A stretch of DNA of 64,000 nucleotides from Cyanophora paradoxa CCMP329. Its lineage: Eukaryota > Plantae > Glaucophyta. Position 1 is the stretch's first letter. Each line of letters starts with the position of its first letter. The notes beneath the pieces are model-generated. The model searched no databases, was not told the DNA's origin, and saw only the letters and a list, made by a program, of their open reading frames with translations. Both the position numbers and the translations under genes were made by a program. The stretch covers positions 248,001 through 312,000 of the forward strand of contig QPMI01000542.1 of the NCBI GenBank assembly GCA_004431415.1, written 5' to 3'. Shown here in pieces: positions 1 to 64,000 of this stretch.

Positions 1-945
1 GCCCGTCAGCCCCGCCCCGCGCCCCGCCTCCTCCGTGTACCCCCGCCCGCGCACCTTGTCTCGGGAGCCGGAGAAGAGGGAGGTGGGGGTGAGGGCAAAG
101 GCGTTCACGCCGTCCAGGTGCGGCGGGTGCAGCGTCTGCGGGACGAGGGGCGCGCTCAGCCGCAGGCCGGGGCCCCCGCTCCGGCCCGGGGGCCGCACCT
201 TGCGCATCTCGAGGGTGGCCAGGTCCCACACCTTCGGGGCGGGGGGCGCCGGGTCAGGCGGCGAACGAAGCGGGCGCGAGGGGGGTACCTTGATCGAGTG
301 ATCGCGGGAGCCGGAGAAGAGGTTCCGCCCGTTCGCCGCCAGCGAGAAGACCGTCGACTGCGGCGAAATGAGAGGAGGGTGGGGTAAGGGGGAGGGGAGG
401 GGGGGACGAGAAGGGGTAAGGGAACGAACTTTGTGGCCGGTGAGGCTCTTGACTTGCGTCAGAGTCTCCTGCGACCAGACCCGAACCTGGAACGGGCAGG
501 AGCCGCTGCGACGCCCCCGAGAGCTGCTCCGCCGAGTGCGGCGGCGTGACCGTCTGCTGCAAGAAAGAGAGTCAGTGCGCTGACCCCCAACCACCTCCCC
601 ACCCTCGCCGGCTCGCCTCTGGGGGCCCGGGCGGTCCGCCAGAGACGCGCGCCGCGTGGTTCGCCGCGTCGATCTGCTGGAGCAGGAAGAGCAGCTTCTC
701 CTCGTGCTCCTGCGGGGCGGCGTCAGCTCCTGGAGCCGTGGGGGCCCGGGACGTGTGAGGGCGCGCCTCCTCGAGGATCGTGAGGCGCTTGTCGTACTCG
801 ACCTCGGCGATGTGCAGCTGCGGCGGGCGTCAGCAGATGCACAGCAGAAGCAAGAGAGAGCTCCAAAGAAGGGCGCGCGCATTGTTTGTCATGTCGTTAG
901 GTCCGACGGTCTTCTGCGCATGCTCGGTGAATGTCTGCTGTAGCT
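1..945 (-). pseudogene. Partial, internally deleted duplicate of the 3' part of the KIF21-like gene (runs off the window's left edge)
   Basis: 1-490 matches 4407-4880 (WD40 exons and introns) and ~496-945 matches ~6243-6690 (coiled-coil exons). About 1.36 kb of the parent is missing. The junction (CTG CCC GTT CCA G|GTT CGG GTC TGG) is out of frame, and a TAA precedes the AKLQQ homology. Confidence 0.85.
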
Positions 946-1597
946 TCGCTTACGCCGCGCCCGCCCGCGACTCTCCTGCAGGAACGGCAGCTCCGCCCGC
1001 GCCCGCGGCGCCGCCAACGCCGCCAGCGCGAGGACGAGGGCCGCCATCGCCGCGAGCGACCGCCCCACGCTTGGGCGAAGCGAGCGGCCGCGCTCCATGC
1101 GCTCCGATACACGACGCGCTCCTCCTCGCGGCCTCGGGACCGCCCGCTCGGGCCGCGCGAGCCGCAGCTATCGACTCGCCGCGGGGACATGTGTGTGCTG
1201 TGGCCGCAGCTTATGTATGGATACCGCTCGAGTGCGGTTTGAGCGCTCGCGCCTACGCACGCGCCTATACGCACGCGCGGCCCGCTTCGAGACGGTCGCC
1301 TGCGCTGCGAGTTCGCCGGCGATTCGCCGCACCGCAACGTTCAACGGAAATCTCGAAGAGAAGCTGGCTGGGACGCGTCTTTGGCAGTGTACCCGTTGGA
1401 CCGGCTTGGTCCCGCCACGAGCGCGCCGCCCGGTCCGCGGCCCGGAGCGAGCCCGGGCAGGGAGAGCCACAGAGCCGCTGACCGCTCATTAAGGTGAGCT
1501 GTTTGGGCGAAGTTTGAGTCGCCTGCCCGCCGCTCTTACAGGACGTTCTGACGAGAGCCGCAGGGACTCGCAAGCGTTTGAAGTGCCCTTGTGGTAG

Positions 1598-3577
1598 ATG
1601 GCGCGCGAACGCGCGGCGAAGCGGGCGAGGGCCGGAGATGCGTCGCCGGCAGGTCAGCAAGGTCGATCGACGCGCGAGCTTGAGCCGCGCCCCCGCGTCT
1701 CTGCGCGGTCCTTCTATGCGTTTTCCTTCGTTGACTCGCGTGGGCAGCCTCCGCGGCGGCGCTTTCGCGCGTGGCGGCGGTGATGGCAGCCGGCGGCAGC
1801 CCGTTCGACGCGCTGCCCGACGAGCTCGTCGCGCGCATCATCGGCCATGCGTCAGAGTGGAGCTATGTGGAGACGGGGTCAATCGAAGAGTACTCTGGCT
1901 CCCGTCGTTGCACCGATCAGATTCTCGGCAAGCTCGTGCGGCTCAGCCACATCTCCCGCCGTTTCCGCAGCCTCGCCCAGCAGCCCAGCCTCTGGGAGCG
2001 CATTCACATCCAGCCAGTCAGCAACGAAGCCATTGAAGCGCTTCTGAACCAGCCGAAAAAGCGCCGGGAGGCTATGCGCTCTCTTTTTTTGGCAAACGGC
2101 GACCTCAGCGATGACTCTTTCGTCAAGCTGTGCGAGACATTCGGCGAGCAGCTCACACACCTCAGCGTTGCATCCGATCACTACGGCTCTATCTCACCAA
2201 CTGTGATGTTTGCAATCCAGCACTTCTCGCGACTTGAGCAGGTATATCTTTGTGGCATTTCGATTCCTAATTTCGTGGCATTACTTCGATTTCCTTCAAT
2301 TCCCAACTTCTGTTGATGCCCGTGGCAATTTCAGCTGTATATTTGTGGAGAATCGGAGAGCTGGCTTGAGGAAAATATCGGTATGATTGCTGGGCCGATC
2401 GTCCAGGGCGGCCTGCAGGCGTTGGCTTCGCTTCCACTGCAGGCTTTGGAGCTGAACGAGTGTGTGATGCCGCTATTTTAATGCTCGCCCTGCGCTTACA
2501 TTTACTGCGCTCAGCTTTGCGATGAATCTTGAGACTCTCCAAGCACTTGCACCACTTGCCCCCACGCTGAAGCGGCTGCACTGCAGCTGTGGATTCATCA
2601 TCGACGGCGCTCTACTTCCCGTCTTCTCGTCGATCGCTGCTTTCCAGCAGCTGGAGCAGCTGACACTAGGTGGGCTTTGTTTTCTTAATCAGCAACGCTT
2701 CGAATTGTTTTCCTCCTTCGACCATCTTCTTCAGGATTCTACAACCGAGAGGGCTCATTGTTGTGGCCGAGCGCTTCCGAAGCGGACCTGCAACCACTCT
2801 CCAGCTTGTCATGTTTGCGAGGTGAGAGACTCGCGAAGTTCATTTAAATTTGTCTCTGGCCTGACAACTGGATCTTTCATCAGCATATGCCGTCTATGTG
2901 ATTCACACGCACACCGGCTTCCTCAGCGGCATGCGGCAGCTTGAAGACATCTGCCTAAACATGGTGGGTCCAGCTGACATCTCGGCGCTCCTGCCCCATG
3001 CTGGCAGCCTTCGTCGTGCGATCATCACTCATGACGATCTCGATGAAGCTGCTTCTACATCGTTCACTGCAGCGGCATCGAAGCTGGTTGCGTTAGAAGT
3101 GAGCATTGCCCTGACGTTTATATCATGTTTTCTTGTTTGCATGTGCTGCATGTAACTCTGACTACAGGAACTGAATCTCACACTGCCATCGGCGGCCTTC
3201 TCGGCTTTTGCTCAAGAATCCATGAAGCAGTGGACGAAACTCAAGTCCCTCACCCTGGAGTGCATGGGCCACAAAGAGATTCCGGGCGCGTTTTTGAAGG
3301 CAAGCACCTGAATTCGCACTGTCTGCGCCCGTCAAACTTCTTTCCGCGAGCTTATGCTCCGCTGTCGCAGCGCCTGGCGTCCGACGTGCCCAACCTCGCG
3401 GTGCTCAATGTCAAGTCGCCGCTCCCCCTCAGCTCGGCGGGCGGCCTCGTCGCCGTCTCCGCCCTCAAGCGCCTCCGCCGCCTCGTGATCGAGGGCGAGG
3501 CCACGTCGGCCGCAAATGCCGACACACGCCGAGCATTGCGAGGCGCGCTCCTCCGCGTGAAGATCTCGTTCAAGTAG
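1598..3577 (+). CDS. F-box/LRR-repeat protein (multi-exon), paralog 1
   Basis: Exon 1 MARERAAKRARAGDASPA splices in frame to SAAALSRVAAVMAAGG. F-box SPFDALPDELVARII...LVRLSHISRRFRSLAQQPSLW is followed by Leu-rich segments (LTHLSV, LKRLHC, LEQLTL, LRRLVIEG) and ends RVKISFK-TAG. Confidence 0.85.
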
Positions 3578-3865
3578 CCCATAGCTCAAGGCCGGGCATC
3601 TCTAGATCATCTGAGACATAGCTCAGGATCTAGTTTCCGATATCCGTAGTGAGCAGTCTGAATTTCCGATGAGCACTCCCAGCGCTTGCCCCTGTCTGGC
3701 CAATCATTGTTCTTCGAGGTCCTAAGAATGAAACAAACATAACCTGCTATTGATCCCGCCTGCACCTCCTATCTACCCCTCTGCACAGCTCTGGCGGCTA
3801 GGAACGGAGACGGCACAAAACTAAGCGGCCGGGCAGCAGCCCGCGGCGCGGCGGCCGGCGGGGCT

Positions 3866-6800
3866 CTACTGGCCCACCCAGACCTGCCGAGGGGGCGGCG
3901 TCATGCCCGAGGGGGCGGCGTCAGGCCCGGCGGGGCGGCCGCGGGGGCCCGGGGTATGCACCTTGATGGTTCGGTCGTTGGAGCAGGAGAGGAGGAGGTT
4001 CCGCGAGAGCACGATCGAGTTCACTGAGCGGGGGGTACAGGATCAGGGTGGGGGTGCGGCTTAAAAGGACAGGCAGGGGTACCGGGGCCCTTGTGGTCGT
4101 CCAGAGAGGCCAGCACGTCGACGGGCGCGTCCAGGTCCCACACCTGCGAGAAAGTGAGCGGGAGGGGGGTACGGCAGGCGCGAGGCGGGGGGTACCTTGA
4201 TTGTCGAGTCGCGGGAGGCGGAGATGAGGAGACGCGGCTCGGCGGCCACCAGCAGCGACCTGGCGGGGGGTACGACGTCGGCGGGGGGTACGGGGGCCGG
4301 GGAGGGGCGCGGGGCGGGCGCACGAGATCCAGTCGGCGTGGGCGGCCATGCGGGAGCGGGTCGCTTGGAAGCCGTTCAGGTCCCACTGCTTGATCGACTG
4401 CGCCCCGCCCGTCAGCCCCGCCCCGCCCTCCGCCTCCGTGTACCCCCGCCCGCGCACCTTGTCTCGGGAGCCGGAGAAGAGGGAGGTGGGGGTGAGGGCG
4501 AAGGCGTTCACGCCGTCCAGGTGCGGCGGGTGCAGCGTCTGCGGGACGAGGGGCGCGCTCAGCCGCAGGCCGGGGCCCCCGCTCCGGCCCGGGGGCCGCA
4601 CCTTGCGCATCTCGAGGGTGGCCAGGTCCCACACCTGCGGGGCGGGGGCGCCGGGTCAGACGGCGAACGAAGCGGGCGCGAGGGGGGGTACCTTGATGGA
4701 GTGATCGCGGGAGCCGGAGAAGAGGTTCCGCCCGTTCGCCGCCAGCGAGAAGACGGTCGACTGCGGCGAAATGAGAGGAGGGTGGGGTAAGGGGGAGGGG
4801 AGGGGGGTACGGGGACGCACTTTGTGGCCGGTGAGGCTCTTGACTGGCGTCAGAGTCTCCTGCGACCAGACCCGAACCTGTGGGGAGGAGGAGGTTAGCC
4901 GGGGGTACAGCATCACCAGGGGATACATGAGTACCGTGTTGTCCTCGGAGCCGGAGAAGATCATGTTGTTGTGCGCCACGATCGAGTAGATCTCCCGCTG
5001 GTGGCCCTGCGCCCCGCGCTCGAGGGGGTACAGGCGCCGGGCTGCAGGGGGTACGGCACCTGCAGGACCTTGACGCAGGCGTTGCTCCGCGTGTCCCACA
5101 TCCGGATGGTCGAGTCTTGCGCCCCTGAGATAGACAATGGGTACAGGACCAGACTAGAGAGGGGGTACGGGGCCGCACCGGAGAACAGGTACCGCCCGTC
5201 GGGGGTGACGGAGACGCAGCGCACGAAGCCGTTGTGGCCCCGCAGCACGCCCACCTCCTCGCACCGCGTCAGGTCCCACACCTGCGGGCCCGTCAGCGGC
5301 GCCGACGGTCGGACGGGGCACGGGGGGTACCTTGATGGTGGAGTCCTGGGAGGAGGAGAACAGCGTCTCTGTCGCGTCGGAGCAGGCGAGGGCGAGGACG
5401 AAGCCCGTGTGCCCGCCCATCGACTTGACGCATCGGAACGCTTCGCCGAGCCCCCCGTCCGGCTCCGAGGGCGCCGCCCCCGCCTTGGGCGTCCCCGTGC
5501 CCGACACGGCCCCCAGCGGCCCGGTCCGCCGCGCGGTCTGGCCCCCGCCGCTCCCGCTCGAGCGGGCCGTGTACGAGCCCGCCGTGTCGAGCGGGCTTGC
5601 CTGCGGCCGCGCCGGCGCCGAGCGCGCCGAGGCGGCGGCCTCCTCGGGCGGGGCGGATGCGGCGGCGGGGAGGGGTACGTGGAGGGAGCCGGGGGTACCG
5701 GGGGAGACGGCGCGGAAGCTGGAGGGGGGGCACGAGAGGGCGGAGGCGTCCGGGGCGGAGTGGGCGTGGGCGAGGGTGTGGGCGGGGGTCGAGGGGGAGG
5801 GGGCCACGACGAGGGTCGGGGGCTGCGCCGGCGCGTGCGCCGCGGCGGCCGCCGCGTGCTGCAGCTGCTGGCAATGCGCCTTCAGCTCCTCCACCTGCGA
5901 CGCCCAAAGCGCGTCAGCGGCAGAGGCCGCGCGGCTCGCAAGGGGCGGCGAGCGGACCTGCTTCTGCAGCCTGTCGATCTCGTTCGACCTGGCGGCGAGC
6001 CCGCGCTCTCGCGCCTCCACCTGAGAGGGACGGGATCGAACCCGCGCGGGGCCCCTGTCCCCTGCGGGAGTGCGGACCTGCCCCATGAGCTCGTCGCGCT
6101 CGGCCTGCAGCTGTTGGTTCGTCGCGCTGTACTTCGCGTTGTGCTTCGTCAGGATCGAGATCTGCGCCGCGGGCTCGGATCCGGCGGGGTGCGGTTCGGG
6201 TGCGGCCGGCCCGCCCCTGCCGCACCTGCTCCTCCTTCAGCTGCAGGAGCCGCTGCGACGCCCCCGAGAGCTGCTCCGCCGAGTGCGGCGGCGTGACCGT
6301 CTGCTGCGAGAGGGATGGTCAGCGCGTCGGCCCCGGACCCCCCATCCCGCCCTCCCCGGCTCGCCTCTGGGGGCCCGGGCGGTCCGCCGGAGACGCGCGC
6401 CGCGTGGTTCGCCGCGTCGATCTGCTGGAGCAGGAAGAGCAGCTTCTCCTCGTGCTCCTGCGGGGGCGGCGTCAGCTCCTGGAGCCGTGGGGGCCCGGGA
6501 TGGGAGAGGGCGCGCCTCCTCGAGGATCGTGAGGCGCTTGTCGTACTCGACCTCAGCGATGTGCAGCTGCGGCGGGCGTCAGAAGACGACGCTCTGACAA
6601 AGCAAGAGAGAGCTCCAAAGAAGAGGGCGCGCGTTGTTCGTCATCTCGCTTATGGTGGTCTTCTGCTCGGCGAACGCCTGCTGCAGCTTCGCCGTCTGCA
6701 GCGCCCAGCTCTGCGCGCGCGCCGCCCCACCGCTCAGCCATGAAAGCAGAAGTGACCTCTCGGCCGGTCGGCGGCGCGCGCGCACGTTCTCCGCGCCCTT

Positions 6801-9684
6801 GAGCCGCACGACCCGAGCGAAGAGCATCTTAATGAGGCGGCGGTGCTCCTGCGGCGACATCTGCGTCCCGGCCCGCCCGCGTCGGACACCGCGCCTCGCC
6901 CTCGAATGTTCCTGCGCGCACCTGCTCCAGGCGGGTGTTGAAGAGCTGGTCCGAGGCCTCTATGCACTCGGCGAGGTCCTGCACGCGCGAGCGCGCGGCG
7001 TTCAGAACCGGCGGAGAAGCGCGTTGCGTTGTGAAGCGAAGGGGAAAGGACGGGGGCAGGGAAGGAGGCTAAGCGTCCGTCGTGAAGCTAAGATAAGCTG
7101 AGATGGCAGAAGCTAAAGCGTCCGTTGGAGCGGAGGGTCCAGCGGAAGCTAAGCCAAGCGGAGGAGGGCGAAGAGCGAGCGCGAGCACGAGCTCGGGCGA
7201 AGGGGCGGCTAGCTAAGATGCCCAGCGGATCCCTAGGCTTGATCCAATCCAGCGGAGGAGGGCGAGGAATGCGGGGGAAGGGATGGGGGGGCGGCCCACC
7301 TGGCGGGCCTCGCTCATGCGCATCGCGGTGAAGTCCAGCTCCGCGTCGATCGTCTCCATCCGCTCCTCCTGCGCCGCCAGGCGTGTGAAGGGAAGGAGGA
7401 GAGGGAGGTTGTGGGGGGGGGTACGTCGCACCAGCTCGGCGAGCTGAAGCTCCTCGTCGGGCGTGAGGACTGCCGGGGGCGGGGGGCGGGGGCGGGGGCG
7501 TCAGGTCGGGAGGGGTACGGGTGGAGGGGGGTACGGGGCACCGTCCGCCTCTGCGGGCTCGGCCCCCGGCGGCAGCCGCTCCCTGCGCTCCCGCTTGATC
7601 TGCAGGTGCGCCGCGGCCTTCTTGCAGTACTCCTGCGGGGTGGGGGCGGGACGGGTAAGAAGAAGAAGAATCCCCGGGGGTACGACGAGGAGCCGGGATG
7701 GGGTACGGCACCTGGTCCGCGAGGAGCTGGTCCCTCTTCCGCTGCTCCGACTTGAGCGAGTCGCTGACCTCGTTCTTGCGTACCCAGACGTCGACCTGGG
7801 GCGCGGGATCAGCGGCGGGGGTACGGGATCTGCGCGTGCGGGGCGGGAGGGGTACGGCAGCACCTCGCGGTTGAGCCACGCGTCCATGCGGCCGACGGAG
7901 GTGAAGAGGCCCTGGCGGAGGGGGGCCAGCTGCTGGGCGGCGGGGAGGGCGGGAGGCGGGGCGAGGGCCGGGGCGGGGGCGGCGGCCGGGAGGGCCGGGG
8001 CGCGGGGCGTGGGGGGCGTGCCGGAGCCGGAGGGCGGAAGAGAGAGGGTGGCGGGGGCGGCGGGGCCGGGGGCGGGGGCGGCGGAGGAGCCGGGTGAGCG
8101 GTGCAGGCGCCGCCGCATCGCGCTCGTCTCCTCCACGCGGCGCTTCAGCAGCGCTTCCTTCTTCGCGTTGTCCTGCGCCGAAAAGGTGCGTATACGGTCA
8201 TGTACCCGTCCCGACCGATCCAGGGAGGGGTACGTCCCGCCTCACCTGCTCCAGGAGCTTGAGCTTGATGTTGGTCTTGGCCTGCTGCCTCCGGAGCCTG
8301 GCCGCGGCGCCGCGTCAGGGAGGGGCGGGAGGGGACCCGGGGGGTACCGCCGCACTGGGATATCTCCTGGTTGCACTTCGAGATGTACTCCTGGTACTGG
8401 TCCTTCTCTGCGCGCGGTGTCAGTAAGGTTATCCCGCCGACAAGCGTAAACAAAATGAACGAAAACAACAAGAGCAATTGCATGCCTTCCTTGAGCTTGC
8501 GCTGGAACGCGATCTTCTGCTTCTTGAGCTCGAGGATGTCCTGCTGCAGGGCCCCGATCCGCTGCTCGTGCTGCTGCTGCATCTTGCTCACGGTGCTCTG
8601 CGGGACGGGGCGGGGCGGGGCCGGGTGCTCGCTCAGCGCGACGCAGCGAGCGGGGCGGGAAGATATCTAGTTATCATGATGATTAGGCACCCGGTCGCCC
8701 TGCTTCTTCTTGAGCTCCTTGAGCTGCGTCTCGAGCTGGGCGAGCGTCTGCTCGTACTGCTGCCGGACCGCCCGCTTCTCCGACTCGGTCTTGGCGCTCG
8801 ACTCGGCCTGCACGCGCAGCATCTCCAGCTGCGTCCGCTCGATCTCGGACTCCAGGTCCTGAGGGGTGCCCAAAGATTAGAAACGGAAATGCGGAGGGGC
8901 GGGCGGGGCGGGGCGGGGCGGGGCGGGGGGCGGGGGGGTAGGCACCTTGATCTTCATCTCGTACGCGTTCTGCATCGCCCGGAGCCTGCCCGAGCGCGCT
9001 CAGCGGCGGTCCTAAAGCAAACAGGAGCCGGCCGCACTCTTCGGAGGTGCGGGTGAGCTGCGCGATGAGCTGCTCCTTGCGGGCTATGTTCGTCGAGAGG
9101 TCCCGCACCGTCTTCTCCAGCACCTGCTGCTGCACCTGCACAAACAGACAAACAAACGGTCAGCTCGAAGAAGAAGAAGCTCTAGGTGAGACTTTAAAAA
9201 GCTTAAGAGTTTAGCTTAAACGGTCAGCTTGAAGCTACGCTTAGCTAAGAGCTATGCGAAGCTTCGGGTGCTCGCGCGCCTCGTACTCGCGGGTGCGCGT
9301 GTCGCTCATGAGGTCGTCGTCCGTGCTGCTCACGATCTCGCCCTCCTCCACGCTGCCCGTCGCGTAGCTCTCGCCCTCCGAAAGCCCGTCCTCGTGCTGC
9401 TCCCCGCCCGCCCCGGCGCCGGACCCGGAACCCTCGCCGGCCGGCCCGTCCGCCTCGGACGGGCCCGACTCGGTCGGCGAGACGACGCCGGAGCTCGAGC
9501 GCGGGGCGGGGCTCGCCCGCTGCGAGCGCTCCCGCCGGATTCGCGTCACCGCCGGCGTCGCCGCGGGGCTCGCGCCCTGCCTTGAGCCCGACGGCGCCGC
9601 GGCCGCCGCCTGGCCGCCGCCTGGCGGCTGCGGGGGCGGCGGTGGCTGCTGGCTAGGGTCGGATGGGGTGGTGGCGTTGGAGGC

Positions 9685-9718
<34 letters not shown>

Positions 9719-12235
9719 ACGGTCGTCGGGGGGGCGGCGGAGAGGAGGGAGACGGAGACGGGGTCGTGCGAGCCGAGGCGCATGAGCTCCTCCTCGAGCT
9801 CCGAGCGCGCCCGCGAGAGGATGGAGATCTCCCGCATCTTCTCCCCGAAGATCAGCTCGTCCTGCGCCAGCGTCTCCTCGGCGATCCGCAGCTGCTGCAT
9901 CTTGTCCTGCAGCTCGTCCTGCAGCTTCTCGTTCTCGTTCTCGAGCTCCCGGATCCGCGCCAGCTGCTCCTCCAGCACCCCCTCGTTCGAGTAGCCCTCC
10001 GGCAGCTACGGGAAGGGGGACGATCAACGCTCAGCGCCGCGCGGAAAGACTCGACGGAGGCACCTCGACGGCCCCGCCCCGCGCCGCCTCCTCCAGCTTG
10101 AGGCGGTACAGGTCCCGCTCCCGCACGGCGCTCGTCCGCTCCTCCTTCGCCTCCCGCGCAGACTGCTTCGCGCGCTGCCGGGGGGGCATTAGGGAAGGGG
10201 GTAAACGAAACTGGTTCGGGGGAGGGGGAAGGGGGTACGGCACCTCAAGCTCGACGCGGAGGGAGGAGCACTGCTTCTCGAGCTCGCCGTTGGCCTCCTT
10301 CAGGCGCTGCAGCTCCTCGAGCACGTCCGAGTCGCCGCCGTCCAGCAGGAAGTAGTCGCCCTGGCGCGTCCGCAGCAGCTCCGCCTGAAGCCGCTCGATC
10401 TCCTTCCGGAGGGACACCAGCTGGGCGCTCTGCGGAGGTGGAGGAGGGGTGAGCGAAGCGCGGGAGGGAGGGGCGAAGGCGGGGGACGCACGTTGGGGTC
10501 CCTGTTGACGACGGGCTTGTTCTTGATGTTCCGCGCCCGATTAGCGTACTTCAACTACGGGGGGCGGGTCGGGGTCGGTTTGAGGGGGGCGCGACCCGGC
10601 GCGGGCGGGAGAGAGCGGAAGAGAGTGCGGACCGTGTTGAGCGACTCTTCAAAGTTAATGTCGGCGGGGCTTACGCAGGCGATCATGAGCGTCTTGGAGT
10701 TGCCGCCTGCGCCGCGCGAGTCAGGGGGGGGAGCGGGGTGCAGGAAGGGGCAAAAGGGCCCCAAAAGGAATGAAAAGAAAGGGAAGAAGGGCTAGGTTCG
10801 CGCCGAGAGAGTCCTGGAGCATGCGCGTGAGCTTCGAGTCGCGGTAGGGGACGTGGCAGCCGATCCGCCGCTCGTCGCCGAGCGCGCTGATGACGTTCCC
10901 GAGGGCCAGGAGCCCGCTGTTGATGTGGATGCCCTCCTTCAGCCGCTCGCCCTCCGCCTTCGTGCGCTTGAGGCGCTCGGAGCCTGCGCGGGGCGCCAGC
11001 GCCTCCGCTCGGCGCCGCCCTGCACGGCCCGGAGGCGCCGCGCGCGCACCGGCGAGATCGACAAAGTGGAACTTGCTCGTCATGTACTCGGGAATGGCAT
11101 TCGGATCTGCGGGAGGGGCGGGTGAGCGCCGCGCGGGCGAGGGCGGGGCGGCCGGGCGGCCGGGCGCCGGCGCCGCACCGCTCGGGTCGACGGCGGAGCG
11201 CTGCTCCATCATGACCGTGAAGATAGCGTGCGAGCGGCTGGAGCGCTCGTTCATCTGCGTGCTGCCCGTCGTGCGGCTCAGCGTGCCCCGCTCCAGGCTC
11301 GCCGCCATCTCCTCCTCGGTCGTCACAGCCTCCTCGCGCACGCCCGTGAGGAAGATGCCGCCGTTCGGGTCCTCTCGTATGCTAACGGTCCTCGATGTCG
11401 ATCCCAGCTTCCGCTGCACGGCCGTCGCCGGGTCCAGCAGGTCCCGCAGCTCCTCGTTGTGGATCTCGATGAAGCTCACGCGGAGCGTGAAGTCCGCCTC
11501 GCCCTTCTTTTTCTGCGCCGCAGGAGCGCTCGCAAAGTGTCTGAGGGGCGCAGGGAAGCGCAAGGGCACCTCGATCGTTGCGAACAGCTCCTTTATGACG
11601 CGCTGCAACGACTAGGTTGGCGGGGAGCCCGCTCCGGCGCAGCCGGGCGGCGGGCGGCGTACCGGAATGATGCCGACCTCGTGCTCCAGCAAATTGGCGC
11701 TGTTCCCGCTACCCATAGTGTACCTGCACGGTGCGGGCGGGCGGCGGTGAGCGTTGCGGGGATGCAGCGCGCGGCCCGACCCACACAGGATTTCGGCAAA
11801 GAGAAAGAACATGCGCACGTCTTTCCGGAGCCTGTCTGGCCGTACGCGAGGACTGTCGCGTTGTAGCCCGCGAAGCAGGCCTGCACCAGCGGACTGACGC
11901 ATTCCTCGTAGATATGCCTCTGCGTGGGCGTTACGCCGCACAGCTAAGCGGGCACGCTTCAAGAAGGGAGTCGGCGGCTCAGCGGCGCGGACCTGCGTGC
12001 TTTCCTGGTGGTAGACGTAATCAAATGTGAAGCCCCTGTCCTTGCCAATCGTGATGGATTTAGCATCGTTGTATGTTACGCACTCCCTGCAGTTCGCCAG
12101 GACCTCGCTTGAGAGGAGCGGCCGGGCCTGCACGGGTTTGAGCGTGGCTCGGCGACGCCCAGCCACGATGCGCACCCGCAACGCGACCCTGACGCTCGTC
12201 TCCTTGAGCGGACCATCGTCGTCCGGCCCAGGCAT
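3866..12235 (-). CDS. KIF21: Kinesin-4 family motor with long coiled coil and C-terminal WD40 propeller (KIF21-like), many introns
   Basis: Motor motifs [49 protein letters not shown] and [12 protein letters not shown]. Coiled-coil exons. WD40 repeats including LHPPHLDG...[15 protein letters not shown]...AHADWI. Ends VWVGQ-TAG. Confidence 0.9.
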
Positions 12236-12776
12236 CGCTGGCGGCGACGCTCAGCGGCTGGCAGGTCTCGTTTGGGTGACTCGGCGATTCGAACCCTTGA
12301 ACGTTGCACTATGTTGCAAATTCACCGATCGAGTCAGCGCGCGCGTCGACGTCGTTTGTAAATTGACGCTCGCAATTCGCTGCTCGCGCTGAGCTGCTTC
12401 TCTGTGCCGAGGTGCTGCTTCTGCTCTCTCTCCAGCGCGCCGTCGGCGCCGACGCGAATCGCGAATGCCGCATGCGCAAGTGCTTCCCCGGGCCCGGCCG
12501 CGGGGCCCAGCCTGGCAGCCGCTGAGCGCGCGCGCGGCGTCGCGCCGCCGCGCGCGCCCGCTGCGGGCAAGCGCTAGCCACTGGGCCATGAAGCTGGCGG
12601 AGCACTCTAGATCTAGATCTGCTCGGGCTTGCTACAAATCGGATACAACGTACGCAAAGGAAACGACGTCGACATATATAGAAACTGCCATATGCACTGC
12701 CGGACATTCATATCATGCAGAAAGCGCAGCTGCAGGTCGCGGCCGCGATACCTGCTCTGCAAGAACAGCTAGCCGT

Positions 12777-14488
12777 CTACTTCTCGAGTACGAAAGGCGA
12801 AGGTCCCGCTGCGGCACCTGCGGGCGCCTTGGGGCCCAGGTTGCCGACTGCCGCGGCAGGGCGCAGCTCCGGGGACGTGGGGGTGTCGCTCAGGACCGTC
12901 CCGGGGGCGAGGAGGGGGTTCAGGCCCGCCGCCGCCGACGAGCCCTGCACGTGGGGTACACCGATGTCGTCGTAGAGGTCCAGGCGGAGGTCGTTCGCGG
13001 AGAGGGTACCGAAATCGATGCGCTGCTCGTCCGACGCCGCCGCGCGGTTGACCCGGTGGCTGCGGGGGGGAAGGGGTGGTCGGTTGGGGCGAGGAGTACA
13101 GCCTTGCAGAGGGGGTACGGATCCCGCACTTCTTGATGAAGACAAAGAGGCGGGCGAACTGGACGACGTAACGGGTGATGAGGAGCGCTACCTCGAGGAC
13201 GTCCTCGTACCCCTCATTGTGGAACACCTGTACCCCGAGGTCGTTGGGGTACGGGGACGGGCCAGAAGGGGTACGGCGCACGATGAGGATGACGACGGAG
13301 ATGACGGCGACGATGACGTCGAACCAGTTGCTCCACTGCGTCCAGAACGCCTGCCGGGGTACCGTAAGCCACGGTGAGGGGGTACGGCGAACGAGAACAG
13401 GCCGGACCCGCCGCAAGGCGATCATGCGGATGACAATCTCTGTTATGAACACTCTGCTCGGAGCCATCAGCAGGGGCGGAGGGCTTTAAAGCACACGGCT
13501 CTCTCGCACGTGTTGATGATGACCTCCATGACGAAAAACCTGGCCATGGAGAGGTAGGACGGGCGGGGTTAGAGCGAAGGGCGGGGAGGGCCCCTCGGCG
13601 GCGCTCACATCGTGTGGTCGGGGCTGCCAGCGACAGATGTCAGAGGGCTTTCGCGTTAAGAAATTAAGAGGGGTCGCAAACTACGCACTAGTTATCCCAT
13701 TGGATGACAGTCCTGCGCGCGGGGAGGCATAAGCAACGGGACGAAGCGCGCAGCTTCTGGCGGTGGCAGGAGGCGGGGCCCAGAGGCTTGATAGCGCTCC
13801 GTGCCCTTGCATGGACACGCTTCTAGAATGCAGCGACGGCGAGATAGAGCGAGGCGCTTGCGGGCTCGGGGCGCGCGTTCGGCCGCACCATCTGCAGCGG
13901 TCCGTTAGCTAGGAGGCGAGATCCGGAGCGGCGGCGCGCGCACGTGATGATGGCGAGGTTGATTGTAATCATAGAAATGTAGAGAACCTGCGCTCGGAGG
14001 TGAGCGTCGGACCACTCGCTCAACGGGCCCCGAGGTCTTAGCGGCTCGGCGCCACGAACGCCTCACCTGGTACGCTGTGCTGTAGTATATTCGGTTTGCC
14101 ACGTTCTTACTCATCTCTGCGGGCAGTCGTCACCTCGGCGACCGCGCTGACCGGTGCGCTCGAAAGCGCGCCACACGACCGCACCCTCGCACGTTATCGC
14201 ATATCGCTTGCGGGACGAAGTCTGCCCCATCGGATCAGGGGTGGCTGCTGTTGCGGCGGGCGCTGGGCTGACAGCCGCGGCAGCGGCGACGGGCAGGTCT
14301 ACAGCGCCGAACGACGCTTTCGCTGGACCGCGACCGCCGCGCAAAGAGCTAGGTGCGGAGGCGGTCTCAGCGTCTCTCGAAGCGGCAAAGTCCTCAACCG
14401 TCCGGTGCAAGCGGCTTGACGAGGGCAGCGAGTCGTGGATCGTCTCCTTTGGGATTGAAGGCAGGCTCGAGGAGATCAGCGAAGTCAT
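12777..14488 (-). CDS. Four-TM voltage-sensor-like (Ion_trans S1-S4 only) membrane protein with no pore domain
   Basis: Spliced product EEMSKNVANRIYYSTAYQVLYISMITINLAIIT(W)TVIQWDNYPDHTMFFVMEVIINTVFITEIVIRMIALRRAFWTQWSNWFDVIVAVISVVILIVFHNEGYEDVLEVALLITRYVVQFARLFVFIKN. It shows S2 FxxExxxR, S3 NWFD and an S4-like RxxxQxxR. Confidence 0.75.
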
Positions 14489-14581
14489 CCGAAGCTGGCC
14501 CGTGGCCTGCAGCTCCTTCGGTTCCTGTACCCCGGGACGAATCTATCCTTTCTCGCCAGCCAAGCCTCCTGCGGAGCAACT

Positions 14582-15853
14582 ATGGCGTTCAGCACGGCCT
14601 GCATCTTCGCGGCATCGCCGCGCGTCGCCCCGGCGCTCCGCAGCCTCGCGTCGGCTCGCCCGGTCGCTGCCCGCGTCCTGCGGGCCGCGCCGGCGGTTTC
14701 CTTCGAGACCTCCAGCCCCCGCCGCACGTTCCACGTCCGCTGCGAAGGCGAGACGCCCGCCGCGGCCCCGGCTGCGGCCCCGGCCGAGGCCCCCGCCGCG
14801 CCCGCCGCGCCCGCGACCAAGCGTGCGTGCGGCCGCCAGCGTTCCGCCCGGCTTTCGCGCAGCTAAAATGGAGAATCCTCTCGCAGCTGTCGACGTCACG
14901 CGCCTGAACTTGCGTGTCGGCAAGATTGTGAAGGCCTGGCCCCACCCGGACGCCGACTCGCTCTACTGGTGCCGGCTGCCGCCCCTCCCTCCCCGCGCGC
15001 GCCTTTCGCCCACTCGCCGTGCCCAGCGAGGAGATCGACATCGGCGAGGAGGCGCCGAGGCTCATCTGCAGCGGGCTCCGCGTGCGCCCGCCGCCGCCCC
15101 CTTTGCGGCCGCGGCCCGGGGCCGCGCCGAGCCCGGGCCGCAGAACTACGTGCCCCTTGAGGAGTTCGAGGGCTCCATGGTCATCGTTCTGGCCAACTTG
15201 AAGCCCCGCAAGGCGCGGCGCCGCGCCCTCCCGACGTCGCCGCCCGCCCCGCCCCGCCCCGCTCACGCGCCCGGCAGATGCGCGGCATCGAGAGCAACGG
15301 CATGGTCCTCGCCGCCTCGAACGAGGACCACTCGCAGGTCGAGCTCATCAAGCCCCCGGAGGTCCGCTTTTCCGCTCCGCGCGCTCGCCCGGTTCGCCCG
15401 CCGACGCCCCGCGCAGGGCGCCCAGCCCGGCGAGCGCGTGTCGTTCGAGGGGTACGAGGGCCCCGCCGACGACGTCCTGAACCCCAAGAAGAAGGCGCGT
15501 ACCCTCTTCCCCTCCCCCTCCCGACCCCCCTCGCCCGCCCTTAGACGGCCCTCGTGTCTCACTACCCCCCTCATTCAGGTGTGGGAGGCGATCCAGCCCG
15601 ACATGCGCACCACCGCCGACGGCGTCGCGGTGCGTTCGTGTACCCCCCTACGCGCCCTGCACCGCGCCCACGTACCCCGCAGGCCTACAAGGGCATCCCC
15701 TTCACGACCTCCGCGGGCCCCGTGACCGTCCAGGTGCGGTCTGCGTACCCTCCCGCCGCGCCCCACCTCGCCCCCCCGCCCCCCCCGCCGCCCGCCCCTC
15801 ACAGTCCGCCCCCGCGCCCCTCGCAGAACCTCAAGAACTGCTCCATCGGCTAA
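14582..15853 (+). CDS. Plastid-targeted tRNA-binding OB-fold protein (EMAP-II / Arc1p C-domain like)
   Basis: N-terminal MAFSTACIFAASPRVAPALRS...FHVRC transit peptide. Domain [88 protein letters not shown]. 9 exons. Confidence 0.88.
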
Positions 15854-16066
15854 CCTTTGTACCCCGGCGCATAGTAGTTCTCTGTTCAATGGATTTCTCG
15901 TTTCGCTATTCTGAGAAACTTGCTCGCTATTCTGAGAAACTTGCATGGGGGCGTCCGGCCCCCTAGAAGAGAGTAGGGTCCTACATACACTTATGTTCAT
16001 GTTTTGCCCCCGGGGCTGGGGCTTCTAATACGCGGGCGGCCGGCGAGTCTCCGAGTCTCCGGCCTG

Positions 16067-18590
16067 CTACTCCTTGGGCTTGGGCGGGGCGAGGATGGCG
16101 CCGACGACGGCGACGGACGAGAGGGCGCGGACGGCGTCGCCCTCCTGGACGGCCACCGTGACGCGGCGGGCGCGGGGGTCCTTGCCGGCCGCGACCCGCA
16201 GGAGCGCGTGGTCGCCCAGCGCCTCGCAGAGGTCCACGAACTCGGAGAAGGCGAGGGGCTGCAGGTGGTGCTTCTTGAGGGCGCGCGCGTACTCGGTGTG
16301 CAGGCGCTGCAGGGTGAGCTGCTTGGGCGGGACGCCGCCGGCGCGCGAGGCGACGACGGCCGTCGCGAGGACGAGCTGGTGCTGGGAGGGGAGCCCCCGC
16401 ATCGTCTCCTCGTGGGGCGACCCGATGCAGGCGCCCAGCGTCCGCTGCATGTCGCCCACCGAGACGCGGCCGGGGGCGCCCCAGGGGAAGCTCGCCGCGA
16501 GGACCGCCGAGGGCGGCGGCGGCGGCGGCGGCGGCGCCTGGGCCTTTTTGGACGGGGAGGGCGGGGGCGGGGGCGGGCGGCGGGACCGCTCCTGCGCCGC
16601 CTGCGCGGCCTGCCAGCAGACGTCGAGGGCGCGGCGGGCGTCCCCGGACTGCCCGGCGATGCGCCGGGCGCACAGCTCCAACGCCATAGCGTCGAACATG
16701 AGCGTCGCCGGCAGCGGCTGCGGCCCGCGCCAGGCGCCCGAGGCCTCCGCCGCTTGCGCGACGCGCGCCAGGCGCTCCCGCACGATCGCGATGATCGCCG
16801 TCTTGTCGTACGGGCGGAACGTCACGAGCTTCGGCTGCACTGCGGCGGGCCTTAGCCGAGACGAGGCAGAGCGGGGCGGGGCGGAGGGAGGAAGCAGGCG
16901 CCGCGCACGGTTGCGGACGAGGAGGCGGGGCAGCAGGCGCTCCGTCAGATCGATCGCGTTCGCGATGCCTGCGCGGGGGGGCGGGCAGGCGGGCGCGTCA
17001 GGACGCTGAAACGAAGAGAAACATGATGCGGGGAGTACGGAGCGCGCACCGACGAGGATCATGCGGGAGCGGGGCAGCGAGGCGACCTGGAAGAGGCGGT
17101 AGAGGACCTCCTGATCCCGAGTGACGAGCGCGTCCACCTCGTCCACAACCGCCACGCTGCGGCGGAGGCGTTGTCAGAGGAGGCGGCGGAGGGGGCGCGG
17201 ACGAAGCGGAGAGGGGGCGGGGGGCGGGATGCCCGCACATCATCGGAAGGTCCTTGTTGGCCTTGGGGGGCGCGACAAAGGCCTCCAGGCGGGAGGAGGC
17301 GTCGCGGGCGGGGCCCGGCGGGGCGCCCATCTGCGGGGGCGGGGCGGGGCGCGTGAGGCGGGTGCGGTCTCCAGGCGCACGGGAGGGGGCACCTGGTTCA
17401 GGAGGGACTCGTAGACCGCCTTCGGCTCGTTCAGGTGCATCGCGTTCACGTAGGCTTCGATGCAGGCGACGCGCCCGTTCTGCTCGCGGAGGAGAAGGGT
17501 CAGAGGGCGCAGGGGTCGCAGCGCGGGGCGGGGCGGGGCGGGGCGGGCCTCGGCGAGGTGGGCGTCCAGCTTGCGGCGGACGAGGTCGAGGACGAGGGTC
17601 TTGCCCGTGCCGGGGCACCCGCAAACGTACATCGTGCCGCCCTGCCGCCGCTCGACGCGCTCGCGGCAGAAGTCGAGGATCTCCCGCTCCTCGTCGTCCC
17701 GCCCCACCGCCTCGTCCGGGAACGACGAGAGGTGCAGCGCGCTCATCACCTCCTTGAAGTAGTCGAAGGGCTCCGCCGGGGGCGGCGCGCACGGCTCCGG
17801 CGCCGTCGCCGCCGCCGCCGCCGCCTGCTTTGCCGGCGACCGCGCCGCCCGCGGGCTCTTGGCGGGCGTGATGGGCTTCTTGTCCGCCGGCTGCTCCGCC
17901 GGGCTGCTGGCCAGGGAGCGCTTCGCGCGTGGTGTCGGGGTCTTCGCTGGCGTGCTCGGCTTGGCTTCCGGCTGAATCGCTGGGCTCCTCGCGGGCGAGC
18001 GCGCCGCCCGCGGGGTCTTGGCGGGAGTGCACGGTGAGGGCGGCTTGCGCGGCGTCTCGGTCTGCTGCTGCGGCGTCCGGCTCCGGGCTGGAGACGACGC
18101 TGTACGCTGCCGCTTCGGCGTGTTGGTCGCGTCCTCGTTCTCGTCCTGGCCTTCTAGATCGATCATCGGGACCTTCTGCGCGTCCGCGGAAGACGATGTC
18201 AGGCCCCTGCGAAGCCACGAGAGGCGATCCGATCGCACCTCCTGCGCCGCGGGCCGCTTGCGCTCCCAGCGCTGTTCGCCCTTCGACTTGCACTCCTCAT
18301 CTGCCTTGGAGCGAGCGGGCGACTGCTTGTTCTTTGGCCCCGCTTTGGCCGCCGGGGCATCTGGCGCCAAAACCGACCCGTCAGCGCGCCGCGGGTTGCG
18401 CTGGCAGGCGGCGGCGGGAACGCACTCCGCTTCGCGCGAAGGACGGTTGTGATGACCGGAGCCGCGGCGGCGGGCTTCACGCTCACTGCGTGGCGCGATT
18501 CAGGCGCGCCACGCCGCGGGGCGAACGAACTCTCGGCTCACCGCGGGTGGTGCGCAGCGGCTGCGATGGGGTCTTTGCTGCCTTCACCAT
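16067..18590 (-). CDS. CDC6: Cell division control protein 6 (origin licensing AAA+ ATPase)
   Basis: Walker A YVCGCPGTGKT, Walker B VVDEVDAL, GIANAIDLTERLLPRL, FRPY and LELCARRIAGQSGDARRALDVC, then a winged-helix C-terminus. The N-terminus is rich in S/T-P-x-K/R CDK sites. Start exon MVKAAKTPSQPLRTTR is inferred. Confidence 0.92.
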
Positions 18591-18772
18591 CGCCTCGCGC
18601 GGTCTCTGAACGCCGGGCTGCTCTGCTGGCCGAGGAAATTCGAACGCAGCACTTTGCCCGCCAAACTCTGTTGCAATTTGGCCGGTGACTCGTACCCGTC
18701 GCGGACCGCATTCGAACGAGCGAGCGAGCCAGCCCTTTCCCAGCGCCCTAAAGATCGGCAGAGGCAGCAAAG

Positions 18773-19888
18773 ATGCAGAGGCGGCCAAAGGACAGCATTG
18801 GTGAGCTGCTGAACCCTGTGCGGGGCATCCGAGACGCGCAAGCCCGCAAGGGCATCAAGCCGAAGGACCACATCAAAGAGAACCTGACAGCCATCCGCAA
18901 GAAGGAGGAGGAGAAGCAGCAGGAGAAGTTTGAGGCCAGCCAGCCAGCACCAGCGCCGTTCAAGCTGTCCCGCTTCCAAAAGGTCGACTCCGTGGTCGCC
19001 AAGAAGGTGGAGGAGATGAGCGTCAAGGCAGCAGAGAGCAGGGAGGCCGGGGAGCGCGAGTTCCTGCGGGCGCACTCCCGGGCCATCGACCCGCCGTCGC
19101 CCCCGCCCAGGACGGCGCAGTCGGACCAGTCGGACGCCACGGCACAGACGTCCATCCGCCAGCGGATAAAGCCCGAGATCCCGAAGGAGCCCGGCAGGCT
19201 GGTGCGCTCTGCCCCGCTCTTTGCGTCTCTCCGCAGCTAACCGCGTCCTGCTCGCTGCTCCCGCAGGCGCCGCGCACCGACAAGGACTACATTCGGACTA
19301 ACGCGGTTGAAGCCATCACCAAGCGGCCGCCCGCGATCGCCGATCCGAAGGAGAAGGAGCGCATCCCGGACGCGCGGGAAGCCAACCCGGATTTCGCTCG
19401 GGTGCCCGAGTACTTGATACAGCGGCGCATGGATATGGAGCGTCTGCGGGAGGAGGAGCGGTCTGCGCCGCCGCCCGCCCCCTTTCGCCCCGCGCCGCTG
19501 ACTCGCCTCGCAGGCTGGCGGCGGAGGAGGCCGCGGAGTGCCCGCCGGGCATGATCCGCGTGACGGAGGAGGAGCGCGTCCAGATGCTCTCCGTCCTCGC
19601 AGAGAGTGCGCTCCGCCGCGCCTCGTGCGGCGCCCCGCTCCCGGCAGTCGCTCACGGCGGCCCGCAGACCGGTCGTCGGTGAGCAAGGCGCTGCAGGCGA
19701 TGCCCTTCATCTGCGACACGATCGGCCTGCGCCGCAAGAAGCAGGACCTCGAGAAGCGCCTCGGCGAGATCGACGAGGCGATCAAGAACTTCTCCAAGCC
19801 GAAGGTGCGCTCGAGCCCGCCCGCCCCTGCGCGCCGCGGCCGCATCGCTGACCCGCGCCCCCAGGTATTCGTGAACGTCAACGCGTAG
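18773..19888 (+). CDS. ENKD1: Enkurin domain-containing protein (ENKD1-like)
   Basis: KPKDHIKENLTAIRK, DYIRTNA, FARVPEYLIQRR, CPPGMIRVTEEERVQMLSVL, and C-terminal LRRKKQDLEKRLGEIDEAIKNFSKPKVFV. Confidence 0.82.
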
Positions 19889-20110
19889 CCGTCGAGGCCG
19901 CCCCGCGGCGTCGCGGCATCCGCTGAGCTTTCGCCCAGCCCCTTTAGTGTAGTTTGTACGTCCCCGCGCATATTTCAATCACTTCTATCTCTAGGAACTT
20001 CCCCGTCTGCTCCGCGCTCGTGTCGGGCCGCCCGGGAGAGCCCCGGCGTTGGGCACTGCTTGTCGTACGAGTTACACAGGGCTTGGCATCATGATCGTAG
20101 GTCACTATGG

Positions 20111-21075
20111 CTATACATCGATGGTGGCCAGGGGGTTCCGGGGGTCGGGCGCGGGGGGGAGCTCCTTGGGCAGGGCCTCGGCGGCCGCCGCGGCCGCCGC
20201 GGGGCTGATGATCGCGGCCCCCTTCCAGACTTGGCCCTTGAGGAACTCGCCCGTGTGCCGCGCGCCGTTCGAGAACTCGAACGTGCTGCGGGCGGGGCTC
20301 AGCGCGGGCCAAGCTCGGCGCGGGCGGACCGGGCGGGGCGGGGCGGGGCGAGCGCACCCGGGGCCCTGGGGCAGGTTCGAGGACCAGTTGCCCGAGTACA
20401 CGAGGCCGTCGGGGTGCACGAAGGCGCCCTCAGCCATCGACCCGTTCTCCCACCGGCCCTGCATCTGCGAGGCGCGCGCGTTCGGGCCTCAGCGCGCGCC
20501 GCCGCAGTAGCCGGCCGCCAGCGCCCGCCCGCCCGCCACGCACCGAGGTCCGCGTCGCGCTGAAGTAGTATGTGCCTGACCCGTGCCTCTGGTTCGCCTT
20601 CCACTCGCCAATGTAGGTATCCTGGTTCGTGTATGTGTACTTGCCCCGCCCCTCGCGCTTGTCGTTCCAGAACTCGCCCTGCCGCCGGCCGCGCTAGCTA
20701 AGCAAACGGAGCGGCGCGGCGGGGCGGAGAACGCGAACGCACCTCGTATTTCCGGCCGTCTGGCCAAGTCATGACGCCGTGGCCCTGCCGCTTGTTGTCC
20801 ACGTAGTCTCCCTCGTAGACGGAACCTGGGCGGAAGCGGAGCGTCAATGCGCCGCGGCGGGAGCGCTTCCCGGTCAAAGCAGCGGGCGCACCGTCCTTCC
20901 ACGTGTACTTGCCCTTGCCCTCGCGCTTGCCCTGCACGTAGGAGCCCTCGTAGACATCGCCATTCGGAAACTTGTTCTTCCCGGTTCCGTGGCGTTGCCT
21001 CGTGGCCTCGTCACGCTCTCCTTCATACTCGCCCATTGGAGACATCTTCTGCTCCTCGCCTTCGCCCTCTGCCAT
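20111..21075 (-). CDS. RSPH1: MORN-repeat protein, radial spoke head 1-like
   Basis: GEYEGERDEATRQRHGTGKNKFPNGDVYEGSYVQGKREGKGKYTWKDGSVYEGDYVDNKRQGHG and further MORN repeats across about 5 exons. Confidence 0.75.
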
Positions 21076-21253
21076 CTTCGCTCTCTACCTTGCCGCCCGG
21101 CGCGCTGGAAATAACAGAAAACGCTCCTGTGTAGCTAGCTAGGCCAATGCTGCGCTGTGCCGCTCGCTCGGTGCTAATAGAGGCCCGCCTCCAAATCGGT
21201 CCGGCTCGTTTGTTCCCCCCCTCAACGGGATACAGGAATCGAAGGGCAAAAAA

Positions 21254-24200
21254 ATGGATGCCCGGCGCCGCCCGACCGTGGAGGCCGACAGCGCGATGCG
21301 CGCGCGGCTGGATGAAGCGCTCGCTGCAGCGCTTCTCGAACGCGCCGAGAACGAGGTCCGCGCGCTCTCCCTGCACGCGCGCCCAGTCATCGAGCGCGGG
21401 CGCAGCCGCTGGCGTACGTGAACGCGGTGCAAGGCTTCGCTGCTCTCGTTGCCGTCGACGCCGAGCTCCGCGTCGTCCACGCGAGCGCGAACTGCGCGTC
21501 GTTCTTCGAATCGGGTCGACGTCGACGTCACGTGCACGCGGAACCCCAAGGCCCGGCCGCGGGCTTGGATGCGCAGCAGAGCTTAGTGGGCCGCGCGCTT
21601 GACGCGTTCCTCGACCCCGAAGCGTTCCTCGAGCTCCAGGAGGCCGCGGAGGAGTGCCGGCGCGTGCGCTGCGCGGGGCTTTTGCATTCGGATGCGCAGG
21701 CGCCGGCGGCGGCCGCGGCCGGCAACGCGAACCTTGAAGGAGAGCACATGATCAAGCCCTCGGACAAGGTGGAGATCAAGGTTAGCCGCTCACAGATCAA
21801 GGTCAGCCGCTTACATCAGCTGCAATGCGCTGATGGGATCCCCGCGCGCGCAGATCGAGTCGAGCGGGCGCTTGCTGAACTGCATTCTGCACGACCTGCG
21901 CGAAGAGGATCTCATCTGTATCGAGTTTGAGCCGTGCACATGCGGTCCGCGCCTTTGAATTGCGCATGCGCTTCTAACGACGTCGATGCGCATGCGCAGT
22001 GCGGCAGCACCGAGCCACGCGCCGAGCATCTCTATCTCATGTGCAGGATGCCATCGGTTCGGCCTTGCCCGCACCGTCATTCTGCCTTCGAAGTCTTCCC
22101 GAACGGCCCCTGCAGAGTGCCTTCGCACGTGCCAGGATGTCCAGTCGATCTGCGAGGAGGCCACAAAGAGGGTGCGTTTGATTTCTCATTTTCGTGCTTC
22201 CCGCGCGCAACGTTGGCCACGCTCATCTCACGCGCGCTTGCGCTGCCCCGGCCCCGGCCCGCAGCTCATCAACATGGTCGCCTTCGATCGATGCCTCTTC
22301 TACAGGGTGCGCGCTCGAGCTAGATCCGCGCGCGGCTGATCGTTAGTTGGCCCGAAACTGAACGCGTATGCTCTTCAGATGGACCGGAGCGGAGAGGGCA
22401 CCGTCATCGCCGAAGTGCGCGAGAAGGTTTAATTTATCTTGGGATCTTTAATTTAATCTGGCCGAACTCGAGCCGCAGGCGATCGTGGATAACGCCCCTC
22501 CCGAGACAACAAGCAGAAGATTCATCGGTTCGGGTCCCCTGCTCGCTGCCCCGCGCGCATCTTCGTCCATTTGGATCTAGACACCCCCGGCCCCCTGCAG
22601 GTCTGCGGTACCCGGCCTGGGACATCCCTCCCGCGGCGCGGCGCTTCTTCCTCCAGAACCGCCAGCGGCTCATCCAGGACGCCGCCGCCCGTGCGTGAAC
22701 GCGACAAGCTTCGAATTCAGCTTCGCCGCTCTAGAGTCTGTTCCGCTCGCGATCGCTAATGCAAAGTGCACGTGCAGCGCCGATAGCCATCGAGCCGCCG
22801 CTGAACAGCCGGACGGGACGCCCCCTCGACCTGACCCTCGCGGACTCCCGCCGCGCCTCCCCCTGCCACCATATCCTTCCTCCGCGGCCGGCCCGCGGCT
22901 TCAGCTTTTGCCGCGCCCTGCGGTCGACGTCGGGAGGAATCGGACGCTGCGCCGTCTTGACCCCTGCCCACTGCAGTACATGCTGAACATGGGCACCCGC
23001 GCGTCCCTCGTGCACGCCGTCGTCGTCCACGGCCGCCTCTTCGGTGCGGCTCTATGTTGGCTCGAATTCACTGAGTCATTGGCCGTACGCGCGGGCCGAG
23101 CCTTTGCTTAAGCGGCTGCCCCGGCCCGCAGGCCTGCTGGTGCTGCACAGCGCCCGCCCTTCCTTCGTCTGCTACGACGTGCGCCAGGGCCTGGCCACGT
23201 TCGCAGAGGTGCCATATGCATCAGCCTGTCTTGGATATATATGACGGGATATGCATATGGCCGCGGGTTCTGTGCGCGACGCTTTATTTGATCAGTGGTT
23301 TTGACCTTGCATTTCGCGCAGAGCGTGAGCCTGGTGCTCGAGAAGCGCTTCGAGATGGCGAGGCACGTCTCGGAGGTTCGCGGCCGCGAGCTGCACTTCA
23401 AGGTCAGCTGAGCTCGAAGCGCCAGAGCGCGCGCGGCGCCGGCCGCGAGCCGCGCCGTGTATCCTATACATCTCAAAGGCCGCTGCTAATGATCACGTCA
23501 TGACCAGGTGCTTTCTCGTGTAAACCAGGTGCGTTTCTCGTTTGGTCGCGGTTTCGCCGAGGCTCGCAATATTCATGTTCAGGCATATCAATTGATCTTC
23601 TATACAGGCGCCGAACCGGGACGCGGACGCGCTCAGCGTTAATTTCAACGGGCTCTGCTCGCCGGGGGGCCTCCTCGACGTCATCCCCGGCACCGAAGCC
23701 GCCGGGATCGTGCTCTTCCCAGAGCCGGAGAGCGCTGCATGCGCGGACGCTGCTGCGGTGCCGGAGCCGTGCTTGCGCATCGGGTTCTGCACCCCTTCCT
23801 CGGCATACGCATCCGCCCTCGAGGCGAAAATTTCTCTCGTGCGCGCGCATTGTCCCAGCTCCTGCGCCTTAAGCTTGCAGCTGGCCCGGGCCTATCGGCT
23901 TAAACTTGACTCGGGATCGATCGCTCAGCTCTGCCGCGACACGCTACCGGCGCTGAAGGAGGCGGAGCAGCGGGCGGGAGGGCCGGAGCAGCAGCAGCAG
24001 CAGGTCGGGTCCCATCGATATCCCTCCCCGAGCCCCCCTCGTGGCCTCAGCTTAGGCTGCGTGGCCTCTTATTATAATCATCGAGCCCCACTCGTGCCCT
24101 TGGCTCAGGCTGCGTGGCCTATAATTATAATCATCGAGCCCTACTCGTGGCCTTAGCTTAGGCTCAGGCTCCGCGCAGGGCCCGTTCGTGTGGTGCACGG

Positions 24201-27200
24201 AGGATGTGGCGGGAGAGCTCCGCAAGCTCGCCCGCGCCCCCTGGCTCGCGGAGCAGGTCCGGATCCCCCGAATACTATAGCTATTCCCGCTCTTACATTC
24301 TCTCTGTAATTAGGAAAGCGCTCTTCGAATTCCAGCTTAATCTTCCAGCGCTCTTTGCTCTAGCTGACGCATATTATAATTAACGCAGCGGCGGGAGGCG
24401 CTCGCGCGGCTCGCGGAGCTGTGGCCGGTCGAGCAGGCCGCCGGCTGCATCGCCGTCGAGTTTATTCCTGGCCGCGGGTCGGTTGATTATAAACGTTACA
24501 CGTGATACCTTGCATTAAGCTCAAGCTTATAAATTGCCTTGCGGCAGCTACCTCCTGTTCTTGAGAAAGGCGACGCGGCGGGAGGTGCTTTGGGGCGGCG
24601 ACATTCGGGGCGAGGCCGAAGCGCTGCTCGGCTCCGAGCAGCCCCCCACTCGGTACGTACCCAGCTCCCGATCGATATATATATCGCGAGATTAAATATA
24701 CATATAGAGTCCGATTTGCAGCATTAAATTGGTTTTCGAGCGACTTATAATTACATGGCTGAATCGCACGCAGGGACCCGGTCGCCGTGTGGAAGGTGGC
24801 GTAACCCCGGGCCCAGTCCAAAAAGATTAAATAGTATCATCCCCCCCGGGCCCAGATCTGGTGGCATCGTCTTAAAGATAGCTTGGCATCGCACATATGC
24901 ATCAACTTGCAAGTGCGCTAAATTATAACGTTGACGTGTGCGTGTATATATGCGCATGCAGGAGCTGCAGGAGGACAAGTCTATGCCATTCCTGCACGAG
25001 GACGTCAACGTCGCAGGTCCATTGAGCCTTATAATTGACCTTATATTAAAGCAAAAGCGCGCGGGCATGAGCGCCGGCGTAATTAAATAAATATACATCT
25101 AATTATAATCTTCTAATTATAATCTTCCAAGCTGACGCGTCGCTTGCAATTGTCGCCATGGCAGCCGCGCTGGGCCGGGGCCTCGTCGACGCCATCCAGC
25201 TCGCCAACAGCGTCTACTCCCGCGGCCGCGCCATCGTCGAGGTGAGTGAGCTGCCCCGCGAACGAGCAGCGTTCACGGCCCGGGCTCATGACGCTTAGAA
25301 ACGCTAGCTTTAGATCTTAGAAGCTTTAAAGCTTAGAAGCTTTTAAAGCTTAGAAGCTTTAGAGCTCAGAAGCAGCGTCAGCGGCCCGGGGTGAGCGGCC
25401 CGGGCTCATGATCGATGCCAGCTGAGCGAACGGGAGCTCGTTCGGCTGGGCAACGCGAAGCTGAGGACCCTGGCGGGGGAGCTGCGCCGCGTCATCGAGA
25501 CCGTCCCGGTGAGGAATACATATATATATAATCAGCCGCTTAGAAGCTTAGGGCTTATATATTAGAAGAGCTTGCATATATAATCAGCCGCTTAGAGGAC
25601 CGTCCCGGTGAGAGGAGAGGCAGCCGGTCTCGCGATCGCGGCCATGGCCAGTGTGGTCGCGCTGGAGGGCTGACGCGCGCTGGCTTGCAGGTACCCGTGG
25701 CGAGCGTGGACGACTCCATGTCTATCGAGGGTGCCCGGCCTGCGACATCGATATCGATCTGCACCTTTAGTATCGTCAACGATCCTGATCACATTCGCAT
25801 GCATTGCCAGATTGGAACGACGCCTGCGCCGACTTCTTCGGGTCCGCACGCCACGCCACGCCTTGCGCTCTAGATCTGCCCGCTCGCTTGCAGTTGCTTA
25901 AGCTTCGAATCCGCTTGCAATCGCACCGTGCAGCCTTTCTCGGGACGAGGTGCTCGGCAAGCCCTTCGCGGAGACGTGCTTCGGGCCCTCCCAGCGCGCC
26001 ACCGGTCCGCATTGAAATTGAAACGCGCCCTATAGCTGGCTAGCTATCCACCGCGCGCTCCGGATCCCTACCCTCTAGCTGGGCCACCTAACCGGCCACG
26101 CCGCAATTGCAGTTCAGAAGCTGCTGGTCAGCGCCCTGTCCGGCATACAGACGCGCGACGATGCGGTGCGCGCTCATAAAATTATCTGTTGTTAATTGAA
26201 GGCTGCCCTTTGTCGTGTCTATCATAAGAATAATAATATTAATCCGACGCTGGCCAGATTCGAGATCCATCTCTTGGCCGCGAGCTGAGCAAACGCTGCC
26301 CGATCTCAACTAAACTCCGCGCTGAGGTGAAACGCCGCTTGGAATTTATCCTTGCAAGCCCGCGGCGTCTGTGCACTTGGTAATCCGAGGCGCCGGCGCC
26401 CGGTGTCGATGTCTCAGTTGGCGGTGCGGCGGCCCGGTGCCGACAAAGACTCTGTCGTCTGCATCTATGCGGTTCCGGTGGGTTATGCAATTAATAATTG
26501 TAATAGATCCACAGATATCCCTTCCCTAGCCCTGCTTCGCTGCGCGCCACTCCGCTGTACTTGTGCGATGTCGTGACTTCATTTTTCCCCTTGCCAGCGC
26601 TTCGATCCTGCCGTCAGCGGCATCTCTGGGGCGATCGCGATGCTAATCGGTGAAGGCAAGCATGTCTATCAATCGATAATAAAGCTTTTCGGGTTTCATT
26701 GTGTTCGTTTCTGATGGAATCGCCCGGCCCCATCTCCCCACAGACATCGACGCGCTCGATCATGACGGAAACGGAAGCGAGAACGGCAACGGAGAGACCC
26801 GCCCGGTACGTATACGAGCGTGTGTCCAAGCTTGCCCTGCAGCTGGTCTTCCGGCAGCAAACGAAAGCGCGCGCTTCGGCTATACAATTCCTTGCGGTTA
26901 TGATGAAATATTGCATCGCCTTTCGCAGTCAAAAACACCGTTTACCAATGTGGCTGCTTCCGTCTTTCTCGCAACCGTCTCCCACGGTGCGCGCACGCGC
27001 GCGGGTCGGTAGGCCCTGTAGCTAGCGCTGACGCTCATACTGCTTCGAACGCTGCAGAAGTGCGAACGGTGCGTACCTTTGCGGCTTCGAAATTCTCGGG
27101 AAATTGAAATCGCTTCCATTTTCTCTGCGGCTAACGTTGCTTTCTTTCGATGCGTGGCCGCTCTGTCTGCGCGCGTCATGCAGCCCCTCAACGGTAAGCC

Positions 27201-30200
27201 CTAGGCCTCCGGATACCAAGGCCACACCCGTCCTCCGACTCGATTCACTAATTATATTACCGCCCTTGCAGGACTGCTTGGGATGCTCCAGCTCTGCATG
27301 TGCGCCCGCCCTCCGACTCCCGCGCGTCCGCTCTCTAATTGCACAACCGACGTTTTAGGGACGCGCCCCTGCCGGAGGAGACGGCCAACTTCCTGAGGAA
27401 GGCATACACCTCGGGTGCGCGCGGCGCTCGTGATCAATTCCTTCGGTCCCTTTGCCCCGGTTGACGTCTTGCGGTTTACTTAATTTCACGCATGGGAATT
27501 CAGCGGAGTACCTGCAGATCCTGATGGGCGACATCCTCGACATCTCCCTCATGGAGGCCCGCAAGCTCGTGTGCGCGCGCGGCTTCTCTCTCTCTCTCTT
27601 CCCTCTCCCGGAAACTGCTACTGAAACTTTAATTTCGCCAGACTGAAGCCGACGCGGGTCGTCATACGGGAGCTCTTCGACTGCTGCGCCGCGCTCGTCG
27701 CTCCCAAGGTGCGTTACATATTTTTAGTATTTAAGTTTATGCAGCGGCTGCGCGCGGCTGTTAACGTTGCCGCCCTCGCGATCGCCTTTGGTCCCGACCG
27801 CTTCTCTATAGCTAGTTCTCACCTCCGGTCCCGGCCCGCCTCTCAGGCCGACGAGAAGGGAGGCTCGCTGACCATCGAAGTCGACGCCGGAGTGCCCCGC
27901 GAGATGGAGGGCGACGCGAACAGGCTCCGGCAGGCGCGCGCGCGCCTTCATTTGACAGAATAATCGATCTAAGAACCGCCTTGCAGGTTATCATCAACTT
28001 TCTGTCCAACGGGATCAAATACTCCAAGGTGCTTTTAATGCACTCTGTGTCTTGCAATTACATCCAAGAAATAAAAGCACTAAGTCACTTGCGGTCCGCT
28101 GATCAAGCTGCACACGTTCGAATTTGATCCGCAGCGCGGAAATGTTCGCCTCCGCGCGCTGCGCATTCCGCCCGGCGCCGAGGTGCTGCAGCGTCGACTT
28201 TGCCGGCGGTCGATCGTATTAATGTCGCCTCGCCCGCGGCCGGCGCACGCACGCGCAGGCCCCTGCACGGCTAGCCGGGCCCGCGAGGCCGGCGCCGCGG
28301 ATCGAGCACGCCGCACCGGGGCGGGATATGGTGCACGACCAGCTTTTCGTGGAGGTGCTCCGTGGCCGCGGCGGATCCGCCGAGCGACTGATACTGATCG
28401 GCGCGCCCACAGGTTCAGGACGACGGTATCGGGATCGCCGAGACCGACTTCGGGCGCTTGTTCCACCTGTTCAGGCGCGCCTCGGCTCCCTGACTACACT
28501 CGCGCGCTGCAGGTATTGCACGGCCGAGTCGGTCTGACAGGGGCCGCGGCGCGTGCGTGTGCACAGTCGCGTGTTCAAACCGGAGCGCCGGGCGCGGCAA
28601 GCGCACCTGGGCCTGGGCGGGCTCGAGGCTGGAACGGACCGCGGCTGCCTCGAAACCGACCCCGGGGGGTCGGGTCTCGGCCTCGCCGTGTGCCGCGTGC
28701 GCTCCAGCTCGCACCCCATCGTCGACGTCGGGATTAACGCGCCAGCGACGCGGCGCGCGCAGGAGCTCGTCGAGCTCATGCGCGGCGTCATCGGCTGCGC
28801 GTCGGTGCTTAATCTGGACATGCTGCATTTACATCTAACGTCTCTTCAAGAATTGATTCGTACGTGTCCGTGTACAGGCGCCAGGGATTGGCAGCGCCTT
28901 CTACTTTTGCGTACCTCTGCTGCCTCCGGAGCCCGCCGAGCCCGAGGTTCTCGCCGACCCGGCCCGGCCTCCGCTCCAATTCTGACCGTAAACGAACCCT
29001 CTCTTCCAGGCGCCGACGCCGCCCCCGTCTCCCGCGCGGGCGCCGAACCCGGCGGCTCCGTCACCCGCCCCGGCGGCCCCATTCGTGCGTTCAGGCATCG
29101 CTCTTTTCGCTGCAGTACATTTTTTTGTATTATCGCAAATATCTACCCGCCGGACAAGAGCTGCATTACATTTTCTTGTATTATCGAAAATATCTACGCG
29201 CGCAGGAGCGGCCCCCGTTCGTGCTGCTTGTTGAGGGTGCGCCTTTGTATTGTCGAGTCCGGGTTGAATTCAATGCTCAATTGCGAGCTCGGAATTATAT
29301 ATACATCAATTTTCAGCTCAGCTGCGAAGGCGAATTGAAGCGAAGTATAAAGAGAATGATAACATTCGAGCTGGGCCGCGCCGGGATGCGCTGCGCATGC
29401 GGTTTCAGCGGTCAATTAATTAACGGCCCCACAGACAACCCCTTCAACCGCGAGGTGGCTCGGATAATGCTCGCCAAGAGCGGCTGCGAGGTCGAGACGG
29501 TGCGCAAATCAAGGATTGAAGCTTAAGATGTATGGCACTGAGCTGGGACAATTTTATATCGACTTTCGCAGGCGGAGGACGGGCTGCAGGCGGTGGAGGC
29601 GTTCGCGGCGCGGCAGGAGGCGGGGCGGCCTCCGTACGACTGCATTCTCATGGACTGCGAGGTGCACGCGCGCGCCACATTAGTATTCTCCTCTGCGGCC
29701 TCGAGCTCGTTTCGCTGCGCTGCGCTGACCCGCGCGCACATCGCAGATGCCTGTGCTAGATGGGCGAGCAAATTAATTCGAGATTCGTCCGTGTTCCCGC
29801 TCCGGCCTCACAGTGGCGCAGGCTCGGAGCCACGCGGGAGATACGGCAGATCGAGGGGACCTCCCCCGCGCCGGCGCGGGCCGTCCCCATCGTGGCCCTG
29901 GTTCGACGCCGCGTTTTCGTGACTCTTATCTCTCGCGACCGCTCTCTGAACTTTGGCTCTCGCCGCTGAACGCGCAGACCGCCCACGGTACCCCACCGCG
30001 CCGCTGCGCCGCGCCCTGGGCTTTGAGCTCCTCACCTCGAATATCGCCTTCAAAATCCGTTTCCTCAGATTAGAACAGGGCTAAATTTAAACTAAACTGA
30101 CAGCAAGTTTGGATTCGCGTGCACCTTTCTGAGATTGTATACTCCGCGCCGGACGCAGAGCTGGACGAGAAGCGCGAGGCGTGCCTCGCGGCCGGCATGA

Positions 30201-30354
30201 CCGACTTCGTGCGCCCCCGAGCTCGAGCTCCCCTTCCGTCTCCGTTCCCTCCCTAACTCTCGCCGGGCCGGGGCCGGGGGTGCAGGTGACGAAGCCGGTG
30301 ACGAAGGCGAAGCTCCTCGCCGCCGTCCTCCGCGCCGCGAGGGCCCAGGCCTAG
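21254..30354 (+). CDS. Phytochrome hybrid histidine kinase 1 (PAS-GAF-PHY-PAS-HisKA-HATPase-REC), highly intron-rich
   Basis: PAS YVNAVQGFAALVAVDAELRVVHASANC. GAF GLRYPAWDIPPAARRFF...DSRRASPCHLQYMLNMG. PHY LWGG. PAS DWNDACADFFG. H-box FLATVSHEVRTPLNG, N-box NFLSNGIKY, DDGIGI, GGSGLGLAVC. REC VEDN...LMDCEMPVLDG...ALTAH...TKP. TAG at 30352-30354. Confidence 0.92.
22871..22971 (+). other. U12-type (minor spliceosome) AT-AC intron in phytochrome 1
   Basis: Starts ATATCCTT, has branch-like GTCTTGAC about 10 nt from the end, and ends CCCAC. Removal joins TGC CAC C|TG CAG TAC ATG, giving C-H-L-Q-Y-M. Confidence 0.9.
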
Positions 30355-30594
30355 GGACGCCCTCGCCGGGCCGGGCCGGGGCCGGCGCCAGTCGGCGGGC
30401 CGTCGCCAGTTTCTATATGCTTATATATGAACTTGAAGAGCTTGAGCTTGAGCTCAGCGGCCATCTCAAGATCAAATGATACTGGGGCTGATGCCATGAT
30501 GCTGGGCTGCTAGATCGCTAGCAGTGCACGTGCAGTATGGCCCCAGTGGGGCGCAAGCGTAAAATAATTAATGGCATTCTGAATAGGTTTTTAA

Positions 30595-32268
30595 GGGGGG
30601 GGGGGGGGGGCAACGTTTTTGAGACAGTACTCGTCCCGGCTGCGCGCTATTTCTACCCATATGCACCCCAATAAGCGAATGTAGGTCTAGAGATACGTGA
30701 ACAAGAATCCGACAAGATTGGTATAGTTCAAGAGCGACGGCTGGCCGGATATGTACAAGGACGAGGAACGGACACAAGCAATCATCAGGACTTCAAGCGC
30801 TTTGCGTTCTCTAGATGTAGAGAGATGAAAAGTGCCGACCCATGAGCTACTTGTACGAGATCGTCACGCGGAGGAGGGCGCCTTGCAGTGCGCTGCGCAT
30901 GTCGGCATCGAGGGCCGAGGCGGCCTCGCGCTTGAGCACGAGGCAGCGGAGGCGGCAAAGGGAGGAGACGGCAACGAGCCCGCCCGCCGAGCTGAGGGGC
31001 AGCGGCGAATAGACAGTGAGCTCCCGGAGGGAGGGGACGTCGGACGCCAGCCGCTGCGGCAGCAGAGGAACGCCGCGACTACGAGTGAGCCTTCAACACG
31101 AAACCAAGATCTAGAGTCGCAAAAACAAATTAAACCGACTGGCCATGGGGGGGGGGGGGGGGGGGGGGGGCAACGTTTTTGAGACAGTACTCGTCCCGGC
31201 TGCGCGCTATTTCTACCCATATGCACCCCAATAAGCGAATGTAGGTCTAGAGATACGTGAACAAGAATCCGACAAGATTGGTATAGTTCAAGAGCGACGG
31301 CTGGCCGGATATGTACAAGGACGAGGAACGGACACAAGCAATCATCAGGACTTCAAGCGCTTTGCGTTCTCTAGATGTAGAGAGATGAAAAGTGCCGACC
31401 CATGAGCTACTTGTACGAGATCGTCACGCGGAGGAGGGCGCCTTGCAGTGCGCTGCGCATGTCGGCATCGAGGGCCGAGGCGGCCTCGCGCTTGAGCACG
31501 AGGCAGCGGAGGCGGCAAAGGGAGGAGACGGCAACGAGCCCGCCCGCCGAGCTGAGGGGCAGCGGCGAATAGACAGTGAGCTCCCGGAGGGAGGGGACGT
31601 CGGACGCCAGCCGCTGCGGCAGCAGAGGAACGCCGCGACTACGAGTGAGCCTTCAACACGAAACCAAGATCTAGAGTCGCAAAAACAAATTAAACCGACT
31701 GGCCATGGGGGGGGGGGGGGGGGGGGGGGGCAACGTTTTTGAGACAGTACTCGTCCCGGCTGCGCGCTATTTCTACCCATATGCACCCCAATAAGCGAAT
31801 GTAGGTCTAGAGATACGTGAACAAGAATCCGACAAGATTGGTATAGTTCAAGAGCGACGGCTGGCCGGATATGTACAAGGACGAGGAACGGACACAAGCA
31901 ATCATCAGGACTTCAAGCGCTTTGCGTTCTCTAGATGTAGAGAGATGAAAAGTGCCGACCCATGAGCTACTTGTACGAGATCGTCACGCGGAGGAGGGCG
32001 CCTTGCAGTGCGCTGCGCATGTCGGCATCGAGGGCCGAGGCGGCCTCGCGCTTGAGCACGAGGCAGCGGAGGCGGCAAAGGGAGGAGACGGCAACGAGCC
32101 CGCCCGCCGAGCTGAGGGGCAGCGGCGAATAGACAGTGAGCTCCCGGAGGGAGGGGACGTCGGACGCCAGCCGCTGCGGCAGCAGAGGAACGCCGCGACT
32201 ACGAGTGAGCCTTCAACACGAAACCAAGATCTAGAGTCGCAAAAACAAATTAAACCGACTGGCCATGG
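30595..32268. repeat. Three tandem 560-bp copies, each beginning with a poly-G run and containing the last exon and 3' flank of F-box paralog 2
   Basis: CAACGTTTTTGAGACAG starts at 30611, 31171 and 31731, preceded by G16, G24 and G24. The copies look identical by eye. Confidence 0.92.
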
Positions 32269-34224
32269 CTGACCTTCAGGAAAGCACCCGGAATTTCGGA
32301 ATGGTTCTCCTTGCATTCAATGGCCAGCTCTTTGAGACCCGTCCACTGCTTCATTGATTCCCTTGCGAAAGCCGCGAAGGTCGTTGCCGACAATCTGAGT
32401 TCTAGATTCTGCAATTCGGTTCGGATCCTAGTTACGGGATGCGGGCCATCATTTGGCAGCATATGCAGCATAATTAAATTTAAATACTAGTAATCATGGA
32501 AGGGTGAAGCTTACTCTCAGCTCAACCAGCTTGGAGGCGGTTGCAGCGAACGATGCGGAGGCAGCTTCGTCCAGACCACTGTGCACAAGGATGGCACTTT
32601 GTAGGCTGCCAGCAATGGAAAGAAGCGACGAAATGTCCGTTGGGCCCTTAAGCTTCATGTCCAGGCGGATGTACTCCAGCTGTCGCATGCCGCCGACGAA
32701 GACAATGTTCATATGCCACAAAACAACAGAATATGCTGCCGATGGGCGAGACGGTGGTGAGTTGCTTTTCTACTGAGTTGGCATTTGTAGTTATTCACCG
32801 CGCAGAGAGGAGAGGCCGGAGAGCGGCTGCAGGTCCGCTTCGGAAGCGCTTGGCCATATTCTCAACCCGACCTTGTTGTAGAATTCTAAGGAAACTTAAG
32901 TTGGCTACCAAAAAAGGCAACAATCGGAACTTGTTCAAAGCACACCCACTGTAAGCTGCTCAAGCAGCCGGAAAGCGGCGATCGACGAAAAGATGGGAAG
33001 CAAAGGGCCATAATAATTGCCGATGACGCCACACTTCAGCCGCTTGAGCGTGTGGGCCAGTGGTGCGAGGACTTGCAGAGTTTCGAGGGTCATCGGCAGG
33101 CTGCGTGGCAGATGGTGACGTCGACACGAAGCCGAATCCAAAATAAATGAATTTTAAACGCCGCACAAGGCGAGTTCCAAAGCCCGCAGTGGAAGGGAAG
33201 CCAACGCCTGGAGGGCCCCCTGGACGATCGGTCCCGCTGCCATGTTGATGTTCTCCTGCAGCCAGTCCGACGATACTCCCCAAATGTACAACTGAATTTC
33301 CGACAAACATCAGATGCAGCTGATGTTGGGAATAAAGGGAGATCGAAGGCATTAAATAATCGCTACCTGCTGGAGTCGCGAGAAGTGCTGAACTGCTGGC
33401 AGCACGGCTCTGGCGATGGTGCTTTTGAATACAATGACCAACTTCGTAAGCTGCTCGCCGACTGATTTGCTAAGCTTGATGAAAGAGCCGTCGTTGAGAT
33501 CGCCGTTCGCCAGAACAAGAGAGCCCAGGGCTTCCCGGCGCTTGTTCGGCTGATCAAGAAGCGCATCGATGAATCTGTCGCTGGCTGGTTGGACTTGCAT
33601 GCGCTGCCAAAGGCTGGGCTGCTGGGCGAGGCTGCGGAAGCGGCGGGAGACGTGGCTCAGCCGCACGAGCTTGTCGAGAATTTGATCGGTGCAACGACGG
33701 GAGCCGGAGTACTCTTGGATTGACCCAGTCTTTAGGTAGCTCCACTCCGACGCCTTGCCGATGATGCGCGTGACGAGGTCGTCGGGCAGCGCGTCGAATG
33801 GGCTGCCGCCGGCCGCCATCGCCGCCGCCACGCGCGAGAGCGCCGCCGCGGAGCTCGAAGCTGCGGACGATCGCGAATAAGCGCGATGCTATCGCAGGCT
33901 ATATATATACCTAGGCAGCGGCGGCCGCGCCAGATATTGACGCAATGCGCACCGGTACCCTGTTCATGATCAACTGCATATGTGTGTATATGGCCACCCT
34001 GATCATGGCCAGCTGAAGCTGCAGCCGCGACCGCGCTCGACGACGATGCTCCCGCAGAGAAGGTGCCAGATCCTTTCGACGTGCACGTGAGCAGCAAAGG
34101 AGGGCTCAGAGAAACGCGCGCGGGCGCGCGCCGCGCGGGCGCGCGCGGCTCGAGGTGGCTGACCTGCCGGCGGCAAATCTCCCGCCCTCGCGCGCTTCGC
34201 CGCCCGCTCGCGCGCCAGATGCAT
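31967..34224 (-). CDS. F-box/LRR-repeat protein (multi-exon), paralog 2
   Basis: MHLARERAAKRARAGDLPPA, then SPFDALPDDLVTRII...LVRLSHVSRRFRSLAQQPSLW, colinear with 1598-3577. Ends LLRVTISYK-TAG. Confidence 0.85.
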
Positions 34225-34590
34225 CTGCCCCGAGAGCACTTCAGTACCGCCTGCGATCACAAACCGGCGCCGGGCGGGGCGCACCGGGCGTCACAAGCCG
34301 CAACTCGATGATCCCGCGAGAAAAGTATTTAAAAGTAAATCAAGAGGGCATGAAGAGGAAAATGAGACGGGAACGGAAATTTAAGATCGAGAGGCGAATT
34401 CGAATTCTAGAGCTCTAGGCTCGAAGAGGACGATCGCGTGAGAGGAAACTCGACGATCGCGCGAGAGGAAAATATAATAAGGAGCTCGAGAACATGAAGA
34501 GAACATGAAGAGCTCGAGGAGCTCGCGAGCGGGGTTCGAAGATCTAGAGGGGTTCGAATTGAAGGGCGCTGTGGCAGGTGCAGGCGCAGG

Positions 34591-37500
34591 ATGAGCAATA
34601 CGCGGGAGCAGCAGGTATGCACAGACGACGAAAGCCAGCTGCACGCGAGGCTCGCGGCGCTGCGGGCGCACTCCGAGAGCGAGGTGCAAACATTCGATTT
34701 TTGCGCGATTTCTCTCGGCCGCGCGCGCCCTGATGCGTTTTCATGACAGCCCCTGGAATACGTGAATGCCGTGCAGGATTTCGCGGCCCTCGTCGCCGTG
34801 GATTCCGAATATCGCATCGCCCATGCAAGCGCGAATTGCGCCTCTTTCTTCGGGCTTCCTGGAGACTTTGGCAGCGTCGTGGGACGCTCGCTGGACGCGA
34901 TCCTCGATCCCGAAGCGCTGCTCGAGCTTCGGGAGGCCTCCGAAACGCCGTTCAGGGATTGCCGCGTGGCCCGCCCGAAATCGAATGCCGAGGGAGACAA
35001 GGCGGCTTCTGTCATCGCGAAGGCGGTGGAAATGAGCCCCGTGGTCAAGGTGCGTAGCGGAAAGCCTTGAGTGAGCGCGCACGTGCGCGCGCCAAAAATC
35101 GAAATTTTAATATGTGGTCCAGATCGAGTACGGCGGGCGCGTGCTGAACTGTATCGTTCATGCGATGCACGAGGAGGGCCTCGTCTGCATCGAATTTCAA
35201 AACTGCACATGCAGTGAGTCGACTCATGCATGTAGAGGCCGCGGCAGCGCGTGCGCTTTAATTTAGATATGGATCTCGAACAAATGACTAAGACACGCAG
35301 TCACAAATCAGCGGGTCGCGCGGAGGGCGTCTGCCCCTCGCGTCCGTCGCGCCATTGGTCTGTCTTCGCCCTTTTTCATGCACGCTGCGGATTTTAATTG
35401 GGGCGTGCAGAGTGCCTCCGCGCTTGCCAGGATCTCCACTCCATCTGCGAAGAGGCTGTGAAGCAGGTCATTTATATTCGTACTGCTAAATTGCACACAT
35501 TTCCAAACCGACCAACATTTCAGCTGATCGACATGGTCCCTTTCCATCGATGCAACGTTTATCGGGTCCGCATCTAGCTCATTCTTTAAATATAATTTAC
35601 ATTACTTCTCAGTTCGATCGAAACGGGGAGGGAAACGTCGTCGCTGAGGTTCGCGATCGGAAGGGTTTTTAATTCGGGGGTGGCCGAGGCCAAATCGAGT
35701 ACTGCAGCTGGTGACGTGCACCGCATGCGCAGGCGATAGCGGACGACGCCCCTCCCGAAATTGAGCGCTATCTCGGTTTGTCCCATTATATATACGCTGG
35801 ACGTCTGGATCTCCACATTCATACCCGGCCTTCAGGCCTGCGCTACCCCTCGTGGGACATTCCCGGCGTTGCTCGGCGCTTCTTCCTTCGGAACCGCCAG
35901 CGGCTCATCCAGGACGCCGCCGCACGTGCGTGAACGCGACATACATTCAGCTTTGATTTGGCGCTCTGATTTCCTGCTGATGCAATTGCAATCGTTCAAT
36001 GCACAGCGCCGGTCGCCATCGAGCCGCCGCTGAACAGCCGGACCGGCCGCCCCCTCGACCTGACCTTCGCGGACTCCCGCCGCGCCTCCCCCTGCCACCA
36101 TATCCTTGCCCCCGCTTGCCCCGTTGGCGCATTTCAAAACGCAGCGCTCTCTTGACCCCGCCCCACTGCAGTACATGCTCAACATGGGCACCCGCGCGTC
36201 CCTCGTGAACGCAATTGTAGTCCACGGCCGACTCTTCGGTGCGATCGCGCGCTCGAGCTCGGCTCCAGGCTCTGCGCACTAAAGAGGCCATCTGACGCGC
36301 GCGCGCGTGCGCAGGCCTGCTGGTGCTGCACGACGCCCGGCCGGCCTTCGTCTGCTACGACGTGCGCCAGGGCACCGCCCTGTTTGCGGAGGTGCGTCGC
36401 GAAAGATCTGATCATGACCGCAAAAATCTAGAGTGCGAAAGGCGCGAAGTAAATGCGAATTTCGCAGAGCGTGAGCCAGGCCATCGAGGGCCGGCTCGAG
36501 GAGTCCAAGCGCATCGCTGAGGCTCGGGCTCGCGAATTCCATTCAAGGGTGCGGAAATGCACTCAAATGCGCTCATGGGCGTAAATTTAAAGCAAACGCG
36601 ATTTCAGGTGCTAGCCAGGGTCAGTCTGGACAGGGATATTCTGGAGGCACTGTGTGGGGGCGGGGACGATGAAGTGTCGCTTCGGGAGGCGCTGCCCTCC
36701 TGTGACGCTGCCGCTATGGTCCTTTTTCCGGAAGATTCGCGCTCTGACGGTGCGGCAGCGTCGAGTTTGGCGGCTTCTAACTGGGCTCATTGTGTATGCG
36801 CAGCAGAAAATCCGCTGCACGCGACGGAGTCGTTTCCTCCACCCGGGCCCCGCGTCCGCGTCGGCGCTCCCGATCGATCCGAAGGATCACGCCTGGAGCC
36901 TCTACTGCTTGCGGTCCGTTCACTGTACATGATCGAATTGGATCCAAAAGTGACGTGCAATTTCCCGGATAGCTCTGCAGCGATGGAATTCCTGCGAAAA
37001 AGGAGGCCGACCGAATCGCCGGTGAGGAGGCAAAGATACCGGTGCGTTTACGCTGGCAGATCTAGATACCACAACTGCAACCCCTAGGCCTGTTTCGTAA
37101 GCGCTGAGTAAGACGTGTGATTCGAGCGGCAGGGTCCGTTCGTGTGGTGCACAGAGGATGTGGCGGGAGAACTTCAGGGGCTGGCCCACGCCACGGACCA
37201 GCTGCAGGACCCACAGGTTGCGAAATCCGCGGCTCTGCCTTTTTCGCACTAAAGCGTTTACGCCGGTATTCGCGTTTTTCGCAGCGGCGAGACGACCTCG
37301 CAGCGCTTGCGGGGCGCTGGCCCGTCGAGCAGGCCGCGGGTTGCATCGCCGTCGAGTTCATCACTGACCGCGGGTGCGAATGCACGCGGTTAAATTAGCT
37401 TCCTCAGTTCTGTAGGGAAACCTAAGATGCTTGCGCTGATTCTTCGCATATTTCCAGCTACCTGGTGTTTTTGCGCAAGGCGTCGCAGCAAGAAGTGCAC

Positions 37501-40500
37501 TGGGGAGGAAAGATTCAGAGGGAAGAAAGGGGCGCACCAGATTCGGAGCAGCACCTCTCTCCGAGGTAGATACACGTCAATCACATTCGCTTCTATCTAT
37601 TTCGATCCTCCTCGCGCTCAGAAAATCATTCGCACTCTGGAAGGTGCTCGCGGTACCGGTTGGCTGTGGATTTGCAGCCGTGCATTTGCAGCCGGACTGG
37701 CATGGCGCATATACCATTTTTGAAATCGCGTTCACACAAATTAAACGCAGGAGCTTCGAACCGACAAGGCCGTTCCGTTCTTGCCGGAGGAAGTGTACAC
37801 GGCCGCTGCGCTGGGGAGGGGCCTCGCAGACGCGGTCCACCTGGCGGAGAAGCTGTACTTCCGCGGTCGCTTCCTCGTCGAGGTGGACGCAATTCATGCT
37901 TGAAATCGACTGCCTTTTGACTCCGAGTACTTATTTCTTTTTCTGCGAAGCTGAACGCAAAGCTGGAGGAGGGGAATATGCGACTCCGGGACCTGGCCAG
38001 CGACCTTCGGCATCTTATAGAAACCGTCCCCGTGCGCTCTTTCGGAAGATTTAGATCTCGATGCACTTGTATTAATGGAGATCAACAATTAAATTTGCCA
38101 TCATCAAGTGGTGTTTAATGCAATGTTCATTGCGCAGGTTCCGGTCATTGGAGTTGACATCAACCTCACTATAGACGGTGCAGATTCGACTTCTGCTTTT
38201 AAAATCGGGATTGCAGCTTGCAGCGTGTCGCTGACGGTCATCTTTTGAAAAACCTGCAGAGTGGAATCCAGCTGCCTCGGACGTGTTCGGGTCCGTCTCC
38301 TTTAAGCGATCGCATCTTTATAAATTAAGTAAACTCGCGAGCCGTTCCGCTTCTGCCCTTTGCTGACGTGCGAATGCTGCAAATTAAAAGCTTTCCGCGG
38401 GACCAAGTGATCGGGGCCCGTTTCATTGAGACGTGCTTCCCGCCTGGCCAGTGGCCTGTAGGTAACCGAACGGCCGAACGGGGGGATAGAGGGCACGGAT
38501 CGGATCCGGGGCGGCCGCGGTAGAATTTAGGCGAGGGAATTAGATCCCCAGCTAGGAGCGGGGTGTGGCGGAGGCGCTAGGCTTGCTCCCGTTCAAGAAG
38601 CGGCGGCGTCCCCCGTTCGCAGGGCGCTGAAGTGCGCCAATTTATTAACGCGCCGCTTCTAGAACGGGAGAGGAACGCCTTTATCCTGCCGGAAGCCTGG
38701 TCTTCGCGCCCATACTCTGCGTTCCTCTCTTATTTAAATTTCACAGTGCAAAAGCTGATGGCCGATGCCCTCTCTGGTAAACCGCGATCTCCGCCTCGCT
38801 GTAGCGGGGTGGGTTTAATTTGAATTCGTATATATTTGTCTTCATCTGTCCATTGGTGAAACTCTAACGCATGTGCAGGAGTCTGCCGCCGGCGACTCGC
38901 CTGCGGGACGAAGGGCGGTCTGCCACCCTGCGGCGGTGCACCGCCTCAGCACGGAGGTCGTTTCCATATTAATGCGTATCCAATATATTGCGTGACCGCG
39001 AAAGGAACTGCATTTCATCTGGCAGGTGCAAATTCGAAGGCCAGGCGAAGGTCGTGAGTCGCGCATCTGTCTCTATGCCGTGCCGGTACGATGCAAGTTA
39101 ACAATCATTTCTGGTCCTGGTTGTGTACCTTAGCTTCAGCCCACATTAAATCGTGGGTGCAGCGCTTCGAGCAAAGCCCCTCGAGCACAAATTGCGTCGC
39201 CGGAGCCGTCATCGTGTGCGAGGGTGTGCCGTGAAAGACGTGTCGGCTGTTTTGGCATTCGATCGACATTCACGCAGATGTGACTGAGCGACGGGAAACT
39301 ATCGAAGCAGAGACACGTGCCGCTCAGGTGAGTCTCCATTTAATTTGCATGCGTACAGCTCAAAGCCTATATAATTATTATTCCTGATTCCTTACGCTCA
39401 CGATCAGGCAAGCGCCTCCAGCGCTGCAAAATCAGTATTCCTTGCCACAGTTTCACACGGTGCATAACGTCCGGCTGCCAGAGCCGGAAATCTATCTTTG
39501 CATAATGCGAACTTCTTTTTCCGCATTTCAGAAGTTCGAACGGTCTGTGCCCTCTATTGTGCTCGGATTCGAATCCGAAAATGATTTTCGCGCCTCTTTC
39601 CTCGTGCACGACACCCAATGATCAGCCCCTCAATGGTCGGGGACATCAATTCAATTTTCGCAGTGCACAAGCTTGCGCCGAGCTCATTCGATCGCCGCAG
39701 GGATCCTTGGCATGCTTCAGCTCTGCATGTGCGTGTCTTCAACCTTTAAGGGGGGGGGCGCGGCGCTCGACGCGGGCCTTGCAGGGACACGCCCCTGCCG
39801 AGCGAGGCGGCAGACTTCGTTCGGAAAGCCTACTCATCCGGTGCGCCCTTCGCGAATGCACAGCGCCCCGACCACTTTAAATGCATTGGGTCTTAATCTT
39901 GATAAAAAGCACATGCGAATTCGTAATTATAATGCATGGCCTTGCAGGAGAGTACCTGCAGCTTCTCATCTCGGACATTCTGGACGTGTCGCTGATTGAA
40001 GCGCGCAAGCTCGTGTGCGCGATTCCAGAAATTTCGCATTGAAGGCCGATCACGAGACCCTTAAGCTTTTCGCAGCTTGAAGCCGGCCTCATTCGTTGTA
40101 CGGGACCTCATTCACTCCGCCGTGGCGCTCCTCGCCCCGAAGGTACCGATTCTGTAACTTAATTACACAGAGTCAGTTGCGATTCGGGTTTCGAGCAGGC
40201 CGAGGGCAAAGGGGTGGCGCTGCGGGTCCAGATCGACGACGACGTTCCGGAGGAGATGGAGGGCGACTCCGACCGCCTCCGGCAGGCGAGCCCAGAAAGC
40301 TTGTAAATAGCATATATAAATCTTAGCCAAGAAGGAACGATTAGCTTATATAATTAGAAAAGCCTCCAGAGCCTCCTTATCATGATAGTGCGCGTGGAAG
40401 CTGCAACAAATTTATATCGTTCGCTCGCATCGCGATCAGGTCTGCATCAACCTGCTGATGAACGCGATCAAGTACTCGAAGGTGCGATCCACGCACCGCA

Positions 40501-43352
40501 GCAGCCGCTGAGCGTGACGCCGGGTCGCTCTATCGATCTCAGGGGGGCACCGTCCGCCTCCGCGCCCTGCGCCTGCCCCCGGGCGCCGAGGTGCCGCCGG
40601 CCCGTCCCCCTGCATCCGTCTTCGCTTATCGTCTTTTCATCTTCGGCAGCTGCCGACGGGGCTGGAGGCGCCGCGGGTGGAGCACGCGGCCGAGAACCGC
40701 GACGAGGCCGGCGACCGCCTCTACGTCGAGGTAAATAACACTATAATTAGAGATTTTGAAATCGCGTTCCCAAAGCTTCGTGACCACCGCTGGACTTCTT
40801 CGAAGAGCTTAATCGATATCGTTGAGATATGTAATCATGCTTTTGAATCGTGATCGATATCTAACTCGGCTTGCCAAAAGACGCGATGTCGACTTATTAT
40901 TCGCGATGGACCACGACTTCCTTGAGGCGTTAAACGTTCTCGCGGCTGCAGGTGCGGGACGAGGGGATAGGCGTGCAGGAGGAGGACCTGTCCCGCCTCT
41001 TCCACCTCTTCAGGTCCCGGCGAAATTCCGAAATTCAGCGTTACAATTAAATATTACGCTCACTTCATTGCGCTCGTTTTCGACAGCCGGGTGTTGAAGA
41101 CGGGCTCGGGGCCCGCGGCGCCGAGCTCGGAGCCGAGCTCGGATGCGGGAAAGGCCTCCCCGGTGCGGCGTGAATGCTGAGCAGTTAATCGCTGAAACGT
41201 TCATTTCTGGCCGCTGCCCTGGCCTTAAGCTTCATGTTCGCCAACAGCGTCCGGCGGCGGCGCCGGCGCCCGGGGCCGACCGCCTCGTCGCCGACCCCGG
41301 GGGGACGGGCCTCGGCCTCGCCGTCTCCCGCGTGCGCCGCCCGCCCCATCAGAGGTTGCACGCGCGATTGGCTTGGCTAACTTAAGATTCGAGCTCGGTG
41401 TCATAGCGTTCGGTTAGCGTATACATTAAGATCGACAAGTTAATTGCACGGATAGTCATATAGATGATATGATCATGAAAGGTTCATATGAATAGCTGTC
41501 TCCCGCGTGCTCTCCGCCCTCCATCGTCTTGAATTGGATCGGTTGCGAATATTAATATTGATACGCGAATGCGCAGGAACTCATCATGCTCATGCGCGGC
41601 GTCATCGGCTGCACCTCGGTGCTTCGCTGCTCTAAATCTCCTGCGGCTTCTTCCATTTTCTGGCTCGCGCCAACGACCGCCCCAGGCGCCCGGGGTGGGG
41701 AGCGCTTTCTACTTCGTCGTTCCCATCGCTCCGACCTCGGCGGCGGCGTCGGCCTCCGCGGAGCACGCGCGGCCGGCCGCGTGCTCGGCGCCCGCTGTCG
41801 AGGCCGAGGCCTCGAGCTCGGCCGCGCCGCTCAGCGAGGTAACCAAGCCCTCCTCGAGCTCGCGCTGTTTCGAATCCAACCTAAGACCTAATCATAATTA
41901 TATTGGAACAGGCACCCGAGGGGCCGTCCGGGTCCGCGGCTGCCCGGAGCCCACACGTGCTCCTTGTCGAAGGTGCGCCCTCCTCACAAGCTTAAGTAAA
42001 GGATATCCTAAAACGCTATCTAAATTAAAGCGTACAAACACGGTGGGGAAATTGAATACAGTGTGCCGGTGAAATGAAACGCTGAAAAAACTCGAGCATA
42101 TCAAATTCGAAGAAATCATGACGGCGTCGGCGCCGCAGACAACCCCTTCAACCGCGAGGTGGCGCGGCTGATGCTCACCAAGAACGGCTGCGAGGTCGAG
42201 ACGGTGCGAAATGCAGCCGATCGAAATTTGGCTAAAGATTTACGGCGCTGAGCTGCGAAAATCGGCGTTCGCAGGCAGAGGACGGGCGGCAGGCAGTAGA
42301 CGCGTTCGCGGCGAGGCAGGCGGCCGGGGGCCCCCCGTACGACTGCATCCTCATGGACTGTGAGGTGCGTTTGCGTGCGGCGCCTGCGCGCTGGGCCCGC
42401 GCCCGCAAGGCCTGCGCTGAGCTGCTTGCGCTGCCCGCGCAGATGCCTGTGCTGGACGGGTGATCATAAGCGAATTTGCGAAGTAAGAGTCAACGCCGGT
42501 CTCACGATCAGAGCGGCGCAGTCTGGGGGCCACTCGGGAGATACGGCGGCTGGAAGGGCTCTCTGATGAACCGGCGCGGCCCGTCCCCATCGTGGCCCTG
42601 GTTCGATGCGGCGTTTTCGCGCTGGAACTACGTCTGCTAACTATGCGCTCCTGCTTTTTCGCGCACGTGCAGACCGCCCACGGTGCTTGCCGCGCACTAC
42701 ACCGCGAGCAGCTTTCGCAGGGACCCTGGCGGACAGAAAATAAAACTAGAGCAGACGCGATATATAGCTGCAAGAATACGGGCGGGAATAAAGAACATTT
42801 TGACGCCCTCGCAGCGATGCGGGAGCAGCGAGACGCGTGCCTGGCCGCCGGCATGACCGACTTCGTGCGCGGGTTTGAATTTTGAGTCGCCGGCTTAAGC
42901 TTGGATATATATTGACTCGAGTTTTTATCTCGCGCGCAGATGACCAAGCCGTTCTCTAAAGTGCGCGAATCGCGATTAGGTCGACGTCTCTCTCCTTTCA
43001 ATCTCCAACCAGTTTCGCTTCTTCGCATTCGCAGGCACAGCTGCTCTCGGCGGTCGGCAAGCACGCGGGGGGTGTCGCCGCCCCCCACGCTCACCCGACG
43101 CGCCCGCTCGCCCTCAGGGTTTGCCGCCAACGCCCCCAGCACTTATGTTTCGCGGCGCCGGCCCGCATCCGGTCGGAGTCTGCCAGGCTGACTCGGACTG
43201 GGATCGCTCGATCCAGCGCGGCTCGCAGCGCGGCTCGCAGAGTTCGACCACGGACTCTGCTTGCACGGCGGAGGACTAATATAATCAAAACAGACTTGAG
43301 AGATCGTTTATCTTGTAGCATAGAAAACTCGTCAAAACTTGGAAGCATGTAA
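34591..43352 (+). CDS. Phytochrome hybrid histidine kinase 2 (PAS-GAF-PHY-PAS-HisKA-HATPase-REC); 3' end approximate
   Basis: YVNAVQDFAALVAVDSEYRIAHASANC. RYLGLRYPSWDIPGVARRFF...ASPCHLQYMLNMG. HWGG...LSPRKSFALWK. CEDVTERR. AKSVFLATVSHEVRTPLNG, NLLMNAIKY, DEGIGV, GGTGLGLAVS. REC LMDCEMPVLDG, TAH, TKPF. Confidence 0.92.
36100..36166 (+). other. U12-type AT-AC intron in phytochrome 2 (same position and phase as in paralog 1)
   Basis: ATATCCTT ... CTCTTGAC CCCGCCCCAC. Removal restores CAC C|TG CAG TAC ATG. Confidence 0.9.
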
Positions 43353-43927
43353 CATAGCAGAAATCATGATCTCGCGATCGATGTGATGTAAATAGCTCTC
43401 CCCCTGTGTAACTATATCATGTAAACTTATACCTATCGCCCTCAGGGCCTTCAAGACTTAAGCTTCGCTGTGATGTACATATAACTCTCGCCCTTCGACC
43501 AGCGCTCTCGAAATGTAAGATCAAATACGTGAATCGGAGATCGTGTGCGGGGCTCGAATTAGGACCGGTATCTGGATAGATTGGTGGCCCGGCACCCGTC
43601 CGCGCTCGCGTCCGGAAACCAGCTGCAGACTCCTGATCATGAGAGCGGCGCGCTCGAAATTCGCGCCGCGCCGCGCATGCATGCTGCGAAATTCGCTTTT
43701 TTTCGGTTGGCTTTTTCCGCCGTTTTTTTGTCGCTGAATTCCGGTATCCCGAAAGTAGTTGAGGGACCGGCGCTGCGCGGCGCAGCACCTCGGGAGCGTG
43801 TGAAGCCGCACTTAGGAGCTAGAAGAGTGAGTGCATCCCGAGCGGCGGAAGAAGCTCAAGAGCTGTAGAGAGCTAAAGAGAGTCAAAGAGCTAGCAAGGC
43901 CCGCCGCAGCGTCCATCGGCAGCAGCT

Positions 43928-45708
43928 ATGGCGGCGCCGATGCCCGAGAAGGAGGTGGGGCGCCTCCGTGCTTGGGCCGCCTCCGTTCTCTCGGAGCGCA
44001 AGCTGCGCAACTTCCCCGAGGAGTTCAGCGACGGAGGCGCGCCAGCGTCCAGCTCTCGGTCGCCGCTCCAGCCGTCCTAATGCCTCTCCGCAGTCCTCGC
44101 CGCGGAGCTCGTGGCGGCGGTCTTCCCTGCCGCCGGCTCCGAGCTCCCAACGCTGAAGCCCTGCAAGGGCTTCGTGGACAAGACGAAGAACTGGCAGCAC
44201 CTGGCGCAAGCCCTCCGCCGCGCTATCAAGCTCTGGGTGCGCCTGAGCTCTAGAACTGCACCCGTGGTTGCCGAGCGCGCTACCCGCAGGTGAGCCCGCA
44301 GGACATCGAGCAGCTCTGCGGAGCGAGGAGCGGCGCCATCGAACGGTGCGGACGCAGCCTCGCCTCCGGCTGCCTGACGCGGCCGCCCGCTTCCTCCGCC
44401 TGACTCACGCGCCCGCCCGCCCGCAGCTTCTTCCAAGCGGTCCGCGAGAAGCTGGACTCGAACCGCGCTCGGGAGAAGGCGCTCGGCGGCGGCTCGCCGC
44501 GCGGTGCGCCGCGCGCCTGCGCCCGCGGCACCGCTGCGCCCCCGAGCCCCGCGCGCAGGCCCGGGGGAGGCGCCGGGCGCGGAGCAGGCGGGACGGGGCT
44601 CCGCCCCGCCCGTCCGACGTCAGCAATCCAGCGCGGCTCTTGCGCCCGCCCGCTCCGCAGGCCCCGAACCCCGCAGCTCAGGGGCCCTCGTACCCCCTTC
44701 CGGCCCCGCCCCCGTCTCCGTCCCGCGCTCCAACTCCGCAAAGCATTCCGCGGTACCCCCCTCCGCCTCCGCCCCTTCCGCCGCCCCGCACGAGCCGGCA
44801 CGCCTGTCCCCCGCTGCGCCCCCCGCCCCTCCTCCAAAGCCCGACTCCATTGCTAGGCTCGAAGCCGCCCTCGCCCGTACCCCTCCCGGCCTGCCGGGCG
44901 CCCCCTCCGTCGCCTGGCCCCCCGCCCCCACCTACTCGGCCTATACCCCCGTGCTTCCCGGCGCCCCCCCGATCGTGCGCACGTACCCCCGTCCCTCGCC
45001 GCACCTTCTTTTCTCACACTTTTACGGTCGCCCGCAGGCCCCCGCATCCGCCTGGGCCCCCCCAGGTTCCTTCCCCCCCGGCCCCCCTCCCTTCTCCGTG
45101 GCGCCCTCCTCGTACCCAGCCCCGCCGCTCTACGCCGCCCCCCCTCCCTATGCCGTCCCCCCTCCGTATGCCGCACCCCCTCCCTACGCCGCCCCTCTCC
45201 CATCGTACCTCACCCGCGCCGCTTCGATAGGGTGAGCGTAGCCCCCTCCCCGTCTGCTGGGGTACCTAGTTCGAATCCCCGCCGCGCAGCTATGAAGCGG
45301 CCTCTGTACCGTCCTACGCCGTTCCGCAGGGGGCGAAGAAATCCACGCCACCGTGCGCGCGACGTGCGGGCAATTTCTTGTACCCCCCCTAAAACAACTC
45401 CCCCGTGCAGGATCGACTCCGAGAAGGGTCGAATCTCGCGCGAGAGGGCCCAGGCCGATGACGAGGTGCGGTGTTCCCCTTCCTCTCTTCCTTTCGCGTA
45501 CCTCTCACCGGGGGGTACACGTGCAGGTTCCGCTGCTGGTGCGGGAGAAGGATGCGGCCGTGAAAGATTTGAGGGGCGCTCTGAGGGTCCGCCGCCCCCC
45601 CATCCTTTCCCCTACGCGCCCCCCCCCGGCCTGACGCCGTACCCCCCGCAGGCGCTCGAGTCGCAGGTGCAGCGGCTGCAGACCGCCGTGGACGGGTACG
45701 GTTACTGA
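43928..45708 (+). CDS. SPEF1/CLAMP-like calponin-homology (CH_2) microtubule-binding protein with Pro/Tyr-rich linker and C-terminal coiled coil
   Basis: LRAWAASVLSERKLRNFPEEFSDGVLAAELVAAVFP...KTKNWQHL...DIEQLCGARSGAIER, and C-terminal VREKDAAVKDLRGALRALESQVQRLQ. Confidence 0.72.
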
Positions 45709-46143
45709 GGGCTCGCGATCGGGACTCGGCTCGCGGTTTCCGTTCTAGTTCTAGTGTTCGAGCTGCCGTCCGAGCCCCGCAGCGCCTTGTTCAAGCGCCT
45801 AGTTCTTGTCGAAAGCAGAATTGAGAGTAGTTACTAGTAGCGTAATGCTCAGATCATTCGATCGCGATATCGTAATGCTTATTTACTAGATACGTAGAGG
45901 GGCGGAAAACACGATATGTACACGCCCTGAGCGAGAGGCGAGCAGCACCGCCGCCTGTCCGCCTGCTCTACGCAGCTGCAGCTGCGTCCGCTCTTGCCCT
46001 GCCCTACTGTCCTACTGCCAGCTGGCTAGTCCTGCTAGTCCTTCCCCGAGCGAGAGGCGAGCAGCACCGCCGCCCGCCCCCCCGCCTGCTGCACGCAGAA
46101 GCTGCAGCTGCGCTGGCCCTGCCCCCGCGGCGCTCGTAGCTGC

Positions 46144-49100
46144 CTAGTCCTTCTTCTCAGCGGGGCCGCCGGCGCCGGCGCGTGCGGCGGCCATGATCGC
46201 CTCGATCTCGTCCATCTCCCGCGGCACCGAGGAGAGCACCTGAGGAGGGCGATCAGAGCGAAGCGGAGCGGGGAGGAGCGGAGGAGAGGACGCCGTAGCG
46301 AGAAGCCGTGAGAGGGTGGGCGGAGGGGCGGGGCGGCCCGGGGCCGGCCCGGTGTTCAGGCCGGGACCTTGGCAGGCGGCGGACCCCGGGATCTAGAAGT
46401 GGCCTCCCGTCCCGCCCCAGGGGCGCGGGGCACCTCGCAGCCGGCGTCGGTGCCGACCTGGGGGCCTAGGCGGGGGGCGGGAAGTCCCTAGCCTCCAGCC
46501 TCGTACATCTATCCCTAGCCTCCAGCAAGGGCGGCGATGCCTAGCCTCCAGCAAGGGCGGCGAGGCCCCGCTATCCTCTATAAGGCCCTAGCCTCCCGTT
46601 CCTAGTTTATCGCATATATTCCTCGCGGCGATTAGAAGTCAGGCGGCTACCAAAGCCCACCATCCCATCTGCTCCAGGGGCCAGAAGCCCCCCGCAGAAA
46701 GCCCATCCTCCCGCCCTCCTAGCCTCCCCTCCGCCCCAAAAGCGCGCATCGGGCACCTCGCAGCCGGCGTCGGTGACGAGGACGTCGTCCTCGAGGCGGA
46801 CGCCCCCGAAGCCCCGGAACCGCGCCAGCGCCTCCGGCACGATGTGCTTCGCCTGCGCGGAGGGGGGCGCCGCGGCGTCAGCGGCGTCGGCGGCGGAAGG
46901 GAGGAGGAGGGGGGGGAGGGGAGGCGAGCGAGCGGCCTCTAGCTTGGCACGGGGAGCCATTGGGTGCCGGCCGCCCGGCGCCCGGCGCCCCTCTCGTTAG
47001 GCGCGAGGGGCGTCGTGGGACTTTAAAGCCGCGGCTGCGGGTCCCGGGCGGGGCGCGGGTGGTGTCCTCTCTAGCCCAGCGTTCCTTCCTCCGTCCTTGC
47101 CCGCCTCTAGCCACTCAGCCCGGCCTCTATCCGTCTGGCGAGCCGTCCTAGTGGCACGGCACGCTCGCCTTGGCTTTAAGGGGAGGCGGAGGGGTCCGGG
47201 CTATGGTGAGAGAGTAGACTTCTAGGGGGGGTAAGGGCTATGGTGGGGGGGTAAGGCTTCCGGGGGGTACGGGGCGCTGACCTTGGCGGGGTCGGCGAGG
47301 GCGGCGTCGAGGAGGTGGTCGATGAAGTAGATCCCCGGCTCCACCTGCGGGGGGGGGGGGGGGGGGGAGGGGTGGGCGGGAGAGGGGGCGGGGGGGAGGA
47401 GGGGAGGGGGAGGGGGAGGGGGGGGCGCGGAGGGCGCGAGGTGGGGGGAGATGGACGGGGATGCAGCGGGGCAGGGGACAGGGGGCAGGAGTGGGAGGGG
47501 GGGAGCGGGGGGGTACGGCGCACTGTGATGACCATGCCGGCGAGAAGCGGCCGCGCCGTCCGCAGCTTGCAGATCCCGGGCTCCTTTGGCCTCTCCGGAC
47601 CGCCCTGCAGGAGAACGCTCAGAGAGATGAAGAGGGGGGGGGGGGGGGGGGGGTTGGGGGACCTTGGGGTACCCCCCCACGTCGTGGACGGCGAGCCCGA
47701 GGAGGTGCCCGAGGCCGTGCCTGGGGGAGAGGAGGAGGGGGGTACCGGCGTGAGGGGGGCGGCGCCTCGAAAGGCGGAGAGGGTCCCGTCGGCGAAGCGT
47801 GCGCCGAGCTGCCCCTGGGGCGCCTCCTCTCCTCGCGGGGCCGGGGGCGCGGGGCCAGGGGCGAGGGCGAGATGGCCCGCTATGCCCCCCCGCTACCCCT
47901 GCTGCCCCCCTCCCCCCCCCTTCCTCCGCGGGGTACAGCGCACGGCATGAAGGTGGCGCCGAGGTGCGCCGCCATCATCTCCTCCACGCTCCCCTGCGCG
48001 AGGGCGGGCGGGCGGGCGCGTCAGAGCGGGCGGGGCGGGGCGGGCGGGGCGGGGCCGGGCGAGGGGGTGGCAGAGTGGCGGATAGATACTGGTAGACAGA
48101 CGCGTGAGGGCATGCTGCGCCGGGCGGCAAGGCGGGGCGGGGCGGGGAGACTGGATAGCACGAGGCGGGTAGATTTCATAGCGCGAGGCGGGGCGAGGAG
48201 CTGGGTCGGGCCAGGCCGGGGCGGGGCGGGCCGGGCGTAGGCGGGGCGAAGCGGGGCGGGGCGGGGCGGAGCGGGGCGGGGCGAGGGGGCGGGGGTCTCG
48301 CCTTGAGGAGGCCGCCCTTGGCCAGCGCCTCCAGCATCGTCCGCTCCGCTGATCGAGACGAGCCGGACGGAGTCAGCGAAGGAACAGAGAGAGGGGCTGG
48401 AAGAAATTAGTTAGAAGATAGAAGTAGTTAGCCCTAGCGAGGCGGTGCATGTAAAAGCTGAGTTGAAGGAGAACGAGCTAAGCTCTAGCCAGTCAAGATT
48501 TATCCAGCCGGCTCTAGCCAGTCTAGGTGGGATGGCCGGCGCGGACCGAGGCGGTGCATCTCGGGCCAGGAGACGCCGGGCTTCACCGCCGCCTCGACCG
48601 CCTTTACGGCCGCCAGCACCGCCCCGTACACCAGCCGCTGGTCCGCGCTGAACTTGCCTGGGGCGGGGTGAGGGAGGGGGGGGAGGGGAGGGGGGTACAG
48701 GGGCGCACCGCTCGCGGGGAAGGAGACGGTGATGTCGGCGGTGTACCCGTGGTACTCGGCGCCCATGTCGAAGAGGCTGGAGTGGGGTGCGGGTTCGAGG
48801 GGGGGCGTGAAGGGGGGTACAGGGGCGGCGGGGGAGGGGTAGCGGACCACATGTCGCCGTCGGCGATGGGGCGGTTGTTGGGGGCCCCCGCGTGGCCGTA
48901 GTGCAGCACCGCTCCGGTCTCGCCCGCGCAGCAGATGCACGTGTACCTGGTTCGAACCCGGTTCGATTCCGGGCGGGTCCCGTTCCCGTCGAAATGGCGT
49001 ACCCCGTGAAGCGGCAGCCGCCGCGCGAGTAGCACTCGTGGAGGAAGATCGACTCGGCCTGGTACTCCTGCGCCGAAAAGATTCGATCCGGGACGGGTGC

Positions 49101-50271
49101 AGGGCGCGGGGGCGGCGGCAGCCATCACACCATGGCGCCCGGGCGGACCCACTTCATCTGAGCGCCCCGTCTGAGCGTCCGAAGCGTCGGAGGATCAAGA
49201 TAGCGAAAGCCGCGCGCGCACCACTTCGGTGTGGGCCTCCGAGGAGACCTTGCACACGTAGCGCATGACCTCGATCTCCTTCGCCGACTTCACCACGCGG
49301 CACTCGGTCGCGACAGGGAAGAGCCGCCCGTCGTCCACGCGGTACTTCTCGATGCCGGGGAAGCTCGCCGGCTTGACGTAGCGCCCGCTGTCCGTGTTCA
49401 GCCCCTTCCTGCGCACGCTCTTCAGAAGAAAGCGAAGAAGATCAAATCTTCGGCGGGGCGGGCGTGGCGGGGCGGACAGAACGTAGAGGGCGGAGGGGTC
49501 CCGAGCGGCGAGGTACGAGTCGAGCTCGTCGGCGTACAGCGCTTCGTCGACGCCGTACTTGTCGCGGAAGTGCGACGGCGGCTGGATCTTCCCCATCCAG
49601 ACCGCCTGGCCGCCCGGGCGCGCCCGCGCGTGAGCGGGATCGGGAGACGCGCGGCGCGCGCCGAGGCGGGCGCACGTATTCCTGCGGGAAGCGCGGGCAG
49701 AAGAGGATGGCGCGCCGCTCGTCCACGTCGATCAGGCCGTTGAAATCCGGCTCCGCGACGCCGAAAGCCCACAGGAAGTAGCTGCGGGATCAAAAGCTGA
49801 GCGGGGCGGGGCAGCTGAGGGCCGAGGGCCTGCACCTTTCCTGCTTGAAGGGATAGTCGGTGTCTTCGGAATGGTGCGGCACGTCGCGCGCGCCCTCCAG
49901 GAGGATGAAGCTGTTCCTCGGCACGTCCGAGCCTGCGGCGCAGGGGTGGTTCGGAGGCGGCGGGCGGCGCGTACGCGTAATGCCGCGCCTGAGAACGCGT
50001 TAAGGAGGCGGAAGCGGTTCTCGGCGTGCAAGGACATGGGGATCTTCAGCGTGTTGAGGCCCATGCTGAAGAAGGACGAGGCGAGGCCCTCGAGGCCGTC
50101 CGTGGACGTGGCGGCATCGGCTGCCGGCTTTGCCGAGGGCTCCGCCGGCGCTGGCGCAGCGGCACTCGGGCGGCGGTCGAAGCCGAAGATGCCGTCGATG
50201 TGCGAGCTCTCGCCGCCGGGCCGGCGCGTCACACGCACAGAGGAGCGCACAGAACTCTGGCTGCCAAACAT
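46144..50271 (-). CDS. PEPD: Xaa-Pro dipeptidase (prolidase, peptidase M24B); start approximate
   Basis: [87 protein letters not shown] and [10 protein letters not shown]. All metal-ligand motifs are present. Confidence 0.93.
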
Positions 50272-51190
50272 CGGGATGTCGCACAGGCTGACGCTGGACG
50301 CTTTCGAGCGGCAGCGGGATCGGGCGAAAGGGGCTCGCTGCTTGGTAACGCCTGTCTGCTTCAGAGCACGGGAAGGACGAGGCGCTGCGTGCGGCTTCGG
50401 CGGGCGAAATGTTGCGGAGACACGCGTACCCCGGAAACGTGTTCCGCTACCCGGGGGCGAGCAGCCGCGGCCCCCGCGCGCGCTGCGCCGGCATCCGGAT
50501 CCGCGCGCGGCGTACGCAGTGAGCGTGCTGCAGCTGGATGCCGACGGAAGCCGAGGCCCGGAGGCGCGGCGGTTGAACCCGCCGGCGCGTCACGCCTCGA
50601 CTCACGCGTCACATCGTCACTAGTCGCATCTGGGAACTTCGTTCGAACGCGTCGATCCGCTGCCGCTCATGCAGAAGAACCCGGCGCGCAGCGGTACGCG
50701 TGCGGCATCGCGACATCGATATCCGTGGCATCGCGCTAGCGCCGGCCGCATCGTCGTATACGCGTACGTACGCGTCTCATCGCGCGCACGCAGCGATCAT
50801 CGCACAAGCCTTTAATTTGCTTCTTACCAAGTTAGACCCGCAGACCCGCCGCAAGCGCGTTAGCTTAGTAACTCATCAGCGCGGGTTAACGTTCTGCCAG
50901 CTGCATACGTACGACCACAGCAAGAGCTAGCTGCTCTTTCTCAGCGGCGCGCGCGCGTACGTATACGCGTACACGTGCTCAACCGCAGCCTTCAGGGTCT
51001 ACACGTGCACCCGCGACTCGGCGAGCACGCGTGGGCGCAGGCGCGCGCAGGAACCTAGACCTAGGCCCAGGCCTCAGCTCCACCCGCCAGCTTTCCGAAG
51101 TTCGCGCCCGTGCCGCGGAGCGCGCATGCGCGACCGGCCTAGACCTGCTGCTCCCTATTTAGCTCAGCGGTTAAGCGACCATCTCCGCCC

Positions 51191-53873
51191 ATGGGGTTCA
51201 AGACTCCTCAGGAGGTGCTCGCAAGCCTTGAAGCCTATGGCCATGGCCAGCCCCGCGAGCCGCATCTTCAATTTATCGACCGTCGGACCTTGCGCGCGGC
51301 AGGTGTGGACCGCGATCACTACGATCGGCTACGCGAAGTCATCCGGGCAGAAGCCCCTTCCCCAGGTTCGCGCGCGCGCCGGTCAGGGTGACATGCATAC
51401 GAAGAGCCCCCGTCGATTCGATGATTCGATGTGATTTAATTTGATCCGGCCGCGGCGCCGGCCGCGGCTCGGCGTGCAGACGCTCCTGCTCGGAGTCATG
51501 GCGGGGGTGCTCCTCGGCTTCGGCGCCACGGCGTCCACCCTCGTGGCTTACGTAAGCCCCGGACGGCGCGCGCCCGCCCGCCTCCGGGCCAGCTTTCTGA
51601 CGCCGCGCAGGGCCTGATGCCGGCGGCGACGGCCGCGGGCGGGCACGACGCGGCGGCCTCCTCCTTCAGCTACGGCCCAGGCATCGTGAAGGCCGTCTAC
51701 GGCTTCCTATTCCCCGTCGGCCTGGTCCTCATCATCGTGGCCGGCGGCGACCTCCTCACGAGTCAGTCGGCTCTTATAATTAGCCTTTTACTATCTAGAT
51801 CCAGATCTAATTATAACGGCTCTTATAATTAGCTTTTTGGTATCTAGCTCCAGATCCTTGGACAGATCTCATTATTTAAGCAGGCACGATGATGTACTGC
51901 ACGGCCGTGGTGCTGGACCCGCCCGAGCACGCGGCGCTCCCGCGCTGGCGCATCGCGCTGGGCTCGCTCCGCTCCATGGCGATGGCCTGGGGCGCCAACT
52001 TCTGCGGCTGCCTCCTCATGGCGGTGCGGGCCCGAGCCGCGGCCGCGCCGGCCCCTTCGCTTACATAAGATTTTGCCGCTCACCGCGGCGCCGGCTCTCT
52101 AATTATATAAGGCCCCTGGGTCGAGTTAGCTTATTCTATGATATAATCTTTCGTCGCTCGCCGCGGCTCTTTAATTATACAAGGCCCCTGGGTCGGGATC
52201 GCTTATATTAATCTCCCGTCGCTCGCGCGCATGCGCAGTTCTGCCTGGTGTACCGCGGGGGCCTCTTCGACGGGGAGCCGTGGCGCTCGGGCATCGTCCA
52301 CCTCGTCGAGGTCAAGGTCCGAGCTGGCTGTATTATAATAAAAAACAATCACGGGCGGGGGGGGCCCTGCCAGGCTGCGTGCGGCGCGGCTGCAGCTATA
52401 GCTAGAGTCAGGACGCGACCCTCGCGCCCAGCTTCGAGTTCGATCCGATCTGACGGGCCCTGCGGGCCGGGCCCGGGGCGCAGGCCCTCCAGCTCACGTC
52501 CGAGCAGCTCTTCTTCCGCGCCATCGGCTGCAACATGCTCGTCTGTGCGTCCGTCCGCCTGCACCGCGGCGCAGCCGACCACCGGGCCGCGCCGGGCCGG
52601 GCTCGCCTTCCTTAGAATACTCGCAAATAATGCTCCGGATCCAGTGTAGAAATAGTATCGAAATCACGCACAATGTACCGAACGGGACCCGGAGTCGCCT
52701 TCCTTAAGCTTGAGGCCGGCTTCTTTGAATTCGCGCTTCCATGCTGCCCGCTGCCCGTTTTCCTTGACCGTACGCGTCGGACATCTGCCTCGGGCAGGCT
52801 TCCTTGCGACGTCTTAGAATCCGCGCTGCCCGCTTACGGCATCGTTTTTCGCGATCGGCAGGCTTCGCGATCTGGGCCAACATCGCCGCCGAGGACGCCG
52901 CCGGCAAGGTCCTCGTCATATGGTTCGTATTTACTTTAATTTACTGTTACTTATAATTACTAACGAAACGAAGCCAATTTAATTGCTTCACTTAATTAAT
53001 TACTCAATCCTCAAAGCTTAAATCCTAGTTTGCTTGGGCCTCCTTTCGATACGGACTCGGGATCCGGCGCACCTCGAGCTCCGGGGGGATCCCTTCGATT
53101 AGGAAATTCCTGATCCGCCTCTCTGTTTTGCGCGCGCAGGATGATCATTTCCACGTGCGCGCCCCCTTCGTTACCCGCTTTTCGAGTCTTGCCAGACCCT
53201 CATGACCAGATATAACTTCAATTTTCGCGCAGTTTCGCGCTCAGCGGGTTCGAGCACGTGGTGGCTAACGTGCGCACTCTTCTAACCATTTCCCTTTTAT
53301 GCAGATCCCAAATTAAACTTGAAAGCTGATCGCATGCGCAGATGTACACGCTGCCGCTGGGTACTGGCTCGGGGCCCCGTCTCCTGGAACGACGTGAGTG
53401 CCTTGCCGTCCCCCCCCCCCCCCCCCCCCCGTCTTTCCCTTCCCTTCGACCCCCCCCCCCCCCACACTCCCCTCCCCCTCCCTTCTCCCCCTTCTTCCAA
53501 GCTATATCCTCCTGTCCTGAGACGTTAACGCGTGGACAGATCTTCAGGAACCTGGGGATCGTGACGGTGGGGAACTACGTGGGCGGGGGTATCATGGTCG
53601 GCGCCGTCATGTTCCTGGGCGTGGGGTACCACCCCAAGCACAAGGCGCGCCCTCGTTTCTCGAGAAGCCGTACCCTTTAAATTCCTTTCTAACCAAGCTT
53701 GCGGGCAGGAGGAGGAGGGGGAGGGGGAGGGGCCGGCCCACGGGGTGGTCCCGGGGGCCAAGAAGCGCGTGACGAATCACGCGAGCACCGCCGCCGAGCT
53801 CGTATACGACGTCCGTTCTTTTCGAATCATGATCATTGATTTATGCTGTAAAACACCTAACATGGAATCTTAA
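51191..53873 (+). CDS. Formate/nitrite transporter (FNT) family protein; 3' end approximate, with an apparent homopolymer frameshift in one exon
   Basis: MGFKTPQE|VWTAITTIGYAK, LLGVMAGVLLGFG, FLFPVGLVLIIVAGGDLLT, WGANFCG, FRAIGCNMLVC, AEDAAGKV, GFEHVVANMY and NLGIVTVGNYVGGG. Confidence 0.88.
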
Positions 53874-56139
53874 TGAACCTCTTGCATCTTAAATGAACCT
53901 AAAACTCTTTGAATGGAGGCTTTATAACTCTGGACTCCTTGAATGAACCCTTTTGCCTTTTGAATTTCATGGTTCCTGAAGCTGATCGCGAAGCGGGGCG
54001 CAGCACCGCGGGGGCTGGTTCCACTGGGGCGCCAGGCGCCGGGCGCGTCGCGTCGCGACGCTGGTGGCGGTCCGCCTCTTTCTATATATGGCCTACAGCG
54101 CTCCGCTAATTATAATATAACTCCCCCAATTTCGAATTCGAAGGCGGAGGAGGGGAGGGCGGGCCGCGCGACCGCGCACCGGGAGGACGCCGGCTCGCGA
54201 TCGGACGACGCGAGTCCCGCCTCGAGGAAGGGCGCCGGCCGCGATCGCGACGATCGCGACGCGGACGGCGCGGCGGCGGCCGGGGCCGGGCTCCCCGGGG
54301 CCGTCCCGAGCGCCTTCACGGTACCCGTCGTGGCGGTCTCGGTGCGAGCTCTCGCTTCTCCCGATCTTGAGTTCGCTCTTGTTCTGACTCTGAGCGCGCG
54401 ACAGCTGCAGCAACCGGCCCGGGCGTGCGGGCCGAGCCCGGGCTTCTCCCCCTCCTCCAAGGCGGGGTCTTCGGCCCCAGCGCGTCGCGTTTGGCGACCC
54501 GTCGCCGGCGCTAGAGAAGGAGCTCGGAGATCTCTAGGACGGTTGATATAAGGGCAAGCGCAAGTTAAGGGATTTCAGAGCCGCGTGCCGGCCGTCATTT
54601 GACGGCTCTCGAATTTCCTCTTGATTTTCAAGACGCGCTATCGAGCTGCCCGGCGTTGATTATTGGTTAGAACGACGTACACATGCACAATATTTCCGCG
54701 GTATTTTTGTATGCAAGCGTCCCTACACTGTCTCAGAGTCTTGTTCTTCGCTTGTGCATCTTGTCCAGTATACGTAGGGATGCCTTTCATGCGCCGCGGC
54801 GCTTGGTCTGATTTCGAATTCCTATATTTAATATATATAGTCATAGTTTCAAAGTGAAGCTCGCATTCGCAGCCATGGCCATTTTCTACATTCGCAGCCA
54901 TGGCCGTTTCCTCCATTTCCGCAGCCATTTCCTGCTAAAGATCCGTGTACACGTTAAACGTTTCGATCGCATCTTAGAAATCCTTCAGAGGATTTAAGAT
55001 CAGCTCCTTTCGCAGGAGATTGCGTCGATGCAATGGAGCTCATTGTAGCTATTGCCAGTATACGTAGACGTAGATGTACAGTACCATTCGGGAATTTCCT
55101 GGGTCTATAGCTATAGCTAGTTGGTTTCTGTAGCCAGATTTCTAGATTTGATTCGTCGGTAGATGCGCCCGTTCCGGAGTCCCCTCGGTGTCAAGAGTCG
55201 CTCGAATCTTGCAATTGCGTCAATTGCAATCTGATCAATTTGAAGCAGTGTTGGCCAGCCCTCTCAGAGTCTGAATATCTTTTGCGTGGGAGATAATCAC
55301 AAGAAATCATTCGACTTCGAATCCAAAAACATGTGCAGATCTAGAGTACGCGCAGCCTCAGACAGGACTTGGAAGGCGCTCCGTTGTTCCAACCGCCTTT
55401 GAATTTCCGTCGGTCCGATCCAGCCCTGGAGCTGCGCGTATGCGCATGCATGCATTTCATCGTATGGTCGAGCTCCCGGAGTCGGGGACTCCGGGAGGCC
55501 AGGCCAAGGCTCGCGATCGCGGCCGCATCGCGGCTGAAATTCGAGTCCCGAGAGTCGCGCGCGTGACCGCCACGAGGGCAAGTCCAAGGCTTGGCCTTGG
55601 CATTAATATTGGCATTGGTCCGAAACCACCACGTGCACCGCTGCACGCGTACGGCCGGGGTCGACGTTCCGATTCCGACTCGCGATCGCGCTCGGCCGAG
55701 CACTAGTGGAGGGGGGTCCGGGAGATCAGCTGGAGAATATGAAATCCAATCTCTAATCTCCATTTCGGACTATAGAGGATTTCTGGAGATTAACACGAGA
55801 CTACCTGGAGATTAAAACCGAGACTAGCGGAGACTAGATGTGCATGCATGTGCAGACTTCCGGAGATTAGAAACTTAGCTATAGAGACTTTCGGGAGAGT
55901 TCTTGCCCGCCCGCAGAACCACAGGAGACTTTCCGGAGACTTCATGGTACGCCAGGCAGATTTTCTGGAGATTAAACAAAATGCAGATAGCTATATATAT
56001 ATAGCTAATATAGCTATCTAGCTGCGCTGCAGCGATAGCTAGCAATCTAGCTACAGCTTTCTAGCTACGGCTACTTCTCTTGAAGGGAAGCGACGAGATC
56101 GGCCCCGGCCCGTGTGAGCTAGGTGTGAACTTGCCGAGG

Positions 56140-56695
56140 AGTCGCGCCCACGCTGCAGAGCTCGAGGCAGGCAAAGATCTGGGGCCGCGAGTCAGAAAGG
56201 GCGAGCGGGCGAGCGTCCGACGGGAGGACCGCGTACCTTCATCGAGGATCGTGAGGCGAAGTCGCGCTCACGCTGCACGCCTCGACGCAGGCGAAGATCT
56301 GGGGCGCGAGTCAGCAAGCGCGAGCGGGCCTCGGCGGGGATCGGGCGGCGGCGAGCGTCCGGCCGGGAGGAGCGCATACCTTCATCGAGGATCGCGAGGC
56401 GAAGTCGCGCTCACGCTGCACGCCTCGACGCAGGCGAAGATCTGGGGCCGCGAGTCAGCAAGCGCGAGCGGGCCTCGGCGGGGATCGGGCAGCGGCGAGC
56501 GTCCGGCCGGGAGGAGCGCATACCTTCATCGAGGATCGCGAGGCGAAGTCGCGCCCACGCTGCACGCCTCGACGCAGGCGAAGATCTGGGGCCGCGAGTC
56601 AGCAAGCGCGAGCGGGCCTCGGCGGGGATCGGGCGGCGGCGAGCGTCCGGTCGGGAGGAACGCGTACCTTCATCGAGGATCGCGAGGCGAACTCG
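56140..56695. repeat. About 4 tandem copies of a ~144-bp unit inside the CACTA element
   Basis: GCGAAGATCTGGGG recurs at 56291, 56434 and 56578, plus a diverged first copy near 56170. Confidence 0.9.
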
Positions 56696-57895
56696 CGCGG
56701 GGCTGCAGCCTGCAGCTGCAGGAAGTGTGAAGTCCGAGTCGTGCGGTCGCGGGTCACCACGGAAGTTCCTGCGTGCGACGATTAGCAAGAATAGCCACAG
56801 AGCGATCGCAGCGCGTCCGAGAGCACGAGTTAAGCCGCGCTCCGCGGATCGGACCTGGCGGGCTGCGGACAAAGCCGTTCGGCGCTCCGGGCGGAAGCTG
56901 CCACTTCCTGAAGCTCTCTGGTCAGCACAGAGTGTATGGAGAAGTCGGCAGCTCGCGGGAGGCGGGCCACGGACCTGATTCGACGAAGTCCGCCCGCGGC
57001 CCGCTCTCGCTGCCGACCTGCGCGCGTACGAGATGCACACAACACTAGAGAGGCCGCTGCTGCATGCTCCGCTCGCCCGCGGGCGCAGCAAGGCGCAGCA
57101 GCGGGCAGCGAGGACTCCGATATTTGCGACTTGTGTACCCGTTCAAAATCGGTACCCAAGTTCGAAGACTCGGACCTCCGACTTGCTCTTAGCTATAGCT
57201 AGAGTTATGCAAGACAAGCGGCGAGTGCAGCTCTGCACTGGAGGCGCTAGCTACGAAGAGTGGAGAGCGCCATAGACCCCGCAGGCTCCGCAGGTGACGT
57301 GGCCAGATGCGTGCGGCAGCGCAGGAGGCCGCTTGCTCTTAGCAGCGTACCGAGAGCGTGGATGCGTGGTGCGCTGGATCGGTCCCGCGAGCCCCCATTG
57401 CGCTCTCCAGCGGCGCCGACCTCGGGAGAAGTTGCTCATCCGGGCCCAGGTTCGGCGCAGCTCCCCGCTCTACATCACAGAGGTCTTGAGTCGATGTAAG
57501 AGCGCCACTTGCACGCTTTCAGCCCGACCTGACGCGATTTCGTGCAGGCTGGCAGGCGGCGTGCGGATTGCTTGCACCTTCGAGAGCGCACGACGCACCG
57601 CGCACGCGCAACGCTCTGCATCGTCTCTCCGGTCGATCCTGTTGCAGGCGAGCCGCGCCCGCTGCCGCGCCGCGCCCGAGCGCCGACGGCCGCCGCAGTT
57701 TGATGGTCGCGCGGCCGCACCCGTGCGCTCCCGCCCAATCGCTGCGCATTCCCGTGATCCTCGCCTCAGATGCTCGCGAAACGGCCGCGCGGGAGCGGGT
57801 CCTCCGCCGCTCCTTCCCCCTCGCGGCGGCCTTCCTCGGCTCCACGACCATCCCGTCGCCGAGCTCGCCAGGTCCGAGGGTCCTAGGGGAGGGAG

Positions 57896-58735
57896 AATCA
57901 ACTTTCGGCCGACCACGTAGGCTTATAAAGGGCTTCAATACGAGTTAAAAGAGCATAGTATCCGGTCCGGTGGCTCACGTTTAGAGACGACTTCCTGGGA
58001 GCGCTGCCGGGCCGCTGGGCCACGGGAATCGCTGCCGCGGGCGCGTTCTCTTATCCCGCGCACTGGTCTGCATCTAACCTCAATCCCGGAACTCGCAGAT
58101 CTCGCAGGCGAGCTCTCCACGCGAAACGGCTGAGGAGCTCCGAGCGTTTCGGGTGCGCGCTCGCCAGGGCGGCGATTCCTCCCAAAATTTTCTTAGCAGA
58201 GGCAGCTCCTCTGAGGGAGTAGAGTACGGGGACCGCCTTTCGACCCCTTCGATTCCGTGAGGAGCTTCCTTTGCGGATCTAGCGCCAGGGCCAGGGCGCA
58301 GCTCTTAAGCCCATCAATCATCTTAAATGTCTCTTCAATGCGCATCTCACATATTTTTGCCTCCCAGATTGTCGGGGATCGATCTGGCGCTTTCGTGGAG
58401 CCCGTGGAGCTCGAGGACGACGTCCGCCGCCTCCAGGTACGAAGGTGCCCTGGGGGCAAAAATCAACTTTCGGCCGACCACGTAGGCTTATAGAGGGCTT
58501 CAATACGAGTTAAATGAGCATAGTCTCCGGTCCGGCAGATTACTTTTAGAAACGACTTCCTGGCACTGTTGCCGGGCCGCTGTGCCACGAGAATCGCTGC
58601 GCCGGGCGCGTTCTCTTATCCCGCGCACTAGTCTGCATCTAATCTCGAGTTCTGCTTGTTCAGATTTCGCAGGCGAACTCCCACGCGAAACGGCTGCGGA
58701 GCTCCGCGCTTTTCTGGTGCGCGCTCGCCAGGCCG
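57896..58735. repeat. Diverged ~275-bp direct repeat pair (57896-58170 and 58461-58735)
   Basis: AATCAACTTTCGGCCGACCACGTAGGCTTATA...CCACGCGAAACGGCTG...GTGCGCGCTCGCCAGG occurs twice. Confidence 0.85.
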
Positions 58736-60245
58736 CGGCGCCGCTCTTAAGCTCTACGCATAATCTCAAATGTCTCTTCAATGCGCGCTGCGACGTGCTT
58801 CTAGATCGCCCCGTTCTGAACACCCCCGCCTGACCTTATTCTGACATTATTCTGACACTATCCCTAGGACGGACCTCCCGACCCGCCCGGGCCACCGGAG
58901 GCGCGCCGGACCGCCGGACTTGCGCGGCCCGACGGAGACGGGTGCGGGCAAGCGGTGCGTACCCCTACCGGGGGTACATGATTTCTTAGTGACCTTCCTT
59001 CAGTTCCTCATTTCTCGGCACGGCGGCGGCGACGGGCGGCTCCGCGCGGCTCCCCGTGCGCGTCTTGACATGGGCTATCCACAGGCCGAGCGCGGCGCCC
59101 GGCGCCGCGGCCGGGGAGGAGCCCGGGCCGAGATCTCCCAGGAGAACCTCTGGACCGCCGCGCTCCTCTGCGCCTTCCCTATTCCCGCGCGTAGGATGCA
59201 CGGAGGTCGTTAGGATGATTCTTTATCTAAATGTGCAGTAAACATGCAGCGCGATTTTCGCTTTCGGCACAGCGGGGCAGTTTTCGCACGCGCCGTCCCG
59301 CGGAGCGGCGCTGGGGCTGCGCGGCCTCTATACGCATCTCTAATCGATATAGAATGTTCGTGGCATGCTGCGCGCCGGGTGGGGTTCCGGGGAATGCATT
59401 CCGCAGCGGAAAGTATACGCAGCCGGTTCAAATTTGGCGGCCTGTTGTGAACGCACCGGCTCATCTCCAGCTTCTAAAACTTGCATATTTGGAATCAGAA
59501 GCTTCAAAATAGGGTGGGTGCTTGTTTCTAGGTCGATACGAGAAGAGGGCCGATCCACGACTCGGTCATGAACATGATGATCATGAACATGATTTGCATG
59601 ACATGACATCGGCGGTTTGCACTCAACCTGCGCATTTTACATTTTACGAAATACCATAAATATCCAGAAGGGTGTAGATGGGGGTTTTCGAGGGTGGCGG
59701 AGACGATGGCGTGTTTCTGCGGCCAGCCAATTAAAGCCTGAACCGGTATTCAAGATTCGCAGTAACGGGGGCCCCATATTGCTCCCAGCATCATTCCGCC
59801 CACCCATTCGCAGGCAGCTTCCACCACTCCGAATATAAGTCATTCAGATGCTATTAAGAGATACTGCATGCTTGGAAGCCCGCTCGGAGTTCGAACCACG
59901 AGCCCCGCACCCTCGAGCCCTTGGCCCCCGCGTGCTCAGTTTGCAGACGAGCTGGCCTCGTTCATATCGATGCTATAAGTTATATATAATTAGCTGCAGG
60001 AAGGCACACTACCTACAACTAAAACTGTAATATTGATAAATTCGGACGTCGATACATACGCCATACATGTCCAGCCGAAATTCTAGCGGAGCACAGCGAA
60101 CGATTGGCGCGAAACTGAGCACGTCAGAAGTGCAGTTTAGAGCAATCTAGAGCAGGGAAATTTTGGTTTCGCGCCAATGTCTCGCCGTGCAGAAGTTGGC
60201 CTCGGGGGTCGCTGCGCCCCGGCCCCTCTTCAGCCCTCGACAGCG

Positions 60246-61693
60246 CAAGGCAGCTCAAGGCCCGCCCAGGCCCCCCGCTCCCCCAACTGCCCTTCCGGGA
60301 CTCGAACGCTGGAGCAATAAGACGCCGGCCGGGCGCGCTGCTAGCTCGGCTAGCTCGCCGCGAAACTGGCCTTTTCCTCGTCGCCTTTGTATGGCCATAC
60401 ATCTAGGAAAATTTCGTACCGGATCCGCACGAAACTGAGCCTTATTCTAGCATCAAGATGCATATTAGCTAGTATTAAACGCTTCAGTTTCTCGCCAATC
60501 GCTTCCCATTATTTTATCCAGCCAAATCGACCAGATACTCTAGATCGATATCTCCGCGAAGTCTCCAGCCAAGGCGCGGAGACTTGCTGGAGAGTGGCTC
60601 TATACAAGTCTCCAAAGAGTCTCCAAGCGGATATTAGCTGGAGACTACAGCTCAGGAAATACTCCATCTAGTCTCCTGAAGCCCAAAAATGCGTTAGTCT
60701 CCAGCTAGTCTCAGTCTATTCTCCAGCTGATCTCCCGGGACCCCCCCTCCACTAGTGGAGCCCGGGATATCGATCCGCGAGCCGCTGAGCTGGGGTCCTG
60801 CAGCTGGGGACCCGCCCGAGATCTAGAGATTCTAGCCTATAGCTAGCAGCTGCAGACCGTACGCGTCGGACCACGCGCGCGCTGCGCATGCGGGCCTGCG
60901 CATGCGGCACGTGCATGCGCACGCGTACGCGTATATGCGTATACGTACGTACGAGGGCGCGTGTATACAAGGCAGCTCAAGGCCCGCCCAGGCCCCCCCG
61001 CTCCCCCCAACTGCCCTTCCCGGGACTCGAACGCTGGAGCAATAAGACGCCGGCCGGGCGCGCTGCTAGCTCGGCTAGCTCGCCGCGAAACTGGCCTTTT
61101 CCTCGTCGCCTTTGTATGGCCATACATCTAGGAAAATTTCGTACCGGATCCGCACGAAACTGAGCCTTATTCTAGCATCAAGATGCATATTAGCTAGTAT
61201 TAAACGCTTCAGTTTCTCGCCAATCGCTTCCCATTATTTTATCCAGCCAAATCGACCAGATACTCTAGATCGATATCTCCGCGAAGTCTCCAGCCAAGGC
61301 GCGGAGACTTGCTGGAGAGTGGCTCTATACAAGTCTCCAAAGAGTCTCCAAGCGGATATTAGCTGGAGACTACAGCTCAGGAAATACTCCATCTAGTCTC
61401 CTGAAGCCCAAAAATGCGTTAGTCTCCAGCTAGTCTCAGTCTATTCTCCAGCTGATCTCCCGGGACCCCCCCTCCACTAGTGGAGCCCGGGATATCGATC
61501 CGCGAGCCGCTGAGCTGGGGTCCTGCAGCTGGGACCCGCCCGAGATCTAGAGATTCTAGCCTATAGCTAGCAGCTGCAGACCGTACGCGTCGGACCACGC
61601 GCGCGCTGCGCATGCGGGCCTGCGCATGCGGCACGTGCATGCGCACGCGTACGCGTATATGCGTATACGTACGTACGAGGGCGCGTGTATACA
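60246..61693. repeat. Tandem ~725-bp duplication spanning the CACTA right end and its flank
   Basis: CAAGGCAGCTCAAGG at 60246 and 60968. The differences I could see are homopolymer lengths. Confidence 0.9.
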
Positions 61694-62201
61694 GGGCCCA
61701 CGTGCACGCGGCCGCGGCTCGGGGCCCGGCCGGCGCGGGCGGGCCCGAGGGGGGGGGGTACTGCCGTACCGGCCCCACTCGTCGCGTCGACTCGCCGCGC
61801 GGAAAGGCGCGGTGCGCCGGTTGGCACAAGCGATTCGACGCGCCGGCGTCGATGTCTCCGCGGCGAGTCCGCGCAGAGTCCGCGGAGCTTCATGTGTTTT
61901 GATTCTTTTGAAAGGTTTTTCAATCTGAAGAATTAAAAAAAGACAAAGGAATCATTGAAAGGTAACTTCGGGGTAACTTCCGAAAAAAGTGTTGCCGCAG
62001 GCTGGCCCGCACTGCCCGCAGTGCGATCGCCGGTACCGCCAGGCGCCGCGAGCCTCGCGATCGGAGGCCGGGGCCGCCGGGCGGCGGGCGCCGGCGGCGC
62101 GGCCAGCGCCGCCGCGCGGCCGCGCGGCCCGCGCCCGAGCGCCGCGGCGCCCGGCCGCCGCCAGCTGCAGCCCGGCGCCGCGCCGCCGGCGCCCGCCGCG
62201 C

Positions 62202-62465
62202 TCCCGAGTCCCGAGTCCTGATCGCGACTCGCCGACAGTCGGCGAGTCCCGAGTCCCGGAGTCCCGAGTCTCCCGACCGTCGGACTCCCGACTCCCGACT
62301 CCCGAGTCCCGAGTCCCGACTCCCGAGTCCCGACTCCCGAGTCCCGAGTCCCGACTCGGCGACTCCCGAGCCTCGGAGTCCCGACTCCCGACTCCCGACT
62401 CCCGGAGTCCGGCGAGTCCCGACTTCCGCGCCCGAGTCGGCCCGACTCGGCGAGTCCGACTTCGA
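62202..62465. repeat. Heptamer minisatellite TCCCGA(C/G)
   Basis: Core tcccgac tcccgac tcccgag tcccgag tcccgac tcccgag... at ~62286-62356, with degenerate flanks. Confidence 0.9.
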
Positions 62466-63279
62466 CCCGGGCCCTGATCGGAGGCGCCGTGCCGACTCAC
62501 AGGGATCCGGACTCCGGATCCGGAGTCGGCTCATCAGCCTGGCAGACTCCTCGGCTCTGCTGCGCTCTACTAGGCTACTCTGGCTACTACTACTAGGCTG
62601 CTCTGCTGCTGCCAGCATCCTGCTGGTCCCTGGGAGGCTGGGAGCCTGGGACTCCCTGCAGCGGCTGGTCCGTGGCGACTCCGAGCAGCTGCAGGCTGTA
62701 CTGCAGGCTGCAGCAGGCGTCTGCAGCTGCCCTGGGCGACACTGTGACAGCTGGTAGGATCCGGAGGCGCGAGTCGGCGCATGCACTGCAGCAGGCATCG
62801 GCAGCTGCCCTGGGCCTGTTCCTAGGCCTGGGCCGCCGCCTGGCCCAGCAGCTGCAGACTGCAGTCACTGAGTGTTTCGAGTCAACTTTCGACTGTCTGT
62901 GGAGCTCCTGCAGCTGGAGATCTAGACGCGAACATCTATATATATAGGTCTGCAGTACTAGTTAGCTAGCCATAGATCTATAGCTATAGCTAGGCCCAGC
63001 AGCTTCGAATTCGCAGCATCCATATGCATGCGCAAATGTGCAGCCTTGAATGCAGCTACGCATGCATATGCATGCATATGGCGCCGGCCTGCAGCCGCAG
63101 CTGCCCGCGGCGGGCGGGCAGAGTCCGCGGCCGCGCGCGCCTGTGCACGCGAAGGCAAGGGCCCCGCGGCCGGCGCCGGCACTGGCGCCAGTCGCAGGTC
63201 GCCTCGCGACCGGCGAGATCTAGATCTGGAGCTCGACCGCCGGCAGCGGCCGTCGGGGGCGGCCGCCGTAGGTCTCGGC

Positions 63280-63438
63280 GCATGCGCGCTGCTGGCCCTC
63301 CAGCTCGGGCTGCTGACCGTGGCGCTCCTGCCTGCGGCTTCGGCAATATCCATCAACGCCTCGTCAATCGTGCTGGCCCCGCCTTCCCGGCCGCCCACTG
63401 GCTTTGAGACCGCGGAAACGTACTACGCCTCTGTTCAG
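63280..63438 (+). other. Possible 5' exon of a secreted or membrane protein (start codon not identified)
   Basis: Hydrophobic signal-peptide-like ACALLALQLGLLTVALLPAASA-ISINAS, ending at a CAG|GTACGC donor. Confidence 0.3.
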
Positions 63439-64000
63439 GTACGCAATTGCAATTTGGCAAATGCTGTCCCATTGTCATTTAAATTTGCGAATAAGTCCGA
63501 TACACGTGCCGGTACTTTAAGCACAATTTTGGTTCGCGCTCATCTTACATAAGACTTAATTGCATCTCCCCACACTATATATAGCTATTTTCAGGCCGGG
63601 AGTGTGCACGTGGACCGAACCCTTAGTCACACACGCGGCTAATGACGCCGTCGCAGCGCGTGTACGCCGCTTCGACGGACCCCACAACGAAGCTCGTCTT
63701 CGGCCGCAAGAGTCCGTCTGGGCCGCCGGGCCGCCGCCCGCGCCCTAGGCCTCCCTCCGGCTTCGAGCTGATCATGAGCCACCACCGGTACCGGCGCCGT
63801 TGCGCAGGCGAGCTGTGGCTGGTGGTCGACGTCGATGACCCTCCGGGATCGATGAGGGCGAGTTCTCCTGTCAGGCCTCCGCCTCCACACCTGCAGCGTC
63901 GACGAGGGTGCGAAACAATAAATTCCGCCTTTCTTATGGCTGACCAAGACTTTCCCATGGGCCACCCTTTCCGTGGCACAGCGGCCATGCTGGCCCAGCC

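Follow-up and report, generated by a model that had tools for sequence, protein, structure and literature searches.

Minor introns are already on record for the glaucophyte alga Cyanophora paradoxa, for which a pan-eukaryotic survey published 77 of them together with U11 (PMC10639083). A homologue of RBM48 was also reported in this species (bioRxiv 10.1101/341917), so that a minor spliceosome in this alga, which a sequence-only reading of the present locus had proposed, is supported but was already published. U11 was the only one of the four minor snRNAs found in C. paradoxa, which was read as possibly transformed machinery, and the catalogue scored annotated introns only (PMC10639083). The survey favored neutral persistence of minor introns, reported their de novo creation to be very rare, and found no rate-limiting control by minor splicing in a fungus (PMC10639083). 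Precedents for gain are the expansion in Physarum, dipteran Zrsr2, and 55 human-lineage candidates (PMC6865273). A bacterial source, with the cyanobacterial endosymbiont as the likeliest donor, is usually assumed for the photosensory module of archaeplastid phytochromes, on trees that are unstable, and the GAF cysteine of this module is the plant/cyanobacterial-type bilin site (PMC4422448). Glaucophyte phytochrome sensors (GPS) were placed as sister to the cryptophyte plus green phytochromes (PMC4525182). Here we describe an intron located directly after the bilin-binding Cys-His of two C. paradoxa phytochrome genes, which lie in a 64-kb stretch of genomic DNA (the window).

Results

Two Phytochrome Genes and Their Public Models

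The window contains two phytochrome paralogs:

21254..30354, + strand, phytochrome paralog 1 (p1), PAS-GAF-PHY-PAS-histidine kinase-receiver, ~55 introns, ~1275 aa, model rough outside the GAF exons
34591..43279, + strand, phytochrome paralog 2 (p2), p1-like architecture, ~56 introns, ~1210 codons, 3' end uncertain

Both were modeled by a rough Viterbi procedure with ~55 introns per gene, which is rough in the variable regions and firm in the GAF exons. Allowing AT-AC introns raised the score of both genes, which is not independent evidence as U12 signals were rewarded in the scoring. PAS_2 and PHY were matched in Pfam, and the GAF exons matched phytochromes of the PDB, showing a photosensory core in which the GAF Cys-His is present. 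At the motif level, an H-box (SH-EVRT-PLNG) and a receiver motif (DCE-MP) were read from the exons of both genes; p2 has the H-box SHEVRT, a PRKSF tongue (37458-37645), and the receiver Asp. The PHY-tongue motif PRxSF is missing from p1, which reads PPT-R-DPVAVWK (24548-24795) at a joint backed by an RNA contig of run X6. A Trp stands just before DIP in both paralogs (PAWDIP, 22601-22690; PSWDIP, 35836-35925) at a position occupied by Ser in the compared bacteriophytochrome (BphP), and may affect spectral tuning.

The p2 exon 34753-35049 is 100% identical to the EukProt C. paradoxa protein tig00021070_g17885.t1, and p1 corresponds to g17878.t1 (tig00021070), the 100% matches identifying both phytochromes as glaucophyte-encoded. 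The g17878.t1 model (308 aa) maps exactly to 21254-22695, runs into the GT-AG intron before the Cys exon, and ends at a TGA; g17885.t1 (137 aa) stops after exon 2. Neither public protein has the chromophore site, since both models end upstream of the Cys exon. The expectation that gene predictors would mis-model this site was hence justified, the p1 model ending one exon early. This p1 model is what a predictor lacking AT-AC introns would yield, while the cause of the p2 truncation is less certain. A third close paralog outside the window (tig00020999_g16975.t1) has a public model that also stops, at 142 aa. The present models repair two broken public gene models, and raise the number of full-length, Cys-containing phytochromes of this alga by at least two over the EukProt proteome.

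Several further elements were noted around the two genes. Between them, three tandem units of 554-560 bp (30595-32268) are 100% identical and separated by poly-G runs, and 226 bp of the unit matches 3357-3582 (82%, inverted); they stem either from an element that expanded recently or from an artefact of the assembly. An F-box-like ORF (33352-33831, minus strand) also lies between the genes. An intron-split MORN-repeat-like gene, read by eye, occupies about 20100-21080 on the minus strand and starts ~170 bp from the p1 start codon, head to head with p1, for which a common promoter is possible.

Splice Signals of the AT-AC Intron

The elements of the intron and its flanking exons are as follows:

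22778..22870, + strand, p1 GAF exon, ending in Cys (22864-22866), His (22867-22869), and base 1 of Leu
22871..22971, + strand, p1 candidate U12-type AT-AC intron, 101 nt, phase 1, DNA letters confirmed
22871..22878, + strand, p1 candidate U12 5' splice site ATATCCTT
22955..22961, + strand, p1 branch box TCTTGAC, with A at 22960 as the putative branch point and 11 nt from there to the AC end
22972..23043, + strand, p1 GAF exon QYMLNMG...GRLF, containing the retention TGA 22984-22986 and a competing AG at 22975-22976
36007..36099, + strand, p2 GAF exon, ending in Cys (36093-36095), His (36096-36098), and base 1 of Leu
36100..36166, + strand, p2 candidate U12-type AT-AC intron, 67 nt, phase 1, with an in-frame TGA (36153-36155) within the branch box
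36150..36156, + strand, p2 branch box TCTTGAC, with A at 36155 as the putative branch point and 11 nt from there to the AC end
36167..36238, + strand, p2 GAF exon QYMLNMG...GRLF

Both introns start with ATATCCTT, an RTATCCTT-type donor, and end with AC. Their branch boxes, CGTCTTGAC and TCTCTTGAC, resemble TTCCTTRAC and leave 11 nt between the putative branch A and the end of the intron, within the 10-20 nt range of U12-type introns. Removal of either intron restores the frame and gives ...SPCH-L-QYMLNMG, in which the Leu codon is split as C|TG (phase 1). Cys and His both reside in the upstream exon, so the intron does not separate Cys from His.

The donor sequence ATATCCTT alone occurs three times in the window against 1.2 expected, which is not above chance. 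The composite pattern of donor, box, and AC was found twice in the 64 kb, as compared with a mean of 0.01 in shuffled sequence, and none of 200 shuffles contained two. The 109 modeled U2 donors follow the consensus GTGCG and none of them has ATCC at +3 to +6; YYTTRAC was located in the 3'-end window of only two of the 109 modeled U2 introns. Between p1 and p2, all 8 donor bases and 14 of 18 bases near the 3' end are identical, whereas the intron interiors are unalignable (z = -0.7). Such retention of the splice signals within a diverged interior is the signature of a U12-type intron. The window has further RTATCCT-like sites (42006 minus, 4926 minus, 53504, and 23459), which were dismissed as minor donors by their context or geometry.

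DNA contigs of run X1 reproduce the p1 intron letter for letter and also contain the p2 intron sequence, which rules out an assembly error as the source of the AT-AC introns. The sequence-only reading had proposed both introns with these lengths, a TCTTGAC box about 10 nt before the terminal AC, and signals conserved around diverged interiors, all of which were confirmed; its placement of a U12-type intron directly after the bilin-binding Cys-His in the GAF domain was borne out by the signals and the frame. Judged from the sequence, it is very likely a real U12-type AT-AC intron.

Duplication and Probable Gene Conversion

The AT-AC intron has the same position and phase in p1 and p2, and among the other positions compared, at least 24 more introns are common to the two genes. 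This indicates one intron copied by duplication, and two independent intron origins were rejected on the same grounds. The paralogs also have a GC-AG intron in common, with matching positions (27934, 40286).

Silent differences between the paralogs amount to 6 of 47 in the two exons flanking the AT-AC intron versus 114 of 312 elsewhere (Fisher p = 0.0008, post hoc). The U2 intron neighboring the AT-AC intron is alignable between the paralogs (z = 3.9), as is, at 29500/42204, an unrelated U2 intron (z = 8.1). The paralogs also share tracts of 22-41 nt without a difference, the long ones clustering at 22656-23190. The high-identity patches, which include the alignable U2 introns, are 22656-23190 versus 35891-36373 and 29432-29571 versus 42136-42274. 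Since the extra similarity recurs around the unrelated U2 intron, this pattern points to patchy gene conversion, not to a regulatory element, as the probable source of the similarity around the AT-AC intron. The low silent divergence of the flanking exons could instead reflect selection on splicing elements or enhancers.

Intron Retention and RNA

Retention of the AT-AC intron truncates both proteins, as had been pointed out before, through the TGA at 22984-22986 in the downstream exon (p1) and that at 36153-36155 inside the intron (p2). A frame break or stop upon retention was also obtained for 49 of 55 modeled introns of p1 and 51 of 56 of p2 (100/111, ~90%). The holoprotein needs the AT-AC splice, which is true as originally stated, but this dependence is not special, as most introns of both genes are equally destructive. 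Truncation upon retention was accordingly rejected as a sign of regulation. Splicing to the AG 5 nt past the AC end would change the reading frame, with a stop reached 86 or 65 codons later.

Across 21250-25300, RNA coverage was almost absent in three runs that probably hold RNA (X5, X6, and X8), and no contig crossed the AT-AC junction. One 159-nt RNA contig of run X6 (depth 3.4) bridges two p1 introns of the GT-AG type near 24651-24854, and p1 is hence transcribed and spliced at a low level. AT-AC splicing at 22870^22972 and 36099^36167 is inferred from the sequence.

The sequence-only reading had further suggested a splicing-level switch on light sensing. Spelled out, a rate-limiting minor intron, spliced according to light or growth state, would set the output of chromophore-competent phytochrome. 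In human cells, minor splicing is known to be rate-limiting via U6atac (PMC6865273), the intron is kept as U12-type in both paralogs, silent sites of its flanking exons show unusual conservation, and splicing to the competing AG 5 nt further on would break the frame. The two intron copies, however, count as one event, since duplication explains their presence in both paralogs; global control of the minor spliceosome would affect at least 77 introns, not this one alone; and the pan-eukaryotic survey favors neutral retention of minor introns (PMC10639083). Also against it, our literature search found no paper tying phytochrome to U12 introns. Such a switch is unsupported and appears very improbable. 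Light-dependent retention, if true, would connect minor splicing to light sensing for the first time in the literature covered by that search.

Register Test and Canonical Alternatives

All in-frame GT/GC-AG alternatives at both sites were enumerated, and none of them yielded CHLQYM in p1 or p2. The earlier statement that no GT/GC-AG solution exists consequently holds for CHLQYM; alternatives that keep Cys-His do exist, but they drop L-Q. In p2, the in-frame GT-AG pair 36123-36171 keeps Cys-His, adds ~6 residues, and drops L-Q, using a donor that ranks near the 10th percentile among real donors. No GT-AG option keeps Cys-His in frame in p1.

For the register test, the upstream and downstream exons were aligned separately to 120 bacteriophytochromes. 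Exactly one residue lay between the flanking exons in 120/120 of them, and it was Leu in 108. An identical one-residue spacing was observed for the PDB chains 5oy5, 4gw9, 5hsq, 5i5l, 6r26, and 4xtq. Because the homologues have one residue between the flanking exons, only the AT-AC cut, which restores one split Leu codon, fits this register. The aligned bacteriophytochromes have Ile, Val, or Met at the position of the Cyanophora Cys, as expected of biliverdin-binding BphPs.

A canonical GT/GC-AG solution was rejected on the absence of CHLQYM and the homologue register. In a broader form, the site would be cut by the major spliceosome at canonical ends (GT-AG 36123-36171 in p2, GC-AG in p1), or the AT-AC ends would be handled by the major or a hybrid spliceosome. 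The weak but possible p2 donor and U11 as the sole minor snRNA detected in the species (PMC10639083) speak for this reading. Each canonical option, however, alters the length between His and QYM that is constant in the 120 homologues, p1 offers no GT-AG pair keeping Cys-His in frame, and a complete U12 donor and branch geometry are preserved despite the diverged interior. We consider involvement of the major spliceosome highly improbable. Least probable of all is that the genes are decaying or poorly expressed, with the intron mostly retained and no holoprotein made from these loci: the nearly absent RNA coverage in three runs, the fragmentary public models, and the lack of PRxSF in p1 would agree with it, but both models are stop-free over ~1200-1275 codons with Cys-His, DIP, H-box, and receiver Asp intact, the GAF exons share 84-93% amino-acid identity between the paralogs, and a spliced p1 transcript is present in an RNA contig.

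Discussion

Proposed Explanation

Taken as a whole, the observations are best explained by an ordinary, constitutive U12-type intron inherited by tandem duplication, to which we assign a probability of about 0.8. The ancestral Cyanophora phytochrome gene would have had one ordinary U12-type AT-AC intron in its GAF exon, and tandem duplication of the whole intron-rich gene would have copied it. Its removal by the minor spliceosome would be constitutive. From established U12 biochemistry, U11 is expected to read ATATCCTT, and U12 to pair with TCTTGAC with one G-U wobble relative to the consensus. The short distance from branch to end would likewise favor the AC, which lies 11 nt beyond the branch A, over the AG located 5 nt further. 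Splicing would restore the helix after the bilin-binding Cys-His, while its failure would give a truncated PAS-partial-GAF product or a transcript that is likely degraded, as for nearly any intron there. Purifying selection, aided by patchy gene conversion between the paralogs, would keep the splice signals, and the location of the intron beside the Cys would be incidental.

The phytochrome AT-AC intron is newly identified, and its class was already known in this species. As the published catalogue was limited to annotated introns and the public models stop early, both introns were probably uncounted. The count of 77 is probably too low, since AT-AC introns break the very models that would be scored. 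None of the minor snRNAs (U11, U12, U4atac, and U6atac) was detected in the 64-kb window by Rfam search. The detection of U11 alone among the minor snRNAs of the species suggests that the machinery may be divergent.

Age of the Intron

Since the phytochrome is probably of bacterial origin, the AT-AC intron was probably gained after the gene entered the lineage. That a minor intron was gained in a bacterial-derived phytochrome gene, with no regulatory role, seems somewhat more probable than the opposite. Land-plant PHY genes are not known to have an intron in the GAF region. Three homologue searches for cDNA-derived glaucophyte phytochromes returned only the query or bacterial BphPs; a representative-sequence search gave only Cyanophora fragments, and the ESM Atlas gave PAS_2 clusters. 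Pattern and protein scans of metagenomes for related loci returned no match. A compound scenario, in which a photoreceptor gene taken over from bacteria gained the minor intron de novo and kept it as a light-dependent splicing gate operated by a divergent glaucophyte minor spliceosome, is very doubtful. For minor-intron gain, this locus offers a clean test case, a textbook AT-AC intron whose host gene is probably bacterial in origin.

Comparison with Known Systems

The phytochrome introns are similar to described U12-type AT-AC introns (Moyer et al. 2020, PMC7367187; Larue and Roy 2023, PMC10639083) in the ATATCCTT donor, the YYTTRAC-type box near the 3' end, the AC end, the lack of a polypyrimidine tract, and phase 1. 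They differ from the U12-type consensus in a branch box that has T for one C, giving the G-U wobble, and a likeness to this box is seen in TCCTTGAC, a branch variant listed for a soybean U12 intron. The host gene is also unlike that of usual U12-type introns, as it is a photoreceptor of probable bacterial origin and not an ancient core gene. With the 77 published C. paradoxa minor introns (PMC10639083), the phytochrome introns have both species and intron class in common.

With the GPS proteins (CparGPS1 KF597305, Cpar2 KF615870, and GwitGPS1 KF894953; PMC4525182), p1 and p2 share PAS-GAF-PHY, a single C-terminal PAS, a His-containing kinase, a receiver, and the GAF Cys that is the putative site of bilin attachment. 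They differ from GPS in that p1 is without PRxSF and that WDIP is present in both paralogs. Reported minor-intron gains (Physarum, dipteran Zrsr2, and the 55 candidates; PMC6865273) likewise involve a minor intron whose host gene probably arose after the last eukaryotic common ancestor. The phytochrome case differs from them in being a single intron, whose gain is deduced from the probable bacterial origin of the gene and not from an intron-position phylogeny.
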